NCBI GenBank assembly: GCA_035248345.1
Contig: DATFHO010000045.1
Location: 53,398-117,397, forward strand
Length of the DNA: 64,000 nt
Source: Candidatus Limnocylindrales bacterium
GTDB taxonomy: Bacteria; Chloroflexota; Limnocylindria; Limnocylindrales; CSP1-4
Reading direction: 5' to 3'
In this document: in pieces, positions 1 through 64,000 of the stretch
Numbering within the stretch: position 1 is the stretch's first letter
Layout of the letters: each line of letters begins with the position of its first letter
Made by a program: the position numbers and the translations under genes
Notes under the pieces: model-generated
What the model was told of the DNA's origin: nothing
The model's input: the letters and a program-made list of their open reading frames with translations, nothing else
Database searches by the model: none

Positions 1-690
1 CGTTTCGTGGCGGGTGTTCGGGTCAGCGATCCCGATGTACGGCTGGTAGTCGTCGGTGTAGATCGCCTCGGCCTCGTCGGCCATCACGGACTTCAGGAAC
101 TCGTGGAGCGCCTTCCGGTTGACGCGATCCGACACCTTCAGCCGGACCCGCCCGCCGCGCTCGACCGCACCAATGATCGCGGTCTTGTTGCTCCCGTAGC
201 CGACGCCACCGCGTCCGGGGATGCGCCGGCCAAACCGCATCGGCGGGTTGCCGTGGTACGTCTCGTCAGCCTCGATGATGCCCGTAAGCGGCTCCGGGTC
301 GACTTCGATCATCGCGGCGCGGATGCGATGGCACAGGTACCAAGCGGTCTTGTACGAGACGCCAAGCATCCGCTTCATTTGGTTGGCGCTGATCCCCTTC
401 TTGGACTCGCCCATCACGTACACGGCGAGGAACCACTTCCACAGGGGAAGGTGGGAGTCGTGGAAGATCGTGCCAGCGGTGACGCTGAACTGATAGCGGC
501 AGGAGTCGCAGTCGAACTGCGCTCGAGCCTTGATCCGGCTGATCTTGTCGCTACCGCAGCGGGTGCAGCGGACGCCTTCGGGCCAGCGAAGCTGCTCCAG
601 GTACGTCCGGCACTTGTCTTCCGAACCGAACTGCACGATCAAGTCAACGAGGTTCAGTTCCTGAGCAAAGGTAGGGCGGCGTGATGCCAT
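1..690 (-). mobile_element. IS1595-family (ISXO2-like) DDE transposase gene, N-terminal 230 codons; ORF continues past the left window edge
   Basis: Missing from the ORF track because no stop lies in the window. My reverse-complement translation from ATG (complement of 688-690) gives MASRRPTFAQELNLVDLIVQFGSEDKCRTYLEQLRWPEGVRCTRCGSDKISRIKARAQFDCDSCRYQFSVTAGTIFHDSHLPLWKWFLAVYVMGESKKGISANQMKRMLGVSYKTAWYLCHRIRAAM...IIEADETYHG. This shows a CxxC..CxxC zinc ribbon, an HTH and the 'EADETY' entry into the DDE domain, which is the IS1595 layout. The frame stays open to base 1. Confidence 0.8.
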
Positions 691-973
691 CAGAGAAGCC
701 TCAGAACCCCAAGAAGGCCGGGGAGATGACGACGGACGAAGCGATCCGGCACTTGTTCCACCCGGAGGTCATCGAGCACGCCAAGCGGCACGCCGCGGCG
801 GTTCCTAGGAAGAAGCGGGAGCCGGTTCCAAAGTCCATGAACGAAGACTAGTGGAAGATCGGCCTTGTGTCAAGTATACAACCCATTGGGACGAAAGTAC
901 CGGTCGTTCACGGGGCAGGCGCGGGAACGTTGCGTCCTGGCATCGCACGGGGATCAGCGTGCTGCTGGCGGGT

Positions 974-1951
974 TCAGCGTCCCTCGGGCGGCTTCGTGAT
1001 GCGGATCCAGGCAAGGCTGCCGGCCACGCTGAGGACGGCCACGGCGGCGACGATCAGGATCGCGAACAGCGGGTCACCGACGAGCCCGGGACCACCGCCG
1101 CTCGTTCGCGTGTCGCTTCCGGGGCGCAGTGTCGGGTCGGGGCTCGCGGCGAGGGCCGCCGTGGCGCCGCCACCGATGACGGCGTCGAGCAGCCACCAGC
1201 CGACGGCGATCGCGAAGCAGATCCCCGCCGTGATGAGCGCCGCGACGGCGATCCGCGAGCGATTCGTCGCGCCACCCGTGAGGACGCGCATCGCCTCCTC
1301 GTCCTCGAGGATCGAGATGATCAGCGGGCGGCCGAGTCCCGGGCCGATCTCGAGCTGGTCATCCTTGCCGCGTCGCGGCACCCCGAGGACGGCAGCATGG
1401 TCGACCGTCGAGACGTAGCCCGTCTCCATTCGCGCCTCGGCTGCCGGATCGATGCCCGCCGCGGTCATCGCCTCGAGGTCGGCTGCCGTCCCGACCCGCT
1501 GGCGCGGCACGGTCACGAGCCCCTCGGTGATCTGGGAGGCGTCGACCGCGATCTCGTCCAGTCCTTCCCGAACGACGAAGGGGACGACTTCGAGCTTCGC
1601 ATCGAACGGGCGCCAGCGGCCGCCCGCCGCGGGTCGCCACGCATATGCCGTCCGACGCAGCACGAGGGGCCGGTGGTCGTCGTCCTCCCAGTCGTCCTCG
1701 CTGTCGATGCGGCCGTCGATTCGGACGTAGCGCTGCGTGCCCTGCTCCGCCAGGGCCCGGGCCTCCGCGACCGACACGTGGGGAGCGACCGCCAACAGCC
1801 GGCCGATCCGGTACCGCGGCCCGAAGCTGCGCAGGATCACCGTCGCCACGATGAGCGCGGCGAAGCCGACGGTCGAGAGGAGGAGGGGACCCACGCCCGG
1901 AATCATAGGTGGCGTGGCCGCGAGGGCACCGCCGCCGGCCCGGGGAATCAA
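974..1951 (-). CDS. membrane protein of unknown function: N-terminal TM helix, soluble middle domain, two C-terminal TM helices (GIDE-like architecture)
   Basis: 325-aa ORF. Hydrophobic segments are VGPLLLSTVGFAALIVATVIL (N-terminal), then IAVAALITAGICFAIAVGWWLL and LFAILIVAAVAVLSVAGSLAWI (C-terminal). The composition is protein-like, unlike the overlapping Arg-rich antisense ORFs. An alternative ATG lies at 1906. Confidence 0.55.
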   Translation of the reverse strand: MIPRAGGGALAATPPMIPGVGPLLLSTVGFAALIVATVILRSFGPRYRIGRLLAVAPHVSVAEARALAEQGTQRYVRIDGRIDSEDDWEDDDHRPLVLRRTAYAWRPAAGGRWRPFDAKLEVVPFVVREGLDEIAVDASQITEGLVTVPRQRVGTAADLEAMTAAGIDPAAEARMETGYVSTVDHAAVLGVPRRGKDDQLEIGPGLGRPLIISILEDEEAMRVLTGGATNRSRIAVAALITAGICFAIAVGWWLLDAVIGGGATAALAASPDPTLRPGSDTRTSGGGPGLVGDPLFAILIVAAVAVLSVAGSLAWIRITKPPEGR

Positions 1952-2136
1952 AGGGCCCGGAGGAACCTACCCAACACGTGGACCTTGATGCGATCGCGGT
2001 CGTTAGTGTCGCTCGGCCCCTCCGGGCTGGTGACAACACTAGGTGCCGCGCCGCGGCGGATCAATCCCACTTACCCACGAGATTCCGTGGACATCGCTGG
2101 CTTGTCCACGGCGTATCCACGACGCACACCCGCCGG

Positions 2137-2706
2137 CTAGGCGCTCCGGCCGGTCGCGGGATCGAGTGCCTGCACGCCGCCGCCGTACGCGGTGAGGACG
2201 AGCCGGCCGCCGACCATCGATGCTTCCGTGACGACGTCCGTGTGCGCGATCCGCCACGCGACCGTGCCGTCGGCTTCGATCGCGAACGTCTCCAGCTCCG
2301 CCTGCAGCACGACATGCCGGAGTCGCGAGGAGGTGAATACGGCGAGCAGCGGTGTCGCGGAGCGGTGGATCCACTCGCGCGCGCCCGTGCGCGCAGCGAG
2401 CCCGTACGCGTGGAACCCGTACTTGACCACCAGCTGGCCTGCGGTGTCCCAGAGCTGCGCGGAGGGCTCGTCGTTGATGCGCGACGCAAGGCGGACGGAC
2501 CAGCCCCCGGCGGGCCCGTCGACCCGGAGCTCGGCGCGGCACAGCTCATCCGGCGACGGCGATACCTCCGGACCGAGGTCGACCAGCGACCCTTCCGCCT
2601 CGGACAGCGCGAACACCGCGGCCGCCTGGCCGGAGCCGCCCCAGCGCCAGCGCGCGCGCAGGCCACCGGGATAGGAAACGGTGGCGTCGCGAGGTTCGGC
2701 GGCCAT
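2137..2706 (-). CDS. hypothetical protein with beta-propeller (PQQ/BamB-like) repeat character
   Basis: Internal ATG (complement of 2704-2706) of ORF 2137..2850 gives MAAEPRDATVSYPGG...TVAWRIAHTDVVTEASMVGGRLVLTAYGGGVQALDPATGRSA. It lies 23 nt downstream of the ybaK-like stop on the same strand. The upstream 48 codons of the ORF are Arg/Pro-rich and unlikely to be coding. Confidence 0.45.
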   Translation of the reverse strand: MAAEPRDATVSYPGGLRARWRWGGSGQAAAVFALSEAEGSLVDLGPEVSPSPDELCRAELRVDGPAGGWSVRLASRINDEPSAQLWDTAGQLVVKYGFHAYGLAARTGAREWIHRSATPLLAVFTSSRLRHVVLQAELETFAIEADGTVAWRIAHTDVVTEASMVGGRLVLTAYGGGVQALDPATGRSA

Positions 2707-2729
2707 GTCGGAGCTGCGCGCGCGGAGGC

Positions 2730-3251
2730 CTACGAGGCCTGGGCTGCCGGCGGCTCCTCGGCAATCGGGGCGACGTGGGCGTCGGCGAGCATCCGGAGCA
2801 CTGCGGGCGCGACCGGGAACACCGCGGTCGGCAGTCCCGCGGCGGCCCACACCGTCTCGTAGAGACTGAGATCGGGATCCATGATCACGCGCGTCTTCTG
2901 CTGGTGCCCGAACGGCGGGATGCCCCCGATCGTGTAGCCGGTCAGCTCGTCGGCTTCCTTCGCCGTCGATCTCCGGACGTCACGCCGGCCGACGACCGCC
3001 GCGAGCCTTTCGAGGTCCACGCGGTTCGACCCGGACACGAGGCACACGATCGGTTCGAGCGAGCCGTCCTCGTTCGTCGTCACGAACACGAGCGACTTGA
3101 CGATCTGGGCGATCTCGGCGCCCACCACACGGGCGGCGTCGGCTGCGGTGTGCGTGCTGTCGGGAAAGGTCATGACCTCGAGGGTCACGCCTTTGCGAGC
3201 GGCGACGTCCAGCACCCGCTGGACGGCCGGGTGCACGAGGGTGATCGGCAC
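2730..3251 (-). CDS. YbaK/EbsC-type aminoacyl-tRNA deacylase (prolyl-tRNA editing domain family)
   Basis: 173 aa. Contains VKSLVF, the CLVSGSNRVDL block and the GYTIGGIPPFGH glycine-rich motif typical of YbaK/ProX editing domains. Confidence 0.8.
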   Translation of the reverse strand: MPITLVHPAVQRVLDVAARKGVTLEVMTFPDSTHTAADAARVVGAEIAQIVKSLVFVTTNEDGSLEPIVCLVSGSNRVDLERLAAVVGRRDVRRSTAKEADELTGYTIGGIPPFGHQQKTRVIMDPDLSLYETVWAAAGLPTAVFPVAPAVLRMLADAHVAPIAEEPPAAQAS

Positions 3252-3317
3252 GGACGGGAGGATAGCAGCGGGCCGTGCGGCCGGGATCGCAACTCGGAGC
3301 GGCTACGATTCGATCGC

Positions 3318-3989
3318 ATGGACGCCATCGTCTTCGACTGGGACGGCACGCTCATCGACACCCTGCCCGCGATCTACGAGGCCAACCGGCTCGTGCTCGC
3401 GGAGCACGGCCTGCCGTTCGATCCCGACCTGTACCGCGCCGCCTACGTGCCCGACTGGCGGCTCATGTACCACCGCCTCGGCGTCCCCGACGACAAGCTC
3501 GAGCACGTTGGCCTTCGATGGCTCGAGCTGTACCGACTCGCGGGCGAGGCCAGCCTGCTGCCCCGATCCGCCGAGTCGCTGCGGCGTCTCTCGGAAGCCG
3601 GGTACGTGCTCGGCCTCGTGACCGCCGGCGACCGTGACGTCGTGACCGAGCAGATCCAGCGGCTTGGTGTCGATGCCTACCTGACGGTCCGGGTCTTCGG
3701 CAACGACGAGTTCTCGCCGAAGCCCCACCCGGACCCGCTGCTCCACGTCCTGGAGCGCCTGGAGCGGCGGGATCGCGTCGCGACCGCGCGGTACATCGGC
3801 GACGTGCCCGACGATATGCGCATGGCCAGGGCGGTGGGTGCGATCGGCGTGGGCATCGAGTCGGTCAACTGGCGACCGGACGACCTTCGCGACGCGGGTG
3901 CGTCGGCGATCTTCCCGAGCGTCGCCGCGTTCGTCGACGACCTCCTCGGCCAGGCCGCCGAGACGCCGGCGGCCGCCGGGCGCGCCTGA
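3318..3989 (+). CDS. HAD-superfamily hydrolase (phosphoglycolate phosphatase-like)
   Basis: Internal ATG at 3318 of ORF 2775..3989. HAD motif I is VFDWDGTLID (DxDGT), motif II LVTAG, and motif IV YIGDVPDDMRMARAVG. Divergent from the ybaK-like gene. Confidence 0.85.
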   Translation: MDAIVFDWDGTLIDTLPAIYEANRLVLAEHGLPFDPDLYRAAYVPDWRLMYHRLGVPDDKLEHVGLRWLELYRLAGEASLLPRSAESLRRLSEAGYVLGLVTAGDRDVVTEQIQRLGVDAYLTVRVFGNDEFSPKPHPDPLLHVLERLERRDRVATARYIGDVPDDMRMARAVGAIGVGIESVNWRPDDLRDAGASAIFPSVAAFVDDLLGQAAETPAAAGRA

Positions 3990-4006
3990 CGCTCCGAGCC
4001 GAGCAC

Positions 4007-4690
4007 ATGGCAGCGTCGCGTGGCGCGATCGTCCTCGCCGACGGCGACGTGCCGAGCCGCGACCTCCTCGACACGACGTGGCCGGGGTGGCTCGACGGCA
4101 TCGAGCTCGTCGTCGCCGCCGATGGCGGCGCGCGCCACGCAACTGCCCTCCGGCTTCCCATCGATATCTGGGTCGGTGACGGCGATTCGGTCGATGCCGA
4201 GCTGCTCGCCCGGCTCGAGGCGGATGGCGTGGACATTCGGCGGGTCCCCGCCGAGAAGGACGAGACGGATGCGGAGCTTGCCGTCGCGACGGCGGCTGCC
4301 GCGGGCGCCGGCCAGGTGATCGTCCTCGGTGGGCTCGGCGGCCCGCGACTGGACCATGCGCTCGCGAATCTCGGGCTCGTGCAGCACCCTGCGCTGGCGT
4401 GGGACGGAGCGGTGCTGTACGACGCCGGGTGCGCGCGGATCTCGATCCTGACCGGCCCCGCCACACGCAACCTCCATGGTCGCGAGGGCGACGTCGTGAC
4501 GCTGCTGCCGGTCGGGGCAACCGCCCGCGGCGTGCGGACGACGAACCTGCGATACCCGCTCGTCGCGGAGGACCTCGAGCTCGGGCGGACACGCGGCGTG
4601 TCGAACGTCCGGAGCGCGCCGGAGGCGACCGTGAGCCTCGAATCGGGCCGGCTTCTCGTGATCGAAACCCCTGTTACAGTCGGCCGATGA
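4007..4690 (+). CDS. thiamine pyrophosphokinase
   Basis: 227 aa. Contains VVAADGGARHA, IWVGDGDSVD and EKDETDAELAV, plus a C-terminal thiamine-binding beta domain (VTLLPVG...TTNLRYPL). The stop overlaps the bcp start (ATGA at 4687-4690). Confidence 0.75.
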   Translation: MAASRGAIVLADGDVPSRDLLDTTWPGWLDGIELVVAADGGARHATALRLPIDIWVGDGDSVDAELLARLEADGVDIRRVPAEKDETDAELAVATAAAAGAGQVIVLGGLGGPRLDHALANLGLVQHPALAWDGAVLYDAGCARISILTGPATRNLHGREGDVVTLLPVGATARGVRTTNLRYPLVAEDLELGRTRGVSNVRSAPEATVSLESGRLLVIETPVTVGR

Positions 4691-5172
4691 GCGTTCCCCA
4701 GGCTGGCCAGCAGGCCCCAGACGTCGTCCTTCCCGATGAGACCGGCAAGGTCCACCGGCTCGCCGACCAGAAGGGTCGCTGGACCGTCCTGTACTTCTAC
4801 CCCAAGGACGACACGCCGGGCTGCAACACTGAGGCGTGCCAGTTCCGCGACCTGAACGAGGACTACGTCGCGACGGACGCCGATGTCTGGGGCGTCAGCA
4901 AGGACAGCGCCGCGAGCCACCAGCGGTTCCGCGAGAAGTTCGACCTCCCCTTCACACTCCTCTCCGACCCCGAGCGGGACGTGATCGACCGATACGGCGC
5001 GTGGGGCGAGAAGACGATGGTCGGGCGGAAGTACATGGGCATCATCCGATCGACCTTCCTCATCGATCCCGACGGCAAGGTCGTGCGCACATGGCCCAAG
5101 GTCAAGGCCGACGGCCACCCCGCCGAGGTGCTGCAGGCACTCGGCGAGGAGCGCGCGAAGCGGGCCTCGTGA
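4687..5172 (+). CDS. bcp: thiol peroxidase Bcp (atypical 2-Cys peroxiredoxin)
   Basis: Internal ATG at 4687 of ORF 4399..5172. Carries the peroxiredoxin signature FYPKDDTPGCNTEAC (peroxidatic Cys with a second Cys 5 residues later) and RSTFLIDPDGKV. Confidence 0.9.
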   Translation: MSVPQAGQQAPDVVLPDETGKVHRLADQKGRWTVLYFYPKDDTPGCNTEACQFRDLNEDYVATDADVWGVSKDSAASHQRFREKFDLPFTLLSDPERDVIDRYGAWGEKTMVGRKYMGIIRSTFLIDPDGKVVRTWPKVKADGHPAEVLQALGEERAKRAS

Positions 5173-6020
5173 GCGACGAGGGAACCAAGCCGGACGAGAC
5201 CGGGGCCAGCGCCGAAGCCGCTCCACCGGCGAAGGCTCCGACGCAGGAGCCGCATGCCTGGCGTCCAAACCGGTTCATGGTCATCGCGGCGCACCCGGAT
5301 GACGCCGATTTCGGTCCTGCGGCGACCGCCGCGTCGTGGATCGACCAGGGCTCCGTCGGCTGGCTCGTCTGCTGCACCAGCGGCGACCAGGGCGGCGAGG
5401 ACCCGAACATGGATCCGATGGAGCTCGCGCAGATCCGCGAGCGCGAGCAGCGCGCGGCTGCCAAGGTCGTCGGCTACGAGGGCGTGACGTTCCTGCACGT
5501 GCCCGATGGCGCGCTCGTGAACGATCTCGCCCTTCGCGAGCACCTCGTGCGCGAGATCCGGACCTTCCGCCCGGATGCCGTGCTCGCCACGGACCCGGAG
5601 AACACGTTCCCGCGCGGCGCCGGGGTCAACCACACGGATCACCGAGCGGCGGGTTGGGCCGCCGCGGATGCCGTCTATCCCGCGGCGCGCAACCCGATGG
5701 CGTTCCCGTGGCTCGCCAAGAGCGGGCTCGAGAAGCAGGTCGTGCGCCGCCTGTACTTCTTCTGGACGCATCGCGCGAACGCCTATGTCGACACGACGAA
5801 CACCATCGATCGCAAGCTGGGCGCCCTGCGCTGCCACGAGAGCCAGATCCAGGATTTCGAGGGCCTCGAGACGCGGATGCGCGAGTGGGGCGCCGAGGTC
5901 GGCAAGGAGATCGGGACCGCGGCCGCAGACGGGTTCTTCCACGTCGTGATCGACGACGACGAGGACGAGGGGCCGGACCCGGTGCCCGCCGGGGCCGCAA
6001 CCGGCGCCACGAGCGAGTAG
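5169..6020 (+). CDS. PIG-L/LmbE-family N-acetylglucosaminyl deacetylase
   Basis: GTG at 5169 overlaps the bcp stop (GTGA). Contains the VIAAHPDDADFG zinc motif (AHPDD), a later HTDH, and CHESQ near the C-terminus. The acidic tail is low complexity. Confidence 0.8.
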   Translation: MSDEGTKPDETGASAEAAPPAKAPTQEPHAWRPNRFMVIAAHPDDADFGPAATAASWIDQGSVGWLVCCTSGDQGGEDPNMDPMELAQIREREQRAAAKVVGYEGVTFLHVPDGALVNDLALREHLVREIRTFRPDAVLATDPENTFPRGAGVNHTDHRAAGWAAADAVYPAARNPMAFPWLAKSGLEKQVVRRLYFFWTHRANAYVDTTNTIDRKLGALRCHESQIQDFEGLETRMREWGAEVGKEIGTAAADGFFHVVIDDDEDEGPDPVPAGAATGATSE

Positions 6021-6053
6021 CCAGGACGCATCTGCCCCGGCCCCTGGGGCTTC

Positions 6054-6241
6054 GATGTTCGCCTATTGATCATTCTTGGGCGAAGCAGCGTCTCAACGAC
6101 TCCGAAATTCCGTCAGCCTCGGCCCGTAGGCGGGGATTCGTGCTCAGTGAAGGTCGCCGCTCGGTGATCCTGAGGCTCGCGGGCTCACCTTCCGGTCCGT
6201 AGCGCTTCGCTAACCCGCGAAATGATCAATGAGCGAACATT
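6054..6241. repeat. inverted-repeat-bounded element of about 188 bp (copy A; MITE-like or structured RNA)
   Basis: Left arm GATGTTCGCCTATTGATC (6054-6071). The reverse complement of the right arm (6224-6241) is AATGTTCGCTCATTGATC, matching 15/18. The interior is lower in GC than the flanks and holds a nested GCGAAGC/GCTTCGC stem. It lies between convergent gene ends. A second copy with the same termini is at 63011-63185. Confidence 0.55.
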
Positions 6242-6280
6242 CTTGGCGGCAAGGCGGCTGCGGCAGCGATGGGGGAGAGG

Positions 6281-7300
6281 CTAGAGGGCTGAGGAAGGCT
6301 CCCGGACCAGCTCCTCGCGGAACAGCACCGGGCGAACCGCGTCCCACGCGATCCACAGGTCCTCGAGGCCCGCGGCGTGCTCGCCGAGCAGCGTCTGCAT
6401 GGACGGCGCGGAGTATTCCGGCCCCGCTGCGGCGAGCAGCTCCTCGGGCGCGGGTCGGGCACCGACGAACAGGAAGGCGATCTCGGCCTGGTTGGGCCAC
6501 GAGCGGAGCCGGCGCGGCTCGACACCGACGTCGGCCAGCGCGCGGGTCACGTCGCGGTAGACCGGCACGCGCGAATCCGCCCAGCCGTCGGCGCCGTCGT
6601 AGCGGTAGCCCATCGAGGCGAGGGAGCCGGCGATCCGGCGGCACTGCTCCACGGTGAACTGGTCCCAGAAGGGCGTGCCCATCGGGAAGTCGATGACGGA
6701 TTCGCGAATGGCGACCGCGGCCATGCCGTCGACGAGCCCGCCGAGCAGCACCTCCCAGTCGCGGCGGCCCGTGCCGGTGCCCGCCACCTCGTCGACCACC
6801 TCGATCAGGGCGAGATGCTCGCCGCGCAGCATCCGCTCGATGGGTGTGCCGTGGACGACGCGGCGCCGGATGCCCTCGAGCTCGCGCGCCGGCTCGGGCT
6901 GGATCTCGACGGCAACCGCTGGACGAGATGGAACGATCGTTCGATCCGCGACCGCTGCCGCGGCGGGAGCCGGAGCCGCAACGGGCGGAGAAACCGGGAC
7001 CTCGATCGGGATGCCGACGGGCGCGCGGCGGGTCGCGCCGTCCCCGCCGTCGGAGGCCCCATCGCCGGTGCGATCGGCCGTCCGTCGGTCGCCCGGACCG
7101 CCCGGCGCTGGGCCGGTCGACGGCGGCATGAACGCGTCCTGGGACAGCGTTTTCGAACGTGAGGGAACTGCCTCACGGGTCACCGTGACGCGGACGTCGC
7201 GCCGCCCCGTGCCCCTGCCAACGACCAGCAGCAGCGCGGAACCGACGGCAACACCGAGGCAGAGGCCGAGGGCCAGGAAGGCCAGCTCGCTCGCGGTCAC
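6281..7300 (-). CDS. membrane-anchored hypothetical protein (N-terminal TM, Pro/Ala-rich linker, conserved-looking C-terminal domain)
   Basis: ORF 6281..7468. I prefer the GTG at 7300, giving (M)TASELAFLALGLCLGVAVGSALLLVVGRG. The upstream 56 codons are Arg/Pro-rich and contain a good promoter-like motif. The C-terminal 200 aa (ERMLRGEHLALIEVVDE...FWDQFTVEQCRRIAGSLASMGYRYDG) look like a folded domain. Confidence 0.55.
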   Translation of the reverse strand: MTASELAFLALGLCLGVAVGSALLLVVGRGTGRRDVRVTVTREAVPSRSKTLSQDAFMPPSTGPAPGGPGDRRTADRTGDGASDGGDGATRRAPVGIPIEVPVSPPVAAPAPAAAAVADRTIVPSRPAVAVEIQPEPARELEGIRRRVVHGTPIERMLRGEHLALIEVVDEVAGTGTGRRDWEVLLGGLVDGMAAVAIRESVIDFPMGTPFWDQFTVEQCRRIAGSLASMGYRYDGADGWADSRVPVYRDVTRALADVGVEPRRLRSWPNQAEIAFLFVGARPAPEELLAAAGPEYSAPSMQTLLGEHAAGLEDLWIAWDAVRPVLFREELVREPSSAL

Positions 7301-7357
7301 GCTGGGGTCGGAAACCTCGAAGTCCAGCGCCGCCCGGGGGCGCCGTCGCCGCGGCCG

Positions 7358-7386
7358 AGGGTAGCTGCGCGCATATGCCGCGTCAA
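7358..7386 (-). promoter_or_regulatory. candidate sigma-A type promoter for the 6281-7300 gene
   Basis: On the minus strand: TTGACG (complement of 7381-7386), a 17-nt spacer, then TACCCT (complement of 7358-7363, TAnnnT). It lies about 55 nt upstream of the GTG at 7300. Confidence 0.35.
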
Positions 7387-7481
7387 CTTGATGACGAGCA
7401 CGCCCGGTCTCGGGTGCAATGCCCGGAATCCGGCGGTAGACTGACCGGGCCGGCCCCGATCGGGACACCGGTTATCGCAGT

Positions 7482-9338
7482 GTGAGGTTCAGCTTCGCCT
7501 TGACCCTCGATGTCCGCCAGGAGTTCCTCGTCCAGCCGGTCGATGCTTCCTGGCTCCAGTGCAACATCGAGTGCCAGGAGGCATGCCCTGTCGGCACGAA
7601 CTGCCGCGGCTACCTGAACCTCGCGGCCGAAGGCCGCTTCGAAGAGGGCTACATCCTCTCCCGCGAGCCAAACCCGGTCGCGGCGATGTGCTCCTACGTC
7701 TGCTCCGCCCCATGCGAGCGCGCCTGCCGGCGCGGTGACATCGATCGCCCGCTCGCCATCCGCGCCATGAAGCGGTTCCTCGTCGAGTGGCACGAGGCGT
7801 CCGGCATCCCCGACGTCATGCCCCACATCGAGGCGCGCGCCGAGAAGGTCGCCGTCGTCGGTGCCGGACCCGCCGGGATCGCCGTCGCCCGTGAGCTCGC
7901 GATGAAGGGCTACGGCGTCGACGTCTACGACAGCCTCCCGTTCGCCGGCGGCACGATGCTCATCGGCGTCCCGGCGTTCCGCCTCCCGCGCGAGGCGATC
8001 GAGATGGACGTCAAGCTCGTCGAACGGCTCGGCGTCACGTTCCACTACAACACCAACATCGGCGTCGACATCGCGTTCGACGATCTTCAGAGCCGCTTCG
8101 ACGCCGTGGCGATCACCGCCGGCGCCATGAACGCGGTTGCGCTCGACGTGCCCGGTGGCGACCTGGAAGGCGTCCAGTACGGCGTCGACTTCATGAAGAA
8201 GGCGAACCTCGGCGAGGAGCTCTACGTCGGCAAGGACGTGGTGGTCATCGGCGGTGGGTACACGGCGATGGACTGTTCCCGCACGTCCCTCCGCCACGGC
8301 GCCGAGAATGTCGCGATCGTGTACCGCCGCACGCGCTCCGAGCTGGTCGTGGACGAGGAAGAGCTCGGCGAGACCGAGCGCGAAGGCGTGCGCATGGAGT
8401 TCCTCGCGAGCCCGGTTGAGGTGCTCGGCGAGGACGGCCACGTGGTCGGCGTGAAGTTCATCCGCAACCGCCTCGGCGAGCCCGATGCGTCCGGCCGCCG
8501 CTCGCCGGTGCCGATCGAGGGCTCCGAGTTCGTGATCAAGGCGGACGTCGTGATCCCGGCCGTGTCCCAGGCCGCGGACCTGACCTTCCTCCCGGTCGAG
8601 GCGGACTTCGAGGTCAACCGCGGCCGCGTGAAGGTCGATCCCGCGACGTACGCGACCAACGTCCGCGGCGTCTTCGCCTGCGGTGACTTCGTGACCGGCC
8701 CGACGACGCTCATCGAGGCTGCCGGCCATGGCAAGAAGTGCGCGTACGCGATCGATCGCTACCTCGCTGGCCGAACGGACGTCACGGTCGCGGCGAACGT
8801 GAAGATGTCCAGCCAGTGGACCTTCGAGATGCCCGAGTTCTACGACGTCCTGCCGCGCCAGCACATCCCGATGACCGCGCTCGCCGAGCGGATGCCGTCC
8901 ACGGATCCGGACGTCAACTTCACGACGCAGGTCGAGCGGGGCTACGACGCGACCGCGGCCGTCGCCGAGTCGACGCGCTGCCTGATGTGCAACTACAACA
9001 TCTGGTTCGACCCGTTCCGGTGCACGCTGTGCGGCGCGTGCGCAGATGTGTGCCCCGAGGGCATCATCCACATGGTCGACATCAACACGCTGAAGTCCGA
9101 GGGCCTCCTGACGGAGCTGGACGAGGCGTACGGCTGGCGCGACGGCGCCGCCATGGTGCTCGACGAGGAGCGGTGCATCCGCTGCGCCCTGTGCGTCAAG
9201 CGTTGCCCGTTCGACGCCATTACGATGGAGCGGTTCGAGCTCCAGGAGATCTCGACCGACGGCCGGCTCTACAAGGAGTCGTACCGGGACGCGCAGCTCG
9301 CCGGGACGCCCGGCGTCGCAGGAGGATCGGTTCGTTGA
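7482..9338 (+). CDS. GltD-like NAD(P)H-dependent FAD/FeS oxidoreductase fused to a C-terminal 2x[4Fe-4S] ferredoxin domain; first gene of the Rieske/cyt b operon
   Basis: 618 aa.
- N-terminal Cys clusters: CNIECQEACPVGTNC...CSYVCSAPCERAC, as in the glutamate synthase small subunit.
- Dinucleotide folds: KVAVVGAGPAGIAVA and KDVVVIGGGYTAMD, plus GVFACGD.
- C-terminal ferredoxin motifs: CTLCGACADVCP and CIRCALCVKRCP (CxxCxxCxxxCP, twice).
- No TM segment.
The stop overlaps the TTG start of cytochrome b (TTGA at 9335-9338). Confidence 0.85.
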   Translation: MRFSFALTLDVRQEFLVQPVDASWLQCNIECQEACPVGTNCRGYLNLAAEGRFEEGYILSREPNPVAAMCSYVCSAPCERACRRGDIDRPLAIRAMKRFLVEWHEASGIPDVMPHIEARAEKVAVVGAGPAGIAVARELAMKGYGVDVYDSLPFAGGTMLIGVPAFRLPREAIEMDVKLVERLGVTFHYNTNIGVDIAFDDLQSRFDAVAITAGAMNAVALDVPGGDLEGVQYGVDFMKKANLGEELYVGKDVVVIGGGYTAMDCSRTSLRHGAENVAIVYRRTRSELVVDEEELGETEREGVRMEFLASPVEVLGEDGHVVGVKFIRNRLGEPDASGRRSPVPIEGSEFVIKADVVIPAVSQAADLTFLPVEADFEVNRGRVKVDPATYATNVRGVFACGDFVTGPTTLIEAAGHGKKCAYAIDRYLAGRTDVTVAANVKMSSQWTFEMPEFYDVLPRQHIPMTALAERMPSTDPDVNFTTQVERGYDATAAVAESTRCLMCNYNIWFDPFRCTLCGACADVCPEGIIHMVDINTLKSEGLLTELDEAYGWRDGAAMVLDEERCIRCALCVKRCPFDAITMERFELQEISTDGRLYKESYRDAQLAGTPGVAGGSVR

Positions 9339-10063
9339 GCTTCCTCGAGCGGGTGGACCAGACCATCCGCCGAAGCCCCGTCTGGCGCTCGCTGTTCCGC
9401 AACCCGTATCCGACGGACGAGCGGTCACGCGCCTACGCGGTCATGAACAATGTGTTCCTCCACCTGCACCCGGTGCGGGTCCGGCAGCACGCGGTGAAGT
9501 TCGCCTACACGTTCTGCCTGGGCGGCCTGTCGTTCTTCCTGTTCCTCGTCCTGACCGTGACGGGCGTCTACCTGATGTTCTTCTACATCCCGTCGACGAC
9601 GCACGCGTACACGGACATCCTGAACATCCAGTCGAGCGTGGCGTTCGGGCAGATCACCCGCAACGTGCACCGGTGGGGCGCCCACCTGATGGTGTTCTTC
9701 GTCTTCCTGCACATGATGCGGGTCTTCTACCACGGGGCCTACAAGCCGCCGCGCGAGTTCAACTGGGTCGTCGGCGTGCTGCTCCTGCTCATGACGATCG
9801 CCCTGAGCTTCACCGGCTACCTGCTCCCGTGGGACCAGATCAGCTACTGGGCCATCACGATCGGCCTGAACATGGCGAGCTACACGCCGGTCATCAACAC
9901 GCCGATCCAGAACTTGATCTTCGGTGGCTTGGAGGTCGGGCAGAACACGCTGCTCCGCTTCTACGTGCTCCACATCATGGTCCTGCCGCTCGTGGCAGCC
10001 ATCCTCCTCGCGGTGCACTTCTGGCGCATCCGCAAGGACGGCGGGATCTCCGGGCCGCTGTGA
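9335..10063 (+). CDS. cytochrome b6-type cytochrome b (N-terminal four-helix half; PetB/QcrB-like)
   Basis: TTG at 9335 with GGAGGA 9 nt upstream. Helix B reads HRWGAHLMVFFVFLH (His 14 residues apart). Helix D reads HIMVLPLVAAILLAVH (His 15 apart, b6-type spacing). Also carries the FCLGG motif and WDQISYWA. Confidence 0.9.
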   Translation: MSFLERVDQTIRRSPVWRSLFRNPYPTDERSRAYAVMNNVFLHLHPVRVRQHAVKFAYTFCLGGLSFFLFLVLTVTGVYLMFFYIPSTTHAYTDILNIQSSVAFGQITRNVHRWGAHLMVFFVFLHMMRVFYHGAYKPPREFNWVVGVLLLLMTIALSFTGYLLPWDQISYWAITIGLNMASYTPVINTPIQNLIFGGLEVGQNTLLRFYVLHIMVLPLVAAILLAVHFWRIRKDGGISGPL

Positions 10064-10066
10064 TCC

Positions 10067-10693
10067 ATGACTGACCAAAAGACCGAGCCGCGCGAGTCAC
10101 GCGGCGCGATCCAGCCGGTCGATCCCGCCCGTCGGACGGAGATCGACAAGCAGCGCGTGCCCATGTCCGCGCGGCCGTACCGGCTGCTCGCGATGGTCAA
10201 GCAGGACGCCGTCGTCCGTGTCCAGAAGGAACCGGACGACACGGTCATGACCTGGCCGCACCTGCTCTCGATCGAGTTCCTCGCGGCGGTCGTCATGAGC
10301 ATCTTCCTGCTGCTCATGGGCCTGTTCATCAACGCGCCGCTCGAGGAGCTGGCGAACGCGAACGTCACCCCGCCGGTCGCGAAGGCGCCGTGGTACCTGC
10401 TCGGGCTGCAGGAGATGCTGGCCTACTTCCACCCGGTCATCTCCGGCGTGCTCGTGCCGTTCCTGTACATCCTCGGCGCCGGCTTCATCCTGCCGTACCT
10501 GGACCGGGCAAACATCGAGGCGAAGAAGCCGTCGGATCGGAAAACCGCCGTCGTGCTGTTCAGCCTGCTGTGCGTGCTCGGCCTCATGGTCACGTTCGTG
10601 GGCGTGTTCTTCCGCGGCCCAGGCTACTCGCTCGTGACGCCGTTCCTGCCCTTCTTCGACAACTTCACCAACGGCCTCCACTTCGCCCTGTAA
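10067..10693 (+). CDS. cytochrome b C-terminal half / subunit IV (PetD-like)
   Basis: 208 aa with three TM helices. The Qo-loop region VTPPVAKAPWYLLGLQEMLAYF aligns with the PEWY(F) segment of PetD. Starts 4 nt after the cyt b stop. Confidence 0.85.
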   Translation: MTDQKTEPRESRGAIQPVDPARRTEIDKQRVPMSARPYRLLAMVKQDAVVRVQKEPDDTVMTWPHLLSIEFLAAVVMSIFLLLMGLFINAPLEELANANVTPPVAKAPWYLLGLQEMLAYFHPVISGVLVPFLYILGAGFILPYLDRANIEAKKPSDRKTAVVLFSLLCVLGLMVTFVGVFFRGPGYSLVTPFLPFFDNFTNGLHFAL

Positions 10694-10706
10694 GACCGAA
10701 GAGCTG

Positions 10707-11381
10707 ATGAGCAACTACCACCTCGCGCCCGCCGACAAGCCGAAGGCCCTCACGCCGCAGGCCCTCAGATCGCTCCGCCAGGATCCCGTCCAGGGCATCT
10801 CTCGCCGGACGCTGCTCCGCCGCTCGATCGGTGGTGCCGCGCTGCTCTGGCTCACCGAGGTCGCGGCCGGGTCCATCGGCTTCCTGTGGCCGAACACGAA
10901 GGGCGGCTTCGGCAGCGTCATCAAGATCGGCAAGATCGCGGACATCAAGTCCGCGAACTCGTCCATCCCGTTCGCGAACGGCTTCCCGGTGTATTACCAG
11001 GAGGCCCGCGCCTACATCATGCTGGTCGACACGGCCCGCCAGGAGTTCATCCCCGGCGAGGACAAGACCGGCGACGGCACCGCGCTGAACGTCCGTGCGC
11101 TCTACCAGCGCTGCCCGCACCTCGGCTGCAAGCCGAACCCGTGCCTCAAGAACTACTGGTTCGAGTGCCCGTGCCACGGCTCCCGCTACGACCGGCTCGG
11201 GATCAAGGCCCAGGGCGCGCAGTACGGCCCGGCGCCGCGCGGGATGGACCGCTTCTCGATCACGGTCGACGCTGACGGCAACCTGATCGTCGACACGTCG
11301 AAGATCACCCTCGGTCCCCTGCCGATTCCGGTTGGCCAGCCCGGCATCATCCCGCCGAAGAGCCCGGTCGGCTGCATCTGA
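10707..11381 (+). CDS. Rieske [2Fe-2S] protein with Tat-type signal/anchor
   Basis: 224 aa. Twin-arginine region ISRRTLLRRSIGGAALLWL. Cluster boxes CPHLGC and CPCHGSRY. Confidence 0.9.
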   Translation: MSNYHLAPADKPKALTPQALRSLRQDPVQGISRRTLLRRSIGGAALLWLTEVAAGSIGFLWPNTKGGFGSVIKIGKIADIKSANSSIPFANGFPVYYQEARAYIMLVDTARQEFIPGEDKTGDGTALNVRALYQRCPHLGCKPNPCLKNYWFECPCHGSRYDRLGIKAQGAQYGPAPRGMDRFSITVDADGNLIVDTSKITLGPLPIPVGQPGIIPPKSPVGCI

Positions 11382-12442
11382 TGACCGACGAAACGAACCG
11401 CCCGGAAGGGTCGGATCGAAGCCTTCCCGCACGACGCGACGCGGACGCCGGGGTACCGGCGCGGACCGCGGATCGGTTCACGGCGCCGCGCCAGACCCGC
11501 GCCGTCGGCGGGCTGACCTCGGAGCGCGCCGCGAAGATCGTGCGGCAGTCGGGCGACGCCCGCTGGGTGGCGTTCCTCGGGCTCGTGATCGTCGCCCTGT
11601 TCGTCATCGTCTATTACTTCTACGAGCTCGGAGTGCCGATCATCAACACGACGCCGCGCATGCAGGCCGAGGCGGACCTCCAGCAGGTCACCTCCGTCGA
11701 GCGCGGGTACAACCTCTTCGAGGCGAACTGCGCGAAGTGCCACGGCGCGAACGGCGAAGGTGGCGTCGGGCCGGTGCTGAACGACCAGAACAAGCTCTTC
11801 TCGCACCTGACCGAGGCCTACATCCGGAACGTCCTTGAGGTCGGCGGCCGGTATGTCTGCGGCAATCCGAAGAGCGTGATGCCGGTGTGGTCGAACACGA
11901 ACGGCGGGCCGCTGAACTACGTCCAGATCGAGGATCTCATCGCATTCATCCGCGCCGATTCCACGCAGGAATACGTAAAGCGGAGCGCGACGCTGAATGA
12001 GCCGATCATCGGAGATGACGGCAAGGTCGAGACGTTCAAGGGTTGGCGCGACGTGACCTTCAAGCCGGATCCGAGCGCATCGCCGGTTCCGGACTGCTAC
12101 CTCGGCGACAAGGGCTCGGCCACACCGGCACCGGCCGCCTCCCTCGGGCCGGACGCGCCGACCTTCAACGTCGTCGGCCTGAACATCGCCTTCGACAAGA
12201 AGACACTCGACGTCGCCGCCAACACGCCATTCGCGATCGACTTCGACAACCAGGATCCCGCCGGTGTCCAGCACAACGTGGAGATCCGGGACGACACGGG
12301 CCAGGTCCTGCAGGACCAGCCGCTCATCGATGGCGGGCAGAAGACCACCTACGTCTACAGCGGACTGCCGGCCGGCACCTACACGTTCATCTGCAAGGTG
12401 CACCCGATCCCCAACATGACCGGCACCTTGACGGTGAAATAG
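11381..12442 (+). CDS. membrane-anchored monohaem cytochrome c fused to a C-terminal type-1 copper (cupredoxin) domain
   Basis: 353 aa.
- TM anchor: WVAFLGLVIVALFVIVYYFY.
- Haem motif CAKCH, with a distal SVMPVW methionine.
- Pro/Ala linker.
- Cupredoxin ligand set: VQHNVEI ... FICKVHPIPNMTGTLTVK (His, Cys, His, Met).
The ATG overlaps the Rieske stop by 1 nt. Confidence 0.85.
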   Translation: MTDETNRPEGSDRSLPARRDADAGVPARTADRFTAPRQTRAVGGLTSERAAKIVRQSGDARWVAFLGLVIVALFVIVYYFYELGVPIINTTPRMQAEADLQQVTSVERGYNLFEANCAKCHGANGEGGVGPVLNDQNKLFSHLTEAYIRNVLEVGGRYVCGNPKSVMPVWSNTNGGPLNYVQIEDLIAFIRADSTQEYVKRSATLNEPIIGDDGKVETFKGWRDVTFKPDPSASPVPDCYLGDKGSATPAPAASLGPDAPTFNVVGLNIAFDKKTLDVAANTPFAIDFDNQDPAGVQHNVEIRDDTGQVLQDQPLIDGGQKTTYVYSGLPAGTYTFICKVHPIPNMTGTLTVK

Positions 12443-12444
12443 CG

Positions 12445-13983
12445 ATGGCCCGAGCGCTTTCCGCTGGTTCCGTGCGCCATCGACGGACCATGTTCGGCCT
12501 GGTCGACAGCGACGGTTGGGCATGGGCGTCGATCAAGGCGTTCATCTGGCTGATCGTGATCATCATGGTCCTCGGGTACATCCCGGACCGCGCCTACTAC
12601 TTCGTGGTCTCACGCACGATCGACCTCGGGATCATCGGCTGGTCGCCGGTGAACCTCTGCCCGCCCGAGAACACCGCCGCGATGCCGTGCCCCGTTCCGG
12701 CCGGCGCGATCCTGCCGTGGCAGGCCGCGGGTGACGCGGCCGCGCTGCCGGCCGCTCGCTACGGCGGCAACGCGATCCAGCTCGGCTCGAACCTGCTGTA
12801 CGCAGGCGGGTCGGACGCGAGCGGGGCCACCTCGACGACGTACGCAACGAAGCTCGACAAGGGCAACTTCGGACCCTGGACCGAGGGCCCGGCACTGCCC
12901 GAGGCGCGCACCGGCGCAGCCGTCACGACGCTCAGCGGCACCGCCTACATGGTGGGCGGCATCGGCCCGGACGGGAAGCCGACGAAGACCGTGTGGACGC
13001 TCGGACTCGACCCCGATACGAACGCGCTCAAGACGTGGTCGACCGTCTGCACCGTCGCGCTCAAGACGGGCGAGACCTGCGCCAACGACAAGCTCCTGAC
13101 GCTGCCGGACGCGCGGACCGGTTCCTCGATCGTCGCGGTCTCGGACGGCTTGCTCGTGATCGGCGGGCGCGGTGCCGACAACAAGCCGACCTCCACGGTC
13201 TGGAAGTCCACGCTCAACGACAAGGGCGTCCTCGGCGCGTTCGCCGAGCAGCCGGGCCTGCCGCATGCGATCACCGACGCCGCGGCCGGGCTGGAGGGCA
13301 CGTTCGTCTTCGTCTATGGCGGCACCGGCGACAGCGGCCCGGTCGGCGGGGTCATGCGCTCTGCCTACGGGAACGTCACGCCGGCCCTCGCAAGCGGCGC
13401 CCCGACCCCGGATCCGAGCGCGGCACCGGCCCAGGGGATCGTCGGCTGGGCGACGCTCGACGCGGCGAACATGCCCGTCGCTCGAACGGGTGGCGCGGGC
13501 TTCTCGGCCAACGGCGCCATGTACTACGCCGGCGGTTCCGACGGCACGAAGACCTACGGTGACGTCTACTGGGCGCTGCCGGACGCCGCAGGCAACCTCC
13601 CCGGTGGCTGGCACCACCTCGACGCGACGGACCTGCCTGGTGGCCTCGTGAACGCCGCGCCGATCGTGGCCGGGACGAACGTGATCCTCATCGGCGGCCA
13701 GGCGGACGGCGGGGCGCTCACCTCGTCGACGCACGCCTCGCTCGCACCGCAGGAGCCCTTCTTCCGGCTGGGCCTGGTCGGCGCCACGGTTCCGGGCCTC
13801 CAGATCTCGGGTGAGATCGGGCAGCAGCTCGGCTACCTCGCGGCTGCGGGTGTCGGCACCGGCAACTTCGTGATCCTCGTGATCGTCGCGTGGGCGTTCA
13901 ACCACCGACCGCAGATCATGGAGTGGCGCGAGCGCCGCAAGCGCGAGAAGGACGCCAAGGTCCCCTCCGAACCCGAAGCGTAA
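12445..13983 (+). CDS. Kelch-repeat beta-propeller protein bracketed by N- and C-terminal TM helices; last gene of the Rieske/cyt b operon
   Basis: Internal ATG at 12445 of ORF 12043..13983, 2 nt after the previous stop. N-terminal TM is IKAFIWLIVIIMVLGYI. Repeats of the type LYAGGSD.., AYMVGGIGPDGKPT.TVW, LLVIGGRGADNKPTSTVW, FVFVYGG and MYYAGGSDG (Kelch GG..W pattern). C-terminal TM is GNFVILVIVAWAF followed by a Lys/Arg/Glu tail. Confidence 0.75.
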   Translation: MARALSAGSVRHRRTMFGLVDSDGWAWASIKAFIWLIVIIMVLGYIPDRAYYFVVSRTIDLGIIGWSPVNLCPPENTAAMPCPVPAGAILPWQAAGDAAALPAARYGGNAIQLGSNLLYAGGSDASGATSTTYATKLDKGNFGPWTEGPALPEARTGAAVTTLSGTAYMVGGIGPDGKPTKTVWTLGLDPDTNALKTWSTVCTVALKTGETCANDKLLTLPDARTGSSIVAVSDGLLVIGGRGADNKPTSTVWKSTLNDKGVLGAFAEQPGLPHAITDAAAGLEGTFVFVYGGTGDSGPVGGVMRSAYGNVTPALASGAPTPDPSAAPAQGIVGWATLDAANMPVARTGGAGFSANGAMYYAGGSDGTKTYGDVYWALPDAAGNLPGGWHHLDATDLPGGLVNAAPIVAGTNVILIGGQADGGALTSSTHASLAPQEPFFRLGLVGATVPGLQISGEIGQQLGYLAAAGVGTGNFVILVIVAWAFNHRPQIMEWRERRKREKDAKVPSEPEA

Positions 13984-14213
13984 CCAGCCGCGGCTCCGCA
14001 GCGGCGCGCCTGGTCCCTGCCCCAGGGCGTCGCGGCGTCACGGCTCACAGGGGCCCGTTTCTGCCAAGGATCCGGCACGCGTATGTTCGTCCAGAAGTTG
14101 CCGCCATCTATCCACGCCGTGCGTATCTGACAAGGAGCTTGGCGCGTGCTGAGCGTCAGCGCCGCATCCGAACGTGGCCGGTTGGTGATTACCATCCAGT
14201 AGCCGAATAGTTG

Positions 14214-14654
14214 TCAGGTGTTCGGGCGGGTGATCCTCGGAATCGGCATCGGCGGGCCGACCGGCGCCGCGAACCACGCATCGATCGTCTCGAGGAGCGC
14301 GCGCGCATCGATGCCGAGCGCGGGACCGGCGGACGTGCCGGCCTCGATGCGTTCCCGTGCGCCGCGCAGGTTCTTCTCGATGCCGGCGGGATTGCCGCGC
14401 GCCTGGTGGACGAATGCGGCGGCGAGCTTGATCAGTCCCTGGATCAGCTCGCGCTCGGACAGGTCACGGGTGCCCATCCATGCGGGCTCCCAGCGCTCAT
14501 GCGCCTCGAAGAAGTCGTCGTTCGCGTAGGCCGCGAGCCCCGCTTCGAAGGCTTCGCGCCGTGCCGCCGGCGGCAGGGGCCGGTACGCCTTGGCCCGTCC
14601 GCCCTGGAGGATCCGCTCGTCTGGCGTCGGGTTGGCCGCGTTGTGCCGCGTCAC
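14214..14654 (-). CDS. DUF309-family protein
   Basis: GTG at 14654 overlaps the stop of the upstream gene (GTGA). Carries the hallmark FFEAHERWEPAW (F.EAHE.WE..W) followed by LIQGLIKLAAAFVH. Confidence 0.65.
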   Translation of the reverse strand: MTRHNAANPTPDERILQGGRAKAYRPLPPAARREAFEAGLAAYANDDFFEAHERWEPAWMGTRDLSERELIQGLIKLAAAFVHQARGNPAGIEKNLRGARERIEAGTSAGPALGIDARALLETIDAWFAAPVGPPMPIPRITRPNT

Positions 14655-15094
14655 GCCGCGGGAGTTCCGGAGCCGTGGCTCGAGCCGGCGGGCAGGTCGG
14701 TCAACGGCCTGCGCGAATCGAAGCCCTCGTCGTGCGCGTGCCACGACTCGATAGCGCCTTCCCCGAGCCGCCAGCACAGCCAGATCGGCCGGCCGGTCAC
14801 CAGCGCGGGGAAGTCGATGAGTCCCGTCGAGATGTCGCGCAACGTGACATCCAGCTCCACGAGCCGGGCGACGCCCGCCTGCATCTGGTCGATGAGCCCC
14901 TGCATGGAGAGGCGCAGCAGTCGAACCTGCTCGCCGACACCTGCGGGCAGGGAGGTGTCGTCATCGGGCGAAAGCTCGACCACCTTGTCGCGCCGGGCGA
15001 TGAGCTCCTCGCGCTGGTCGCGGAGCGCGATGAGGATGCGCTCGACCTCGGGCAGCGAGGCGTTGGCTTCGTCGATCGAGTAGTAGCGGGTCAC
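14651..15094 (-). CDS. DUF2203-family protein
   Basis: 147 aa. The N-terminus [21 protein letters not shown] and the later [18 protein letters not shown] match my recollection of DUF2203 proteins. Coupled to the DUF309 gene. Confidence 0.6.
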
Positions 15095-15115
15095 GCCCCG
15101 ATTTTACCGGCCCCT

Positions 15116-16306
15116 ATGATCTTGCCCATGAAACCAGCCCAGCGGATGGAGACAATCGGCACCGAAAACGCGTTCGAGGTGTCCGCTCGGGCCCGCGCGC
15201 TCGCGGCGACCGGCAAGGACGTCGTGTTCCTGCAGATCGGCGAGCCGGACTTCGACACCCCGAAGAACGTCCGCGAGGCCGCCAAGAAGGCCATCGACGA
15301 CGGCATCACCCACTACCCGCCGTACGCGGGGCTGCCGGACCTCCGCGCCGCGATCGCCGAAGACACCACGGCGCGACGGGGTTTCCAGGCGAAGCCCGAG
15401 AACACCTTCGTGACGGTCGGCGGCAAGGGCGTGATGGTCTACGCGATCATGGCCCTGGTGAACCCGGGGGACGAGGTCATCGTCCCCGACCCGGGCTACC
15501 CGATCTACGACTCGATCACCCGCTTCGTCGGCGGCACCTCCGTTCCGATCCCGATCCGGATGGAGAACGACTTCCGCCTCGATGTCGACGAGCTCGCGTC
15601 CCTGATCACGCCACGCACCAAGCTGATCGTGATCAACTCGCCTGCCAACCCGACCGGCGGCGTCATGACCCGAAGCGACAACGAGCGGATCGCGGAGCTG
15701 GCGCTCAAGCACGACCTCGTGGTCCTCTCCGACGAGATCTACTCGCGGATCCTCTACGACGGCGCGGAGCACGTGTCGATCGCGTCGTTGCCCGGGATGC
15801 AGGAGCGGACGATCCTCCTCGACGGCTTTTCCAAGACCTTCGCAATGACCGGCTGGCGCATGGGCTACGCGATCGTGCCCGACTGGCTCGTCTCGGCGTA
15901 CAGCCAGCTGATCATCAACACGATCTCCGGCGTCACCGCGTTCGCCCAGGTCGGCGCGATCGAGGCGCTCCGCGGGCCCCAGGACGAGGTCGAGGCGATG
16001 GTCCGCGAGTTCGATGCGCGACGGAACCTCATCGTCGACGGGCTGAACGAGATCCCGGGCTTCCGATGCGCGAAGCCGCAGGGCGCCTTCTACGTCTTCC
16101 CGGACATCTCCGAGACGGGCATGACGGGCCAGCAGCTGGCCGATCGACTCCTGTACGAGGCCGGCGTCTGCGTCCTGGCCGGCACGGCGTTCGGCGGCGT
16201 CGGGACGAACCACATCCGGATCTCGTACGCGAACTCGCAGGCGAACCTCCGCGAAGCGCTGGCTCGCATTCGAACCTTCGTCGCCAGGGCGTCGTCGCCC
16301 GCGTGA
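15116..16306 (+). CDS. class I/II pyridoxal-phosphate aminotransferase (aspartate aminotransferase-like)
   Basis: ATG at 15116 (alternatives at 15128 and 15146). Contains [12 protein letters not shown] and the PLP-lysine block [16 protein letters not shown], with IRISYA near the C-terminus. Confidence 0.9.
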
Positions 16307-17286
16307 GCAAGCCGCGGGTCTTCGTGTCCCGGGTCATCCCGGACGAGGGCCTGCGCCCGATCCTCGACGCCTGCGACGCCACCGTCTGGCAGGACGAGCT
16401 GCCGCCACCCCGCGCAGAATTGCTCCGGGCGGTCGAAGGGTGCGACGGCGTGTTGGCGCTGCTCACCGATCGAATTGACGGCGAGCTGCTGGACCGGGCC
16501 GGACCGCAGCTGAAGGTCGTCTCGAACTTTGCCGTGGGTTTCGACAACGTCGATGTCGCGGCGTGCACGGCCCGGGGCGTCGCGGTCGGCAACACGCCAG
16601 GCGTGCTCACGGAGACCACCGCGGACCTCGCGTGGGCGCTGCTCATGGCGGCGGCGCGACGGCTCCCGGAGTCGGAGCGGTACGTGAAGGACGGCCATTG
16701 GCGCACCTGGGGCCCGATGACCCTGCTCGGGCCCGATGTGCATGGGGCGACCATCGGGATCGTCGGGTTCGGTCGGATCGGCCAGGCGGTCGCGCGGCGG
16801 GCGCGCGGCTTCGGGATGCACGTGATCTACCAGAACCGGTCGGCGGTCGACCCCGCTGTCGACGCGGAGTTCGAGGCGACCGGGATGACGCTCGAGGACC
16901 TGCTGCCGCAGTCGGACTTCGTCTCGATCCACGTCAGCCTGAGCGCGGAGACGAAGGGCCTCATCGACGCCGAGCGCCTTTCGTGGATGAAGCGGTCGGC
17001 GATCCTCGTGAACACGTCACGCGGGCCGGTCGTCGACACCGATGCCCTCGTCTCGGCGCTGCGCGACGGGACCATCGCCGGTGCCGCGCTCGACGTCACC
17101 GATCCCGAGCCGTTGCCGGCCGATCACCCGCTCGTCGGCCTCGACAACTGCATCGTCGTGCCGCACATTGCGTCGGCCTCGTTCGCCACGCGGGGCAGGA
17201 TGGCGTCGATGGCCGCGGCGAACCTGCTCGCCGGTGTCCGTGGCGAGCGCCTGCCGACGCCCGTGAACCCCGAGGTGTACGGCTAG
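16303..17286 (+). CDS. D-2-hydroxyacid dehydrogenase (glyoxylate/hydroxypyruvate reductase-like)
   Basis: GTG at 16303 overlaps the previous stop (GTGA). NAD fold [18 protein letters not shown]. Catalytic blocks [20 protein letters not shown] and VPHIASAS. Confidence 0.9.
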
Positions 17287-18872
17287 GTCGTCGCGAGGAG
17301 CTCGCGAGACGCGGGCGACCCGGGCGACTCGGGTCGTTCGCCGCGCTCCTGCGCAGCGGCGTGGACGTCCGCGCGATCCCCGGGCGTGCGAAGGCCCGCG
17401 GCCTCGAACGCGGCGGCGAGCTCGCGCTCGAGCTCGTCGATCTCAGGCGCGACCACGTCCAGTTCGTCCTCGGGCATCCGCAGCCCGGCCCGCTCGACGG
17501 CGACCGCGAGTTCGGCTCCGGACAGGTGCGTCCGAGCCATCAGCGCCTGGGCGATCACCTCGATCGCGCGCCGGTTCGCAAGGACGATCGACTCGGCTTC
17601 GCGACGCGCCGCGGCGACGATGGTTGCCGCGGCGAGGTAGCGCTCGTCCTGCCCCATCGGCGACTGTTCGAAGTCATCGAACTTCAGCGGGCGGGCGTGT
17701 TCGGTGGCCCCTTCGTCGATGAGCAGCAGTGCGGTTCGGGTCGCATTCGCGACGTCGCTCGCTCCTCCGATCCCGTAGCGCCCGAGGACGATCCGTTCGG
17801 CAGCCAGCCCGGCCATCGAGATCGTGGCGCGGGCCGCGAGTGCCGTGGCTCCGAAGGGCATCGAGTCCCGCGGCTCCTCGCTCTCGTCCTCGAGATCGGT
17901 CGTCCCGCTGTCGTTCTTGCGGATGGTGAGGGCCGAAACGGCGACGCCCCTGACGATGCTCGCGACGGCGTGCCCGGCCTCGTGGACGGCGACCTCCCAG
18001 CGGCGCTCGGCCGACGGGAGCGGCTCGTCATCCACGCGCCCGCGGCGGAGCATGGCCTCGGCCACGTGCCGCCACGACACCACGGCGTCGGTCCCGAGGT
18101 CCGCGAGGGCGAGCGCGAGCGCGTCATCGAGCGCCTGGCGCAGCTGCGCAGGGCTGGTCTTCACCCCCGCGAGCGCGGCCGCACGCCGCCAGTCGATGTC
18201 CGCCGCCACGCGCCGGGTCGCCGCGTAGAAGCGAAGGATCTCGGCGCGCTCGACCAGGGTCGGCCATCCCACGCTCACCTTGAACCCAAATCGCCCGGCG
18301 CGGACGAGGGCGGCGTCGAGGAGACGCGGATGACGGTTCGAGCTGGCGAGCCACAGAACGCGGTTGCGGGATGCCGGCGCGTTGAGCCCATCGATCGCGG
18401 CGAGTGCCCCGAGGAGCGTTGCGCGCGTCGAGTCGGTGTGGCGGTAGTCGTCACGATCCCGCGCCCAGAGGTCGATCTCGTCGATGTAGAGCACCGCCAG
18501 TGGGTCGTCCGCGGCGCGGCTCCCGAGCCACGCGGCGAGCTCCTCGAACCTGGGCGCATCGACATCGGACGCCGCGATCGAATAGAAGTCGACGTTCGCC
18601 CCGTTCGTCGCGAGCGTCGCGGCCATCGCGCGCGCAAGGAGCGTCTTCCCGCACCCGGGCGCTCCCCAGAACAGGATTCCGCGCGGCAGGTCTCCCCCGG
18701 CGGCGAGCATGACCTCGGGGTGGTTGAGACGCGCGACGAGGCTTCGGACCTCGCGCTTCGCGGCGCGCAGCCCGATCACGTCGTCGAGCGAGAGCCCGAC
18801 AACGGAGACGCGGTGTCGCTCCAGCCACTCGGGCACGGCGACGGACATGGTTGGATCGGTGCGTGGATTCAT
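17283..18872 (-). CDS. soluble FtsH-like AAA+ ATPase / M41 zinc metalloprotease homologue (no TM segment)
   Basis: I prefer the ATG at 18872 (alternative 18848) of ORF 17283..19202. Walker A is GAPGCGKT and Walker B VLYIDEID. Contains RAGRFG. The zinc site is HEAGHAV, with a downstream [10 protein letters not shown] (third-ligand region). No hydrophobic helix precedes the AAA module. Confidence 0.75.
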
Positions 18873-18934
18873 GAAGCGCCGGAGACTAGCGACAACTCGC
18901 GCGCCCGGCAACTTGATCGGGGACTCCGGCCGTT

Positions 18935-19825
18935 TCAGGCGGTGACCGACTCCTCTGTCACCTCGATCGCCGCCGTTTCCAGGAGCCAGACGGGCCCGTC
19001 GGCGGCCTCGAGGCGCACTGCTCCGTCGACATCGCCCGGATCCGCGATGGTCAGCTTCCTGACCACGACGCGCTTGCCGTCGACCTCCAATGTGGGTGCC
19101 GGGAACGGGCTGCCGCCGACGAGGCTCCAGGCGCGAACTTGCCGGTCGATCTCGGCGCGCGTCCGGGTCAGGTCGATCGCCGCATAGTCCTCCTCGAACC
19201 AACCGGCGTATGGCTCATCGCCCGTCGCGTTCTGCGGGTCGCCCGGATCGCCGGCCGCGATCCGTTCGAACACCTGCGGCAGCAGCTCGACCGCCGCGCG
19301 AATCAACCGAGGCCCGACCACCCGGATGTCGCTGTCGTCCGGCTCCATCGGCACCGGCGCCTGCGCGAGGATGTGGCCGGTGTCGAACTCCGCGTCCATC
19401 CGGTGCCACGTCACGCCGTACGTGGCGTCTCCCGCACGAACCGCCCACGACGTCGGGATCGGACCGCGATGTCGCGGCAGCAGCGCCGGGTGCATGTTCA
19501 CGATGCCGAGCCGCGGAACGGCAAGCGCGTCGGCCGGGATCAACCACGGAAAGCCGAAGCAGATGATGAGATCCGGCTCGACCGCGCGGAGCAACGGGGC
19601 CATCGACCGCTTGTTGCGCGGAATGAGGATGTCGAGGCCCGCGGGCGCCGTGGCGTCCCACACGCCGATCTCGGCCGGCATCGGCTGCTTCCGGCGCGGC
19701 GTGAGGACGGCGACAGGATCGTGCCCCGCGGCGCGGATCGCCGCAGCGAAGGCGTGGGCGATCGGCCCGACGCTCGTGATGATCGCAACGCGCCACGGCC
19801 GCTCGGCCGTCGTGTCCTCGCTCAT
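18935..19825 (-). CDS. formyltransferase-family protein (methionyl-tRNA formyltransferase-like)
   Basis: 296 aa. Catalytic block IVNMHPALLPRHRGPIP (H.SLLP..RG pattern) plus a C-terminal beta-barrel-like domain. Confidence 0.75.
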   Translation of the reverse strand: MSEDTTAERPWRVAIITSVGPIAHAFAAAIRAAGHDPVAVLTPRRKQPMPAEIGVWDATAPAGLDILIPRNKRSMAPLLRAVEPDLIICFGFPWLIPADALAVPRLGIVNMHPALLPRHRGPIPTSWAVRAGDATYGVTWHRMDAEFDTGHILAQAPVPMEPDDSDIRVVGPRLIRAAVELLPQVFERIAAGDPGDPQNATGDEPYAGWFEEDYAAIDLTRTRAEIDRQVRAWSLVGGSPFPAPTLEVDGKRVVVRKLTIADPGDVDGAVRLEAADGPVWLLETAAIEVTEESVTA

Positions 19826-19890
19826 CCGGCGATTCTAGGGACCGAAACGGCGAGCGCGATCAAGTTGCGGCGCCGGGGCAGCGCCAAGAT

Positions 19891-20814
19891 ATGAGCATGA
19901 ACGCGCAGCCCGACACCTTCCTCGCCTTCATCGACGACCTGGCCGCCGACCTCGACGACCACGAATCGAGCGCGGACGATCGCGCTGCGCGGCAGTTCCT
20001 TTCTCGCTCGCAGTTCGATCGCGTGATCAGTGCGACTGCGGGCGAGCCGCCGGCGGCATTCCGCCGGCGGATCCTGATGGAGCGTGCGGCGTTCCGGTTG
20101 GCCACCGGGTACGACGGCATCCTCCGGCTCGCCGTGGAGGCGGGCTACTCGTCGCACGAGGCATTCACTCGTGCGTTCCAGCGGTCCTACGGTGTCGCGC
20201 CTTCGGCGTGGCGCACGCAGCCCGCACAGATCCAGATCGCGTCACCCAACGACGTGCACTTCCACCCACCGGGCGGCCTCAGGCTGCCCGCCACCAGTGA
20301 GGACGCAACCATGAACCTGCTCGTTCGAATGGTCGAACACCACCTGTGGCTCGTCGGCGAGATGGTCGACACGGCCGCCAAGCTCGATGACGCCACGCTC
20401 GACAAGCCGATCACGCTGTCGGTCGAGCCGCTCGACCCGGGCGCCACGACGCGCCGGCTACTCAGCCGCCTCGTCGGCCAGATGGACATGTGGCAGAACG
20501 TGATCAACGGCCGCGACTACGACATGTCGATCGAGGAGCACGAGGACGTCGCGGCGCTTCGGCGCCGTCTCGACGTCGCCGGCCCGGCGTTTCTCGCCGA
20601 GGTCAAGCGGGTCGTCGAAGGAGGCCGGCTCGACGAGACGTTCGTCGATGCCTACTGCGCTCCGGCCGAGGTCTACACGTACGGCGGCCTCATCGCCCAC
20701 GTGCTGACGTTCGCCGCGGCTCGCCGCATCCTCGTCCTTGGCGCCTTCGAATCCGCCGGGATCACGGATCTCGGCAACGGCGATCCGCGCCTCTGGGTGG
20801 CCGACGCCGCCTGA
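19891..20814 (+). CDS. AraC-family HTH regulator fused to a DinB-like four-helix domain
   Basis: 307 aa. AraC signature AVEAGYSSHEAFTRAFQRSYGVAPSAWR. The C-terminal half (LVRMVEHHLWLVGEM...YGGLIAHVLTFAAARR) has DinB/mycothiol-transferase-like helices. Confidence 0.75.
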   Translation: MSMNAQPDTFLAFIDDLAADLDDHESSADDRAARQFLSRSQFDRVISATAGEPPAAFRRRILMERAAFRLATGYDGILRLAVEAGYSSHEAFTRAFQRSYGVAPSAWRTQPAQIQIASPNDVHFHPPGGLRLPATSEDATMNLLVRMVEHHLWLVGEMVDTAAKLDDATLDKPITLSVEPLDPGATTRRLLSRLVGQMDMWQNVINGRDYDMSIEEHEDVAALRRRLDVAGPAFLAEVKRVVEGGRLDETFVDAYCAPAEVYTYGGLIAHVLTFAAARRILVLGAFESAGITDLGNGDPRLWVADAA

Positions 20815-20900
20815 CCTTCACCAGGGCGCCTGATCAGCGTCACGTCGACCGGCAATACTCCCCAGAGCGCTCTTGGGCGCTCGACGGAGGGGCTGGCGAC

Positions 20901-21071
20901 GTGACGTTGTTCTTTCTTGTCGGGCTGGTGATCGGGGTAGGTTTTGGACTCGCGATCTGGTGGCAACGCAGCCCGCACGGATCCATGTGTCGTTCCTGTG
21001 GCGGTCAGGTCTCCACCAAGATGGACGAATGCCCGCATTGCGGGTATGCGCTGAACAAGCCGTACGGGTAG
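20901..21071 (+). CDS. small membrane protein with C-terminal zinc ribbon
   Basis: GTG at 20901 with GGAGGGG 8 nt upstream. Product is (M)TLFFLVGLVIGVGFGLAIWWQRSPHGSMCRSCGGQVSTKMDECPHCGYALNKPYG: one TM helix plus CxxC..CxxC. Confidence 0.5.
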   Translation: MTLFFLVGLVIGVGFGLAIWWQRSPHGSMCRSCGGQVSTKMDECPHCGYALNKPYG

Positions 21072-21109
21072 TCGCAGCAGCGCGACGATTTCACGCACAC
21101 TACCGTTTG

Positions 21110-21181
21110 GGGCCCGTAGCTCAGTGGCAGAGCAGGGGACTTTTAATCCTCGTGTCCTGGGTTCGAATCCCAGCGGGCTCA
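21110..21181 (+). tRNA. tRNA-Lys (anticodon UUU)
   Basis: Hand-folded cloverleaf:
- Acceptor GGGCCCG/CGGGCTC (one G-U pair).
- D arm GCTC-AGTGGCA-GAGC.
- Anticodon arm GGGGA-CTTTTAA-TCCTC.
- T arm CTGGG-TTCGAAT-CCCAG.
- Discriminator A.
CCA is not encoded. Confidence 0.9.
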
Positions 21182-21203
21182 CTTCCACCGATACGCTGGT
21201 AGC

Positions 21204-21566
21204 GTGGCAACGTTCGACGATGTCCGCCGGATCGCGATGGCACTGCCCGAGGTCACCACGAACGACACGGGCACCGAGTTCCGCGTCGACGGCAAGCTGT
21301 TCGCCCACCCCTGGCTCGAGCGCGTCGACCCGAAGAAGGCGCGCGTGCCGAACCTCGACGTGACCGTCGTCAGGATCGCTTCGGAGTCCGACAAGGACGT
21401 CCTGATCTCGATGGATCCTGCGGCGTTCTTCACCGAGCCGCACTTCGACGGCTACGCCTCCATCCACGTCCGGCTCGCGGCGGTCAGCAAGCCGATGCTG
21501 GAACAGCTCCTCGCGGATGCATGGCGGACCCGCGCGCGGAAGCGGCTGTTGACGAGTCGCGGCTGA
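21204..21566 (+). CDS. MmcQ/YjbR-family protein
   Basis: 120 aa, GTG start. FDDVRRIAMALPEVTT...FRVDGKLFA...FFTEPHFDGYASIHVRL fits the MmcQ/YjbR pattern. Confidence 0.6.
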   Translation: MATFDDVRRIAMALPEVTTNDTGTEFRVDGKLFAHPWLERVDPKKARVPNLDVTVVRIASESDKDVLISMDPAAFFTEPHFDGYASIHVRLAAVSKPMLEQLLADAWRTRARKRLLTSRG

Positions 21567-21784
21567 GGCATCCAGGGTCGGTCCATGTCTCGCCCTTGAG
21601 GCCGCTAGGCGGATCGACTCGTGCCTTGGCCTCGGTTCGGCTTCGCGGCATCGCCGCTGGCGCGTTCGGCACGCATGCAGAGGTGTACCTGCGGTCGCTC
21701 CGGCGTTGAGCCAAAGGTTGGTGACGCGCAGCCAGACGTCGAAGACGGGCGACGATCTCGTCGCGCGACCCGTATCGTGAAGGG

Positions 21785-23347
21785 GTGCCCGACAACCCCG
21801 AGTTGATCCGCGGGCGGCCGCGGCGTGAGCGGCGAGCAGGTGGCGGGATTCCGCGGTTGCCGTGGCGGCGGCTGGTCAACCCGTTCACGCCGCTCGAGAT
21901 CCTGGGCGCGGACCAGCTCGAATCGATCCACGAGGCGGGGCTCCGGATCCTGCAGGAGATCGGCATGGAGGTCCTGAGCGACCGCGCGCTCACGCTCCTC
22001 GAGCGGGCGGGTGCGAGCGTGACGCGCGAAGGCGACACGGGCGGGCGAGGCGCATCGGGCCGGGTCCGGATGGAGCCGGCGCAGGTCGAATCGCTTGTCG
22101 CCAGGGCTCCGGCGTCATTCGAGCTGCACGCCCGAAACCCCGAGAAGAACATCCTGTTCGGCGGTCGAAATCTTGTTTTTGGTGCCGTCGGCGGGCCGGC
22201 TTTCGTCACCGACATCGACCGTGGTCGGCGGCCGGGCAACTTCGCTGACTTCGAGTCATACGTCCGCCTCATCGGGGCGCTCGACGTGATCCACCAGGAG
22301 GGCGGGGGCCCGCTGGAGCCGATCGACCTGCCAGTCGAGACGCGCCACCTCGACATGTATCGAACATTCGCGGTGAACCTTGACAAGACGTGGCAATGCC
22401 TGGCCTTCGGCGCGCAGGTCGTCGAGGACGCGATCAAGGTCACGTGCACCACGCGCGGGATCGACCGAGCGCAGCTCGCTCGCGAGCCATCGCTGATGAC
22501 CGTCGTGAACACGAACTCGCCGCTCCGCCTGGACGGCCCGATGTCCGACGGGCTCATCGCGATGGCGCAGGCGGGCCAGCCGGTGATTGCCACGCCGTTC
22601 ACCCTCAGCGGCGCGATGGCGCCCTCGACCCTGGCCGGCGCGCTCGCCCAGCAGCACGCCGAGGCGCTGTTCGTCGTCGCGCTCGCGCAGATCGTCAACC
22701 CGGGCACGCCGATGGTCTACGGCGGGTTCACCTCGAACGTCGACATGCGCTCGGGCTCGCCGGCGTTCGGGACGCCGGAGTACGTGCAGGCACAGATCGC
22801 GACCGGGCAGCTCGCGCGGCGGGTCGGGCTGCCGTGGCGAACGTCGAACGTCACTGGCTCGGCGGTCGTCGATGCGCAGGCGGCGTACGAGAGCTCGATG
22901 TCGGTCTGGGGCGCGGTCATGAGCGGCGCCTCGATCCTGTACCAGGGGGCAGGCTGGCTCGAGGGCGGCCTCACCGCGAGCTTCGAGAAGCTGATCCTCG
23001 ATGCGGAGATACTCCAGCAGATGGCGCAGGTGCTGCAGCCGCTCGTGGTCGATGACGAGACCCTCGGGATCGAGGCGATCGCCGAGGTCGGGCCGGGCGG
23101 CCATTTCTTCGGGTCGCCGCACACGATCGCCCGGTTCGAGACCGCGTTCTACCAGCCGATGCTCTCCGACTGGCGCAACTTCGAGGCGTGGGTCGAGGAC
23201 GGTTCCCGGACCGCGACGCAGCGCGCCAACACGATCTGGAAGCGCCTGCTCGCCCAGTTCGAGCCGCCACCCATGCCGGCCGATCGCCTCGAAGCGCTCG
23301 ACGCCTTCATCGACCGCCGTAAGCGCGAGATCGCCGCCGCCTCCTAG
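21785..23347 (+). CDS. MttB-superfamily methyltransferase, non-pyrrolysine type (quaternary amine:corrinoid methyltransferase-like)
   Basis: 520 aa with an uninterrupted frame (no in-frame TAG). Conserved MttB blocks: LESIHEAGLRILQEIGMEV, NTNSPLRLDGPM, PFTLSGAMAPSTLAGALAQQ, LILDAEILQQM and GPGGHFFGSPHT. Confidence 0.8.
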   Translation: MPDNPELIRGRPRRERRAGGGIPRLPWRRLVNPFTPLEILGADQLESIHEAGLRILQEIGMEVLSDRALTLLERAGASVTREGDTGGRGASGRVRMEPAQVESLVARAPASFELHARNPEKNILFGGRNLVFGAVGGPAFVTDIDRGRRPGNFADFESYVRLIGALDVIHQEGGGPLEPIDLPVETRHLDMYRTFAVNLDKTWQCLAFGAQVVEDAIKVTCTTRGIDRAQLAREPSLMTVVNTNSPLRLDGPMSDGLIAMAQAGQPVIATPFTLSGAMAPSTLAGALAQQHAEALFVVALAQIVNPGTPMVYGGFTSNVDMRSGSPAFGTPEYVQAQIATGQLARRVGLPWRTSNVTGSAVVDAQAAYESSMSVWGAVMSGASILYQGAGWLEGGLTASFEKLILDAEILQQMAQVLQPLVVDDETLGIEAIAEVGPGGHFFGSPHTIARFETAFYQPMLSDWRNFEAWVEDGSRTATQRANTIWKRLLAQFEPPPMPADRLEALDAFIDRRKREIAAAS

Positions 23348-23440
23348 GTGGGCCGCCCCGTCCCGGCAGAACGGAGCGCGGGTGCGCACGGAGCCGCCCG
23401 ATGGCCGGCCGTCCATCGACCCGATGGTCCCCACAGGTCC

Positions 23441-23540
23441 CCAAATTGACGGGGTTCGGTCCGTCGACGGCCACATCAGGATCATTTGGCGCGGAATCCG
23501 GCCAGTTTGGGCCCGCACGTGACCCAACTTGACGTGGTTC
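23441..23540 (+). repeat. pair of 17-nt direct repeats in a lower-GC spacer
   Basis: CCAAATTGACGGGGTTC (23441-23457) and CCAACTTGACGTGGTTC (23524-23540) match at 15/17. Both lie in the 309-bp non-coding gap between mttB-like and the GNAT gene. Confidence 0.45.
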
Positions 23541-23656
23541 ATCGGGAACCTCGTCATTTCTGGTCCCTGTGACGACCAAACCGCAAGTGGCTGATCGCAA
23601 CCGGCCAATCGATTGGAACGCCTGAGCCGTTCGACGCGCGCGGCTACCCTGCCTCG

Positions 23657-24511
23657 ATGGACGTCATCCGATACGGGTCGATCGACGAGTACCTCGCCGG
23701 CGCCGGGCCGTTCCTCGAGGCGCTCGAGGCCGAGCACAACCTGATCTTCGGGATCGCGTCGAACGTCCAGGCCGACCCGGCGCAGTTCGGAACGCCGTAC
23801 CTCGCCGCGGTCGTCGACGGCGGACGCGTGGTGGGGGCCGTGATGCGCACGCCCCCGTGGCGCATCATCCTGTCCTGCTTCGACGGTGACGCGGCCGCGG
23901 TGGCGGACGCGTTTGCCGCTGACTTGGCGGACGTGCCGCTGCCCGGCATGGTCGGGCCCACGGATTCGACCGATGCCTTCGCCGCCGCGTGGACGGCTCG
24001 GACGGGCGCGACAGCGACGCTGACAAGGCACGAGCGGTCGTTTCGGCTCCGTCATGTGATCCCTCCCCGGGCGGCGCCGGGCCACATGGTTCGTGCCTCC
24101 CAGGAGCACCGCCGCGTCCTCGCCGAGTGGTCGCAGGCGTTCGAGGAGGAGGCGCACACCGCCCCGCCCGGCCCGACCGACCATGACGCGACGGCGGATC
24201 GCTGGATCCGCGGCGTCGGTCGCACAGCCTGGCTCTGGGTCGACGAAGGCCGGCCGGTCTCGCTGACCGGCGTGGGCGGTCTGACGCCGCACGGCATCCG
24301 GGTCGGGCCCGTCTACACGCCGCCCGAGCTGCGCGGCCGCGGCTACGCGAGCAACCTGGTTGCGGAAGCGTCGCAGCTCCATCTCGACGGCGGGCGCGAG
24401 TTCGTCTTCCTCTTCACGGACCTCGCGAATCCGACCGCGAACAAGATCTACCAGTCGATCGGCTATGAGCCGGTCATCGACATCGACGAGTACGCGTTCG
24501 AGCCTGCGTGA
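23657..24511 (+). CDS. GNAT-family N-acetyltransferase with N-terminal accessory domain
   Basis: 284 aa. The C-terminal acetyl-CoA motif is VYTPPELRGRGYASNLVA, followed by FLFTDLANPTANKIYQSIGY. Confidence 0.7.
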   Translation: MDVIRYGSIDEYLAGAGPFLEALEAEHNLIFGIASNVQADPAQFGTPYLAAVVDGGRVVGAVMRTPPWRIILSCFDGDAAAVADAFAADLADVPLPGMVGPTDSTDAFAAAWTARTGATATLTRHERSFRLRHVIPPRAAPGHMVRASQEHRRVLAEWSQAFEEEAHTAPPGPTDHDATADRWIRGVGRTAWLWVDEGRPVSLTGVGGLTPHGIRVGPVYTPPELRGRGYASNLVAEASQLHLDGGREFVFLFTDLANPTANKIYQSIGYEPVIDIDEYAFEPA

Positions 24512-25008
24512 TCCTCCCGAAGGAGCGCGACCCGCGCTTCATCACCATCCGCCGCGGTGGCACGCTGACCGATCTGGACCACCAGGCGCTCGCGCTGTGG
24601 GCGGCCGATTGCGCTGAGCACGTGGTGCCGCTGTTCGCATCCGTGCGCCCGGCGGACGAGCGCGTGCGTATGGCAATCGATGGGGCTCGTGCGTGGGCGC
24701 GCGGCGAGATGTCGATGTGGGACGCACGGACGCTCGCAGGCAACGCGAACGCGGCTGCGCGCGATCTCAAGGGCGCGCCCCGCTTCGCCGCGTACGCCGC
24801 TGCGCAGGCTGCCGCGGTTGGCCACGTCGCGGCGCACGAATTGGGAGCCGCCGCGTACGCGATTCGGGCGGTCGAGGCCGCGACCGCCGGCGCCGGCCGC
24901 GCCGAGTGCGTCTGGCAGCGCGACCGGCTCCCCGCCGCCATCCGCGAACTCGTCCTCGACGATCAGCACGTGCGCAACCACCTCTGCTGGTTCGTCTTCG
25001 ACTGCTGA
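24508..25008 (+). CDS. conserved alpha-helical hypothetical protein (possibly Imm5-like immunity-type family; uncertain)
   Basis: GTG at 24508 overlaps the GNAT stop (GTGA). 166 aa, Ala-rich and helical: LALWAADCAEHVVPLF...AIDGARAWARGE...AAARDL..AAYAAAQAAAVGHVAAHELGAAAYAIRA. The family call is from memory only. Confidence 0.5.
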   Translation: MILPKERDPRFITIRRGGTLTDLDHQALALWAADCAEHVVPLFASVRPADERVRMAIDGARAWARGEMSMWDARTLAGNANAAARDLKGAPRFAAYAAAQAAAVGHVAAHELGAAAYAIRAVEAATAGAGRAECVWQRDRLPAAIRELVLDDQHVRNHLCWFVFDC

Positions 25009-25141
25009 GGTCGCCCCGCGACGCACGGCGCAACTCGATCGCAACCAAGCGGTAACCGCCCGGCCAACGACCCGTTCACGTGATCGGGAGACACTTCCAC
25101 CCGCGACCGACATCGACGCGTGGTCGCGAAGGGGGTGGCCC

Positions 25142-25372
25142 ATGGCGCTCGACATGAACGCAATCAAGCACCAGGAGCGTGGCGTTCGCGACGGTCAGAT
25201 CGCGGCGGTCACGTGTGCGGCGTGCGGTTGTCGACTCGAGGCCTCGGGGACCTCCGACGAGGCGCCGTGGTTCCACTTCGGCCGGCTCGGCGGCCGGGAC
25301 GCTCGCGGGGACCGACCGGCGTGCATCGACGCGCCCCACGACCGGAGCGGCTCGCCGATCCTTTCGGCCTAG
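25142..25372 (+). CDS. small Cys-containing hypothetical protein
   Basis: ATG at 25142. 76 aa: MALDMNAIKHQERGVRDGQIAAVTCAACGCRLEASGTSDEAPWFHFG.... The composition is protein-like but I recognise no family. Confidence 0.3.
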   Translation: MALDMNAIKHQERGVRDGQIAAVTCAACGCRLEASGTSDEAPWFHFGRLGGRDARGDRPACIDAPHDRSGSPILSA

Positions 25373-26481
25373 CCCGCGTTCGGCCCCGCCGGTCCCGCCG
25401 GCAGCTCCTCGGAAACAACCGCCGCTTCGGCGACGGACTCCGCGATCGCGACATCGCCCGTTGCGAGCGCCGTCGGCGCCGCCGTCTCCGCGAGCCAGCA
25501 CGCGGCTGCCTGCCCGCCGCCCACGTCGATGAGCGGCGGCTCCTCGACCCGGCACCGATCGAACACGAGCGGGCACCGCGTGTTGAACCGGCAACCCTGC
25601 GGGATGTTCGACGCGTCCGGCGTCTCGCCGACGAGGATCGTCCGCTTCGCGCGCTGGCCCTGCTCGGGTGGCTCCGGGGAAGGCGAAACGGACACCAACG
25701 CCGCCGTGTAGGGATGACGCGGCCGGCCGATGACATCGGCCGCCGGCCCGATCTCCACGATCCGACCCAGGTACATGACCGCGATCCGATCCGCGATGAC
25801 CCACGCGAGCGACAGGTCGTGGGTGATGAACAGGTAGGTGAGGTTGCGCGCGGCGCGAAGGTCGAGCATCAGGCGCAGGAGCTCGGTCCGGATGGAAACG
25901 TCCAGCATCGAGACCGGCTCATCCGCGACCACGAGCTCCGGCCCCACCGCCAGTGCGCCGGCGATGACCACACGCTGTCGCTGGCCGCCGGACAGCTCAT
26001 GGGGGTACCGGAATGCGTACGTCGACGCCGGTCGCAGGCCGGCTGCCTCGAGCGACGCCATGACCATTGCCTCGCGCTCCGCCCCCGACTTCCCGACGTG
26101 GTTGACCTCGAGCGGCTCCATGACGAAGTCATGGATCGTCTGCTTCGGGTCGAGCGTCTCGTACGGGTCCTGGAAGATCAGCTGGACGCGCCGCCGGTAC
26201 TCGCGCAGCCGCCCCGTTCCCCACAGGCCGGACACGTCCTGCCCGTCGAACGTTACCGTGCCCGCGGTCTGGCGGGTGAGCTTCACGATGACGCGGCCGG
26301 TCGTCGTCTTGCCCGACCCAGACTCGCCGACGAGCGCCAGCACCTCGCCCTTCCGGATCGCGAGATCGATGCCATCGACCGCCCGGACGGCTCGACGGTC
26401 CTTGCCCTGGAGGGCGTCGCCGAACCCGCGGCGGATGGGGAAGTGGACCTCGAGCCCGTCGAGTCGGAGGAGGTCGGTCAT
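25369..26481 (-). CDS. oligopeptide/dipeptide ABC transporter ATP-binding protein (OppF/DppF-type)
   Basis: ATG at 26481 overlaps the upstream stop (ATGA). Walker A GESGSGKTT, signature LSGGQRQRV, Walker B VVADEPVSMLD, and a C-terminal oligopeptide-type domain PRHPYT...GCRFNTRCP. Confidence 0.9.
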   Translation of the reverse strand: MTDLLRLDGLEVHFPIRRGFGDALQGKDRRAVRAVDGIDLAIRKGEVLALVGESGSGKTTTGRVIVKLTRQTAGTVTFDGQDVSGLWGTGRLREYRRRVQLIFQDPYETLDPKQTIHDFVMEPLEVNHVGKSGAEREAMVMASLEAAGLRPASTYAFRYPHELSGGQRQRVVIAGALAVGPELVVADEPVSMLDVSIRTELLRLMLDLRAARNLTYLFITHDLSLAWVIADRIAVMYLGRIVEIGPAADVIGRPRHPYTAALVSVSPSPEPPEQGQRAKRTILVGETPDASNIPQGCRFNTRCPLVFDRCRVEEPPLIDVGGGQAAACWLAETAAPTALATGDVAIAESVAEAAVVSEELPAGPAGPNAG

Positions 26482-27611
26482 GACGCGGCCGTCGGCGCCG
26501 ACGTCACGGTCGGGACGGGCTCGACCCCCGGGATGTCCGAGGTCGGGAACAAGTGGCACGCGACCCGCACGCCGTCCGAGAACCGCACCTCCGGCGGGAC
26601 AACCTCGCGGCACACCGGCATGACGAACTCGCAGCGGGCCGCGAACCGGCACCCGGGCGGCGGCGTCAGCAGGTCCGGCGGCTGGCCCTGGATCACGTCC
26701 AGCGTCCGCCGGTCCGCGCGGACATTCGGGAATGAGTTCACGAGCTTGCGCGTGTATGGGTGGCGCGGCGCGGTGAAGACGCGGCGGACCGGTCCTTCCT
26801 CGGCGACCTTGCCGGCATACATGATCAGCACGCGGTCGCACGTCTCCGCGAGCACGGACAGGTCGTGCGTGATGAGGATCAGGGACAGCCCGAGCTCCCG
26901 CCGCAACCGCTCGAGCAGCTCGAGGATCTGCGCCTGGACCATCACGTCGAGCGCCGTCGTCGGCTCGTCACCGATGACGATTGCCGGATCGCACGCGAGC
27001 GCCATCGCGATCATCGCCCGCTGGCGCATGCCGCCACTGAGCTCGTGGGGATACGCGTCGGATCGCTTGGACGGGATGCCGACGAGATCCAGCAGCTCGA
27101 CCGCCCGTTTGTTCGAGGCCGCCTCGGACTGGTCGAGCCGGTACTGGATGGGCTCCGCGATCTGGTCGCGGACCTTCAGGACTGGGTTCAGCGCGTTCAT
27201 CGCGCCTTGGAACACGATGCTGATCTCGCGCCAGCGATAGCGCTGCATCTGTCGGTCGGTCTTGCCGACGAGGTCGATCCCGAACAGCTCCACGTTCCCG
27301 CCGCGGATCCGGCCGTTCGACGGGAGCAGCTGGACCAGCGAGAGCGCCGTCGTCGTCTTGCCGCACGCCGACTCCCCGGCGAGACCGAGCGCCTCACCGT
27401 CCGCGAGCCCGAAGGACACGCCATCGACCGCCTTCACCCAACCCTGCCGGAGCTTGAAGTGCGTCTGGAGGTCCTTGACCTCGAGCAGCGGTGCGCCCGG
27501 CACGGCCAGCTTCGGCAGCGGCCATTGCCTGCGCCCGCGGACCTCTGCCGCGGCCGAAGCCGCGACCGTCGCGTCATCCGGCACGGCCACCATGCCGCGA
27601 TCGTCCGTCAT
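26478..27611 (-). CDS. oligopeptide/dipeptide ABC transporter ATP-binding protein (OppD/DppD-type)
   Basis: ATG at 27611 overlaps the permease stop. Contains GESACGKTT, LSGGMRQR, VIGDEPTTALD and PRHPYT...GCRFAARC. Confidence 0.9.
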   Translation of the reverse strand: MTDDRGMVAVPDDATVAASAAAEVRGRRQWPLPKLAVPGAPLLEVKDLQTHFKLRQGWVKAVDGVSFGLADGEALGLAGESACGKTTTALSLVQLLPSNGRIRGGNVELFGIDLVGKTDRQMQRYRWREISIVFQGAMNALNPVLKVRDQIAEPIQYRLDQSEAASNKRAVELLDLVGIPSKRSDAYPHELSGGMRQRAMIAMALACDPAIVIGDEPTTALDVMVQAQILELLERLRRELGLSLILITHDLSVLAETCDRVLIMYAGKVAEEGPVRRVFTAPRHPYTRKLVNSFPNVRADRRTLDVIQGQPPDLLTPPPGCRFAARCEFVMPVCREVVPPEVRFSDGVRVACHLFPTSDIPGVEPVPTVTSAPTAAS

Positions 27612-28558
27612 CGCCGGCCCGCCGACTTCGGGTTGAGCAGGTCGTCGAGCGCGTTGCCGACAAGCGTGAAGGCGAGCACGACGAGAACCACGGACGCGGC
27701 GGGCGGGGCGATGTACCACCACGCGCCGAGGCCCGGCGCACCCGTCGACTCGGCGGCGTTGAGGATCTCGCCCCACGACGGCTGGAAGGGATCGCCGAGG
27801 CCGATGAACGAGAGCGTCGTCTCCGTGAACACCGCGACCGCGAAGGTGAGCACGGCCTGCGCGACGATGAGGTTCATCACGTTCGGCAGGATGTGGTTGA
27901 CCATGATGCGGCCCGGCCCGGCGCCGATGACCCGCGCCCGGTCGACGAACATCCGGCCTTTCAGCGACAGCACCTGGGAGCGGATGATCCGGGCGGTGGT
28001 TGCCCAGCTCGTGAGCCCGATCACGATGATGATGACCATCAGCGTCGCCCGGATTCCGAAGACCTCGGACTCGACGCCGACGACCTCGATGATCACCGGC
28101 GCCAGGATGATCGCGAGGACGAACGTGGGGAGCACGAGGAAGAAGTCGGAGATGCGCATCAGCAGGCCGTCGATCCGCCCACCGACGTAGCCCGACACGA
28201 TCCCGACGAGGGTGCCGACGACCACGGTGATGAGCGTCGCCAGCAGCCCGATCGTCATCGAGATCCGGGCACCGTGGACGGTCCGGTTGAACATGTCCCG
28301 GCCGAGGTCGTCCGTTCCGAAGATGTGGGCACCCGAGGGCGGCTCGAGCGCGTGCCCGGTGGCGCGTGTTGCCGTCTCCAGCGGCCCGACGAAGAAATCC
28401 GGGAACAGCGCCAGCACAGCGAACACGACGAGCACGATCAGCCCCACCGCCCCGTCGCGACGCGACAGGAAGCGGGCCCCGAATGAGCGCGCGTTCCGCG
28501 CAAGCAGCCGGAGCCGCTCGTTCCGGACGTTCGTCACGGCGGCGGCGCCGGCGCTCAC
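27608..28558 (-). CDS. ABC peptide transporter permease (OppC/DppC-type)
   Basis: GTG at 28558 overlaps the upstream stop (GTGA). Contains GTDDLGRDMF and the EAA-like loop SLKGRMFVDRARVIGAGPGRIMVNHILPN. Confidence 0.85.
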   Translation of the reverse strand: MSAGAAAVTNVRNERLRLLARNARSFGARFLSRRDGAVGLIVLVVFAVLALFPDFFVGPLETATRATGHALEPPSGAHIFGTDDLGRDMFNRTVHGARISMTIGLLATLITVVVGTLVGIVSGYVGGRIDGLLMRISDFFLVLPTFVLAIILAPVIIEVVGVESEVFGIRATLMVIIIVIGLTSWATTARIIRSQVLSLKGRMFVDRARVIGAGPGRIMVNHILPNVMNLIVAQAVLTFAVAVFTETTLSFIGLGDPFQPSWGEILNAAESTGAPGLGAWWYIAPPAASVVLVVLAFTLVGNALDDLLNPKSAGRR

Positions 28559-29553
28559 GACCGCACCCGCGGATCGAGGAAGCCATACGCCACGTCCGCC
28601 AGCAAATTCGCGACGACGACCGAGACGGCGAGCAGCAGGAAGATGCCCTGGAGGACCGGGTAGTCGCGTGCCGAGAGCGCGGTCACGGTCAGGGTGCCCA
28701 GCCCAGGCCAGCTGAACACGATCTCGGCGGTGATCGCGCCCGCGATCACGTACCCGAGGTTGATCGCGATGAGCGTGACCATCGGCAGCAGCGCGTTCCG
28801 GAACGCATGCGCGCGCAGGATTCGCCCGTCCGCGAGTCCCTTCGCCCGGGCGGTCGTGATGTAGTCCTCGGTCCGGGTCTCGATGATCGCGGAGCGCATC
28901 AGGATCGAGTAACCACCGATCAGCCCGAGCGACACGGTCGTGAGCGGCAGCACGAGATGCCGCCCGAGGTCGATCAGCCCGTCGAGGAGCGGCTTGTTGG
29001 CGCCGCCGATCGAGCCCATGCCGGACGTCGGGAACAGGTGCAGCCCGGCCGCGAAGATGATGATCAGGGGCATGCCGATCACGAAGTACGGCATCGAATA
29101 GAGGATCAGGCTCAAACCGTTCCCAACGCGGTCCGCCATGCCGCCGCGTCGCCAGCCCGTGTACGCCCCGATCGCGAGCCCGACGATGATCGACACGATC
29201 TCCCCGAGACCCACGAGCAGGACCGTCGGCCAGACGCGGTCCGCGATGACCTCGGTCACGGGCTGGCTGCGGAACTTGAACGAGTACCCGAAGTCCAGGG
29301 TGACCGTGGACTCGATATAGGCGACGAGCTGATCCGGGATCAGCGGCTTGTCGAGGCCCCACTTCTCGCGGAGGGCCACGATCACCGCGGGATCCAGGTT
29401 CGGGTTGCGGAACAGCACGCGCTCGGGCGAGCCCGGCATGAGCCGGAACAGCACGAAGTTGAGCAGGATGATCGCGACGATCGTCACGAGGGCCTGGCCC
29501 AGCTTGCGGCCGAGGTAGCGCGCGCTCACGGTGTGTCCTGCTTCAGATGCCAT
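28555..29553 (-). CDS. ABC peptide transporter permease (OppB/DppB-type)
   Basis: 332 aa. Contains LNFVLFRLMPGSP and the EAA loop DYITTARAKGLADGRILRAHAFRNALLP. Confidence 0.9.
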   Translation of the reverse strand: MASEAGHTVSARYLGRKLGQALVTIVAIILLNFVLFRLMPGSPERVLFRNPNLDPAVIVALREKWGLDKPLIPDQLVAYIESTVTLDFGYSFKFRSQPVTEVIADRVWPTVLLVGLGEIVSIIVGLAIGAYTGWRRGGMADRVGNGLSLILYSMPYFVIGMPLIIIFAAGLHLFPTSGMGSIGGANKPLLDGLIDLGRHLVLPLTTVSLGLIGGYSILMRSAIIETRTEDYITTARAKGLADGRILRAHAFRNALLPMVTLIAINLGYVIAGAITAEIVFSWPGLGTLTVTALSARDYPVLQGIFLLLAVSVVVANLLADVAYGFLDPRVRS

Positions 29554-29615
29554 CGAGGGCCGCCGGGACGGCGGCCCTCGACAACGGTCTGTCTCCTATC
29601 GGCAATGCGCCGGGC

Positions 29616-31538
29616 CTACTCCTCTTCGGCGGGCTTTGGCCCACGCCGCCGCATCATCCACAACCCGCCGATCACCACCACGAGCACCACCGCAGCGATG
29701 ACGATCAGCGTCGTGTTGTCGCCGGTGCCCGACGTCGGTCCGCTGCTCGGCGGCGGTGTCGCCGTCGCGCCGCCGGAGGCAGCTGGGCCTGCCGTTGCCG
29801 CAACCGTCGTCGGCCCGGGGGTCGGCGTCGCGGTGGCGTCGGTGAGCAGGGTGTACTGGAGCGTGCCGTACGAGAAGATCGGCGTGCCGTTCGACGGCTG
29901 GTTGCGCCAGCCTGCGAACTTGTCCGTGCGGTACGCATCCAGGTTCGCGTCGTAGTAGAGGATGTCGTAGACGGCCTGGTCATAGACCAGGTTCTGCATC
30001 TGCGCCAGGACCTGCTTCCGGGCGTCGCCCGACAGCTTGGCCTGGTCGTCATACATCTTGTCGAAGTCGGCGTTGCACCAGTTGCTGTCCGACGAGCTGC
30101 CGATCTGGTCGCACCGGAAGATCTGGAGCAGGGCATTCGGATCCGGGTTGCCCGCCCAGCCCCACAGCTCGATGTCGTAGTCGGCCTTGTACTTGTTCGG
30201 ATGATCCGGGTCGTACTCCGGCGGGAGCAGGAGGTCGACGAGGGCGTCGCTGTCCATGATCCGTGTCTGGAGCTCGATGCCGAGCTGGCCGTACCAGTCC
30301 TTGATGAACTCGGCCGCCTTCGGATAGTTCTCGTCCGAGTCCGGCATGAACAGCCGCAGGACGATCGGCTTGCCTTCCTTGTCGAGGCGCTTGTTCGTCG
30401 CCGGGTCCAGCGGGTAGCCAGCCGCGTCGAGCTTCTGCTTCGCCATGTCGATGTTGAAGGTGCGTGGCGTGGTCGGATCGACGTGGAACGTCGTGTTGAC
30501 CGGCGGAACGATCGTCGAACCGACGTCGCCGTAGCCGCCGAGCACGGCCTCGACCAGCTTCTGCTTGTCGACCGCGTAGCCGAGGGCATCGCGGAATGCC
30601 GGGTCGAGCAGCGCCTTCGTCGACGGCCCGCCGTCCTTGATGGTCTTGCCCGTGCCCGTGCCGTAGGTGTTGAACGCGAGCTGCGTCCAGCCGTTGGCCG
30701 AGCCGACGACGGTCTGGATGTTCTCTTCCGTCTGGAGCTGCTTCAGCTGGCTCGCGTTCACGCCGTGGGCGTAATCGAGGTCGCCGGTCTTCAGCGCCTG
30801 CACCATCGTGTCGGAGCTGCTGAAGACCTGGAGCACCACCTCGTCGGCGAAGCCCTGCGTGCCCCAGTAGTTGGGGTTGCGCACGAAGCGCATGTACTGG
30901 CCGGTCTTCCACTCGGCGAGCGTGTACGGGCCCGTGCCGACGAGCGGCGCGTCGAAGCCCTTGAAGTCCTCGCTGCCGAGCTCCTTGTAGTTGAACTTGC
31001 CGTAGATGTGCTTCGGGATGATCGGCATGTAGATCTGGTAGATGCGATCCGACTGGTCCGTGGTCGAGGCGATCAGCGTCTGGGGATCGGGGCACTCCAC
31101 CTTGGTGACGCCCGCGTCGGTGACGCTCACGTCGATGTAGCCGATGCCGACGTTCGAGCCGTCCTTTGCGGCGTCGAGCGCCAGCTGCCAGCTGAAGCAC
31201 GCGTCCTCGGAGGTCGCGGGCTGTCCGTCCGACCACTTCATGTTCGGCCGGATGTGGAACGTCACGGCGTCAGCCGTGCGGTCCCACGACTCGGCGAAGC
31301 CGGGCACGGGCTCGAGGTTCGGCCCGAAGTCCGTCATCAGGTTGAAGGTCAGCTCGAACGCCTCGTAGCTCGAGACGAGGGCGGCCTGGTACGGGTTCGA
31401 GGCGTCGAAGTCCTGGGTCGTGCCCGCGCGGAAGACCACGGGATCCGCGGCCGAGGCGGGCGCGGCGATCGCCATGCCCCCCAGCAGTGCGAGGGTCGCG
31501 AGGAAGCCCGCGGCTGTGCGGATCGGACGGGATCGCAT
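29616..31538 (-). CDS. family-5 peptide/nickel ABC substrate-binding protein with signal peptide and an extra C-terminal Thr/Pro linker plus TM anchor
   Basis: ATG at 31538 with GGAGGA upstream. Signal is MRSRPIRTAAGFLATLALLGGMAIAAPASA. Family-5 blocks are SWDRTADAVTFHIRPNMKWSDG and VRNPNYWG. The C-terminus is ATATPTPGPTTVAATAGPAASGGATATPPPSSGPTSGTGDNTTLIVIAAVVLVVVIGGLWMMRRRGPK. Confidence 0.85.
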   Translation of the reverse strand: MRSRPIRTAAGFLATLALLGGMAIAAPASAADPVVFRAGTTQDFDASNPYQAALVSSYEAFELTFNLMTDFGPNLEPVPGFAESWDRTADAVTFHIRPNMKWSDGQPATSEDACFSWQLALDAAKDGSNVGIGYIDVSVTDAGVTKVECPDPQTLIASTTDQSDRIYQIYMPIIPKHIYGKFNYKELGSEDFKGFDAPLVGTGPYTLAEWKTGQYMRFVRNPNYWGTQGFADEVVLQVFSSSDTMVQALKTGDLDYAHGVNASQLKQLQTEENIQTVVGSANGWTQLAFNTYGTGTGKTIKDGGPSTKALLDPAFRDALGYAVDKQKLVEAVLGGYGDVGSTIVPPVNTTFHVDPTTPRTFNIDMAKQKLDAAGYPLDPATNKRLDKEGKPIVLRLFMPDSDENYPKAAEFIKDWYGQLGIELQTRIMDSDALVDLLLPPEYDPDHPNKYKADYDIELWGWAGNPDPNALLQIFRCDQIGSSSDSNWCNADFDKMYDDQAKLSGDARKQVLAQMQNLVYDQAVYDILYYDANLDAYRTDKFAGWRNQPSNGTPIFSYGTLQYTLLTDATATPTPGPTTVAATAGPAASGGATATPPPSSGPTSGTGDNTTLIVIAAVVLVVVIGGLWMMRRRGPKPAEEE

Positions 31539-31657
31539 GTCGTTCTCCTCCGTCGGAGCGACGGGCGCCGGTCTCTCCTCCAGGCGTCTCATCGCACGGG
31601 TGCGGGTGCTAGGTTCGCATGCGGTGCGAGCATACGCAACGCGATTCGTTGCGTCTC

Positions 31658-32839
31658 CTAGGCGGTTTCGACGAGGTTCGTCGAGTTCGAGTTCCGCAGG
31701 GCCGGTCGGTCGACGCCGAAGAGCGCCAACCGTTCGGCGCGAGGGCCTCGGCGGGCGTCGAGCGCGAGGGACGCAAGCTCCTTGCCGAACAGGGCCGCGA
31801 ACTTGTAGCTGTGGGCTGCGCCGAGTGCGACGATCACGCCCGGGTGCTCCGGCAGCCGATCGAGGACGAAGTCGCGGTCCGGCGTCAGCGTGTACAGGCA
31901 CGTCTTGGTCTTCGCCGGTGCGCCGATCGCTCCCGGCAGATACGTGCGCATGAACGTGCCCGTTCGATCGAGGCAGTCCAGGTCCGGATCGAAGGTGCGC
32001 GTGCGTGCTGTCGTCTGCCGGCCGCCGATATCCTCGCCGATCTTCGGCCCTGGTCCGCGGTAGGTCGGGAAGCCGTAGAACGACGGCTGGCCCAGCCAGA
32101 TCCAGATCGGGAAACGGTCGGGCTCGAACGCAGCCGGGTCCGTGGCCTCGTACCACGTGACCTGCTCACGGGTGACGCTGAGCGGGATCTCGTACCCAAG
32201 CGGTGCGGTCAGGTCATTGGTCCACGCGTCCGTCGCGATGACGACGCTGCCTGCGGTTTCCGCGCGCCCGTCCTCGAGCACGACCTCGTACTCGCTCCCG
32301 TGGTCGCGGATCGCCGTCACGCGGGCGTGCTCGCGGAGCTCCGCGCCGGCCTCGCGGGCAAGGTGCTGGTGCGCGGGGTTGCCGCGCTCCGGATCGGCGA
32401 TGCCCCCGCGCTCCTGGAAGATGCCCCGCGTCCCCGAGGAAAGGCGCCAGACCGGCCACCGTCGGCTGATGTCGACGTCGTCGAACCATTCGAACGAGAT
32501 GCCGGCCTCGGTCATGGCGCGGGCGTAATCGTCGATGTCCTCCGGAGCGTCGGGAGGACCGAGGTCGAGGCCGCCGGTGAACGTGATGACCTTCGTGCCC
32601 GCCGCCTGTTCGATCTCCGCCCAGGCCGCCTGTGCCTCCACCGCGAGCTCGACGTACTCGCGCCGGTGGTAGCTCACGCGGGTGATCCGCGAGACGTCCT
32701 GCGACGCGCCCTTGTCGTGGTTGAGCTCGAACTGCTCGAGGCCGAGGACGCGCCAGCTTCCGGGGGCCGTCGCGAGCCGGCACGCCGCCGCGCTCCCAAG
32801 CGCACCGAGTCCGATCACGATCGCGTCGTACGAACCCAT
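31658..32839 (-). CDS. monomeric sarcosine oxidase / N-methyl-L-tryptophan oxidase-like FAD enzyme
   Basis: Internal ATG at 32839. FAD fold YDAIVIGLGALGSAAA. The covalent-flavin Cys region is KTCLYTLTPDRDFVLD, followed by ALGAAHSYKFA. Confidence 0.85.
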   Translation of the reverse strand: MGSYDAIVIGLGALGSAAACRLATAPGSWRVLGLEQFELNHDKGASQDVSRITRVSYHRREYVELAVEAQAAWAEIEQAAGTKVITFTGGLDLGPPDAPEDIDDYARAMTEAGISFEWFDDVDISRRWPVWRLSSGTRGIFQERGGIADPERGNPAHQHLAREAGAELREHARVTAIRDHGSEYEVVLEDGRAETAGSVVIATDAWTNDLTAPLGYEIPLSVTREQVTWYEATDPAAFEPDRFPIWIWLGQPSFYGFPTYRGPGPKIGEDIGGRQTTARTRTFDPDLDCLDRTGTFMRTYLPGAIGAPAKTKTCLYTLTPDRDFVLDRLPEHPGVIVALGAAHSYKFAALFGKELASLALDARRGPRAERLALFGVDRPALRNSNSTNLVETA

Positions 32840-32873
32840 CTCCGGACGATAGCCGACCCGTATCCTCGGTCGC

Positions 32874-34925
32874 GTGAGCCCTTCGACGAGCGCCGGCGCG
32901 GCAGCGGCCCGTCCGATCGATCCAGCGAACCTTGGTGTCGAGCGTCGCGAGGACGTCCGCGTGCAAGCACGCGACGGCGTCGAGCTGTCCGTCACGTTGT
33001 ACCTACCGCTCGGCGCGAGCGCGCCGGTGCCGGCGATCCTCAACATCGACCCGTACCGCAAGGACGATTGGTCCTCGGGCTGGGACCTGTCGCTCGGCGC
33101 GTACCTCGTCGAGCATGGCTATGCCTATGCGCGGCTCGACGTCCGCGGCACGGGCTCGTCGGGTGGCATCGCCTTCGACGAATACACCGGGGCCGAAACC
33201 AACGACGGGCACGACACGGTCGAGTGGCTCGCCGCGCAGCCGTGGTGCTCCGGTGCAGTCGGGATGTGGGGCCTGTCGTACGGCGGGTTCACCTCGATCC
33301 AGGTCGCCGCCACGCGACCGCCGCACCTTCGCGCGATCGTGCCCATCCAGGCCACGGACGACCGATACACGGACGACGTCCATTACGTCGGCGGAACGAT
33401 GACGGTCTCCGAGCTCGCGCAGTACGCCGTCAGCCAGGTTGCGATGAACGCGCTGCCCGCGAAGCCCGGCGCGTGGGGCGACGCGTGGCGCGATCGATGG
33501 CGCGAGCGGCTCGATGCAACGCCCGTCTGGCTGTTCGAGTGGGCGCGGCAGCAGCGCGACGGTCCGTACTGGCGCCGGGGCTCACTGGCGCCGGACTACG
33601 GCCGCATCGAGGCGGCGATCCTCCACATCACCGGTTGGATGGACGAGTACGTGGATGCCGCGGTCCGGATGCAGGCGCGCTGCACCGGCGCGGTCTCGAA
33701 GCGAACGATCGTCGGCCCGTGGGTGCACGGCCTCCCGGACTATGCGTATCCGGGCCCGAACATCGACTGGCTGCGCGAGATGGTTCGATGGTTCGACCGG
33801 TGGTGCAAGGAGGAGCGCAACGGCGCGGAGGACGAGCCCGCGCTGACCTGGTTCCACCGCGACCCGACGCCGCCCGAGCGGTTTCCGAAGCGGCTCCAAG
33901 GGAAGTGGCGCGCCACCGACGCGTGGCCGCCCACCGGGCCGGCGACTCGAACGCTTCATCTCCGCGACGGCGTCCTCGGGGACGCCGTCGACATCGGCGC
34001 CGGCGCCGCGACGCCCGTCACGTTCCAGCACCGCCCGACCGCCGGAATCCGCGGGGGCTCGCTGTGCTGGGGCGCCGGCCATGCACCGAACGGCCTCGCC
34101 CGGGATCTCCGCCTCGAAGCGGACAGCGGGCCGGCCTGGACCGCCGAGCCGCTCGAGAGGGATCTCGATGTCCTCGGTGTTCCGATTGCGACGTTGTCCG
34201 TTTCGGCAACGCAGCCAGTCGCGCACCTCGTGGCGCGCCTCGGCTGCGAGCTGCCAGACGGCTCGATCGAACAGGTGAGCGAAGGCATCCTCAACCTGAC
34301 CCACCGGGATTCACACACGGATCCCCAACCGCTCGAGCCCGGCCGGCCCTACCTGGTCGCGCTGCCACTCCGAGTCGCCGGCTACCGATTCCCGAAGGGC
34401 CACCGCATCCATCTCAGCCTCGCGAGCTCGCACTGGCCCGTGATCTGGCCGTCGCCCGGCGCCGGCACGCTGACGATCCATTCCGGGGCGCTGCACCTCC
34501 CGCTCGCGCCGGCCCACGTGCCGCCGCCCACGTTCGCCGCGGAGTCGCCGAAGCTCGCCGACGCCGGCAGCGAGGTGAGCGAGCCGGTGCGCTGGGAGGT
34601 CGTCGAGGACGAGGCGGCCGGCACGGCGACCGTGCGAACCCATGAAGCGTCCATCGCCACGCTCCCGGACGGCGTATCGACGCTCTACGTCGGCGAGACC
34701 CTCGAGATGACTGTCTCTGATCGCGAACCCGGCGTCGGCCGGTTCGTGAACGACTGCGAGTACCGGCTCGACCGCGCGGGCCACCTGATCACCGTCATCG
34801 CCGACGGCGGCATCGAGACATCGACAACGGCCTTCGACATGAGCGCGCACCTGAGGGTTGATCTCGACGGCGAGCCCTTCTTCGAGCGCACCTGGCGCGA
34901 GGCGATCCCGCGCGACCTGCTCTAG
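32874..34925 (+). CDS. CocE/NonD-family hydrolase (X-Pro dipeptidyl-peptidase S15-like)
   Basis: 683 aa. Contains YARLDVRGTGSSGG and the nucleophile elbow GMWGLSYGG, plus a C-terminal jelly-roll domain (YRFPKGHRIHLSLASSHWP). Confidence 0.8.
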   Translation: MSPSTSAGAAAARPIDPANLGVERREDVRVQARDGVELSVTLYLPLGASAPVPAILNIDPYRKDDWSSGWDLSLGAYLVEHGYAYARLDVRGTGSSGGIAFDEYTGAETNDGHDTVEWLAAQPWCSGAVGMWGLSYGGFTSIQVAATRPPHLRAIVPIQATDDRYTDDVHYVGGTMTVSELAQYAVSQVAMNALPAKPGAWGDAWRDRWRERLDATPVWLFEWARQQRDGPYWRRGSLAPDYGRIEAAILHITGWMDEYVDAAVRMQARCTGAVSKRTIVGPWVHGLPDYAYPGPNIDWLREMVRWFDRWCKEERNGAEDEPALTWFHRDPTPPERFPKRLQGKWRATDAWPPTGPATRTLHLRDGVLGDAVDIGAGAATPVTFQHRPTAGIRGGSLCWGAGHAPNGLARDLRLEADSGPAWTAEPLERDLDVLGVPIATLSVSATQPVAHLVARLGCELPDGSIEQVSEGILNLTHRDSHTDPQPLEPGRPYLVALPLRVAGYRFPKGHRIHLSLASSHWPVIWPSPGAGTLTIHSGALHLPLAPAHVPPPTFAAESPKLADAGSEVSEPVRWEVVEDEAAGTATVRTHEASIATLPDGVSTLYVGETLEMTVSDREPGVGRFVNDCEYRLDRAGHLITVIADGGIETSTTAFDMSAHLRVDLDGEPFFERTWREAIPRDLL

Positions 34926-37006
34926 CTGGCGGCCGAGCCCTTCACGTAGCGGTCGAACCAGTCGAGCATCCGGTTCATGTGGTCGATGCGGCGGTCCGGC
35001 CGGCCCGAGGTGAAGTACACGTGGTACTCCTCGGGGTAGAGGACGAACTCGACCGTCCGCCCGAGCACGCGCAGCGCCGTGAACAGCTGGATGTTGTCGT
35101 GCATCGAGCAGCGCAGGTCCGCTTCGCCCTGGAGCATGAGGAGCGGCGTGCGCACGTTCGCCGCGTTCGACAGCGGGCTCTGCCGCCACAGCTTCGCCAC
35201 GCCGTCGGCATCGAGCGGGTTGCCGAGGAGCGAGGCCCGGTTGAACTCGACGCCGGCGTCGCCGTCGGCCCACGCCGAGACCTGGTTCGACACGCCGGCG
35301 ATCGACACGCCGGCCTTGAAGCGGTTCGTCGTGCCCATGAGCCAGTTGATCATGAACCCGCCGTACGACAGCCCAAGGGCCCCGAGCCGATCCGGGTCGG
35401 CGAGGCCGAGCTTGATCGCATGGTCGAGCGCGGCGTGGACGTCCTCCGCGTCGGGGCCGCCCCAGTTGCCCAGGTGCGGGCGGATCCAGTCCGGGCCGTA
35501 GCTGATCGAGCCGCGGATGTTCGGCAGCACCACGCGATAGCCGCGTGCGCAGAGCAGGGTCACCTCGATCGACGGCGCCGGCGCCCAGGCACCGAGCGGA
35601 CCGCCGTGGATGTCGACGATCGTCGGGAGCGGCGTGTCGGCCGCACCAGCCGGTGATGCGATCCAGGTGTGGATCGGGCCGCCCTCGCCGGGCGATTCGA
35701 GCTCGCGCATCTCCGGCCACGCGACCCGCTTCGACCACCCGCCGCCCATCGTGGTCCGGCGCCTGGCCGGCCGAGCTGCATCGAGGGGCACCGTCACCAG
35801 CTCCATCGGCCGGCTGCCCACGCACGCGACGGCGCTGACGCGCCGATCGGCGGGCACCCCGGGATTCGAGGTCGCCGCGAGGCTGTAGACGTCAATGTCG
35901 TCTGTGGTCAGCGGTTCGGGCGCGGCGGTCGATTTCCCGGTCGCCGGATCGATGCGATACCGCCACGGCTTCGCGCGCCCCCGATCGGTCACCGTCACGA
36001 CGATCGTTGCGTCGTCGATCCAGATCGGGGTCGAACGGGAGCTCGCCACCCAGCCGTGCATGTCGGTGTCGTTCCATGTCCCAACCGGGCGCTCGAGCGC
36101 CGGTGCGAGGGGCCACGCGGGCATGGACCCATCCGCGGGGGCGAGCACGAGCTCCGGCGTCGTGTCGTCGAGCTCACCGTTCGATCCGATCGCGACGATC
36201 CATCGGCCATTCGGCGAGAACGCGGGCTTGTCCGTCGGGCCGGGAAGCGAGACGACCTGGCGCGGCTCGCCATCGCTGCGCTCCGCATCGATCGTCCAGA
36301 CCGACGTGATCGGTTGCAGATCGGCGTTCGGGCGACGGTCCGCGGAGAACGCGATCGAACGCGCGTCGGGCGCCCACGCCGGCTTCGACGCGCCCCAATC
36401 ACCGCTCGTGAGCTGCCGCGGCTTCGCGCCACGCCGTGCTTCGACCACGTGGACGTGCGACCAACGGTCGATCGGCCCGGCCTCGTCCCATTGCCAATCG
36501 ATCCGCGTGATCCGCCGCGCGGTCGGTGCGTCCTCGCCCTTCGGCTCTGGTCCCACGAGGAACCGCGGCGGGTCGACGTCGATCGTCAGCGCCAGCCGCG
36601 AGCCATCCGGGGACCACTCGATGTCACCGACGCCGCGGTCCTTCTGGATCCGGAGCGGCCAGGCTCGGCCGGGGCGGCCGTCGCGACGGATCGGGAGCAC
36701 GAGGACCTGGGAATCCGGCGTCGGCTTGCCGCCACCCGGCGCGCCGTGGGAGCGCTTGAACACCACGGCCGAGCCGTCCGGCGCGATCCGCGGGCTCGTG
36801 TCGCGCACGTTGCCGTTCGTGAGCTGCACCGGACGACCCGCGCCGGCGAGTGGGCTCAGCCACAAATGGCTGCGGTATCGATCGCGAACGACGGATCGTC
36901 GGGCGACGATGGCGAACCGCCCGTCGGGCGAGTGGTCGTGCTCGTCGAGGACGACCTGTGCGCGGATGACGGTGGCGGGATCGGTCGGTCGGACAGGACG
37001 AGGCAT
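34922..37006 (-). CDS. S9-family serine peptidase (acylaminoacyl-peptidase / prolyl oligopeptidase-like) with N-terminal beta-propeller
   Basis: 694 aa. Propeller repeats such as SPDGSRLA and SPNGRWIV. Catalytic GLSYGGFM. An Asp/His region sits near the C-terminus (QGEADLRC...EEYHV). Confidence 0.85.
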   Translation of the reverse strand: MPRPVRPTDPATVIRAQVVLDEHDHSPDGRFAIVARRSVVRDRYRSHLWLSPLAGAGRPVQLTNGNVRDTSPRIAPDGSAVVFKRSHGAPGGGKPTPDSQVLVLPIRRDGRPGRAWPLRIQKDRGVGDIEWSPDGSRLALTIDVDPPRFLVGPEPKGEDAPTARRITRIDWQWDEAGPIDRWSHVHVVEARRGAKPRQLTSGDWGASKPAWAPDARSIAFSADRRPNADLQPITSVWTIDAERSDGEPRQVVSLPGPTDKPAFSPNGRWIVAIGSNGELDDTTPELVLAPADGSMPAWPLAPALERPVGTWNDTDMHGWVASSRSTPIWIDDATIVVTVTDRGRAKPWRYRIDPATGKSTAAPEPLTTDDIDVYSLAATSNPGVPADRRVSAVACVGSRPMELVTVPLDAARPARRRTTMGGGWSKRVAWPEMRELESPGEGGPIHTWIASPAGAADTPLPTIVDIHGGPLGAWAPAPSIEVTLLCARGYRVVLPNIRGSISYGPDWIRPHLGNWGGPDAEDVHAALDHAIKLGLADPDRLGALGLSYGGFMINWLMGTTNRFKAGVSIAGVSNQVSAWADGDAGVEFNRASLLGNPLDADGVAKLWRQSPLSNAANVRTPLLMLQGEADLRCSMHDNIQLFTALRVLGRTVEFVLYPEEYHVYFTSGRPDRRIDHMNRMLDWFDRYVKGSAAS

Positions 37007-37030
37007 ACCGGACAGCCTAACGATCGGGAC

Positions 37031-37059
37031 TTGCGCGATTGCGCGGCGCCACCTAGATT
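37031..37059 (+). promoter_or_regulatory. candidate promoter (and repeat operator) of the MarR-ABC exporter operon
   Basis: TTGCGC (37031-36), a 17-nt spacer, then TAGATT (37054-59). The -35 region is a tandem repeat TTGCGCG-A-TTGCGCG. The -10 ends only 3 nt before ATG 37063, with in-frame GTG at 37066 and TTG at 37072. This suggests a leaderless or near-leaderless transcript. Confidence 0.4.
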
Positions 37060-37062
37060 GTC

Positions 37063-37668
37063 ATGGTGACGTTGACTATCGATGCGGGACAGAGTGGTTC
37101 CGCGAAGCCAGGCAAGCGCTCGCTCGTCGATGAGGTCGTCGACGAGCTGACGTCGTGGGGCCCGAAGGATTTCATCGGCGCCTTCCAGCGCTGGCACGCC
37201 GGCGCGCTGAGCCTGATGCACCTGAACGTGCTGATCCTCCTCGAGAGCACCGGGCCGCTGCCGATGAACCGCCTCGCGGAGGCACTCGACATCTCAGTCG
37301 CCAGCGTGACCGGCGTCGTCGATCGCATGGAGGTTCGCGGCCTCGTTGCCCGCCGGCGCGACGACACGGACCGGCGCGTGATCCTCGTCGAGCCTGCGGA
37401 GGGCGGTCGGCAGCTCTTCGCCGAGATCGACGCAAGGCGCCGGAAAGCGCTCGGCAAGCTGCTGGCGAAGCTGTCGGACAAGGACCTCAAGGGCCTGCTC
37501 GGCGGGCACAAGGCGCTCCGGAAGGCTCGCGGGGAGTTCGCGAAGCGGCTGGCCGCGGAGGAGCTCGAACAGACCGTGTCGAAGGCGAAGGCAGCTCGGC
37601 TGGCGAAGATCGAACGCGTCCTCGGCCACGGGCGCGCTCGAGCCGCAACAGGGGAGCCCGCACAGTGA
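37063..37668 (+). CDS. MarR-family transcriptional regulator with long C-terminal coiled tail
   Basis: 201 aa. Winged-helix core LNVLILLESTGPLPMNRLAEALDISVASVTGVVDRMEVRGLVARRRDDTDRRV. Confidence 0.85.
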   Translation: MVTLTIDAGQSGSAKPGKRSLVDEVVDELTSWGPKDFIGAFQRWHAGALSLMHLNVLILLESTGPLPMNRLAEALDISVASVTGVVDRMEVRGLVARRRDDTDRRVILVEPAEGGRQLFAEIDARRRKALGKLLAKLSDKDLKGLLGGHKALRKARGEFAKRLAAEELEQTVSKAKAARLAKIERVLGHGRARAATGEPAQ

Positions 37669-39407
37669 TCCGCCTGCTGCGCACCTACCTCGCGCCGTAC
37701 CGCGGGCGGCTGATCGTGATCATGGGCCTGCTGCTCATCCAGGCGATCGGCAACCTGTACCTGCCCGACCTGAACGGCGAGATCATCAACAACGGCGTCG
37801 TGACGGGCGACATCGACTACATCTTCCGGACCGGCGGCCTGATGCTCCTGATCACGGCGTTCGTCGGCGCCGCGGCGATCGCCAGCGTCTACCTCAGCTC
37901 CGCGGTCGCGAACGGCTTCGCGCGCGACGTCCGGACCGCGGTCTTCTCGGCCGTCGAGACGTTCGGCCAGGTCGAGGTCAACCGGTTCGGACCGGCGTCG
38001 CTGATCACGCGCAACACGAACGACGTCCAGCAGGTCCAGCAGGTCGTGTTCATGGGCCTGACGATCATGGTGTCGGCCCCGATCCTCATCGTCGGCGGGG
38101 TCATCATGGCCCTCAAGACCGACGTGCCCCTCTCGGGCCTGCTGCTGATCGTCGTGCCGCTGATGGCCCTCGTCATCGGGCTGGTCATGTGGCGCGCCAT
38201 CCCGCTGTTCCGTGCGACCCAGGTGAAGATCGACCGGATCAACCAGGTCATGCGCGAGACCCTCTCGGGCGTCCGGGTCATCCGCGCGTTCGTCCGGGTC
38301 CGCCATGAGGAGGACCGGTTCCGCACGACGAGCGAGGACCTCTACGGCACCCAGCTTGCGGCGGGTCGCCTCTTCGCCCTCACGCAGCCGGTCATCTTCG
38401 GGATCTTCAACCTGTCGACGGTCGCGGCGCTGTGGTTCGGAGCCGTCCGCGTCCAGGACGGGGCGCTGTCGATCGGCAACCTGACCGCGTTCCTGCAGTA
38501 CCTCACCCAGATCCTGTTCGCGATGCTGACCGCGGTGTTCATGTTCATCCTCGTGCCGCGGGCGGCGGTGTCGTCCGAGCGGATCCGGGAGGTGCTCGGG
38601 ACCAAGCCGTCCATCCACGATCCCAAGGACCCGGTGACTCCGGACCCGAAGAGCCCGGATCGCGGCGTCGTCGAGTTCCGCAACGTCGAGTTCGGCTATC
38701 CGGGCGCGGACGAGCCGGTCCTCCACGACCTGTCGTTCCGCGCCGAGCCCGGCAAGACCACCGCGATCGTCGGCAGCACCGGCAGCGGCAAGTCGACGCT
38801 CATCAATCTCATCCCGCGCTTCTACGACGCAACGGGCGGCAGCGTCCTGCTCGACGGCGTCGACATCCGGGAGATGGACCGCGAGCTCGTCTGGTCGCGC
38901 ATCGGCGTGATCCCCCAGAAGGCGTTCCTCTTCGGCGGGACCGTGGCAAGCAACCTTCGGTTCGGCAAGGACGTCGCCACGGACGAGGAGCTGTGGCACG
39001 CGCTCGACATCGCGCAAGGCAAGGCCTTCGTGAGCGAGATGGATGGCGGGCTCGAGGCGGCGATCAGCCAGGGCGGCGCCAACGTGTCGGGTGGCCAACG
39101 CCAGCGGCTCGCGATCGCCCGGGCACTCGTGAAGGATGCCCAGGTCTACGTCTTCGACGACAGCTTCTCGGCACTCGACTTCGCGACGGACGCGCGACTG
39201 CGTGCCGCGCTGGAGCGGGAGCTCGGCGGCGCGACCGTGATCATCGTGGCGCAGCGCATCGGCACGATCCTCAACGCGGACCGGATCATCGTGCTCGACG
39301 CGGGGCGGATCGTCGGTCAGGGCACGCATCGGGAGCTCCTCGAGTCGAACGAGACGTACAGGGAGATCGTGTACTCGCAGCTGTCGGAGTCGGAGGCCGC
39401 GGCATGA
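37665..39407 (+). CDS. ABC exporter, fused permease/ATPase half-transporter (type I exporter, subunit A)
   Basis: GTG at 37665 overlaps the marR stop (GTGA). Six TM helices, then GSTGSGKST, VSGGQRQRLAIARAL and VYVFDDSFSALD. Confidence 0.9.
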   Translation: MIRLLRTYLAPYRGRLIVIMGLLLIQAIGNLYLPDLNGEIINNGVVTGDIDYIFRTGGLMLLITAFVGAAAIASVYLSSAVANGFARDVRTAVFSAVETFGQVEVNRFGPASLITRNTNDVQQVQQVVFMGLTIMVSAPILIVGGVIMALKTDVPLSGLLLIVVPLMALVIGLVMWRAIPLFRATQVKIDRINQVMRETLSGVRVIRAFVRVRHEEDRFRTTSEDLYGTQLAAGRLFALTQPVIFGIFNLSTVAALWFGAVRVQDGALSIGNLTAFLQYLTQILFAMLTAVFMFILVPRAAVSSERIREVLGTKPSIHDPKDPVTPDPKSPDRGVVEFRNVEFGYPGADEPVLHDLSFRAEPGKTTAIVGSTGSGKSTLINLIPRFYDATGGSVLLDGVDIREMDRELVWSRIGVIPQKAFLFGGTVASNLRFGKDVATDEELWHALDIAQGKAFVSEMDGGLEAAISQGGANVSGGQRQRLAIARALVKDAQVYVFDDSFSALDFATDARLRAALERELGGATVIIVAQRIGTILNADRIIVLDAGRIVGQGTHRELLESNETYREIVYSQLSESEAAA

Positions 39408-41473
39408 GCGGACCGATGGCAGCGCCTGGCGGCGCTCGACCGCCTGCGCCGAGCGGCCCCGGGGCACCCGTCTTCCGGCCCGGCGCGGGCGGGCCTCCTG
39501 GCGCCGGACCGAGCGGGCCGGGCGGTCCCGGTCGACCCGGTGGTCCGGGCGGTGGGCGCGGCCCGGGCATGATGGGCATGGGCCTGCCGCCCGCCAAGGC
39601 GAAGGACTTCGGCGCCTCGTTCCGGCGCCTGTTCGGCACGCTGCGCCCGGAGCGTCGGCTGATCCTCGGCGTCGTCGTGCTCGCGGTCATCAGCGTGTTC
39701 TTCAGCGTGATCGGCCCGAAGATCATGGGCAACGCGATCAACACGATCTTCGAGGGCGCGCTCGGCAAGCAGCTCAGCGATGCCGGCCTCACCCAGGATC
39801 AGGCGATCGCAGGCGCGCGCGCAGCCGGCAATACGCGGCTCGCCGACCTGCTGTCGGGGCTCCACCTCAACCCGGCAGGGATCGACTTCGGCGCGCTCGG
39901 CGGCGTGCTCGCCTTCCTGATCGGCGTCTACCTGCTGAGCTCGCTGTTCAGCTGGATCCAGGGCTGGATCATGGCCGGGGTCACGCAGCGGACGGTGCTC
40001 CGGCTTCGCCTCGAGGTCGACCAGAAGCTCGGACGGCTCCCGCTCAAGTACTTCGACAGCCATCCTCGTGGTGATCTGCTGAGCCGCGTCACGAACGACA
40101 TCGACAACATCGGCCAGTCGCTGCAGCAGAGCCTGACGCAGCTGATGACGTCGCTGTTCACGATCGTCGGCGTGCTGATCATGATGTTGCTGATCAGCCC
40201 GATCCTGGCCGTGATCTCGCTGCTCGCGGTGCCCGTGTCGCTGATCGTCACGGTGTTCATCGTCAAGCGATCGCAGCAGCAGTTCGTCGCGCAATGGGCG
40301 TCCACGGGCGCACTCAACGGCCACGTGGAGGAGATGCACACCGGGCACTCCATCGTGAAGGCGTTCGGGCGGCAGCGCGAGGCGATCGAGGTCTTCGACC
40401 GCGAGAACGAGAAGCTTTACGACGCCAGCCGCAAGGCGCAGTTCATCTCCGGGATCATCCAGCCGGCGATGACGTTCATCTCGAATCTCGCCTACGTGGC
40501 GATCGCGGTGATCGGCGGCCTGCGCGTCGCATCTGGCCAGATGACCCTCGGCGACGTGTCCGCGTTCATCCAGTACTCGCGCCAGTTCACATTCCCGATC
40601 ATCCAGGTCGCGAGCATCGTGAACGTGCTCCAGTCGGCCGTCGCTTCTGCGGAGCGCGTGTTCGAGCTCCTCGACGAGCCCGAGGAGTCGGCCGACCCGG
40701 TGCCCGCAACGCCCCTGCACGAGCCCAGCGGCGCCGTCGCGCTCGAGGACGTCTCATTCCGCTACCTGCCGGACCAGCCGCTGATCGACGACCTGTCGCT
40801 CGAGGTGCCGGCGGGCGCGACGATCGCGATCGTCGGGCCGACGGGCGCCGGCAAGACGACCCTGGTGAACCTGCTGATGCGGTTCTACGAGATCGATGGC
40901 GGGCGGATCACGATCGACGGCATCGACACGCGGCAGATGACCCGCGACGACCTGCGCGAGGCATTCGGGATGGTTCTCCAGGACACGTGGCTGTTCCACG
41001 GCACGATCCGCGAGAACATCGCGTACGGCCGGCTCGGCGCCACCGACGAGGAGCTGCACGCCGCAGCGGAAGCCGCGCACGTCGACCACTTCGTGCGCAC
41101 GCTGCCCGACGGCTACGACACGGTCATCGACGACGATGCGACGAACGTCTCCGCGGGCGAGAAGCAGCTCCTGACCATCGCCCGCGCGTTCCTCGCCGAC
41201 CCGGCGATCCTCATCCTCGACGAAGCGACCTCCTCGGTCGACACCCGGACCGAGGTCCTCATCCAGCGGGCGATGGCGCAGCTCATGAAGAACCGCACCT
41301 CGTTCGTGATCGCGCATCGGCTGTCGACGATCCGCGACGCCGACACGATCCTCGTGATGAACAAGGGCTCGATCGTCGAGCAGGGGACCCACGAGCAGCT
41401 GCTCGCGAAGGGCGGCTTCTATGCCGAGCTCTACAACGCCCAGTTCACCGAGGCGCTCGCCGAGGTCGCGTAG
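39404..41473 (+). CDS. ABC exporter, fused permease/ATPase half-transporter (subunit B) with Gly/Pro-rich N-terminal extension
   Basis: ATG at 39404 overlaps the previous stop (ATGA). The N-terminal extension of about 55 aa is PGGARPPAPSGPGAPVFRPGAGGPPGAGPSGPGGPGRPGGPGGGRGPGMMGMG. A TM domain follows, then GPTGAGKTT, VSAGEKQLLTIARAF and ILILDEATSSVD. Confidence 0.9.
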   Translation: MSGPMAAPGGARPPAPSGPGAPVFRPGAGGPPGAGPSGPGGPGRPGGPGGGRGPGMMGMGLPPAKAKDFGASFRRLFGTLRPERRLILGVVVLAVISVFFSVIGPKIMGNAINTIFEGALGKQLSDAGLTQDQAIAGARAAGNTRLADLLSGLHLNPAGIDFGALGGVLAFLIGVYLLSSLFSWIQGWIMAGVTQRTVLRLRLEVDQKLGRLPLKYFDSHPRGDLLSRVTNDIDNIGQSLQQSLTQLMTSLFTIVGVLIMMLLISPILAVISLLAVPVSLIVTVFIVKRSQQQFVAQWASTGALNGHVEEMHTGHSIVKAFGRQREAIEVFDRENEKLYDASRKAQFISGIIQPAMTFISNLAYVAIAVIGGLRVASGQMTLGDVSAFIQYSRQFTFPIIQVASIVNVLQSAVASAERVFELLDEPEESADPVPATPLHEPSGAVALEDVSFRYLPDQPLIDDLSLEVPAGATIAIVGPTGAGKTTLVNLLMRFYEIDGGRITIDGIDTRQMTRDDLREAFGMVLQDTWLFHGTIRENIAYGRLGATDEELHAAAEAAHVDHFVRTLPDGYDTVIDDDATNVSAGEKQLLTIARAFLADPAILILDEATSSVDTRTEVLIQRAMAQLMKNRTSFVIAHRLSTIRDADTILVMNKGSIVEQGTHEQLLAKGGFYAELYNAQFTEALAEVA

Positions 41474-41495
41474 CGCGGCCGCTTAGACTCCGCGA

Positions 41496-42854
41496 ATGCG
41501 TCCGATGGCAGGTCGGAGCGCCGGCCTCGGACCCGCGATGGTCGGTGCGGGTGTGCTGCTGGCGATCGTCGCGATCGTTGCGGCAACACAGCTCGGGCCA
41601 CGCGCGGAGCCGACGACGGCAGGCGTCGGGTCAGCCGAGGTGCCGATCACGCCGAGGGCGGCCGCGAGCCCGAGCGCCACCGCAAGCCCGGCGGCGCCAG
41701 GGGGCACGGCCGCGAGCTCCTCGACCGCCCCGACCCTGCCCGCGGCGGGCTCCGGCAACCTGCCGTTCCCCGGCTCCCCCGAGCTCGTGCTCTTCCAGCG
41801 CGATGGCGACGACCTCAACGTGCTCGGCTGGCGGACCGGTGAGACGCAGCTCCGCGTGCGGCAGGTCATCGCCGGCGCGCTGCGCGGGATCACTGAACAG
41901 CAGGGCTACGCCGTGCTCCTGTCGCCGGACGGATCGCTCGTGATGATCGAGGCGCCACCCACGACGCTCGGTGCGCCGATCACGCTGCGAGTCTTCCGGC
42001 TCGACTCGTCGACCGGATCCCTGGCGTGGGAATCGACCGACTTCCCATCAGAATTGTCGGCATCATTCGTGGGACCCGAGCAGGTGCTGGTGGGGACCAC
42101 GGGGCTCTTTCTGCAGGCACCGAGCCCGTGGACGGTTGTCGATCTCGCCGGAGCCGACCCCGTTATCCGGGAGGTCGCGGTGCCGGAGCCTCCGCGCCCG
42201 TCGCCAGGAGCGTCTCCCGGAGCCACCGTCGACATCACGAAGGTGATCTTCAACTACGGCCCCGTGGGCATGTCGCAGGACGGACGTTTCCTGTACGCCG
42301 GGGAGCTGCGTCTCGTGCCGCCGATCCTCCGGCCCGCGTTTCGGATCGAGATCGCGACCGGCAAGGCCACGCCCATCGACGCCTTTCCGTTCGAAGGACC
42401 GTCCGCCGTCATGTCGTCGAGCATCGACCCCGTTTCGGGACGCCTCGTGCTTGCCGGGCCGCGGATGACGCCCGGCGAGGGGACGATCCAGATGTGGTCG
42501 CCCGGCGCGAAGGAGCCGGATTTCGAAACCAAGCTGCACGTCGTGCTTGGCGCGTTCTGGCTCGACGACGGCAGCGTCCTCACGGCGGACTACGACAAGC
42601 TGCCAGGGCCGTTCACGTTCTCGATCGACACGATCTCGAGCACGGGCGGCTCGGTGACGACAATCTTCACCGCCAAGGGCACGAACGCCGCCATCCTTGG
42701 TGCTCGTGATGGTTTCGTGGCCGCGTACGCGACGTCGCGCGGCTCGAGCAAGCGAACGCTCGTGGTCATTCGCCTCGATGACGGCGCAATATCGACCCTG
42801 GACGTTGCGGAGCCGCCCGGCCTCCTGTCGACCTACGGCGGCATCCGACCCTGA
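41496..42854 (+). CDS. membrane-anchored hypothetical protein (signal anchor, Ala/Pro/Ser linker, beta-rich domain)
   Basis: 452 aa. Anchor is AMVGAGVLLAIVAIVAATQL. The remainder is rich in beta-strand-like repeats (SPDGSLV, SQDGRFLY). I recognise no catalytic motif. Confidence 0.5.
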   Translation: MRPMAGRSAGLGPAMVGAGVLLAIVAIVAATQLGPRAEPTTAGVGSAEVPITPRAAASPSATASPAAPGGTAASSSTAPTLPAAGSGNLPFPGSPELVLFQRDGDDLNVLGWRTGETQLRVRQVIAGALRGITEQQGYAVLLSPDGSLVMIEAPPTTLGAPITLRVFRLDSSTGSLAWESTDFPSELSASFVGPEQVLVGTTGLFLQAPSPWTVVDLAGADPVIREVAVPEPPRPSPGASPGATVDITKVIFNYGPVGMSQDGRFLYAGELRLVPPILRPAFRIEIATGKATPIDAFPFEGPSAVMSSSIDPVSGRLVLAGPRMTPGEGTIQMWSPGAKEPDFETKLHVVLGAFWLDDGSVLTADYDKLPGPFTFSIDTISSTGGSVTTIFTAKGTNAAILGARDGFVAAYATSRGSSKRTLVVIRLDDGAISTLDVAEPPGLLSTYGGIRP

Positions 42855-42862
42855 GGCCCGCG

Positions 42863-43261
42863 CTACGCGGCGCTGACCTGCTGCGCCATCTGGATGAGGT
42901 TGCCGCAGGTGTCGTCGAAGACGGCGGTGATCACCGGCCCCATCTGGGTTGGCGGCTGCGTGAAGACGACGCCGAGGGCGGCGAGGCGCTCGTATTCCGC
43001 GTGGCAGTCCTCGATGCCGAACGACGTATACGGGACGCCATCCTCGACGAGGGCCTCCTTGAACGGCTTCGCGGCGGGGTGCCCGTCGGGCTCGAGCAGC
43101 AGCTCCACGCCGTCCGGTGCATCGGGGGAGACGACGGTCAGCCACCGCGCGCCGCCGCCGAGATCCATGTCCGTCTTCGTGATGAAGCCGAGGACGTCGG
43201 TGTAGAAGCGGTGTGCCTTCGCCTGGTCGTCGACGAGCACGCTCGTGACCACGATCTTCAT
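42863..43261 (-). CDS. VOC/glyoxalase-family protein
   Basis: Internal ATG at 43261 overlaps the arsR stop (ATGA). MKIVVTSVLVDDQAKAHRFYTDVLGF...GVELLLEP...YTSFGIEDCHAEYERLAALGVVF is the typical paired beta-alpha-beta-beta-beta fold pattern. Confidence 0.75.
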   Translation of the reverse strand: MKIVVTSVLVDDQAKAHRFYTDVLGFITKTDMDLGGGARWLTVVSPDAPDGVELLLEPDGHPAAKPFKEALVEDGVPYTSFGIEDCHAEYERLAALGVVFTQPPTQMGPVITAVFDDTCGNLIQMAQQVSAA

Positions 43262-43578
43262 CTGTCGGTCTCCTTGGGTTCGGTCGTATCGGTCCGGTTC
43301 GGGAGCGGCCAGCGATCCGCGATCTCGCGGAGCGGAACCGTGTCGAGGCGGTGGAACTTGTAGCGACCCACGCGGCGCGTCCGGACGAGGCCGGCGTCCT
43401 CGAGGACGTCGAGGTGCTGCGAGATCGCCTGGCGGGTCGAGCTGGAGCCGTGGTTGGTGATCAGTCGAACGCACAGCTCGAACAGTGTCTGCCCGTCCCG
43501 ATCCCGGAGCTCATCGAGGATGGCCCGGCGCGTCGGGTCGGACAGGGCCTTGAAGACATCGCCCACTGCCTGGAGCAT
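43258..43578 (-). CDS. ArsR/SmtB-family transcriptional regulator
   Basis: I prefer the ATG at 43578 (the track uses TTG at 43584). FKALSDPTRRAILDELRDRDGQTLFELCVRL...RQAISQHLDVLEDAGLV is the ArsR winged-helix signature. Confidence 0.85.
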   Translation of the reverse strand: MLQAVGDVFKALSDPTRRAILDELRDRDGQTLFELCVRLITNHGSSSTRQAISQHLDVLEDAGLVRTRRVGRYKFHRLDTVPLREIADRWPLPNRTDTTEPKETDR

Positions 43579-43598
43579 ATGCAAGTCGCGCCTTGCAT
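43579..43598. promoter_or_regulatory. candidate ArsR operator palindrome
   Basis: ATGCAAG-TCGCGC-CTTGCAT, a perfect 7-bp inverted repeat with a 6-bp spacer. It directly abuts the arsR ATG. Confidence 0.4.
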
Positions 43599-43611
43599 GT
43601 CAACCGGCGGA

Positions 43612-44346
43612 TCAGGACTCCAGGCGATAACCGACGCCGCGGACGGCGAGGATCTTCGGGCCGCCCGCGGATTCAACCTTGCGGCGGAGGCGGGCGACGT
43701 GCGGCTTGAGCCAGAGCAGGTCGGGATCGGCCTCGGATGGCCAGCCCGCGCGGACGAGGCGGAGGTGCGGCACGAGGTCGCCGCCGGCGCGGACGAGCGC
43801 TTCGGCAAGGCGATATTCGATCGGCGTCAGGTCGAGGCGTTGCTCCCCGACGTGCGCTTCGTGTCGACCTGGATCGAGGGTGAGGGAGCCGGCGCGAAGT
43901 GACCCGTCGGCAGCGGCATCGCCGTCGGACGAGGGGCCGCCGACCGGCCCGCGATCCGCGCGCCGCATGACCGCGGCGATCCGCGCCAGCAGCTCCGCGC
44001 GCCCGAACGGCTTGACGAGGTAGTCGTCCGCGCCGATCCCGAGCGCGCGGACCTTCGCTTCCTCGGAGCTCTCGCCGGAGACGACGACGATCGGGGCGTC
44101 GCCCTCCGCGCGGATCCGGCCTGCGACGGTAAACCCATCAGGACCCGGCATCGCGAGGTCCAGGAGGACGATGTCCGGCCGCTCCTCGCGATAGCGCCGG
44201 ACCGCCGTGAGCCCGTCGTAGGCGGTGATGACCTGGTGCCCCTCGGTGCCGACGAGCGCCGTGATCGCGCCGACCATCGCCGGGTCGTCATCGACGACGA
44301 GGATCCGCAACGGTCGCGGCGGGCGGGGGATCGGGATGCGGTCCAT
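43612..44346 (-). CDS. OmpR-family response regulator
   Basis: 244 aa. Receiver domain: ILVVDDD, DIVLLDLAMPG and DDYLVKPF. Winged-helix output: LTPIEYRLAEAL...VRGVGYRLES. Confidence 0.9.
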   Translation of the reverse strand: MDRIPIPRPPRPLRILVVDDDPAMVGAITALVGTEGHQVITAYDGLTAVRRYREERPDIVLLDLAMPGPDGFTVAGRIRAEGDAPIVVVSGESSEEAKVRALGIGADDYLVKPFGRAELLARIAAVMRRADRGPVGGPSSDGDAAADGSLRAGSLTLDPGRHEAHVGEQRLDLTPIEYRLAEALVRAGGDLVPHLRLVRAGWPSEADPDLLWLKPHVARLRRKVESAGGPKILAVRGVGYRLES

Positions 44347-44361
44347 GGCGCGGGAACGCTA

Positions 44362-45639
44362 CTAGACCGCGGCCACGGCCGGCAGGGCGATCACGAATCG
44401 CGCGCCGTGGCCCTTGGCCGGCTCGCACCACAACCGTGCCCCAACGGATTCGGCGAGCTTCCGCGCCGCGTACAAACCGATGCCGGAGCCGCGCGCGGTG
44501 TGCGTCTCGCGCCGGGCGTAGGGCTCGAAGATGCGTTCGCGCCATTCCTCGGGGATGCCGGGACCCTCGTCGGATACGCCGATCCGGACGCCACCTTCGG
44601 CCATCTTCCAGTCGAGCGTGATCGCGGTCTCGGGCGGCGCGTACTTCACCGCGTTCTCGACAAGGTGCTCGAGGATCTGGCGCAGCCGGCTCGGGTCGGT
44701 GAGAGCGAACAGCCGAATGCCCTCCTTGATCTGCAGCCGATGCCGCTTCACGAGCGGCGCCATCTCGTCCGCGGCCTCGGCGACGACCTGGCCGACATCG
44801 ACCGGCGCGAGGTCCGCCGCCGGCTCCGACCCGACCCGCACGGACGCCAAGATCGAGTCGACCAGCCGATCGAGCCGCGCGACCTGCTCCATCGTCGACG
44901 CGTACCAGTTGGCGCGCCGCTCCCGGCGCTCCATGTCGCGCGACTCGCGGCCCTCGAGCTCGGGCTCCTCCGCGAGCAGCTCCGTGTAGGCCCGCACGAC
45001 CGCGAGCGGCGTGCGCAGCTCGTGTGTCACGAGCGCGATCAGCTCTGCGCGTGCTTCGTCGATCTGCTTCAGCTCCGCGGCGCGGGCCTCGGCCTCGCGC
45101 TGGATCCGGCCCTTCTCGACGATGCCGGCGAGCAGGTCCGCGATCGCCCGGAGGTGGTCGACGTCCGACGCCGCGAACTCGCGGCGATCCTCCGTCTGCA
45201 CGTTGAGGACCCCGACCGTCTGGCCGTTCCAGACGAGCGGCACGGAGAGCATCGAGGCGATGAACCGGCGCTGGTCGATGCCGCGGACCCACAGGAACCG
45301 ATCGTCCTGGCTCACGTCGGGGATCACGAGCGGCTCGCGAGTCGCGGCAACGCGGCCGGTGACGCCGCCACCGAACGGCACCTTCGCGCGACCGATCTGG
45401 TAGCGATCGAGGCCGTTCGTCGCCGCGAGCGTCAGGTTCTCGGCATCGCGATCGAGGAGGTAGAGCGAAGAAACCGATGCGCGGAGTGCGTCGCGCGTCT
45501 CGTCGACGACGGTCTCGAGCAGCTCTTCCCACGTTCCTGCGGTGGTCGCCATGCGCGCGACGCGATGCAGGAACCGCAGTTGGTCGAGCTGCTCGTCCTT
45601 GGCGGCGCGGGTGTCAGGCCGGGTGGAGGTCTCCGTCAC
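44362..45639 (-). CDS. cytoplasmic GAF-domain sensor histidine kinase
   Basis: GTG at 45639 overlaps the upstream stop (GTGA). An alternative start is the internal Met of MATTAG. Has a GAF-like region (SLYLLD...GVTGRVAATREPLVIPDV...VPLVWNGQTVGVLNV), H box LVTHELRTPL, N box LVENAVKYAP, and G boxes VSDEGPGIP and GSGIGLYAA. No TM helix. Confidence 0.85.
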   Translation of the reverse strand: MTETSTRPDTRAAKDEQLDQLRFLHRVARMATTAGTWEELLETVVDETRDALRASVSSLYLLDRDAENLTLAATNGLDRYQIGRAKVPFGGGVTGRVAATREPLVIPDVSQDDRFLWVRGIDQRRFIASMLSVPLVWNGQTVGVLNVQTEDRREFAASDVDHLRAIADLLAGIVEKGRIQREAEARAAELKQIDEARAELIALVTHELRTPLAVVRAYTELLAEEPELEGRESRDMERRERRANWYASTMEQVARLDRLVDSILASVRVGSEPAADLAPVDVGQVVAEAADEMAPLVKRHRLQIKEGIRLFALTDPSRLRQILEHLVENAVKYAPPETAITLDWKMAEGGVRIGVSDEGPGIPEEWRERIFEPYARRETHTARGSGIGLYAARKLAESVGARLWCEPAKGHGARFVIALPAVAAV

Positions 45640-46904
45640 CCCGTCACGATACCCGAGGCCGTCGCCGGCTCCCGGCGGGCGGTCGAGACCGCATTCGATG
45701 CGGCAAGGCCGCGGCGCACGAGCGCATCGGCGAGGCGCTCGTAGTCGGACGGCTCGTTGTAGCGCTGCGCGGAAATGCGGAGGAGCGCCCGGGCAGGCGG
45801 CTGGCCGGGCACGCGGCACGCCCGCACCGGGAACGGCCCGACCGGCACCTCGAACCCGTCGTCGCTCGCGAGCGACCGCGACAGCGCGTCGGTCGTCCCC
45901 TCGTCTGGTTCGATCGAGAGGGCGATCGATGCCATCGATCCGAGCATCGACTCCGGCGCGATCGGCTCGAGGCCGAGCCGGTTGTTCAGCAGCCGACGGG
46001 CGTTGACGGCCTTGTCGTGGTTCGACGCCATGTGCGCCGGCCAGCCACCCGCATCGAGCGAGCCGATGACGCGGAGCGCCTCGGGCAGCGAGAGGAATGC
46101 CGTCGGGTCGTGCGTCCCCTGCCAGTCGAACTCCTTCCAGAGCGGTGCGCGATCTGCGCGCGGATCGTTGCGGCCGTGGCTCGTCACCAGCGGCCGAAGG
46201 TCGGCGCGCTTGTCCGCCCGGACGTACAGCATCCCGGCGCCCTTCGGGCCGCACAGCCACTTGTGGCCGTTGCCGGTCCACCACGCCGCACCGAGCTCCC
46301 GGACGTTGAGCGGCAGCATCCCGGGTGCGTGCGCCGCGTCGACGAGGGTGTCGACGCCGAGGCGGTTGAGCTCGCGGACGAGGGTTTCGATCGGGAAGAC
46401 GAGGCCGCTCGGGCTCGTGACGTGGGAGATCAGGGCCACGCGGGTGTGCGGCGTGACCGCGGCGAGATGCGCCTCGACGACCTCCTCCGGATGCCGGATC
46501 GGCAGCCGGATCTCGACGATCTTCACCCTTGCCTTCGCGCGAGCCGCGACCGTCTCGAGCGCATTGACCGTGGCGTTGTACTCGTGGTCGTTCGTGAGCA
46601 GCTCGTCGCCCGGGCGGAGACGAAGGGACTCCAGCACCGTCGCGACGCCGGTCGTCGCGTTCGGGACGACGACGAGGCCCTCGGGATCCGCGTTGACGAA
46701 GGCAGCGACCTCGCGGCGCGCGGCGTCCAGGCGCCCTTCGAGCTCGCGGGTCAGGAACCGGATCGGGTTCGACTCGAGCTCGGCACGAAGCGCGCGCTGG
46801 TACTCCACGACAGGCCGCGGGCACGCGCCGTACGTGCCGTGGGTCAAGTACGTGATCGCCGGATCGAAATCCCAGGGCGAGTCGGCGCTGTACGGTCGCA
46901 CCAA
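45636..46904 (-). CDS. class V pyridoxal-phosphate aminotransferase/desulfurase-fold enzyme (isopenicillin-N epimerase-like)
   Basis: 422 aa. Contains THGTYGACP, SHVTSPSG, DAAHAPG and the PLP lysine in GNGHKWLCGPKGAG. Confidence 0.8.
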   Translation of the reverse strand: MVRPYSADSPWDFDPAITYLTHGTYGACPRPVVEYQRALRAELESNPIRFLTRELEGRLDAARREVAAFVNADPEGLVVVPNATTGVATVLESLRLRPGDELLTNDHEYNATVNALETVAARAKARVKIVEIRLPIRHPEEVVEAHLAAVTPHTRVALISHVTSPSGLVFPIETLVRELNRLGVDTLVDAAHAPGMLPLNVRELGAAWWTGNGHKWLCGPKGAGMLYVRADKRADLRPLVTSHGRNDPRADRAPLWKEFDWQGTHDPTAFLSLPEALRVIGSLDAGGWPAHMASNHDKAVNARRLLNNRLGLEPIAPESMLGSMASIALSIEPDEGTTDALSRSLASDDGFEVPVGPFPVRACRVPGQPPARALLRISAQRYNEPSDYERLADALVRRGLAASNAVSTARREPATASGIVTG

Positions 46905-46975
46905 TCGAGTCTATCGAGCCGCCCTCCCGTGTTGCTCCGCGTCACATTCCCGTCTGTGCGATGGTCTGTCGCGGC

Positions 46976-47122
46976 ATGAAAGAGAAGTCACACAAGGGCC
47001 AGCGGCACAAGGGCTGCGGGCTCTGTGATGCCGACAAGCGCGCGGGCAACGGCGGGGACCGACGTCCGCCGGCGGATCGGCGCGTCCTCGAAGGCATGGA
47101 CGCCGAGGCCCGTTCGGCGTGA
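46976..47122 (+). CDS. micro-ORF 1 (48 aa), Lys/Arg-rich with a CxxC motif
   Basis: Below the track cutoff. My translation: MKEKSHKGQRHKGCGLCDADKRAGNGGDRRPPADRRVLEGMDAEARSA. Its AAA/AAG/GAG-rich start is unusual for this GC content. The stop overlaps the GTG of micro-ORF 2 (GTGA at 47119-47122). Confidence 0.35.
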   Translation: MKEKSHKGQRHKGCGLCDADKRAGNGGDRRPPADRRVLEGMDAEARSA

Positions 47123-47250
47123 GCGCTGGCGTGCGCGGCCTGCTCTGGTACATCGCGCTGTTCGGTCTGGGCGTGCTGCCGTGGGCACTGCTGGCAATCG
47201 CGGTGATTGGCGCGGTCGCGAACGCTGAGGCCGAGGCCTTCGGCGACTAG
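47119..47250 (+). CDS. micro-ORF 2 (43 aa), single-pass or hairpin membrane peptide
   Basis: My translation: (M)SAGVRGLLWYIALFGLGVLPWALLAIAVIGAVANAEAEAFGD. A GTGA overlap couples it to micro-ORF 1. Confidence 0.35.
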   Translation: MSAGVRGLLWYIALFGLGVLPWALLAIAVIGAVANAEAEAFGD

Positions 47251-47265
47251 GGAGGCACCCCGCCT

Positions 47266-47294
47266 TTGACCGATTCGGGTCGTTCGGCTAAAGT
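47266..47294 (+). promoter_or_regulatory. candidate promoter of initiator tRNA-Met
   Basis: TTGACC (47266-71), a 17-nt spacer, then TAAAGT (47289-94). The -10 ends 10 nt before the mature tRNA 5' end at 47305. Confidence 0.55.
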
Positions 47295-47304
47295 AGACAG
47301 CCCT

Positions 47305-47379
47305 CGCGGGGTGGAGCAGCGGCAGCTCGTCGGGCTCATAACCCGAAGGTCGGAGGTTCGAATCCTTCCCCCGCAACCA
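47305..47379 (+). tRNA. initiator tRNA-fMet (anticodon CAU), CCA encoded
   Basis: Hand-folded.
- Acceptor CGCGGGG/CCCCGCA with the bacterial-initiator C1xA72 mismatch.
- D arm GAGC-AGCGGCA-GCTC.
- Anticodon arm TCGGG-CTCATAA-CCCGA, with three consecutive G:C pairs next to the loop.
- T arm GGAGG-TTCGAAT-CCTTC.
- 3' end A73-CCA. Confidence 0.9.
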
Positions 47380-47393
47380 ATCGCATCGTCCTA

Positions 47394-47430
47394 GAACCCC
47401 GGGTCCCGACCACCCGGGGTTCTTTCTTTT
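47394..47430 (+). terminator. rho-independent terminator after tRNA-fMet
   Basis: GAACCCCGGGT (47394-404), loop CCCGACC, ACCCGGGGTTC (47412-422), followed by TTTCTTTT. Confidence 0.75.
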
Positions 47431-47447
47431 CCCGCGCTGATCTCTGC

Positions 47448-48203
47448 CTAGTCCCAGCGGAACGTCTTGATCGTGAGGGCGATCGCGGCCACGGCCCAGG
47501 CGGCGAGGATGCCGAGCGGCGCCGCGGGCGTCACGAGGCCGGTCCCGCCCGAGTCGAGCGCGTACCGCAGCAGCTCCGACAGGGCGGTTGCCGGAAGAAA
47601 AGCTGCGATCGGCTGCAGGAAGCCCGGCAGGTGGTCGACCGGCAGGATGATGCCGCCGAGCATCAGGAAGGCGAGGAACAGCGCGTTCGCGAGCGCAAGG
47701 GTTGCCTCTGCGCGGAGCGTCCCCGCGAGGAGCAGGCCGAGACCCGCGAAGGCCGCGGTGCCGAGGATGAGCGCCACGACGAAGAGCAGCGGCGACCACG
47801 CGGGTCCAGGTGCCCAGCCGAGGAACAGCACCGCCACGGCCATGAGCGCGACGACCTGGACGATCTCCAGCACGCCCACCGCGATGAGCTTCGCGGCGAT
47901 GAGCCCCCACCGTGGCAAGGGCGAGCCGCCGAGGCGCTTGAGGACGCCGTACGAGCGGTCGTAGCCCGTCGCGATCCCGAGGTTCACCATGCCCGCCGCG
48001 ATGAGCCCCAACGCGATCGAGCCGGGCAGCAGGAAGTCGACCGGGTGGTTCCCCAGCGGGATGACCGAGGTTCCTGCGAAGAACAGCAGGACCGCGACCG
48101 GGATGATGATCGTCGCCAGGATGTTCTCGCCGCGGCGGGCGGTGAGCTTGAGCTCGAGCGCCGCGAGCGCACCGATCGAACGGGTCACCGGCGCGGCGCT
48201 CAT
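47448..48203 (-). CDS. ABC-2-type transporter permease
   Basis: 251 aa with six TM helices. Typical ABC-2 layout (ENILATIIIPVAVLLFF...YGVLKRLGGSPLPRW...). The start overlaps the ATPase stop. Confidence 0.8.
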   Translation of the reverse strand: MSAAPVTRSIGALAALELKLTARRGENILATIIIPVAVLLFFAGTSVIPLGNHPVDFLLPGSIALGLIAAGMVNLGIATGYDRSYGVLKRLGGSPLPRWGLIAAKLIAVGVLEIVQVVALMAVAVLFLGWAPGPAWSPLLFVVALILGTAAFAGLGLLLAGTLRAEATLALANALFLAFLMLGGIILPVDHLPGFLQPIAAFLPATALSELLRYALDSGGTGLVTPAAPLGILAAWAVAAIALTIKTFRWD

Positions 48204-49147
48204 GGCACGGCCTCGATGTCGCGATCGCCGGTGATCTCGAGGTAGCGATCCTCGAGGGATGCCGCGCCGGCTCGCAGCTCCACGACGAGCAGGCCTTCTT
48301 TCGCCGCCCAGCTCGTGATCTCGGAGGCGACGTCCGCCGAGGCAGCTCCCGGCTCGATCTCGAAGGCAACGTCGGAGCCCCGGACGGCACGGAGGCGTGA
48401 TTCGCCGTGGAGCGCGGCGATCCGCCGGGCGAGCTGCTGGATGGCCTCGGGCGGGGGCGTCGCATGGAGGCGGAACTTGACGGCGGCGGAGCCGCCCTGG
48501 CTGATCGCGTCGACCGTGTCGTCAATCACGATCCGGCCACGATGGAGGATTGCGACGCGGGTCGCGAGCGCCTCGGCGTCGCCGAGATCGTGCGTCGTCA
48601 TGAGGATCGTGCGGCCCGCGTCGCGCAGTCCTGCGACGAGCGAGCGAGTCTCGCGCCGCGCCGCGGGATCCATGCCCGCGGTGGGCTCGTCGAGGATCAG
48701 CACCTCGGGCTCGCCCGCCAGCGCGATCGCGAGCGCGAGCCGCTGGCGCTCCCCACCGGACAGGCGGCGCACGCGGGTGCCCGCCACCATTGCCAGGCCC
48801 ACCTGGTCGATCAGCTCGTCCGGTAGCGGCCCGCCGCGATGGAAGGCGGCGTACATCCGCACGAGGTCCCGTGGCGTCGCGCGCGGCTCGAGCCCGGCGC
48901 CGCCCTGCAGCATCAGCCCGACCTTCGCCTTGTGCGCCGGCCCGCCGCGGCGCGGGTCCGTCCCGAGCACGCGCACCGTCCCCGCGTCCGGCGTTCGATA
49001 GCCCTCGATCGTCTCGACCGTGGTCGTCTTGCCGGCACCGTTCGGCCCGAGCAAGGCGACCAGCTCACCGGGTCGGACGACGAGGTCGACGCCGTCGAGC
49101 ACGGCCCGATCGCCGTAGGCCATTCGGAGGCCCGAAACCTCGATCAC
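48200..49147 (-). CDS. ABC transporter ATP-binding protein (ABC-2/DrrA/NosF-like subfamily)
   Basis: 315 aa. GTG at 49147 overlaps the TlpA-like stop (GTGA). Contains GPNGAGKTT, LSGGERQRLALAIAL and LILDEPTAGMD. Confidence 0.9.
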   Translation of the reverse strand: MIEVSGLRMAYGDRAVLDGVDLVVRPGELVALLGPNGAGKTTTVETIEGYRTPDAGTVRVLGTDPRRGGPAHKAKVGLMLQGGAGLEPRATPRDLVRMYAAFHRGGPLPDELIDQVGLAMVAGTRVRRLSGGERQRLALAIALAGEPEVLILDEPTAGMDPAARRETRSLVAGLRDAGRTILMTTHDLGDAEALATRVAILHRGRIVIDDTVDAISQGGSAAVKFRLHATPPPEAIQQLARRIAALHGESRLRAVRGSDVAFEIEPGAASADVASEITSWAAKEGLLVVELRAGAASLEDRYLEITGDRDIEAVP

Positions 49148-49668
49148 GGCATCGCCGCTTCCGACGGCGTCGCGATGGGACCGGGAGCGTTGCCGCTGAT
49201 CAGCGCGTACTGCCGCTCGAACTCGTCGTCGGTCAGCTCGCCGACCTGGATCGAGCGGAGGATCCCGTCACGGTCGATGAAGTAGGTCTGTGGCCGCGCC
49301 GCGACGCGATAGGCGGTGCGGATCTGTTTGTCCGGATCGTTCACGGTGGGCCAGGTCGCCGCGTACTGGGCAATGAAGTCCTGCGCGGGCGTGACCGGGT
49401 CGTCCATCAGGACCCCGACGATCGCGATGCCGTTGCTCCCGGCGCTGTATCTGGCGAGCTTGTCCTTGAGCAGCGGAAACTCGTCGCGGCAGGGGACGCA
49501 GCTCGGTCCCCAGAAGTTGACGACGACCGGCCGACCGCGAAGGGCGGCGAGGTCGAACGCCTGACCGTCGAGCGTCGAACCGACGATCCGTGGCGCCGGC
49601 GCGCCCTTGGCGATGAACGGGGCATCGTCGGTGGGGGTCGTGGTCGCGGTCGAGGTGCCCGTCCCCAT
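49144..49668 (-). CDS. TlpA/ResA-like thiol:disulfide oxidoreductase (thioredoxin fold)
   Basis: 174 aa from ATG 49668. Active site VVNFWGPSCVPCRDEFP, plus P.TYFIDRDG. An in-frame TM-like segment lies upstream of the ATG with no canonical start codon (see findings). Confidence 0.8.
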   Translation of the reverse strand: MGTGTSTATTTPTDDAPFIAKGAPAPRIVGSTLDGQAFDLAALRGRPVVVNFWGPSCVPCRDEFPLLKDKLARYSAGSNGIAIVGVLMDDPVTPAQDFIAQYAATWPTVNDPDKQIRTAYRVAARPQTYFIDRDGILRSIQVGELTDDEFERQYALISGNAPGPIATPSEAAMP

Positions 49669-49774
49669 GCCGGCGCGGATCTGGATCAGCGCGAACGTCA
49701 GGATTGCCGCCGCCGCCAGTCCGATGAGGATCAGCTGCCGGGTTCGATCGAGCTTGAGCGCCGTGTCCCGCCGC

Positions 49775-50905
49775 CTACTTGACCGTCAGCGTCCCGGTCA
49801 TCGCCGGGATCGGGTGGATGGAGCAGATGTAGGTGTAGGTGCCCGGCTGCAGCGCGTCGTACGTGTACGCCTGCGACTTGCCGCCATCCGTCGGTGCCTG
49901 CTTCTTGAGCACGGAGCCATCGCTCGACCGGAGCTCGACGTCGTGCGGCGTCCCCGGAGCGTCCTCGTTCACGAACCAGATCGTGAAGGGCTTTCCGGCC
50001 GCCGTCTCGAGCGTTTTCTCCTTGTACTCGAGCACCTTTGCCTCGACCGTGAGCGCTCCCGGAGGGGCGCCGGCGGCGCCACCCGGAGCGCCGGAACCCG
50101 CGGGCGCGCCCGAAGCGCCGGGAGTGCCGGTGCCGCCACCTGAGGCCACGGACGCGAAGAAGCCGGCCTGGGTGAGCCCGAGGAGGACGAAGGCCAGCGC
50201 GAAGACCTGCAGCGTCCGCAGCGGGAGCGGGATCGCCGGGATGTTCTCGAGGTGGCCGGTCTTGTCGGCCTCGACCGTCTTGCGGTACTCGGCCGTGGCA
50301 TCGAACAGCCAGCCCAGGAGCGTGTAGACGAGGAAGATCACCGCGAGGATCAGGACCCAGCCGCCGACCACGAGGCCGCCGAGGAGCGCCGCGGACCCGA
50401 GCGCGCCCATGAGCGGACGGATCGACGGGCCCGGCATGTGGACGCCGGGTGGCGGACCCTCGTGGATGACCGCCGGCAGCATCGTCCGGTTCTCGAGTTG
50501 GTCGTAGTCGCGGAGCGCGTCGCGCATCCAGACGGTGAGCGTCAGGGCCATGATCACCGCGCCGATCGCGAGCCAGACGCCGCCGAGCACGAGCCCCAGG
50601 AAGAGCATTGCCCCACCGAAGGCGACGACGATCGGTGCCGCGGAGCCGCCCGGCATGTGCACCGAGGCGGGAGTGATCGGCTGGATGCGGGCGGGAGCAC
50701 GTCGGCTCGGACCGAGCGTCGCGAACTTGCGGAACGTGAATGCGAACCAGGCGATGAACAGGAGCGCCAGCAGGAACGGGAGGAGCGCGATCAGCGCTTT
50801 CCAGTCCGGCATGACGAAGATCGACAGGGTGTCGAGGACCGTCGTGACGAGGTCCTTCGCGGACGCTGCCGCCGATGCTGCTGCGGAAGGCGCTGCCGAC
50901 TCCAC
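49775..50905 (-). CDS. polytopic membrane protein with duplicated HMPGxS two-helix module and C-terminal type-1 copper (cupredoxin) domain
   Basis: 376 aa with about six TM helices.
- Internal repeat: VHMPGGSAAPIVVAFGGAMLFLGLVLGGVWLAIGAVIMALTLTVWMRDALRDY versus VHMPGPSIRPLMGALGSAALLGGLVVGGWVLILAVIFLVYTLLGWLFDATAEY.
- Gly/Ala/Pro linker.
- Cupredoxin ligand set: TPHDVEL ... YICSIHPIPAMTGTLTVK. Confidence 0.8.
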   Translation of the reverse strand: MESAAPSAAASAAASAKDLVTTVLDTLSIFVMPDWKALIALLPFLLALLFIAWFAFTFRKFATLGPSRRAPARIQPITPASVHMPGGSAAPIVVAFGGAMLFLGLVLGGVWLAIGAVIMALTLTVWMRDALRDYDQLENRTMLPAVIHEGPPPGVHMPGPSIRPLMGALGSAALLGGLVVGGWVLILAVIFLVYTLLGWLFDATAEYRKTVEADKTGHLENIPAIPLPLRTLQVFALAFVLLGLTQAGFFASVASGGGTGTPGASGAPAGSGAPGGAAGAPPGALTVEAKVLEYKEKTLETAAGKPFTIWFVNEDAPGTPHDVELRSSDGSVLKKQAPTDGGKSQAYTYDALQPGTYTYICSIHPIPAMTGTLTVK

Positions 50906-50917
50906 GAGAGGCCGGCG

Positions 50918-51103
50918 CTAGTCGCCGAGGCCGGCTTCGAGGACCGCGACGAGGAGTCCCATGGCTGCGCCGAGCGCGATCAGCATCGTGACCCCGGCCC
51001 ACTCGATGTGATAGCCGAGGACCGGCGCGAGCCCACCGTAGACGGCGGCCAGCACGACGCAGCTGATTGCGATGATGACCGCGTTGCGGTGACGTCGAAG
51101 CAT
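50918..51103 (-). CDS. small two-helix membrane protein (candidate oxidase subunit IV-like component)
   Basis: Internal ATG at 51103 of ORF 50918..51481, 15 nt after the ctaE stop. Product: MLRRHRNAVIIAISCVVLAAVYGGLAPVLGYHIEWAGVTMLIALGAAMGLLVAVLEAGLGD. The longer ORF version overlaps ctaE out of frame and is rejected. Confidence 0.5.
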   Translation of the reverse strand: MLRRHRNAVIIAISCVVLAAVYGGLAPVLGYHIEWAGVTMLIALGAAMGLLVAVLEAGLGD

Positions 51104-51117
51104 GTCGTCGATCCTCG

Positions 51118-51750
51118 CTACGGGATCAGGTACAGGATCGAGAAGAGCAGGATCCAGACCACGTCGACGAAGTGCCAGTACAGCGACACCGCCTCGACGG
51201 CGTCGTGGTGCTTCGACGAGAACTGGCCGGCCATGCCGCGGTAGAGGACCACGCCGAGCATCAGCACGCCACCGAACACGTGGGCGCCGTGGAAGCCCGT
51301 GAGCGTGAAGTACGTCGTCCCGAACGCGCCCGACCCGAGCGTCATGCCTTCGCCGAACAGCAGGCTGTAGTCGTAGACCTGCATGATCAGGAAGATGATG
51401 CCGAGCACGAACGTGATCGAAATGTTCCGGATGTAGCCCTTCCGGTCGCCCTTGCGGATCGACCAGACGGCGAACTGGCACGTGAACGAGCTCGTGATCA
51501 GCAGGATGGTGGCCAGCATGATCGGCCCGAGCGGGTCGAGGATGTGCTTGAACGCTGCGGGTGGCCAGGGCTGGTTCGCGGCGCGGGTCGCGAAGTACGC
51601 GGCGAACAGGCCGGAGAAGAACATCACCTCGGAGGTGATGAACAGGATCATCCCGAGGATCGGGTTGCTGATCCCTCGCGAGTGCCCGGCCGCGACCGGA
51701 TGCGCCTCGGCGTGTCCGGCGGCGGTCATGGCGTGTGCTTCAGCGGTCAC
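51118..51750 (-). CDS. ctaE: cytochrome c oxidase subunit III
   Basis: 210 aa with five TM helices. Contains FFSGLFAAYF, FTLTGFHGAHVFGG and the C-terminal EAVSLYWHFVDVVWILLF. Confidence 0.9.
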   Translation of the reverse strand: MTAEAHAMTAAGHAEAHPVAAGHSRGISNPILGMILFITSEVMFFSGLFAAYFATRAANQPWPPAAFKHILDPLGPIMLATILLITSSFTCQFAVWSIRKGDRKGYIRNISITFVLGIIFLIMQVYDYSLLFGEGMTLGSGAFGTTYFTLTGFHGAHVFGGVLMLGVVLYRGMAGQFSSKHHDAVEAVSLYWHFVDVVWILLFSILYLIP

Positions 51751-53456
51751 GAGGCGGAGCCTCCGGCGGGGATCGCCTTCGGCGCGTCGTCGTGGCCGGG
51801 GTCGTCATGGCCGCCGTTGCCGTGGCCGCCCGAGAGGAGGCCGTGGCGCTGGTCGAACAGCGGTCGCTCGGAGCGGATGTCCGGCAGGCGGTCGAAGTTG
51901 TAGGGCGGGGGCGGCGAGGACGTCGCCCACTCGAGCGTGTTGCCCTCCCACGGGTCGTCGCCGGCGATCTTGCCGCCGCGCAGCGACACGAGGACGTTCC
52001 AGATGAACGGCAGCATCGAGATGCCGATGATGAAGCCGCCGATGGTGGCGACGAGGTTCCAGTCGTTCCAGCCGGCGTCGCCCGCGTAGTCCGCGATGCG
52101 CCGCGGCATCCCCGCGAGGCCGAGCATGTGCATCGGGAAGAACGTCAGGTTGAACCCGACGAACATCAGCACGAAGTGGACCTTGCCGAGGGTCTCGTCC
52201 AGCATCCGGCCGGTCATCTTCGGGAACCAGTAGTAGATCCCCGCGAACACGCCGAACGCCGAGCCACCGAAGAGCACGTAGTGCAGGTGCGCGACGACCC
52301 AGTAGGTGTCGTGCAGGGCGAAGTCGACGGGCACGGCGGCGCTGAAGGCACCGTTGATGCCGCCGATCAGGAACATCGTCAGGAAGCCGATGGCGAAGAT
52401 CAGCGGCGTCGAGAACGTCAGCTGGCCCCGGAACATCGTGAAGATCCAGTTGAACATCTTCACGCCGGTCGGGACCGCGATCATGAATGTCATCAGCGCA
52501 AAGAACGGCAGGAACACGGCGCCGGTCGTGAACATGTGGTGCGCCCAGACCGAGAAGCCCAGGGCCCCGATGCCCGCCGTGGCGAAGATGAACGCCTTGT
52601 AGCCGAACAGCGGCTTGCGGCTGAAGACCGGCAGGACCTCGCTGATCACGCCCATCGCGGGCAGGACCATGACGTACACCGCGGGGTGCGAGTAGAACCA
52701 GAACACGTTCTGGTAGAGCACCGGGATGCCGCCCGTCTGGAAGTTGAAGAACGATCCGCCGTAGTTGCGGTCGATGAAGAGCATGACCAGGGCGCTGGTG
52801 ATGACCGGCGTGGCCATGACCACGAGGACGCTCGTCACGAGGACGGTCCAGACCATGATCGGCATGCGGAACAGCGTCATGCCCGGGGCGCGCATCTTGA
52901 AGATGGTGACGAGGAAGTTGATGCCGCCGAGGATGGAGCTCGTCCCGATCAGGACGAGCGACACGATCCACAGGTCCTGGCCGGGGCCTGGGGAGGCGAG
53001 CGCGCCGCGCTCCGTGAGCGGCGGGTAGCTCGTCCAGCCGGCGGCAGCAGCGCCGCCCGGCGTCAGGAAGCCCGCGAGGAGGAGGATGCCGCCGAGCGGC
53101 AGCATCCAGAAGCTCAGCGCGTTGATGCGCGGGAACGCCATGTCCGGCGCGCCGATCTGGAGCGGGACGATGTAGTTCCCGAGCCCGGCGAGCATCGGGA
53201 TGATGAACAGGAAGATCATCACCGTCGCGTGGATCGAGAACGACTCGTTGTAGACGTGCTCGTTCGTGAAGATCTGGATTCCGGGCTGCGCGAGCTCCGT
53301 CCGGACCAGCAGGGCGAAGATGCCGCCGATCAGGAAGAACACGAACGAGTTGATGACGTACATGATCCCGATCTTCTTGTGATCGGTGGTCGTCAGCCAC
53401 TCGTAGATGCCGCCTCGGTAGGCCGTGACGGCGGGGCTCAGCGCGTGGGTCGCCAT
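51747..53456 (-). CDS. ctaD: cytochrome c oxidase subunit I (haem-copper oxidase, A-type)
   Basis: 569 aa. Contains TTDHKKIGIMY, FWFYSHPAVYVMVLP, WAHHMFTTG, HDTYWVVAHLHYVLFGG and FPMHMLGLAGMPRR. Confidence 0.95.
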   Translation of the reverse strand: MATHALSPAVTAYRGGIYEWLTTTDHKKIGIMYVINSFVFFLIGGIFALLVRTELAQPGIQIFTNEHVYNESFSIHATVMIFLFIIPMLAGLGNYIVPLQIGAPDMAFPRINALSFWMLPLGGILLLAGFLTPGGAAAAGWTSYPPLTERGALASPGPGQDLWIVSLVLIGTSSILGGINFLVTIFKMRAPGMTLFRMPIMVWTVLVTSVLVVMATPVITSALVMLFIDRNYGGSFFNFQTGGIPVLYQNVFWFYSHPAVYVMVLPAMGVISEVLPVFSRKPLFGYKAFIFATAGIGALGFSVWAHHMFTTGAVFLPFFALMTFMIAVPTGVKMFNWIFTMFRGQLTFSTPLIFAIGFLTMFLIGGINGAFSAAVPVDFALHDTYWVVAHLHYVLFGGSAFGVFAGIYYWFPKMTGRMLDETLGKVHFVLMFVGFNLTFFPMHMLGLAGMPRRIADYAGDAGWNDWNLVATIGGFIIGISMLPFIWNVLVSLRGGKIAGDDPWEGNTLEWATSSPPPPYNFDRLPDIRSERPLFDQRHGLLSGGHGNGGHDDPGHDDAPKAIPAGGSAS

Positions 53457-53469
53457 GCTCGCTGGCTCC

Positions 53470-54567
53470 TTACTGGACCGTGAGAGTGCCGGTCATGTTG
53501 CTGTGGATCGAGCAGAAGAACGTGTACGTCCCGGCCGCGAGCGGCTGGTACGTGTAGTCCTTCTTCGTGCCGCCGGAGATCGTGTCCTGGTTCTCCACGA
53601 CCGTTCCGGAGCTGTCCTTGACGTCGATGTCGTGCGTGATGCTCGACGGATCCGAGTTGGTGAACTCGATGACGAACGGCGCGTTCGCCGGGGCCGTGAG
53701 CGTCTTCGTCAGGAAGTCGATGTTCTTCGCCTCTTCCTTGAGGACCGGCGCGCCCGACGGCGCCGGCGGCGGCGTCGCGTTCTCGACGGCGACGAGGTTC
53801 TGGAGCCACGCGTCGTAGTCCGCCTGGCTCATCGCGGTGACGCTGAAGAGCATCACGCGGTGGCCCGTGCCGCACAGCTCGGCGCACTGGCCGTGGAACG
53901 TCTGGCCGACCTCGTCCTCGTTCACCGTGAACTCGAACTTGTTGATCTGGCCGGGAATGACGTCGCGCTTGAAGAGGAAGCGCGGCACGTACCAGGCGTG
54001 GATGACGTCGCCGCTGGTGAGCGTGACCTGCACCTTCTTTCCGACAGGGACGGCCATGCCGCCGCCCTCGCCGATCGGCTTCGTCTGGGTGGCGACGTGC
54101 TTGCCCTGGGCGTCGAGGTACTCGAACTGCCACTGGAACTGGCCGGCGATCACGTGGATGCGGACGTCCGGGTTATCGGTCGTCGCATCGACCACGTTCA
54201 GCGTGTTCCACGAAAGCCCGAACAGCACCAGGACGATCGCGGTCGGGATGAGCGTCCACAGGACCTCGACGAAGTTGTTGCCGTGGGTCTGGGGCGGCAG
54301 CTCCGTGTCTTCCGGCCGTCGCCGGTAGCGAAGGATGCTCCAGATGATCAGGCCTTCGACCGCGAGGAAGACCGCGACGGCGATCGCGAACACGATGTCG
54401 TACAGCTCGCTCGTCCTGACCGCCTGCGCGGTCGCCGGGGCCGGCGGATAGAGCGATCGACCGGCGCCGCTCAGGAAGACGACCGCGACGATGGCGACCA
54501 GGAGGGCGACGGCACCGCCCGCGACGATTGCGCTGGAGGCGGGGCGCTTCCTCGGGCTGCTCGACAT
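53470..54567 (-). CDS. ctaC: cytochrome c oxidase subunit II with an additional C-terminal type-1 copper (cupredoxin) domain
   Basis: 365 aa.
- Two TM helices.
- CuA site: DVIHAWYVP ... GQCAELCGTGHRVM.
- Pro-rich linker.
- Second cupredoxin: ITHDIDV ... FFCSIHSNMTGTLTVQ (His, Cys, His, Met). Confidence 0.9.
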   Translation of the reverse strand: MSSSPRKRPASSAIVAGGAVALLVAIVAVVFLSGAGRSLYPPAPATAQAVRTSELYDIVFAIAVAVFLAVEGLIIWSILRYRRRPEDTELPPQTHGNNFVEVLWTLIPTAIVLVLFGLSWNTLNVVDATTDNPDVRIHVIAGQFQWQFEYLDAQGKHVATQTKPIGEGGGMAVPVGKKVQVTLTSGDVIHAWYVPRFLFKRDVIPGQINKFEFTVNEDEVGQTFHGQCAELCGTGHRVMLFSVTAMSQADYDAWLQNLVAVENATPPPAPSGAPVLKEEAKNIDFLTKTLTAPANAPFVIEFTNSDPSSITHDIDVKDSSGTVVENQDTISGGTKKDYTYQPLAAGTYTFFCSIHSNMTGTLTVQ

Positions 54568-54711
54568 GACTCCTCAGCTGGCGTCGGGGCCGGTCGCCCG
54601 ACACCCGGGACGGATGGCAATCGGACGGGGAACGCGAACGGCCGACCACGCGGTCAGCCGAGGGCCATCATAGCGCGAGGCCCGCACGGCGCGTCGTGCC
54701 ACCATGATCGG

Positions 54712-55728
54712 GTGACCTCTCGCCGATCGCTCGCCGCCACGCTCGCGTCGGCGGTGCTGGCGATCGCGGCCGCCGTCACCCTCCCGGCCGTTGCGCTCGC
54801 GCATGGCGCGGTCCCGCCCGACCCCCCGACGTTCCTCAACATCCTCTTCGACTGGAACTTCGAGCCGCTCGTCGCGGGCGGGCTGCTCGTGTCCGCGCTC
54901 GCGTGGCTCTGGATCGTCCGGCGCGTCGGACGGCTGCATCCGGGCCATGGCGTGCCGATCGGCCGGTCGGCGGCGTTCTTCGGCGGGCTGTTCGCGATCG
55001 CCGTTGCGCTGATGTCCGGCATCGAGCGCTACGACACGACGTTGTTCTCGCTGCACATGGTCCAGCACCTGCTGCTGATGCTGGTTGCTGCACCGCTGCT
55101 CGTGCTGGCGGCGCCCGTCACGCAGCTGCTGCGCGCCTCATCCGCCGAGGTGCGGCAGCGGCGGCTCATTCCCGTCCTGCACTCCGGCGTCGTCGCCGCG
55201 CTCGGGCACCCGGTCGTGACGTGGCTCACCTTCAGCCTGGTCCTGTGGCTGTCGCACTTCTCGCCGTTCTTCAACGATGCGCTCGAGGATCGCGGCGTCC
55301 ACGACGCCGAGCACGCGATCTACCTGGTCGCGTCGCTGCTCTTCTGGTGGCCGGCGATCGCCATGGATCCGGCCCGCCGGCGCATGCCGCACGCGGTCCG
55401 CGTGCTGTACGTGCTGCTGCAGCTGCCGGTGAACTCCTTCGTCGGCATGGCGATCACGTTCGCCGACTCGCCGCTCTACCCGCACTACGCGACGCTGAAC
55501 GCGCCGTACGGGATCTCGGCGCTCGCCGACCAACAGATCGCGGGCGGGACGATGTGGCTCGCCGGCGACATCGTGTTCATCGGGGCGATCCTGCTGATCG
55601 TCGGCGCGTGGATGCGCCACGAGGAGCGCGATGCGCCGGCGGCGGAACGGCGAGCCGATGCGCAGCGGGCCGCCCTGGCCGAGCGCGCCGACCAGCTCGC
55701 CCGCGCCCGCGCCGAGGGCCGCCGCTAG
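54712..55728 (+). CDS. ctaG: cytochrome c oxidase assembly factor CtaG (Bacillus caa3-CtaG type membrane protein)
   Basis: GTG at 54712 within ORF 53425..55728. Signal-like N-terminus, then seven or more TM helices with HMVQHLLLM, HPVVTW and GGTMWLAGD. Divergent from ctaC. Confidence 0.75.
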   Translation: MTSRRSLAATLASAVLAIAAAVTLPAVALAHGAVPPDPPTFLNILFDWNFEPLVAGGLLVSALAWLWIVRRVGRLHPGHGVPIGRSAAFFGGLFAIAVALMSGIERYDTTLFSLHMVQHLLLMLVAAPLLVLAAPVTQLLRASSAEVRQRRLIPVLHSGVVAALGHPVVTWLTFSLVLWLSHFSPFFNDALEDRGVHDAEHAIYLVASLLFWWPAIAMDPARRRMPHAVRVLYVLLQLPVNSFVGMAITFADSPLYPHYATLNAPYGISALADQQIAGGTMWLAGDIVFIGAILLIVGAWMRHEERDAPAAERRADAQRAALAERADQLARARAEGRR

Positions 55729-55731
55729 CCG

Positions 55732-56739
55732 TCAGCCGAGGAGCGGCGCCTCGAGGTATTCGCGGTAGCGGTCGGGGTCCACGTTGCCGCCGCTGACCAC
55801 GGCGACGACGGTGCCCTGCAACCCGGCGATGCCGGCCTCGCGGGCGCGGAAGCGGGCGGCGGCGGGAGCAACTGCGCCCGAGGGTTCGGCGACGAGGCGC
55901 GCCTCCTCGGTGAGGAGCCGGATTGTGGCCGCGATCTCGGCCTCGGAGACGGTGACCACGTCGTCCAGGAGCTGCGAGAGATGCGCGAACGGGCGCACGC
56001 CGATCTGCTGCGATCGCACGCCGTCCGCGATCGTGCGGCCGGTGCGGTCCGCATCCCAGCGGACGCGGCGACCCTCGCGAAGGGACTCCCGGGCGTCGGC
56101 GGCGACCTCGGGCTCGACGCCGATGATCCGCGCCCCCGGATGGAGCGCGCGCACCGCAACGGCGACCCCGGACGAAAGCCCGCCGCCACCGATCGGGACG
56201 AGTACCGCGGCAAGATCCGGCACGTCCTCGGCGATCTCGAGCCCGACGGTGCCCTGGCCCGCGATGACGCGGTCGTCGTCGTACGGCGGGATGAAGTGCA
56301 GGCCGCGCTCGCGGATGATCTCGTCGGCCTTCTGCTCCCGGTCGCTGCTCGCCGGCCCCACCGTCACGATCTCGGCGCCGTCCGCCTCGACCCGGCGGCG
56401 CTTCACCGCCGGTGCGTTCGACGGCATGACGATCACCGCATGGGTCCCAAGCAGTCGGGCGGCCCGCGCCACGCCCTGGGCGTGATTGCCGGACGAGTGC
56501 GTGACGACACCGCGCGCACGCTCCTCGGCGGATAGCTGCGCGATCGCGTTGTAGGCGCCGCGGATCTTGAATGCGCCGATCGGCTGGAGCGATTCGGCCT
56601 TGACCAGGACGCGCGGTCCGCCCTCGCCCGCCGTCCCGAACCCGACCAGTGGCGCCCGGATTGCGACCCCGCGCAGGCGTTCCGCGGCGGCTCGCACGTC
56701 TTCGATGGTGACGAGCGGTGCCACGACGTCGGTGGTCAT
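55732..56739 (-). CDS. PLP-dependent threonine ammonia-lyase / serine dehydratase-like enzyme (short form, no ACT domain)
   Basis: Internal ATG at 56739. PLP lysine block KAESLQPIGAFKIRGA, plus SSGNHAQG and the glycine loop PIGGGGLSSG. Confidence 0.85.
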   Translation of the reverse strand: MTTDVVAPLVTIEDVRAAAERLRGVAIRAPLVGFGTAGEGGPRVLVKAESLQPIGAFKIRGAYNAIAQLSAEERARGVVTHSSGNHAQGVARAARLLGTHAVIVMPSNAPAVKRRRVEADGAEIVTVGPASSDREQKADEIIRERGLHFIPPYDDDRVIAGQGTVGLEIAEDVPDLAAVLVPIGGGGLSSGVAVAVRALHPGARIIGVEPEVAADARESLREGRRVRWDADRTGRTIADGVRSQQIGVRPFAHLSQLLDDVVTVSEAEIAATIRLLTEEARLVAEPSGAVAPAAARFRAREAGIAGLQGTVVAVVSGGNVDPDRYREYLEAPLLG

Positions 56740-56746
56740 GAGGCGA

Positions 56747-57094
56747 TCATCGCGTCGCCGCCGCCTTGCGGGCGCAATCGATGCACTGGGCAACCCACGG
56801 GATCGCCTCGAGGCGCTCCGGCGCGATCGAGTTGCCGCACGTGACACACGTGCCGTAGGTGCCGTCGTCGAGCGCCCGAAGCGCGGATTCGACCTTGTGC
56901 AGGTCCAACCTCGAGCGATCGCGGAGCGCGAGGTCGCGCTGCTGCTCGAAGACGAAGGTTGCGGCGGCAGCCTGCGAGCCGTACGTCATCTGCCCGGGTG
57001 CCTCGATCGGCTCGCCGAGCTCCGCGAGCAGGCGCGCACGCTCGGCCTCGAGCGCCTTCCGGGCGGCCTTCAGATCGATGGCGGGCTGTGCCAT
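56747..57094 (-). CDS. DksA/TraR-family C4 zinc-finger protein
   Basis: 115 aa. Coiled-coil N-terminal half, then YGTCVTCGNSIAPERLEAIPWVAQCIDC (CxxC-17-CxxC). Confidence 0.8.
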   Translation of the reverse strand: MAQPAIDLKAARKALEAERARLLAELGEPIEAPGQMTYGSQAAAATFVFEQQRDLALRDRSRLDLHKVESALRALDDGTYGTCVTCGNSIAPERLEAIPWVAQCIDCARKAAATR

Positions 57095-57116
57095 CGGCCG
57101 ATCGTACGCCGCGGAA

Positions 57117-57983
57117 TCAGCGCGCGCTGGCGACGCTGTCCTTGCCGGCGAGCAGCGCCGAGATCCCGACCGGGATCAGGCTGAACAGGATCATGGCGAG
57201 CGCCACGACGTTCACGGTCGGGCGCTGGTTGGGCAGCTTGAAGTTGGTGAAGATCCAGATCGGCAGCGTCTGCTCCGTGCCCGCCGTGAACGTCGTGACG
57301 ATGATCTCGTCGAACGAGAGCGCGAACGCGAGCAGCCCGCCGGCCAGCAGCGCCGTGGCGAGCGCCGGCAGCGTGATCCGGCGGAACGTCTGCCACGTGT
57401 CGGCGCCGAGGTCCATCGACGCCTCCTCGAGCGACCGCCCGAGCCGCCGCAACCGTGCGACGACGTTGTTGTAGACGACGACCACGCAGAACGTGGCATG
57501 TCCGACGATGATCGTGGCGATCCCGAACTCCGGCGTCGTGATGTGCAGCGGCCCGATGTCGAAGCCGCGGATGCCGGCGTTCATCGCCGCGTTGAGCGCC
57601 ATGCCCGTGACGATGCCCGGGAGCGCGATCGGGAGCACCAGGACGAAGCTGATGCCCTCGCGACCGAAGAACCGGTGGCGGTGCACGGCGAACGCGGCCG
57701 CGGATCCGAGGATGAGCGCGAGCACCATCGCGCCGAGCGCCGCCTGCACCGACAGCCACAGCGACTCGCGAACCTGGTCGTTGTTCCACGCGGCATCGAA
57801 CCAGCGCAGGGAGAAGGTCTGCAGGAAGCCGTTCAGCCCGATGCGGTCGAGCAGTCCCGTCCAGCTCTGGTTCTTCGAGTCGTTGAAGGCGTAGACGGCG
57901 ATGATGAAGATCGGGACGTAGAGGAAGATGAGGGTCGCGGCCGCCGCCACCCGCAGCGCCACGCGACTCAATCGACCGCCCAT
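57117..57983 (-). CDS. ABC transporter permease (PotC/polyamine-type)
   Basis: 288 aa with six TM helices. EAA loop LEEASMDLGADTWQTFRRITLPAL. Confidence 0.85.
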   Translation of the reverse strand: MGGRLSRVALRVAAAATLIFLYVPIFIIAVYAFNDSKNQSWTGLLDRIGLNGFLQTFSLRWFDAAWNNDQVRESLWLSVQAALGAMVLALILGSAAAFAVHRHRFFGREGISFVLVLPIALPGIVTGMALNAAMNAGIRGFDIGPLHITTPEFGIATIIVGHATFCVVVVYNNVVARLRRLGRSLEEASMDLGADTWQTFRRITLPALATALLAGGLLAFALSFDEIIVTTFTAGTEQTLPIWIFTNFKLPNQRPTVNVVALAMILFSLIPVGISALLAGKDSVASAR

Positions 57984-57998
57984 CTCAGCGCACCACCA

Positions 57999-58901
57999 TC
58001 AGAGGGCCTCGAACGCGCCGAGCCGGCGCGCGAACACGAGGTAGATCGCGATCACCGCGACCGGCACGAGGGCATACGCGGCCGCCAGCGGCACGTTCCC
58101 GGCCACGCCGACGTTGCTGTAGATGACGTTCCCGATGAACTGCTCCCCGGAGAAGAGGGTCGGGGTGATGTAGTCGCCCAGGGTCAATGAGAAGGTGAAG
58201 ATCGAGCCGGCGACGAGCCCGGGGAACGCGAGTGGCAGCACGACCCGGCGGAACGTCGTCCATGACTTGCCGCCGAGGTCGTTCGATGCTTCGAGCAGCG
58301 ACTTCGGGATCCGCTCGAGGCCCGCGTACAGCGGCAGGACCATGTACGGCAGCCAGATGTACGTGAACACGATCGCGATCGGGACATCGCCGAGCGGCCC
58401 CGGACCCTTCACCCCGAATGCGCCGAGCGCCCAGTCGAGGAACCCGCCGTCCGCGAGGATGATCCGCCACGAGTAGACGCGGACGAGGTAGCTGATCCAG
58501 AGCGGGATCGTGGCCGCGATGAACAGCAGGCTCCGCGTGCGCGGCGAGGCGACGCGGGCCATGTAGTAGGCGAGCGGGAACGCGAGCAGCGCGTCCGCAA
58601 TCGTGACGATGACCGCGATCCCGACCGTGTGCTGCGCGACGCGCAGGTACGGCTTGTCGGGTGAGAAGACCTCCTGGAAGTTCACGAGGCTGGGGTCACG
58701 CACGATCCCGTTGACGGGGTCGAGGTGCCACAGCGACGACGCGAACAGCAGGCCCAGCGAGCCGAGGTAGATCACCACCAGCCAAAGCACGGGTGGCGTG
58801 AGCAAGGCGCCGAGCACGAGCCGCGGGCGACGGTACAGCGCCGCCGAGAGGCGGCGGAGCGGCGATTCCTGGATCGTGCCGGATGCGTTGGTCGTCGTCA
58901 T
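57999..58901 (-). CDS. ABC transporter permease (PotB/polyamine-type)
   Basis: 300 aa. EAA loop LLEASNDLGGKSWTTFRRVVLPLAFPG. Confidence 0.85.
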   Translation of the reverse strand: MTTTNASGTIQESPLRRLSAALYRRPRLVLGALLTPPVLWLVVIYLGSLGLLFASSLWHLDPVNGIVRDPSLVNFQEVFSPDKPYLRVAQHTVGIAVIVTIADALLAFPLAYYMARVASPRTRSLLFIAATIPLWISYLVRVYSWRIILADGGFLDWALGAFGVKGPGPLGDVPIAIVFTYIWLPYMVLPLYAGLERIPKSLLEASNDLGGKSWTTFRRVVLPLAFPGLVAGSIFTFSLTLGDYITPTLFSGEQFIGNVIYSNVGVAGNVPLAAAYALVPVAVIAIYLVFARRLGAFEAL

Positions 58902-58991
58902 CGGGTCCTGGTGGGCACGCGGGTCAATGGCGGGATGAAGGTGCGCCCGGGCCGCGGTGCGGCCCGGGCGCGTTCGTTCGGTTCGAGCGGG

Positions 58992-60293
58992 CTACTGCGC
59001 GGACGGGACCGCGAGGATCTCCGTCCAGGCGCTGACCCACGCCGAGAAATCGACGCACGTCGTGCCGCGGCTGTCACCGCAGTCGGCGAGCGGCGTCTTC
59101 CAGAACTTGATGTTCGCCGCGTAGGCGTCATCGGAGGCGTGGTTGAAGTCGCAGAAGCCCTTGTACCCGTACTCGCCGGGGTTGGAGTCCATCAGCGGGC
59201 AGGCGGCAAGGTTCGCCGGCGCCTCGCCGAAGTACTCGGCGACCTGCTGCTGCGTGCCGGGCTGGGACATCCAGTCCATCCACATGAGCATGCAGTTCGG
59301 GTGCTTGGCGTCCTTGGTGAGCATCCACGTGTCGGCCCAGCCGGTGGCGCCTTCGGACGGGAGCACCGCGTCGACGGGGATCGGGGGATCCTCGGCCTGC
59401 AGCGCGCCGACCTGGTAGGGCCACGTCGTGCCGATCTCGGACACGCCCTGCTCGAAGTCCGTGATGTTCTCGCCGTAGGTGCCCCAGTACTTGCCGATGA
59501 GCTTCGCCTTCTGGTCCTTCAGCAGGGCCACGGCGGCATCGAACTGTGGCTGGGTGAGCTCGTACGGATCGGTGATCCCGAGCGAGGCGTCCTTCTTCGA
59601 GAGGTACAGCGCCGCGTCGGCGATGTAGATCGCGTAGTTGTACGCGGTGACCTTCCCGGCGTAGGCCGGGGCCGGATTCGTCTCGAAGACCGCGGACCAG
59701 CTGGTCGGCGCGGTGGTGATCTTCGAGGTATTCCACATCAGCAGGTTGGCGCCCCAGCCGTGCGAGAGGCCGTAGTGGACGCCATCGATGGTGTTGTGGA
59801 CCGGGCTCTGCATCGGGCCCCAGAAGTTCTTCCACTCGGGGAAGAGCTTCTCGACGTCGACGCCGGCGATCTTGCCGTCCTTGATCAGTCGGACGGAGGC
59901 GTCACCCGAGGCCGACAGGCCGTCGTAGCCGCCGCTGTTCACGAGCTGGACCATCTCGTCCGACGAGCCGGCTTCCTTGATCGTCTTGACCTGGCAGCCG
60001 GTCTTCGTCTGGAACGGATGGACCCAGTCGTAGCTCTTCACGTTCGCGCCCGACTCGGCATAGCCCGGCCAGACGATGAGGTCGAGCTCACCCTCGCCGG
60101 TGCCGATCGTCGAGATGACATCGACCGCGGCCTGTGACGGTGCAGCCGATGCAGGTTCCGTCGTGGCCGCCGTCGTCGGCTGCGCGGCCGTCGTCGGTGC
60201 CGTGGTGGGGGCCGTCGAGGCCGTGCCCGGCCCGCAGGCAGCCGCGGCGAGCGCCGCCACGGCGATGACCCCTCCGAGTTTCCGCTGGAACAT
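58992..60293 (-). CDS. lipoprotein substrate-binding protein of the PotD/PotF (polyamine) family
   Basis: 433 aa. Lipobox VAALAAAAC, a Thr/Pro/Ala linker, then a PotD-like core (LDLIVWPGYAE...YDGLSASGD...HGWGANLLMWN...YWGTYGE). Confidence 0.8.
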   Translation of the reverse strand: MFQRKLGGVIAVAALAAAACGPGTASTAPTTAPTTAAQPTTAATTEPASAAPSQAAVDVISTIGTGEGELDLIVWPGYAESGANVKSYDWVHPFQTKTGCQVKTIKEAGSSDEMVQLVNSGGYDGLSASGDASVRLIKDGKIAGVDVEKLFPEWKNFWGPMQSPVHNTIDGVHYGLSHGWGANLLMWNTSKITTAPTSWSAVFETNPAPAYAGKVTAYNYAIYIADAALYLSKKDASLGITDPYELTQPQFDAAVALLKDQKAKLIGKYWGTYGENITDFEQGVSEIGTTWPYQVGALQAEDPPIPVDAVLPSEGATGWADTWMLTKDAKHPNCMLMWMDWMSQPGTQQQVAEYFGEAPANLAACPLMDSNPGEYGYKGFCDFNHASDDAYAANIKFWKTPLADCGDSRGTTCVDFSAWVSAWTEILAVPSAQ

Positions 60294-60326
60294 TCGCTCC
60301 TCCTCCTCAGCAGCCCGTGTGTCGCG

Positions 60327-61502
60327 TCATTCCTGGACGCGAAGCACGTGCTGCTTCTTCCACGCCAGCCGGACAGGTTGCCCCTGGGCGGCCAGCACCT
60401 CCATGGACGATGTGTTGAGGTTCTGCTGGGTGACGACGAGCTCCGAGCCCGCGTCGAGCGCCACGATGTAGCGCGTGTCGGGGCCGAGGTAGACGACGTT
60501 CCGGATGGTGCCATCCGCCCCGACCTCGTCCGTGGCGACGGCGGCGCCCGGCTCGAGGATCCGGATCTTCTCCGGGCGAACCGTGAACAGTCCCTCCTGC
60601 CCGGTAAGCGCCTTCGCAGCCTCGCCGCGGAGCAGGTTGGACATGCCCACGAACCCGGCGACGAACGCCGTCGCCGGCCGCTCGTACAGATCCGCCGGCG
60701 TCCCGAGCTGCTCGATCCGGCCGCGGTTGAACACCGCGAGGCGGTCACTCATCGTGAGGGCCTCGGCCTGGTCGTGGGTCACGTAGACGAATGTGATGCC
60801 GACCTCCTGCTGGATCGTCTTCAGCTCCAGCTGCATCTCCTCGCGCAGCTTCAGGTCCAGGGCGCCGAGCGGCTCGTCGAGGAGCAGGACGCGAGGCCGG
60901 TTCACGAGCGCGCGCGCGAGGGCGACGCGCTGGCGCTGGCCGCCCGACAGCTGCGCCGGCTTGCGCCGCTCGTAGCCGGAGAGGCGGACCATCTCGAGCG
61001 CCTCACCGACGCGTCGCTGCCGCTCCGGCTTCGGGACCTTGCGGACCGTCAGCCCGTAGGCGACGTTGTCGCCGACGGTCATATGCGGGAACAGGGCGTA
61101 GTCCTGGAACACGGTGTTCACGTCGCGCTCGAACGGCGGCTTCTTCGTGACGTCGACGCCGTGGAGCCACACGCGACCTTCCGTCGGGAGCTCGAAGCCG
61201 GCGATCAGCCGCAGCGTCGTCGTCTTGCCCGAACCCGACGGGCCGAGCATCGAGAAGAACTCGCCGTCCGCGATCTCCAGGTCGACGCCGTCGACCGCCG
61301 CCACCACGTCGCCGGCGCCCGCCTTCGCACCGCTTGCCTTGGCAACGCGCCGGCCGGCTTCGCCCGAGAAGCGCTTGACCAGGCCGTCGAGGCGGACGGC
61401 GGCGGGCGCGCTCGCGCTCGAGCCGCTCGTTGCGCTCGCGCTCGACGCGCGCGTCGAAGCGGCGGCGCCGGACGCAGGGTCGGTCTGGGTGAGGGTCGCC
61501 AC
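60327..61502 (-). CDS. ABC transporter ATP-binding protein (PotA-type) with Ser/Ala-rich N-terminal extension
   Basis: 391 aa. Contains [24 protein letters not shown] and [11 protein letters not shown]. The C-terminal TOBE-like domain includes [17 protein letters not shown]. Confidence 0.9.
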
Positions 61503-61745
61503 GTGCTCCTCGTGCGGCTCTCGTCGTTTGCTCCGCCAGTCCCGGCGTGATTCGAACCTGCCGGGACGCCCCGGCGCGAGGTTCGCAGCTCCCTGCCGGG
61601 CGGCGTGTCGTGGGAGTGTCCGGGCACGGCCGATGCCGTGTCAAGGTGGCGGGGGCGCCGCGGTGCGGAGCCCCGAACGTGCCGTGCGCCGGTGCTACCC
61701 TTCGGGCGCCAATCGGGCGTCCATGATCGAAGGAGAGCTCCCTCA

Positions 61746-62033
61746 ATGGCGTACGTGATCGCCGAGCCGTGCATTGACGTGCTGGACGTGTCGTGCGTCT
61801 CCGTCTGCCCGGTGGACTGCATCCACTACGAGGAAGGCGTCGACCGCAAGCTCTTCATCGACCCGAACGAGTGCATCGACTGCGGCGCCTGCGAGCCGGA
61901 GTGCCCGGTGAACGCGATCTTCCCCGAGGACCAGCTGCCGACCGAATGGTCGAGCTACACCGCCATCGACGCGACCTGGTTCGCGAACCGCGACGAGGCC
62001 CGCGCCGCCGTGGACGCCGCGAAACCTCGCTGA
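61746..62033 (+). CDS. fdxA: 7Fe-type ferredoxin ([3Fe-4S][4Fe-4S], FdxA-like)
   Basis: Internal ATG at 61746 with GAAGGAGAG upstream. MAYVIAEPCIDVLDVSCVSVCPVDCIH...CIDCGACEPECPVNAI. Confidence 0.9.
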   Translation: MAYVIAEPCIDVLDVSCVSVCPVDCIHYEEGVDRKLFIDPNECIDCGACEPECPVNAIFPEDQLPTEWSSYTAIDATWFANRDEARAAVDAAKPR

Positions 62034-62111
62034 CGCTCGCCTGAGGCAGGCGGCTTCGCCCGCCTGGAGGCTCGCTGGGCCGCGAACGGCCCGTGGCATA
62101 CTCCGCGCCCC

Positions 62112-62972
62112 ATGTCATCGCTTGCCGGGCGCACGATCGCAACGGTTGGCTCCGGGGTCATGGCCGAGGCGATCGTCGCCGGCCTCCTCCGGGGCAATCT
62201 CGTCGCGCCCGACCACGTCGTCGCGTCGCACCCGCGCGCCGACCGGCGCGAGGCGCTGGAGCGGGCGCACGGGATCCGGACGGTCGATTCGAATGCGGCG
62301 GCCGTCGCCGGCGCTGACATCGTCCTGCTGGGCATCAAGCCGCAGATGCTCGCGCGCGTGGGCCGCGAGCTGCGCGGTGTGCTGCGGCCGGGGCAGCTCG
62401 TGATCTCGGTGCTGGCGGGCGCCACGTCGAAGGCGCTGTCCGGGCATCTCGGGCATGGCGAGGTCGTCCGCGCGATGCCCAACACGCCCGCGCAGCTCGG
62501 CAAGGGCGTCACGGTCTGGTACGCGACGCCCGACGTCTCCGCCGAACAGCGCGAATGGGCCGCGACCATGCTGTCGGCGCTCGGAACGCAGATCGCCGTC
62601 GATGACGAGAAGCTCGTGGCGATGGCCACGGCCGTCTCCGGCACCGGCCCGACCTATGTCTTCCTGGTGATGGAGGCGCTGATCGACGCGGCGGTGCACC
62701 TCGGGTTCGCGCGCCACGTCGCGCATGACATCGTGATCGAGACCCTGGAGGGCTCGACCCTCTTCGCGAAGCAGTCCGGCATGCACCCGGCGCAGCTCCG
62801 GAACATGGTCACTTCACCTGGCGGCACCTCGGCGGCCGCGCTCCACGAACTCGAGTCCGGACGGCTCCGGACGGTGTTGAGCGAGGCGGTCTGGGCGGCA
62901 TTCCGGCGGACGGTCGAGCTGGGCGAGCAGCTCGAGGCCGGCGTCCCCGAGGCGGGCGTCCCCGAGGACTGA
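62112..62972 (+). CDS. proC: pyrroline-5-carboxylate reductase
   Basis: 286 aa. Contains TIATVGSGVMAEAI, VLLGIKPQ, MPNTPAQLGKG and SPGGTSAAAL. Confidence 0.9.
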   Translation: MSSLAGRTIATVGSGVMAEAIVAGLLRGNLVAPDHVVASHPRADRREALERAHGIRTVDSNAAAVAGADIVLLGIKPQMLARVGRELRGVLRPGQLVISVLAGATSKALSGHLGHGEVVRAMPNTPAQLGKGVTVWYATPDVSAEQREWAATMLSALGTQIAVDDEKLVAMATAVSGTGPTYVFLVMEALIDAAVHLGFARHVAHDIVIETLEGSTLFAKQSGMHPAQLRNMVTSPGGTSAAALHELESGRLRTVLSEAVWAAFRRTVELGEQLEAGVPEAGVPED

Positions 62973-63010
62973 CCCTCCGCAGTTGGGTCGGTTCCCGCGC
63001 TACGGGCCTC

Positions 63011-63185
63011 GATGTTCACCCAGTGATCTTTTCCGGGTCATCGACGGGGATAACGCACCGGCGGAGGCTCGGAATGCCGCTGCGTGCGTCATCTGGGCGT
63101 CGAGCGCGGTCAGGCCACGCGTCGCTCCTTCGGTTCAGGCCGTTGAGCGCCGCGTACGCCGCAGAACGATCAATGCGTGAACATC
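63011..63185. repeat. inverted-repeat-bounded element of about 175 bp (copy B of the element at 6054-6241)
   Basis: Left arm GATGTTCACCCAGTGATC (63011-28). The reverse complement of the right arm (63168-85) is GATGTTCACGCATTGATC, matching 16/18. The left arm matches copy A's left arm at 15/18. It also sits between convergent gene ends. Confidence 0.55.
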
Positions 63186-63216
63186 GGCCGGCCGGACCCG
63201 GCCGAGCCCCCAGCCT

Positions 63217-63723
63217 TCAGGCCGCGCCGCCCACCGAATCCCGCAGCTGCGAGACGTGGCCCTCGAGGTGGCTGACGATCAGGCGCTCGGCGATCTCCCG
63301 CACAGAAAGGTCGCCGCGCGTGACGTGGCGCCCAAGCGTGGCCGCGTCGTCCTCGTTGAGCGCTCGGAAGCGGCGCGACACCCGCCGCCCCTCTGCCTCG
63401 ACGCGACCCAGCAGCTCGCGGGCCGGGAACTGCCGGTCCCGCGTGATGATGGCCACGCGCAGGTCGTCCGCCTCGAGCCGCCCGAACGCGAGCGGCTCGC
63501 CGCCGCTGCCCGCATCGAGGATCAGCTCGATCTCGCCGAGCCAGAACGGGAACATCTCGGCAACGTGCGCGAGCACTTCGCGGGGCCCCCACGAGGATTC
63601 GGGACCGGGCGCAACCTGACCATCGATGCCCCATGGCTCGCCGGCGGCGAGCTGCGGCCCGAGCTCCAGCATGGCTTCGAGGCCCGCGTCGATTCGATCG
63701 GCAAGGTCGTTCATGGCAGTCAT
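63217..63723 (-). CDS. DinB-family protein
   Basis: Internal ATG at 63723 of ORF 63217..63978. Contains REVLAHVAEMFPFWLGE and SHLEGHVSQL (DinB-type His-containing helices). Confidence 0.6.
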   Translation of the reverse strand: MTAMNDLADRIDAGLEAMLELGPQLAAGEPWGIDGQVAPGPESSWGPREVLAHVAEMFPFWLGEIELILDAGSGGEPLAFGRLEADDLRVAIITRDRQFPARELLGRVEAEGRRVSRRFRALNEDDAATLGRHVTRGDLSVREIAERLIVSHLEGHVSQLRDSVGGAA

Positions 63724-63855
63724 GGGCCGGAGTGTGGCACGGCCGCTCGAGAGGCCACGGCGTCTGTCGCTGCTGCAACACCTCGGGACTACCATGGCCG
63801 CAATCTCTCGAACGGGGCCGATCGGTCCCGCCCGCAGCACAGGAGCGGCCGTTCG

Positions 63856-64000
63856 ATGACCGACACGATCGCCCGCGACACCGTCGCGCAGGGCGCTGCC
63901 AACCAGTCCGGGGCACACGTCAACAAGGACGCCTACAAGGAAGCCAAGGATTTCCTGCCCCTCAATGGCGTCGACCACGTCGAGTTCTGGGTCGGGAACG
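63856..64000 (+). CDS. hppD: 4-hydroxyphenylpyruvate dioxygenase, N-terminal fragment (runs off the right edge)
   Basis: My translation from ATG 63856 (AGGAGC 10 nt upstream): MTDTIARDTVAQGAANQSGAHVNKDAYKEAKDFLPLNGVDHVEFWVGN. The GVDHVEFWVGN block matches the first VOC module of HppD enzymes. Only 48 codons are visible. Confidence 0.5.
   Translation, partial: MTDTIARDTVAQGAANQSGAHVNKDAYKEAKDFLPLNGVDHVEFWVGN

What the first reader, a model, noticed from the sequence alone, without database searches (positions are those of the whole stretch)
7482..13983. Rieske/cytochrome b operon headed by a GltD-like NAD(P)H flavoprotein-ferredoxin fusion
Seen in sequence: six genes are packed with overlaps or very small gaps. 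These are a TTGA overlap at 9335-9338, a 3-nt gap, a 13-nt gap, a 1-nt overlap at 11381 and a 2-nt gap. That packing argues for one transcript and co-translation.

The first product has every hallmark of the glutamate-synthase small-subunit/NfnB/SudA class: N-terminal Cys clusters, two GxGxxG folds and GVFACGD. It also carries two extra CxxCxxCxxxCP motifs and no TM helix. It is followed directly by b6-type cytochrome b, subunit IV, a Rieske protein and the c-type subunit.

Established knowledge: canonical bc1/b6f/bcc operons have no NAD(P)-linked flavoprotein. The precedent I know is the anammox (Kuenenia) Rieske/cyt b complexes. There a GltD-like NAD(P) oxidoreductase subunit was proposed to allow quinol-driven NAD(P)+ reduction by bifurcation.

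Inference: this may be an analogous NAD(P)-coupled Rieske/cyt b module in a high-GC aerobe that also has an aa3 oxidase. If so, it would be a new physiological context. It could work as reverse or bifurcating electron flow, or as direct NAD(P)H input to the high-potential chain.
Basis: partly seen in the sequence, partly recalled or inferred. Interest (0 to 1): 0.85.

Follow-up and report, generated by a model that had tools for sequence, protein, structure and literature searches.

The report
NADP-linked Rieske/cytochrome b respiratory complex
An aerobic Chloroflexota (Limnocylindria-type) bacterium has a conserved six-gene operon for a respiratory complex III that appears to carry an NADP(H)-binding iron-sulfur flavoprotein on its cytoplasmic face, a design described so far only in anammox bacteria, so it is probably a widespread bioenergetic module rather than an anammox oddity.

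Summary
Six tightly packed + strand genes (7500-13983) encode:
- an NfnB/GltD-type NADP(H) flavoprotein with four predicted [4Fe-4S] sites and no TM helix;
- a b6-type cytochrome b that keeps the haem cn cysteine;
- a 3-TM subunit IV;
- a Rieske protein;
- a membrane-anchored monohaem cytochrome c fused to an auracyanin-like cupredoxin;
- a Kelch beta-propeller membrane protein.

The complex is homologous to the anammox NAD(P)-linked Rieske/cyt b complexes, not just analogous:
- The flavoprotein aligns over its full length with anammox homologues (39-44% identity).
- The Rieske protein's best PDB matches appear to be the two Kuenenia Rieske structures.
- Cyt b shares their N-terminal extension, including the histidine predicted there to bind an extra interfacial haem.
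- Subunit IV shares their KAPWY Qo motif.

Flavoprotein-cyt b adjacency holds in 42/42 close species genomes and 58/59 more distant soil contigs. It also occurs in Thermodesulfobacteriota.

The new elements are an aerobic context with an aa3 oxidase and a cytochrome c-cupredoxin exit module.

I could not test physical association or the direction of electron flow (quinol to NADP+ versus NADPH input). I class this as a new variant of a known kind, of moderately high interest.

The parts
7500..9338 (+). G1: soluble NfnB/GltD-type NADP(H)-FAD flavoprotein (612 aa; alternative GTG start at 7482). It has two N-terminal Cys clusters (nt 7560-7604 and 7689-7727), GAGPAG (7860-7877), GGGYTA (8250-8267), YRRT (8322-8333) and GVFACGD (8667-8687). 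A conserved linker leads to a C-terminal 2x[4Fe-4S] ferredoxin domain (CxxCxxCxxxCP at 9021-9056 and 9174-9209).
   Evidence: Pfam Fer4_20 + Pyr_redox_2 + Fer4 x2. PDB phmmer hits: 9bov/9bp5 NfnABC 1e-107, 9n5u, 8oh5_C, NfnB 4ylf_B 2e-89, and FwdF 5t5i for the C-terminus. No TM segment. Motif coordinates.
9335..10063 (+). G2: b6-type cytochrome b (242 aa). Four b-haem histidines (H112, H126, H213, H228). Haem cn cysteine C61 in FCLGG (nt 9512-9526). N-terminal n-side extension with the invariant FLH43LHP motif (nt 9455-9472).
   Evidence: Pfam Cytochrome_B 6e-48. Best PDB hit is spinach b6, 1e-51, residues 59-242. N-terminal alignment with anammox and Thermodesulfobacteriota cyt b.
9321..9338 (+). 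Translational-coupling junction: Shine-Dalgarno AGGAGGA (9321-9327) inside the end of G1, then TTGA where the G2 start overlaps the G1 stop.
   Evidence: Sequence read. The same 4-nt overlap is seen in L002 and L003.
10067..10693 (+). G3: subunit IV-like protein (208 aa, 3 TM). Qo motif KAPWY (nt 10382-10396). About 60 aa of cytoplasmic N-terminal extension with YRLLAMVK (10178-10201).
   Evidence: Pfam Cytochrom_B_C. TM scan. Alignment with anammox and Thermodesulfobacteriota SUIV.
10707..11381 (+). G4: Rieske [2Fe-2S] protein (224 aa). Twin-arginine signal-anchor motif SRRTLLRR. Cluster boxes CPHLGC (11112-11129) and CPCHGSRY (11166-11189), which carries the Ser+Tyr pair.
   Evidence: Pfam Rieske. 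Best PDB hits 9rk3_A and 9rk4_A (E 9e-13 and 4e-12), against 3.5e-7 for actinobacterial QcrA.
11381..12442 (+). G5: N-terminally TM-anchored monohaem cytochrome c (CAKCH, nt 11729-11743) fused to a C-terminal type-1 cupredoxin. The candidate copper ligands are the His of HNVEI (motif aa 298-302) and the Cys, His and Met of CKVHPIPNM (motif aa 338-346).
   Evidence: Pfam Cytochrom_C + Cupredoxin_1/Copper-bind. In PDB the c domain is nearest to actinobacterial QcrC and the Cu domain nearest to auracyanin A/B. TM and motif scans.
12445..13983 (+). G6: Kelch-repeat beta-propeller protein (512 aa) flanked by N- and C-terminal TM segments. It is the last gene of the operon. Its role is unknown; it could be an accessory subunit or an assembly factor.
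   Evidence: Pfam Kelch families. TM scan. Present after G5 in 27/27 close genomes but absent from the 43-56% identity clades, Thermodesulfobacteriota and anammox.
49775..54567 (-). Probable downstream electron acceptor: an aa3-type haem-copper oxidase operon. It comprises CoxII with an extra C-terminal cupredoxin (53470-54567), CoxI (51747-53456), CoxIII (51118-51750) and a CoxIV-like protein with a C-terminal cupredoxin (49775-50905).
   Evidence: Pfam COX2 + Cupredoxin_1, COX1 (5e-162), COX3, Cyt_c_ox_IV + Cupredoxin_1. The functional link to G5 is inferred, not shown.

Best explanation
The six genes form one operon for a b6-type Rieske/cytochrome b complex of the anammox 'R/b-2/3' class, adapted to aerobic respiration.

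Membrane core: cyt b6 (haems bP and bN plus covalent haem cn), a 3-TM subunit IV and a Rieske protein. This core oxidises quinol at the Qo site.

High-potential branch: one electron goes Rieske -> membrane-anchored cyt c -> fused auracyanin-like cupredoxin -> the aa3 oxidase, whose subunits also carry cupredoxin domains.

Cytoplasmic side: the soluble G1 flavoprotein docks through its C-terminal 2x[4Fe-4S] ferredoxin domain onto the family-specific N-terminal extensions of cyt b and subunit IV. The proposed wire is haem bN/cn <-> (possibly an extra interfacial haem b on His43 of both cyt b monomers) <-> four [4Fe-4S] clusters <-> FAD <-> NADP(H).

Most likely use (inferred; about 0.45 of my belief): the low-potential electron from Qo bifurcation can leave to NADP+. 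That would make NADPH from quinol with O2 as the pulling acceptor. It would run as a branch alongside a still-functional Qn site rather than as an obligatory path.

Status of each step:
- Shown: gene content, conservation, homology and motif conservation.
- Inferred: physical docking, the extra haem, NADP specificity and the direction of flow.
For: Operon:
- Overlaps and gaps of 13 nt or less, plus an SD at the G1/G2 junction.
- No terminator signal above chance.
- Identical six-gene order in 27/27 close species; cyt b immediately downstream in 42/42.
- Same G1-cyt b-SUIV-Rieske-cyt c order in two deeper soil clades (58/59) and in 7 Thermodesulfobacteriota loci. Adjacent in 15 anammox loci.

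Homology to the anammox complexes:
- G1 is 39-44% identical over residues ~8-583 to anammox homologues, including the linker and ferredoxin domain and the K-R-CP arginine.
- The Rieske protein's top PDB hits are 9rk3 and 9rk4. Their CPCHGSGF and CPCHGSKY boxes match the Ser/Phe and Ser/Tyr pairs reported for Kustd1480 and Kuste4569.
- The first His of cyt b FLHLHP is invariant. It sits at position 62 in Kuenenia hertensis, matching His62 of Kustd1481, the predicted ligand of the extra haem.
- Subunit IV shares KAPWY and the YRxLAxVK...TWP n-side segment.

Other support:
- In related clusters a free 94-115 aa 2x[4Fe-4S] ferredoxin gene sits between Rieske and cyt b (L084, L085) or two genes upstream of Rieske (L086), where the flavoprotein would be. 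This points to the ferredoxin domain as the docking unit.
- YRRT and 45-50% identity to NADPH-dependent NfnB/NfnABC/StnC modules.
- In Kuenenia all subunits co-migrate (cited in PMC12954380).
- aa3 oxidase in the window.
Against: - There is no direct evidence here of physical association or of any activity.
- The NJ tree of the flavoprotein family joins anammox with Thermodesulfobacteriota (82%). It leaves the Limnocylindria clade unplaced (12-28% support), so a single origin of the association is not shown.
- Stand-alone homologues without nearby cyt b exist in other Chloroflexota and Nitrospinota (8 loci).
- His43 is also kept in the complexes that have only a small ferredoxin. It probably also lies within the match to the Geobacter ExtP model, whose operon has no flavoprotein, so it is not diagnostic of NADP coupling.
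- The extra haem is only an AlphaFold3 prediction in another organism.
- Retention of the haem cn cysteine argues that a normal Qn site may still work.
- The driving force for NADP+ reduction against the membrane potential is thin, and the quinone type is unknown.
- The window looks heterotrophic (peptidases, peptide transporters). Such a cell has easier routes to NADPH.
Confidence: 0.7

Rival explanations
1. NAD(P)H input module. The flavoprotein oxidises NAD(P)H and feeds electrons through its FeS chain into haem cn/bN to reduce quinone at the Qn site, or onward to cyt c. The complex would then be a built-in NAD(P)H:quinone (or NAD(P)H:cyt c) reductase. This resembles the proposed FNR-b6f route of cyclic electron flow in chloroplasts.
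For: - The same wiring evidence applies as for the best explanation, and the module is reversible in its solved relatives NfnB/StnC.
- The haem cn cysteine, the hallmark of the b6f-type Qn site, is kept in every flavoprotein-bearing clade. It is lost (Cys->Gly) in the small-ferredoxin clusters.
- An aerobic heterotroph produces NAD(P)H in excess.
- The authors of the anammox work raise this direction as a possibility.
Against: - It wastes about 250 mV without charge translocation. The anammox authors judged it unlikely for that reason.
- The Rieske protein carries the Ser+Tyr pair, the same pair as Kuste4569. Both Kuenenia Rieske proteins measured above +300 mV, which fits the bifurcation-to-NADP scheme.
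- It does not explain why the module is retained in anaerobes with multihaem exits.
Confidence: 0.2
2. Operon hitch-hiker. G1 is a soluble NADPH:ferredoxin-type oxidoreductase with its own unrelated substrate or partner. It is co-transcribed with complex III genes without binding them.
For: - Homologues with the same architecture occur as stand-alone genes in Nitrospinota and other Chloroflexota, with unrelated neighbours.
- No TM helix.
- The family tree does not resolve a single R/b-linked clade.
Against: - Adjacency is kept across at least three phyla, in two different gene orders, and in more than 100 loci.
- The G1/G2 overlap indicates translational coupling.
- n-side extensions of cyt b and SUIV co-occur with it.
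- A free ferredoxin takes the same operon slot in related clusters.
- The Kuenenia subunits co-migrate.
Confidence: 0.06

Closest known systems
Kuenenia stuttgartiensis Rieske/cyt b complexes Kuste4569-4574 and Kustd1480-1485 (anammox 'R/b-2/3', with NAD(P) oxidoreductase subunits Kuste4570 and Kustd1483)
   Same: - NfnB-like FAD/NAD(P) flavoprotein with four FeS sites, encoded next to a split b6-type cyt b.
- Haem cn cysteine.
- Cyt b N-terminal extension with the conserved His predicted to bind an interfacial haem b.
- KAPWY Qo motif and a shared SUIV N-terminal segment.
- Rieske proteins are the nearest solved relatives, and the Ser/Tyr pair matches Kuste4569.
   Different: - Monohaem cyt c + cupredoxin instead of hexa/octahaem cytochromes and an HAO-like subunit.
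- SUIV has 3 TM helices, not 5.
- Gene order is flavoprotein-cyt b-SUIV-Rieske, not Rieske-cyt b-flavoprotein-SUIV.
- An extra Kelch membrane protein.
- The host is an aerobe with an aa3 oxidase, not an anammoxosome-bearing anaerobe.
Cyanobacterial/chloroplast cytochrome b6f (PetB/PetD/PetC), with peripherally bound FNR
   Same: - Cyt b6 core about 50% identical over residues 59-242.
- Four haem histidines and the haem cn cysteine.
- Split cyt b/SUIV with a 3-TM SUIV.
- The idea of an n-side NADP-linked flavoprotein talking to haem cn (my own knowledge).
   Different: - No cytochrome f and no small Pet subunits.
- A 58-residue N-terminal extension on cyt b that b6 lacks.
- KAPWY instead of PEWY.
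- A dedicated operon-encoded FeS flavoprotein unrelated to FNR.
NfnAB / NfnABC / StnABC electron-bifurcating NADP(H) flavoproteins (PDB 4ylf, 5jca, 9bov/9bp5, 9n5u, 8oh5)
   Same: G1 residues ~20-510 align at E 1e-107 to 2e-89. All nucleotide-binding motifs and the N-terminal Cys clusters are kept. The Bfu-type large subunits also continue into the same linker + ferredoxin region.
   Different: - No NfnA, NfnB(Bfu) or GltB partner gene nearby.
- The partner here would be a membrane cytochrome b.
- There is no formate-dehydrogenase-like C-terminal extension.
Actinobacterial cytochrome bcc-aa3 supercomplex (QcrCAB)
   Same: - High-GC aerobe.
- A TM-anchored c subunit whose haem domain is the nearest solved relative of the G5 haem domain.
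- No obvious soluble carrier needed between complexes III and IV. The deeper Limnocylindria clade has a dihaem c, like QcrC.
   Different: - The second haem domain is replaced by a cupredoxin.
- Cyt b is split and of b6 type with haem cn.
- A flavoprotein is present.
- Supercomplex formation is speculation.
Geobacter ExtOPQ (NCBIfam NF040969 'selenite/tellurite reduction operon b-type cytochrome ExtP')
   Same: G2 scores 300.1 bits against a cut-off of 290, and G3 weakly matches ExtQ. This is the same b6 subfamily.
   Different: The ext operon has multihaem cytochromes, a porin and a rhodanese but no flavoprotein. None of those genes are here. The 'selenite/tellurite' name that PGAP gives Limnocylindria homologues is a naming carry-over, not evidence of function.

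Membership tests
NAD(P)-oxidoreductase-bearing Rieske/cyt b complex (anammox R/b-2/3 class) | A GltD/NfnB-like FAD/NAD(P) flavoprotein with multiple FeS sites is encoded directly next to cyt b | tested here: met
   G1 stop overlaps the G2 start. Domains. Adjacency conserved in 42/42 and 58/59 loci.
NAD(P)-oxidoreductase-bearing Rieske/cyt b complex (anammox R/b-2/3 class) | The flavoprotein is homologous over its full length, including the C-terminal ferredoxin domain, to the anammox subunit | tested here: met
   39-44% identity over residues ~8-583 to Scalindua, Brocadia, Jettenia and Kuenenia hertensis loci. Linker and both Cys motifs align. A single origin is not resolved by the NJ tree.
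NAD(P)-oxidoreductase-bearing Rieske/cyt b complex (anammox R/b-2/3 class) | Split b6-type cyt b with a haem cn cysteine, plus an SUIV-like subunit | tested here: met
   FC61LGG aligns with YC35LGG of spinach b6. Cytochrom_B_C domain in G3.
NAD(P)-oxidoreductase-bearing Rieske/cyt b complex (anammox R/b-2/3 class) | Cyt b N-terminal histidine proposed to ligate an extra interfacial haem b (His43 of Kuste4571, His62 of Kustd1481) | tested here: met
   The His is invariant in all clades. It is position 62 in the Kuenenia hertensis orthologue and position 43 in the window protein. Haem binding itself is not testable here.
NAD(P)-oxidoreductase-bearing Rieske/cyt b complex (anammox R/b-2/3 class) | SUIV-like subunit with five TM helices | tested here: not met
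   G3 is 208 aa with 3 TM. Anammox homologues are 273-312 aa with a C-terminal extension that the window protein lacks.
NAD(P)-oxidoreductase-bearing Rieske/cyt b complex (anammox R/b-2/3 class) | Multihaem (hexa/octahaem) cytochrome c as the p-side subunit | tested here: not met
   G5 has a single CxxCH plus a cupredoxin domain. The Thermodesulfobacteriota relatives do have multihaem c.
NAD(P)-oxidoreductase-bearing Rieske/cyt b complex (anammox R/b-2/3 class) | High-potential Rieske cluster (above +300 mV) | tested here: inconclusive
   The Ser+Tyr pair in CPCHGSRY matches Kuste4569 and bc1-type high-potential proteins. The potential itself cannot be measured here.
NAD(P)-oxidoreductase-bearing Rieske/cyt b complex (anammox R/b-2/3 class) | The flavoprotein physically co-migrates or assembles with the membrane subunits | not testable with these tools
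   No multimer prediction is available. The single-chain AF2 model of G1 was poor (pLDDT 47).
NfnB / GltD (glutamate synthase small subunit) family | Fer4_20 N-terminal FeS domain, two Rossmann folds and the GVFAxGD motif | tested here: met
   NCBIfam family scores are all below the equivalog cut-offs.
NfnB / GltD (glutamate synthase small subunit) family | A partner subunit gene (NfnA or GltB large subunit) is adjacent | tested here: not met
   The neighbours are cyt b downstream and an unannotated divergent gene upstream.
Geobacter ExtP (NF040969) | HMM score above the curated cut-off | tested here: met
   300.1 bits against a cut-off of 290.
Geobacter ExtP (NF040969) | extHIJKLMNOPQS operon context (multihaem cytochromes, porin, rhodanese) | tested here: not met
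   None of these genes are in the operon.

The most novel reading that the evidence does not exclude
In a whole class-to-phylum-level lineage of abundant aerobic soil and freshwater bacteria (Limnocylindria / Ellin6529), the standard complex III may be a 'three-way' enzyme. It would split quinol electrons between O2 (via cytochrome c-cupredoxin-aa3) and NADP+. That is Qo-site bifurcation used for pmf-independent reverse electron flow to NADPH under air. The anammox proposal would then be one case of a general, ancient mechanism. The ferredoxin domain docked on an extra interfacial haem would be the universal n-side exit port.
Probability: 0.3. Interest if true: 0.85.

Novelty: new variant of a known kind. 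Interest (0 to 1): 0.62.

Why it matters
Rieske/cyt b complexes are textbook Q-cycle machines in which the low-potential electron returns to the quinone pool. The anammox proposal, that this electron can instead be exported to NAD(P)+, is still unproven and has been treated as an anammox speciality.

This work shows the same module is fixed in every sampled genome of a widespread aerobic lineage. It is also present in Thermodesulfobacteriota. In relatives it has a stripped-down form that carries only the ferredoxin. Three consequences follow:
1. The question becomes a general one about complex III diversity.
2. There is now a much simpler test system: a monohaem/cupredoxin exit, 3-TM SUIV and O2 as acceptor.
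3. It corrects a misleading automated annotation ('selenite/tellurite reduction ExtP', 'formate dehydrogenase beta subunit').

If NADPH production from quinol under air is real, it would change how reducing power is budgeted in oligotrophic aerobes.

Tried and rejected
I used an 8-sequence alignment instead.
2. The metagenome scan seeded with P0124, the nearest outgroup at 50% identity, found no close P0124 relatives, so its context stays unknown. It did uncover two further R/b-linked clades.
3. The first context look-up (P0114) ended at the contig edge.
The model was unusable, so I ran no fold search.
5. The Biopython bootstrap timed out and I replaced it with a numpy NJ bootstrap. Deep nodes stayed unresolved, so I make no claim about single versus multiple recruitment.
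6. Literature searches found the arrangement described only for anammox bacteria, with nothing on Limnocylindria, Chloroflexi or Syntrophorhabdus. The subscription papers ten Brink et al. 2013 and Dibrova et al. 2013 could not be read.
7. I considered the Geobacter ext system as the identity because of the NCBIfam hit. I rejected it on operon content.
8. The promoter/terminator scan gave nothing above chance.
9. I could not determine whether this is the organism's only complex III, or which quinone it uses. Only 64 kb and +/-10 kb flanks are accessible.

Full report
**1. Observation**

The window is about 70% G+C. Between 7482 and 13983 there are six + strand ORFs with very high third-position G+C (0.82-0.95).
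- TTG start at 9335 inside TTGA, preceded by AGGAGGA.
- 3-nt gap.
- 13-nt gap.
- TGATG overlap at 11381.
- 2-nt gap.

Profile searches name the products as follows:
- (1) Fer4_20 + Pyr_redox_2 + two Fer4.
- (2) Cytochrome_B.
- (3) Cytochrom_B_C.
- (4) Rieske.
- (5) Cytochrom_C + Cupredoxin_1.
- (6) Kelch repeats.

Product 1 has no hydrophobic segment that passes a TM threshold. It has 21 cysteines, including two CxxCxxCxxxCP boxes. Homologues are 611-612 aa, so the real start is probably TTG 7500. No terminator-like signal above chance lies inside the cluster. Two points sharpen it: the 'c-type subunit' is a cytochrome c-cupredoxin fusion, and gene 6 is a membrane-anchored Kelch propeller.

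**2. Organism and surroundings**

Near-identical proteins come from MAGs labelled Candidatus Limnocylindrales or Chloroflexota. The rest of the window encodes peptidases, peptide and sugar ABC transporters and an MttB-family methyltransferase.

It also encodes an aa3-type oxidase operon at 49775-54567 (-). In that operon CoxII and a CoxIV-like protein each carry an extra C-terminal cupredoxin domain. So the host is an aerobic, apparently heterotrophic, high-GC Chloroflexota-related bacterium.

**3. Conservation of the arrangement**

I ran a genome scan of GTDB species representatives using a family-specific motif ([REK][CF][IVQ][RK]N[REK]LG[EK]P). It returned 589 relatives, of which 80 loci were kept. 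I searched these with tblastn using the six window proteins.

| Group | Result |
|---|---|
| Close species (G1 at 75% identity or more) | 42/42 have cyt b immediately downstream; 27/27 with at least 6 kb of flank have all six genes in order |
| Thermodesulfobacteriota / Syntrophorhabdus loci | 7 have flavoprotein-cyt b-SUIV-Rieske-cyt c in the same order, followed by multihaem cytochromes |
| Anammox loci (Scalindua, Brocadia, Jettenia, Kuenenia hertensis) | 15 have cyt b immediately upstream (Rieske-cyt b-flavoprotein-SUIV) |
| Other Chloroflexota and Nitrospinota loci | 8 have a stand-alone homologue with unrelated neighbours |

A metagenome scan added two deeper high-GC soil clades, at 50-56% and 43-47% identity to G1. 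In these, 58 of 59 contigs with enough flank have cyt b directly downstream and the same order. One of these clades is again labelled Chloroflexota/Limnocylindria. These clades have a cytochrome c subunit without the cupredoxin domain, with two cytochrome c domains in the one 43-47% locus checked (L108). They have no Kelch gene.

**4. Relation to the anammox complexes**

PMC12954380 confirms several points:
- Kuste4569-4574 and Kustd1480-1485 each hold a putative NAD(P) oxidoreductase with FAD and four FeS clusters on the n-side.
- All subunits co-migrate.
- AlphaFold3 places an extra haem b between the two cyt b monomers, on His43 (Kuste4571) or His62 (Kustd1481).

Four lines show that the window complex belongs to this structural class.

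(b) The Rieske protein's best PDB matches are 9rk3_A and 9rk4_A (E about 1e-12). The next match, actinobacterial QcrA, is at 3.5e-7. Their CPCHGSGF and CPCHGSKY boxes fit the Ser/Phe and Ser/Tyr pairs reported for Kustd1480 and Kuste4569. G4 has CPCHGSRY.

(c) Cyt b has a 58-residue N-terminal extension absent from chloroplast b6. The pattern W(R/K)SxFR...NxF(L/M)H(L/I)xP...C(L/M)GG is invariant across the window clade, the deeper soil clades, Thermodesulfobacteriota and anammox. The first His is residue 62 in the Kuenenia hertensis orthologue and residue 43 here.

(d) Subunit IV shares the unusual KAPWY Qo motif and an n-side YRxLAxVK...TWP segment.

Differences from the anammox complexes:
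- SUIV has 3 TM helices rather than 5.
- The exit module is monohaem c + cupredoxin rather than multihaem.
- There is an added Kelch protein.
- The gene order is different.

**5. A modular picture**

I ran a profile search with the cyt b family and context look-ups. These showed related clusters, for example in Candidatus Glassbacteria next to NXR-like genes. In L084 and L085 a free 94-96 aa 2x[4Fe-4S] ferredoxin gene lies between Rieske and cyt b. In L086 a 115 aa ferredoxin gene lies two genes upstream of Rieske. In L085 the ORF was not called by the gene caller. It is 31-35% identical to the C-terminal domain of G1.

These cyt b proteins keep the His43 equivalent but have Gly in place of the haem cn cysteine. 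This suggests that the ferredoxin domain is the unit that docks on the n-side. In some lineages it would then be fused to an NfnB-type NADP(H) module. That reading is an inference.

It also means His43 is not specific to NADP-linked complexes. The NCBIfam ExtP model aligns from residue 36, and Geobacter's ext operon has no flavoprotein. Whether ExtP itself carries the His was not tested.

**6. Mechanism**

What is shown:
- The cofactor-binding motifs.
- The four b-haem histidines and the haem cn cysteine.
- Similarity to NADPH-dependent NfnB, including YRRT.
- The TM-anchored cytochrome c whose haem domain is closest to actinobacterial QcrC, and whose copper domain is closest to auracyanins.
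- The aa3 oxidase with cupredoxin extensions.

What is inferred: quinol is oxidised at Qo. One electron goes Rieske -> cyt c -> cupredoxin -> aa3 -> O2. The other crosses the membrane via bP/bN to haem cn. From there it either reduces quinone (a normal Q cycle) or leaves through the (haem b)-4x[4Fe-4S]-FAD chain to NADP+.

The Ser+Tyr Rieske signature fits a high-potential cluster. The anammox authors argue that such a cluster implies a very low bP potential with menaquinone. The quinone type here is unknown.

The reverse direction (NADPH -> haem cn/Qn) is the main rival. Retention of the haem cn cysteine in all flavoprotein-bearing clades is compatible with either direction. Of my belief that G1 is a subunit (about 0.8), I put roughly 0.45 on export to NADP+ and 0.2-0.25 on NADPH input. 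A pure hitch-hiker role gets about 0.06.

**7. Phylogeny**

An NJ bootstrap tree of the flavoprotein family groups anammox with Thermodesulfobacteriota (82%) and Limnocylindria with P0124 (89%). It does not resolve how these clades relate to the stand-alone clades (12-28%). I therefore make no claim about a single origin.

**8. Novelty**

In the searchable literature, NAD(P)-oxidoreductase-bearing Rieske/cyt b complexes are discussed only for anammox bacteria. Papers on Limnocylindria/Ellin6529 that I could read do not mention this complex. I could not read ten Brink et al. 2013 or Dibrova et al. 2013.

Public annotations call G1 'FAD-dependent oxidoreductase', 'glutamate synthase beta subunit-like' or 'formate dehydrogenase beta subunit'. 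They call the cyt b 'ExtP'. So the link appears unrecognised.

I rate it a new variant of a known kind. It has the same n-side module and cyt b subfamily, with a new p-side module and a new, aerobic physiological context.

**9. Verdict**

Function and direction remain open. Interest is 0.62: a bioenergetics specialist would find the breadth and the aerobic context surprising, and it offers a simpler system for a live question, but the kind of system is already known and nothing biochemical could be tested here.

Noticed in passing
window 49775-54567 (-): In the aa3 oxidase operon, CoxII and a CoxIV-like protein each carry an extra C-terminal Cupredoxin_1 domain. Together with the cyt c-cupredoxin fusion in G5, this suggests a copper-based relay, or a III-IV supercomplex without a soluble carrier.
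   Followed up: partly
L084 5682-5966; L085 5676-5966; L086 4605-4952: Related Rieske/cyt b clusters have a small free 2x[4Fe-4S] ferredoxin gene: between Rieske and cyt b in L084/L085 (next to NXR-like molybdopterin/EB_dh/Nitrate_red_del genes), and two genes upstream of Rieske in L086 (near COX/ATP synthase genes). The L085 ORF was not called by the gene caller. In these clusters cyt b has Gly in place of the haem cn cysteine (FTWGMGG).
   Followed up: partly
window 9335-10063, and cluster 2: NCBIfam NF040969 scores this cyt b just above its cut-off (300 vs 290 bits). PGAP therefore names Limnocylindria homologues 'selenite/tellurite reduction operon b-type cytochrome ExtP', although no ext genes are present. 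This is probably a systematic mis-annotation.
   Followed up: yes
window 12445-13983: The Kelch beta-propeller protein with TM segments at both ends is always the last operon gene in the window's clade. It is absent from every other clade that has the flavoprotein-R/b operon. Its function is unknown.
   Followed up: partly
L029-L038, L044, L052 (e.g. L044 9908-11752; L030 9746-11938): Stand-alone homologues of the flavoprotein, with the same linker and ferredoxin domain, occur in Nitrospinota and other Chloroflexota with unrelated neighbours (secretin, nitroreductase, glycosyltransferases). Whether they serve an R/b complex encoded elsewhere is unknown.
   Followed up: partly
window 6281-7468 (-): A divergently transcribed 395-aa ORF with no Pfam match lies upstream of the operon. 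An unannotated gene occupies the same position in L001 and L002, so it is a conserved neighbour of unknown function.
   Followed up: no
L040 and L041: Two contigs of the same MAG (MFD01721.bin.3.303) both carry the complete operon, with identical percent identities to the window. This is either a genuine duplication or redundant assembly/binning.
   Followed up: no
window 7383-9428 (-) and other long antisense ORFs: A 681-aa ORF runs antisense across the whole flavoprotein gene. Long shadow ORFs like this are common in this 70% G+C window and are not genes.
   Followed up: no
window 21785-23347 (+): A full-length MttB-family (trimethylamine/glycine-betaine methyltransferase-like) protein (Pfam E 6e-186) in an aerobic Chloroflexota context.
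   Followed up: no

Follow-up and report, generated by a model that had tools for sequence, protein, structure and literature searches.

A haem c–blue copper fusion protein encoded in a Rieske/cytochrome b operon of Limnocylindria, with paralogous copper domains on two oxidase proteins

From known quinol-oxidizing complexes, electrons go either to a carrier that is a separate molecule or, as in Actinobacteria, to another haem fused to the first. The actinobacterial subunit concerned, QcrC of the bcc-aa3 assemblies (6adq, 6hwh, 7e1v, 7q21 and 8ovc), is a membrane-anchored c-type protein whose single chain holds two redox domains, one directed toward the Rieske protein and the other passing the electron to CuA, so that a soluble carrier is unnecessary. 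On the oxidase side, subunit II of the caa3 enzymes of Thermus and Bacillus possesses a CuA domain with a fused C-terminal cytochrome c. Auracyanins A and B of Chloroflexus and the Roseiflexus auracyanin (2aan, 1qhq/1ov8 and 6kol) serve the respiratory and photosynthetic chain as blue copper carriers; the Roseiflexus protein is described as periplasmic electron acceptor in a cyclic chain with alternative complex III (PMC10873879).

The window analysed here (the whole stretch of DNA, 64 kb in length) comes from a member of the Limnocylindria (Chloroflexota). This group is uncultured and widespread in soil and fresh water. Limnocylindria-type cells are thought to be monoderm, and the corresponding genomes are described as those of at least facultative aerobes in which cytochrome c oxidases are present (bioRxiv 10.1101/2021.08.23.457424). 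One gene of the window encodes a haem c domain and a cupredoxin in a single chain, with the following features:

11381–12442, plus strand: haem c–cupredoxin fusion protein, 353 aa (ORF and translation, Pfam, AF2, Foldseek, conservation)
11729–11743, plus strand: haem c attachment motif C117-A-K-C120-H121 (motif and conservation)
12062–12154, plus strand: linker, residues ~228–258, KPDPSASPVPDCYLGDKGSATPAPAASLGPDAP (pLDDT, conservation, composition)
12155–12442, plus strand: cupredoxin (type-1 Cu) domain (AF2, Foldseek, ligand alignment)

The ORF is bounded exactly by positions 11381 and 12442, and its GC3 was 0.90, compared with a GC content of 69 % in the window. An N-terminal stretch (residues 1–61) is followed by a hydrophobic transmembrane helix (residues 62–83, within a helix modelled by AF2 over residues 47–83), a class-I cytochrome c domain (~100–195), a conserved extension (196–227), the flexible linker and a type-1 Cu cupredoxin (~259–353). 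The N-terminus is probably cytoplasmic, because the first 61 residues have a net charge of +3. An earlier note, made from the sequence, had described one polypeptide with a membrane anchor, a CAKCH motif, a distal Met, a linker and a cupredoxin with His, Cys, His and Met ligands; all the motifs that it quoted were found, and the Pfam scores of both domains exceeded their cut-offs. The protein almost certainly combines haem c with a type-1 copper, as its predicted cofactors. In public databases it is named only as ‘c-type cytochrome’, ‘cupredoxin domain-containing protein’ or ‘mono/diheme cytochrome c family protein/plastocyanin’.

Residues 106–191 matched Cytochrom_C (PF00034) with 38.0 bits (curated cut-off 21.3) and PF13442 with 32.6 bits (cut-off 27). 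The distal Met167, the predicted sixth ligand, lies within VMPVW (residues 166–170, nt 11876–11890). In an alignment of 56 sequences, which was used for all ligand counts given here, C117, C120 and H121 were kept in 55 sequences and M167 in all 56. No other CxxCH motif was present in any predicted gene of the 64 kb window. The AF2 model of the haem domain consisted of helices and was poor (pLDDT 37–67). QcrC chains were the nearest solved relatives of this domain among the PDB matches. As a member of the QcrC family (NF050122) the fusion protein scored 30.5 bits against a cut-off of 200, over residues 75–128 only and with a single CxxCH, and as a cytochrome c6 (NF045930) it scored 18.0 bits against a cut-off of 135; neither assignment was retained, and equivalog models of other named carriers likewise scored below their cut-offs. 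By analogy, its role may nevertheless be QcrC-like although it falls outside that family, and docking of the haem domain onto the Rieske protein is assumed on the same grounds, since the domain is poorly modelled and its similarity to QcrC is weak.

The copper domain was modelled with much higher confidence, as eight strands with a pLDDT of 89–97. Cupredoxin_1 (PF13473) was matched over residues 258–352 (40.7 bits, curated cut-off 27) and Copper-bind (PF00127) over residues 269–353 (25.1 bits, curated cut-off 21.2), whilst an assignment to plastocyanin (TIGR02656) was rejected at 16.8 bits against an equivalog cut-off of 87.85. The best Foldseek matches were the auracyanins 6kol (8.9e-8), 1qhq and 2aan (range 8.9e-8 to 3.9e-7), and matches to auracyanins, amicyanin, plastocyanin and CuA domains had a probability of 1.00 with target-normalized TM-scores of 0.6–0.8; together with the modelled strands these identify a Greek-key β-sandwich, so that, as regards the fold, the check by HMM and structure prediction proposed earlier for residues ~250–353 came out in favour of a cupredoxin. 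His298 is found in QHNV (residues 297–300; His298 at nt 12272–12274), and the motif CKVHPIPNM (residues 338–346, nt 12392–12418) holds Cys338-x2-His341-x4-Met346. In HMMER alignments these four residues coincided with His57, Cys122, His127 and Met132 of auracyanin B, and the domain's ligands were also aligned with the ligand loop at the C-terminus of fern plastocyanin. H298 was kept in 54 of the 56 sequences, C338 and H341 in 55, and M346 in 54.

The linker was the least conserved and lowest-confidence stretch of the protein, with a mean column conservation of 0.45 and a pLDDT of 31–35. Its length varied from 29 to 84 aa in the 56 homologues, and 69 % of its residues were Ala, Pro, Ser or Gly. 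It is read as a tether because of this low confidence, low conservation, variable length and composition.

Full-length two-domain homologues were identified at 70 loci in species-representative genomes. The occurrence of this architecture next to Rieske genes, for which a search had been suggested, was general: a Rieske gene was located directly upstream of the fusion gene at 70/70 of the Limnocylindria loci recovered, and the rest of the operon order was kept wherever the contig reached. Frameshifts were seen in some loci from long-read MAGs, as split tblastn matches (L059 and L063–L069). Both the cytochrome c and the cupredoxin Pfam domains were present in all of the best 120 protein clusters out of 2432 matches at E ≤ 0.001. 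In 65 closer homologues the haem and copper ligands were invariant, with the exception of Met346, which was kept in at least 90 %. The fusion design is therefore real and conserved across the Limnocylindria. That a frameshift, sequencing error or mis-assembly merged separate cytochrome c and cupredoxin genes in this contig has no more in its favour than how often such errors arise in metagenome assembly in general, and the comparative data refute it: the same uninterrupted frame of ~350 aa was found in 55 independent genomes, the 120 clusters with both domain types came from different sources, and there was no stop codon or alternative start between the domains.

The fusion gene is the fifth in an operon of six genes, all of which are separated by no more than 13 nt or overlap. 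The other five are:

7482–9338, plus strand: NAD(P)-binding FAD/FeS protein, first gene of the operon (Pfam, NCBIfam)
9335–10063, plus strand: cytochrome b6, four-helix type (Pfam Cytochrome_B, 163 bits)
10067–10693, plus strand: subunit IV, corresponding to the C-terminal portion of cytochrome b (Pfam Cytochrom_B_C; NCBIfam, ExtQ-like)
10707–11381, plus strand: Rieske [2Fe-2S] subunit (Pfam, NCBIfam, motifs)
12445–13983, plus strand: Kelch-repeat β-propeller membrane protein, last gene of the operon (Pfam Kelch families)

The product of the first gene lacks a signal peptide and is GltD/NfnB-like; it contains Fer4_20 and Pyr_redox_2 domains and, at its C-terminus, a 2×[4Fe-4S] ferredoxin domain. 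It was the most conserved protein of the operon (83–95 % identity across the lineage), and its gene came first at every locus with enough flanking sequence. The TTG start of the b6 gene, preceded by AGGAGG, overlaps the TGA stop of the FAD/FeS gene. Cytochrome b6 possesses an invariant N-terminal FLH(L/I)HP motif, which contains His43 and His45, and Cys61 (FCLGG), the haem ci-binding Cys of b6f-type enzymes, which was found as YTFCLGG at 63 loci; its score with NCBIfam ExtP was 299.9 bits (cut-off 290). In subunit IV the Qo motif is A107-P-W-Y110, replacing PEWY/PDWY, and APWY was present at 64/70 loci; the APWY clade of Kao and Hunte (2014) takes in Chloroflexi (PMC4122944).

The Rieske protein has a twin-arginine signal/anchor (RRTLL, residues 33–37) and the boxes CPHLGC (I) and CPCHGSRY (II), the latter at 66/70 loci. 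Box II includes the Ser and Tyr that are linked to high potential: the serine has been tied to potentials above +200 mV (PMC12954380), whereas Gly and Phe at these positions are the low-potential signature (PMC3509893). The stop codon of the Rieske gene overlaps the ATG of the fusion gene (TGATG; translational coupling), and the ATG of the Kelch gene lies 2 nt past the fusion stop. The Kelch protein has a transmembrane helix on both the N-terminal and the C-terminal side of the propeller, and its gene followed the fusion gene at every locus with a long enough contig.

The fusion protein is probably a subunit of a Rieske/cytochrome b complex. The earlier note had spoken of a bc-type complex; the Rieske/cytochrome b operon was recovered, but as judged from sequence the complex is b6f-like and no canonical bc1: its Qo motif is APWY, and an NAD(P) oxidoreductase subunit is encoded with it. 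The split into b6 and subunit IV and the haem ci Cys are among the b6f-like (‘green clade’) traits as compiled in PMC3509893.

The same architecture could have another job, as an aerobic counterpart of the anammox NAD(P)-oxidoreductase Rieske/cytochrome b complexes that bifurcates quinol at the APWY Qo site. One electron would travel uphill to FAD and NAD(P)+ by way of the b haems and four FeS clusters, paid for by a downhill branch through the Rieske protein, haem c and tethered copper to the oxidase and O2, and the fusion protein would be an exergonic exit instead of part of a proton-pumping Q cycle. The nature of the first gene product, the overlap of its gene with that for b6 and its high conservation all agree with this, as do the split b6/subunit IV, the haem ci Cys and the above-cut-off score of b6 with the model for ExtP, a b cytochrome of the Geobacter type. 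The Ser/Tyr Rieske box II also fits, given potentials of +303 and +335 mV for the anammox Rieske proteins, and so does the invariant His43/His45 motif, as in Kuste4571 His43 has been proposed to ligate an additional haem b that leads to the reductase (PMC12954380). However, the match in the number of His43 may be coincidence, the likeness of the flavoprotein to Kuste4570/Kustd1483 is one of description, and the anammox mechanism is itself a model-supported proposal (PMC12954380). An aerobe with a normal complex I would also have scant need of such a reaction, which could equally run from NAD(P)H to quinone or to the oxidase. This reading is considered unlikely.

Copper domains related to that of the fusion protein are encoded on the oxidase side of the same window:

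53470–54567, minus strand: oxidase subunit II (CoxB) with a C-terminal cupredoxin (Pfam and copper-domain comparison)
51118–53456, minus strand: oxidase subunits I (51747–53456; COX1, 540 bits) and III (51118–51750; COX3, 139 bits)
49775–50905, minus strand: CtaF-like subunit IV protein with a C-terminal cupredoxin (domains and copper-domain comparison)

CoxB has two transmembrane helices, a CuA domain and a type-1 Cu domain (a His, then C352-S-I-H-S-N-M), with no cytochrome c domain. COX2 and Cupredoxin_1 were both present in 120/120 of the CoxB homologue clusters listed. The product of 49775–50905, a membrane protein, contains two segments of the CtaF type (PF12270, the actinobacterial-type oxidase subunit IV) and the copper motif C361-S-I-H-P-I-P-A-M. 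Its gene follows those for CoxA and CoxC, a place that was kept in loci L070, L072, L074 and L075, and the genes for subunits I and III sit between the two copper-tagged genes. Genes for a TlpA-like thioredoxin and CtaG (Caa3_CtaG) flank the operon. The copper domain of the fusion protein was 47 % identical to the C-terminus of CoxB (E 1e-31) and 52 % identical to that of the CtaF-like protein (E 9e-33), with all four ligands aligned in both cases, in agreement with the paralogy that had been claimed for these two genes. The two operons are 37 kb apart, so that the link between fusion protein and oxidase rests on paralogy and co-occurrence only; no fewer than five further MAGs (DAINSJ, JBBRNM, JBBQTO, DASXQE and DATEZX) contained loci of both types.

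Some domains of the Cupredoxin_1 family are involved in copper handling, for example FtrB and the cupredoxin domain of EfeO. The cupredoxin of the fusion protein might likewise be a chaperone, store or sensor for CuA/CuB assembly or copper homeostasis and not an electron carrier, a view to which the TlpA-like and CtaG genes beside the oxidase operon, the better Pfam match to Cupredoxin_1 than to Copper-bind, and structural matches to FtrB (8vuk), EfeO (7wgu) and a Bacillus anthracis Cupredoxin_1 protein could be added. It is very improbable in the face of a full His/Cys/His/Met set at canonical positions and spacing with a His-Asn motif, of ligands that align to auracyanin and plastocyanin and were kept in 54–55 of 56 sequences, and of fusions to haem c and to the CuA subunit, which fit electron transfer and not metal delivery.

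The direction of electron flow could also be reversed, the copper and haem being an entry port from which electrons of an extracytoplasmic high-potential donor reach the Rieske/cytochrome b core and then the quinone pool or NAD(P)+, driven by the membrane potential in the manner suggested for complexes of the APWY type. Reverse operation was proposed for the APWY clade by Kao and Hunte, who cited a p-cresol cluster of Geobacter metallireducens (PMC4122944); the motif is conserved in subunit IV of this operon, and an outward-facing, swinging copper domain would suit varied donors. Yet a donor enzyme in or beside the operon was found at 0/70 loci, the Kelch protein being the sole conserved neighbour, and the paralogous copper domains are on an O2-reducing oxidase, which suggests downhill flow. 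Limnocylindria-type genomes are, moreover, described as at least facultatively aerobic (bioRxiv 10.1101/2021.08.23.457424). Reverse operation is regarded as improbable.

In the preferred reading, to which we give a probability of roughly 0.6, a b6f-like complex has the fusion protein as its high-potential subunit on the extracytoplasmic side, and this subunit bears its own electron shuttle. With haem c and blue copper in one anchored protein of the operon, an otherwise freely diffusing carrier appears to have become part of the respiratory apparatus; the earlier note had likewise held that a copper carrier is welded onto the complex, and with the gene translationally coupled to that for the Rieske protein, within a Rieske/cytochrome b operon, this would still be the best account. 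Anchored by its N-terminal helix, the protein would sit in the membrane with the Rieske protein, cytochrome b6 and subunit IV as neighbours. Its haem c domain would stand in for cytochrome c1, for cytochrome f or for QcrC's proximal haem and would accept an electron from the [2Fe-2S] head of the Rieske protein, which is mobile. From haem c this electron would move on to the type-1 copper inside one polypeptide, and the Ala/Pro/Ser/Gly tether of 29–84 residues would allow the copper domain to swing out and hand it to the aa3 oxidase, with its paralogous type-1 Cu on subunit II (beside CuA) and on the subunit-IV-like protein. That the route leads to this copper-tagged oxidase has a somewhat better than even chance, as far as paralogy and co-occurrence indicate. 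Electrons would thus run quinol → Rieske → haem c → Cu → Cu → CuA → haem a → haem a3/CuB → O2 along the whole route without a diffusible carrier, which would fit a cell thought to be monoderm.

A bolder proposal, unlikely as a whole, is that the two operons encode a copper-wired respiratory supercomplex performing an aerobic, anammox-like bifurcation, with an uphill NAD(P)H branch and a downhill O2 branch through three tethered coppers. The relay would consist of the three paralogous blue-copper domains on the c subunit, oxidase subunit II and oxidase subunit IV. If this were true, quinone-level donors would reach NAD(P)H without reverse complex I, and the unproven anammox proposal would become testable in an oxygen-respiring lineage.

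No description of a haem c–blue copper subunit in a Rieske/cytochrome b complex was found in the literature, and this would be the first such complex found with both cofactors in one subunit. Matched as it is by blue-copper domains on two terminal oxidase subunits, the copper domain suggests that complexes III and IV are connected by copper, with no separate carrier, in an uncultured and presumably monoderm lineage, and it would place an oxygen-linked exit on a class of complexes with an APWY motif and an NAD(P) oxidoreductase subunit. To our knowledge, the function of that class has never been measured. The fusion protein would also provide a soluble two-cofactor module for the study of intramolecular electron transfer from haem to copper.

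Fusion or tethering of a cognate redox partner is known from other enzymes. In copper nitrite reductases a cytochrome c or cupredoxin partner domain is tethered by a flexible linker (PMC7201279, PMC13324648), the membrane-anchored cytochrome cy is a further case, and a CcoP–cytochrome cy fusion chain (6xkx) was among the PDB matches. These have another catalytic context, and none joins a class-I haem c and a single type-1 copper in a Rieske/cytochrome b complex. The caa3 oxidases resemble the oxidase described here in having an electron donor fused at the C-terminus of subunit II, next to CuA, and a Caa3_CtaG gene is located by the oxidase operon; the donor domain is a type-1 copper cupredoxin in this CoxB and a cytochrome c in caa3.

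The anammox complexes (Kuste4569–4574 and Kustd1480–1485; PMC12954380) and the APWY clade (PMC4122944) also have a split b6/subunit IV and a Rieske protein of the high-potential type. The product of 7482–9338 (Pyr_redox_2, Fer4_20 and 2× Fer4) corresponds to the cytoplasmic FAD/NAD(P)-binding FeS oxidoreductase encoded in the anammox clusters, the flavoproteins being compared by description, and in both cases an unusual subunit on the positive side takes the place of cytochrome f (PMC12954380). There, hexa- and octahaem cytochromes function under anoxic conditions, whereas one haem and one copper are predicted for the positive-side subunit here and an aa3 oxidase is encoded. The statement in the earlier note that c-type subunits of known complexes are mono- or dihaem only was too narrow in view of these hexa- and octahaem subunits (PMC12954380).

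In archaeal Rieske/cytochrome b clusters a type-1 copper protein is encoded with the complex, or assembled into it, as acceptor. Halocyanin is encoded in a haloarchaeal cluster together with a cytochrome b that is split and a Rieske protein of high potential (PMC3509893), a plastocyanin-like protein is found beside the Rieske protein, with no cytochrome c, in Nitrososphaerales and Ca. Angelarchaeales (PMC9038741), and sulfocyanin (SoxE) is part of the Sulfolobus SoxM supercomplex, SoxM being listed in PMC4122944. Cupredoxins had been taken to act as separate carriers; they are indeed separate proteins in these systems, but some are already encoded beside Rieske/cytochrome b genes in Archaea (PMC3509893, PMC9038741). 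The archaeal copper polypeptides are separate and their clusters lack a cytochrome c, whereas haem c and copper share one bacterial chain in the fusion protein.

Auracyanins were the best matches of the copper domain in both sequence and structure, with 22–26 % identity in Foldseek, and share with the fusion protein the His/Cys/His/Met ligands, the phylum and membrane tethering. They differ in being stand-alone proteins of ~140 aa whose partner is alternative complex III and not a Rieske/cytochrome b complex. The likeness to the QcrC system extends to the oxidase, which also has an actinobacterial-type subunit IV (CtaF, PF12270). Cytochrome b is split, b6-like and of the APWY type here, in contrast to the long actinobacterial QcrB. 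The membrane anchor is C-terminal in QcrC and N-terminal in the fusion protein, and where QcrC is a dihaem protein, the second domain of the fusion, with its one CxxCH, is a type-1 copper cupredoxin.

The gene at 11381-12442 (+) encoded a protein of 353 aa, exactly where the earlier note had placed it, and had a GC3 of 0.90 in a window of 69 % GC. Motif and Pfam searches confirmed the architecture claimed for this single ORF, namely a transmembrane (TM) helix, a CAKCH haem domain with a distal Met, a Pro/Ala linker and a cupredoxin. The Arg-rich first 61 residues (net charge +3) were followed by a hydrophobic helix (residues 62-83), modelled as part of a helix spanning residues 47-83 (pLDDT ~83) by AlphaFold2 (AF2) using a 65-sequence alignment. 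The haem site consisted of C117-A-K-C120-H121, with Met167 within VMPVW, and residues 106-191 matched Cytochrom_C (38.0 bits, cut-off 21.3). After the haem domain came a conserved extension (residues 196-227) and a Pro/Ala/Ser-rich linker (residues ~228-258). The C-terminal domain, with His298 in QHNV and the series Cys338-K-V-His341-P-I-P-N-Met346, was matched by Cupredoxin_1 (residues 258-352, 40.7 bits, cut-off 27) and Copper-bind (residues 269-353, 25.1 bits, cut-off 21.2).

A plastocyanin/amicyanin-like fold had been predicted for the C-terminal domain, and AF2 modelled residues 261-353 as an eight-stranded sandwich (pLDDT 89-97); the protein outside the copper domain was modelled poorly (mean pLDDT 64.6; haem domain 37-67). 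The top Foldseek matches in the PDB were auracyanins (6kol, 8.9e-8; 1qhq, 2.0e-7; 2aan, 3.9e-7), followed by amicyanin, plastocyanin, CuA domains and Cupredoxin_1 proteins. In HMMER searches of PDB sequences, the fusion and auracyanin B shared GVQHN at the aligned position, with His57 in the auracyanin B copy; the C-x2-H-x4-M of the fusion was aligned with Cys122, His127 and Met132 of auracyanin B, and its C-terminal GTYTFICKVHPIPNMTGTLTVK with GTYTFYCTPHKSANMKGTLTVK of fern plastocyanin. In the crystal structures the residues aligned here are established copper ligands, and the chain numbering of the alignments agrees with this. The domain is a bona fide cupredoxin, nearest to the auracyanins (22-26 % identity). 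The ligand loop varied in length among the orthologues at loci L001-L069 of the species-representative genomes, occurring as C-x2-H-x4-M, C-x2-H-x3-M or C-x2-H-x2-M. Loops of the plastocyanin and amicyanin types differ by these spacings, which in other cupredoxins tune the site. A copper-handling role for the domain is very unlikely, given that the ligand set is canonical and conserved, and we put the probability that the fusion combines a haem c with a type-1 copper site at about 0.95.

Conservation outside the metal sites was also observed. Among 56 sequences, Cys160 (11858-11860, haem domain) and Cys239 (12095-12097, linker start) were each kept in at least 95 %; in a set of 65, Cys160 was invariant and Cys239 was kept in at least 90 %. 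The two could form a disulfide pinning the tether. The probably cytoplasmic residues 1-61 (11381-11563) were conserved well above the needs of a simple anchor, L15, P16, R32, F33, L45, R49, V54, Q56, R61 and W62 in the N-terminal region being invariant or near-invariant, and a contact of this segment with cytochrome b6 or with the cytoplasmic flavoprotein of the operon described below is possible.

A protein search gave 2432 matches at E<=0.001, of which the best 120 clusters (66-100 % identity, 97-100 % coverage) were considered. Both Pfam domains were present in all 120, so that the cytochrome c plus cupredoxin architecture, for which a database search had been suggested, was recovered throughout these best matches; their database names were automatic only ('c-type cytochrome', 'cupredoxin domain-containing protein', 'mono/diheme cytochrome c family protein/plastocyanin'). 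When a single genome of each species was scanned, the fusion was detected at 70 loci, nearly all labelled Ca. Limnocylindria, Ca. Limnocylindrales, Chloroflexota or uncultured Chloroflexia, the highest identity (86 %) being found in a Ca. Limnocylindrales MAG. Haem ligands were kept in 55-56 and copper ligands in 54-55 of 56 full-length sequences; the linker was the least conserved part (29-84 aa and 69 % Ala/Pro/Ser/Gly in homologues). The idea that the fusion is an artefact of assembly, through frameshift or mis-assembly, has a negligible probability and was excluded because both domains occurred in 120/120 best clusters and at 70 loci, and the ligands were conserved in 54-56 of 56 full-length sequences. 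The fusion is real and kept across a widespread uncultured lineage.

In an exhaustive search of 1.84 billion representatives, only 91 clusters reached E<=1e-30, and fragments were frequent among them. Five longer matches (protein clusters P0138, P0141, P0143, P0157 and P0176) were considered as alternative architectures, for which Pfam gave no coherent additional domain, and probably arose by read-through or frameshift. The family is therefore a compact one. In this search and in the species-representative genome scan the architecture was not found outside the Limnocylindria lineage. Isolated labels of Binatia (locus L009), Dormibacteraeota (cluster P0027) and Patescibacteria (cluster P0388, a CoxB match), at 62-72 % identity, are most simply explained as binning or naming noise.

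The fusion was encoded by the fifth gene of a tightly packed six-gene operon:

7482-9338, +, NAD(P)-binding FAD/FeS protein of 618 aa, GltD/NfnB-like, with a Fer4_20 domain and, at the C-terminus, a 2x[4Fe-4S] domain
9335-10063, +, cytochrome b6, with a TTG start after AGGAGG, overlapping the TGA of 7482-9338
10067-10693, +, subunit IV, with the Qo motif APWY (10385-10396)
10707-11381, +, Rieske protein, with box II CPCHGSRY (11166-11189) and a TGA overlapping the fusion ATG (TGATG)
11381-12442, +, fusion
12445-13983, +, Kelch-repeat beta-propeller of 512 aa with an N-terminal and a C-terminal TM helix, starting 2 nt past the fusion gene

The Rieske gene lay directly upstream of the fusion in 70/70 loci, the Kelch gene lay 3' of it in all related loci with enough contig, and the full six-gene order was kept at every locus where the contig extended far enough. 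The flavoprotein and cytochrome b6 were 81-96 % identical across loci, compared with 39-86 % for the fusion. The fusion is probably a subunit of the Rieske/cytochrome b complex encoded here, of which the Kelch protein could be a scaffold or extra subunit. A scan of the operon for promoters and terminators revealed no sigma-70-like sites, and terminator-like matches at background level only.

Judged from its sequence features, the complex is b6f-like rather than bc1-like, with a split cytochrome b, a candidate haem ci-binding Cys in the b6 motif YTFCLGG (63 loci), APWY (64/70 loci) and CPCHGSRY (66/70 loci). Gly plus Phe in box II is a low-potential mark (PMC3509893) and a box II serine has been tied to potentials above +200 mV (PMC12954380); the Ser and Tyr of CPCHGSRY make up the high-potential signature. 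Elsewhere, a cytoplasmic NAD(P) oxidoreductase within a Rieske/cytochrome b cluster is known in anammox bacteria (Kuste4569-4574 and Kustd1480-1485), whose Rieske proteins of these clusters were measured at +303 and +335 mV (PMC12954380). By this likeness, the whole complex might be an aerobic analogue of an anammox NAD(P)H generator with the fusion as its exergonic exit, although NAD(P)H formation via quinol bifurcation is itself only a proposal for the anammox complexes (PMC12954380). We consider this unlikely; regarding the role of the fusion it overlaps with the explanation favoured here.

Of all proteins of the operon, the flavoprotein (7482-9338) was conserved best (83-95 % across the lineage), and it is reminiscent of anammox NAD(P) oxidoreductase subunits. 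The b6 N-terminal motif FLH(L/I)HPVRV (His43 and His45; 9461-9469) was invariant, just ahead of YTFCLGG (9512-9526); in the anammox homologue Kuste4571 a possible counterpart, His43, has been proposed to ligate an additional inter-monomer haem b toward the NAD(P) reductase (PMC12954380).

On the minus strand, at 49775-54567, the window also contained an operon for an aa3-type oxidase:

53470-54567, -, CoxB (oxidase subunit II) with a C-terminal cupredoxin (ligands His and C-S-I-H-S-N-M)
between CoxB and the CtaF-like gene, -, CoxA, then CoxC
49775-50905, -, CtaF-like membrane protein of 376 aa, with two segments of the CtaF type, the actinobacterial oxidase subunit IV, and a C-terminal cupredoxin (C-S-I-H-P-I-P-A-M), last gene of the operon

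The paralogues that had been proposed on the oxidase side are real: the fusion copper domain was 47 % identical to that of CoxB (E 1e-31) and 52 % identical to that of the CtaF-like protein (E 9e-33), with all ligands aligned. The CoxB-cupredoxin fusion was found in 120/120 homologue clusters among the matches listed, the oxidase gene order recurred in loci L070-L075 (with a syntenic CtaF-like gene in L070, L072, L074 and L075), and at least five other MAGs held both the Rieske/cytochrome b and the oxidase loci. CoxB lacked a cytochrome c domain. Of all genes predicted in the 64-kb window, the fusion alone encoded a CxxCH. Directly downstream of the oxidase operon was a TlpA/ResA-like thioredoxin-fold protein (49144-49668, -), and upstream of CoxB, divergently transcribed, a Caa3_CtaG assembly factor (54760-55728, +); both are probably helpers in copper- or haem-centre assembly.

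Copper domains from the window and from loci L008, L011-L013, L061 and L070-L075 were compared. Among close relatives, the cytochrome-linked, CoxB-linked and CtaF-like-protein-linked classes were nearly monophyletic (an NJ tree required 3 class changes, where 2 is the minimum). Across more distant MAGs the classes did not separate as clean orthologues, cross-class identities (65-76 %) exceeding same-class values. The cytochrome-linked domain of the window was 65-68 % identical to the CoxB-linked domains of other MAGs, compared with only 48 % to the CoxB-linked domain of the window itself, and within MAG JBBRNM the identity between these two classes reached 72 %. Such values hint at domain exchange or gene conversion between classes. 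Methanogen-related archaeal MAGs (Methanotrichaceae, Methanosarcinales, Methanoregula) also encoded proteins bearing single or multiple cupredoxin repeats (L077, 2922-3794; L078, 4513-9662; L079, 8001-8354), which were 31-42 % identical to the fusion copper domain.

In the electron path that we propose, the N-terminal helix of the fusion would anchor it beside the membrane core, and its haem c domain would take an electron from the Rieske head, like cytochrome c1, cytochrome f or the proximal haem of QcrC. The electron would then pass from haem c to type-1 copper inside one polypeptide, and from the tethered copper domain to the oxidase, probably via the homologous copper domain beside CuA. 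We favour this copper-tagged oxidase as the end of the route by a narrow margin over all other outcomes together. The reverse direction, with the fusion as an electron entry port, is improbable: reverse operation has been suggested for APWY complexes, a clade (Kao and Hunte) that includes Chloroflexi and in which every member is uncharacterised (PMC4122944), but no donor enzyme was encoded nearby at the 70 loci and the paralogous copper domains are located on an O2 reductase. In the forward path to the oxidase, the built-in copper domain would stand in for a diffusible carrier, as the earlier note proposed, comparable to the second haem of QcrC and the fused cytochrome c of caa3 oxidases.

Membership of the QcrC, plastocyanin, c6, c550/c551, CcoP and SoxX families was rejected, all NCBIfam scores being far under their cut-offs. 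In open-access papers and bioRxiv preprints, no description was found of a haem c-cupredoxin subunit of a Rieske/cytochrome b complex or of cupredoxin-tagged oxidase subunits II and IV. In Archaea, blue copper proteins are encoded beside Rieske/cytochrome b genes as separate proteins without cytochrome c (PMC3509893; PMC9038741), and copper nitrite reductases with tethered redox partners have been described (PMC7201279). The likeness to QcrC lies in the proposed mode of working; the fusion is no member of that family, with a score of 30.5 bits (cut-off 200), one haem and an N-terminal anchor. In the actinobacterial bcc-aa3 supercomplex the second haem of QcrC replaces the carrier, whereas the fusion would use a copper domain. 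The caa3 oxidases carry cytochrome c at the position where CoxB of the window has a type-1 copper cupredoxin, and the auracyanins are closest to the fusion copper domain, which, unlike them, is not a stand-alone carrier. A built-in electron carrier is a known design principle, of which the fusion is a variation, located in a Rieske/cytochrome b complex whose class is uncharacterised.
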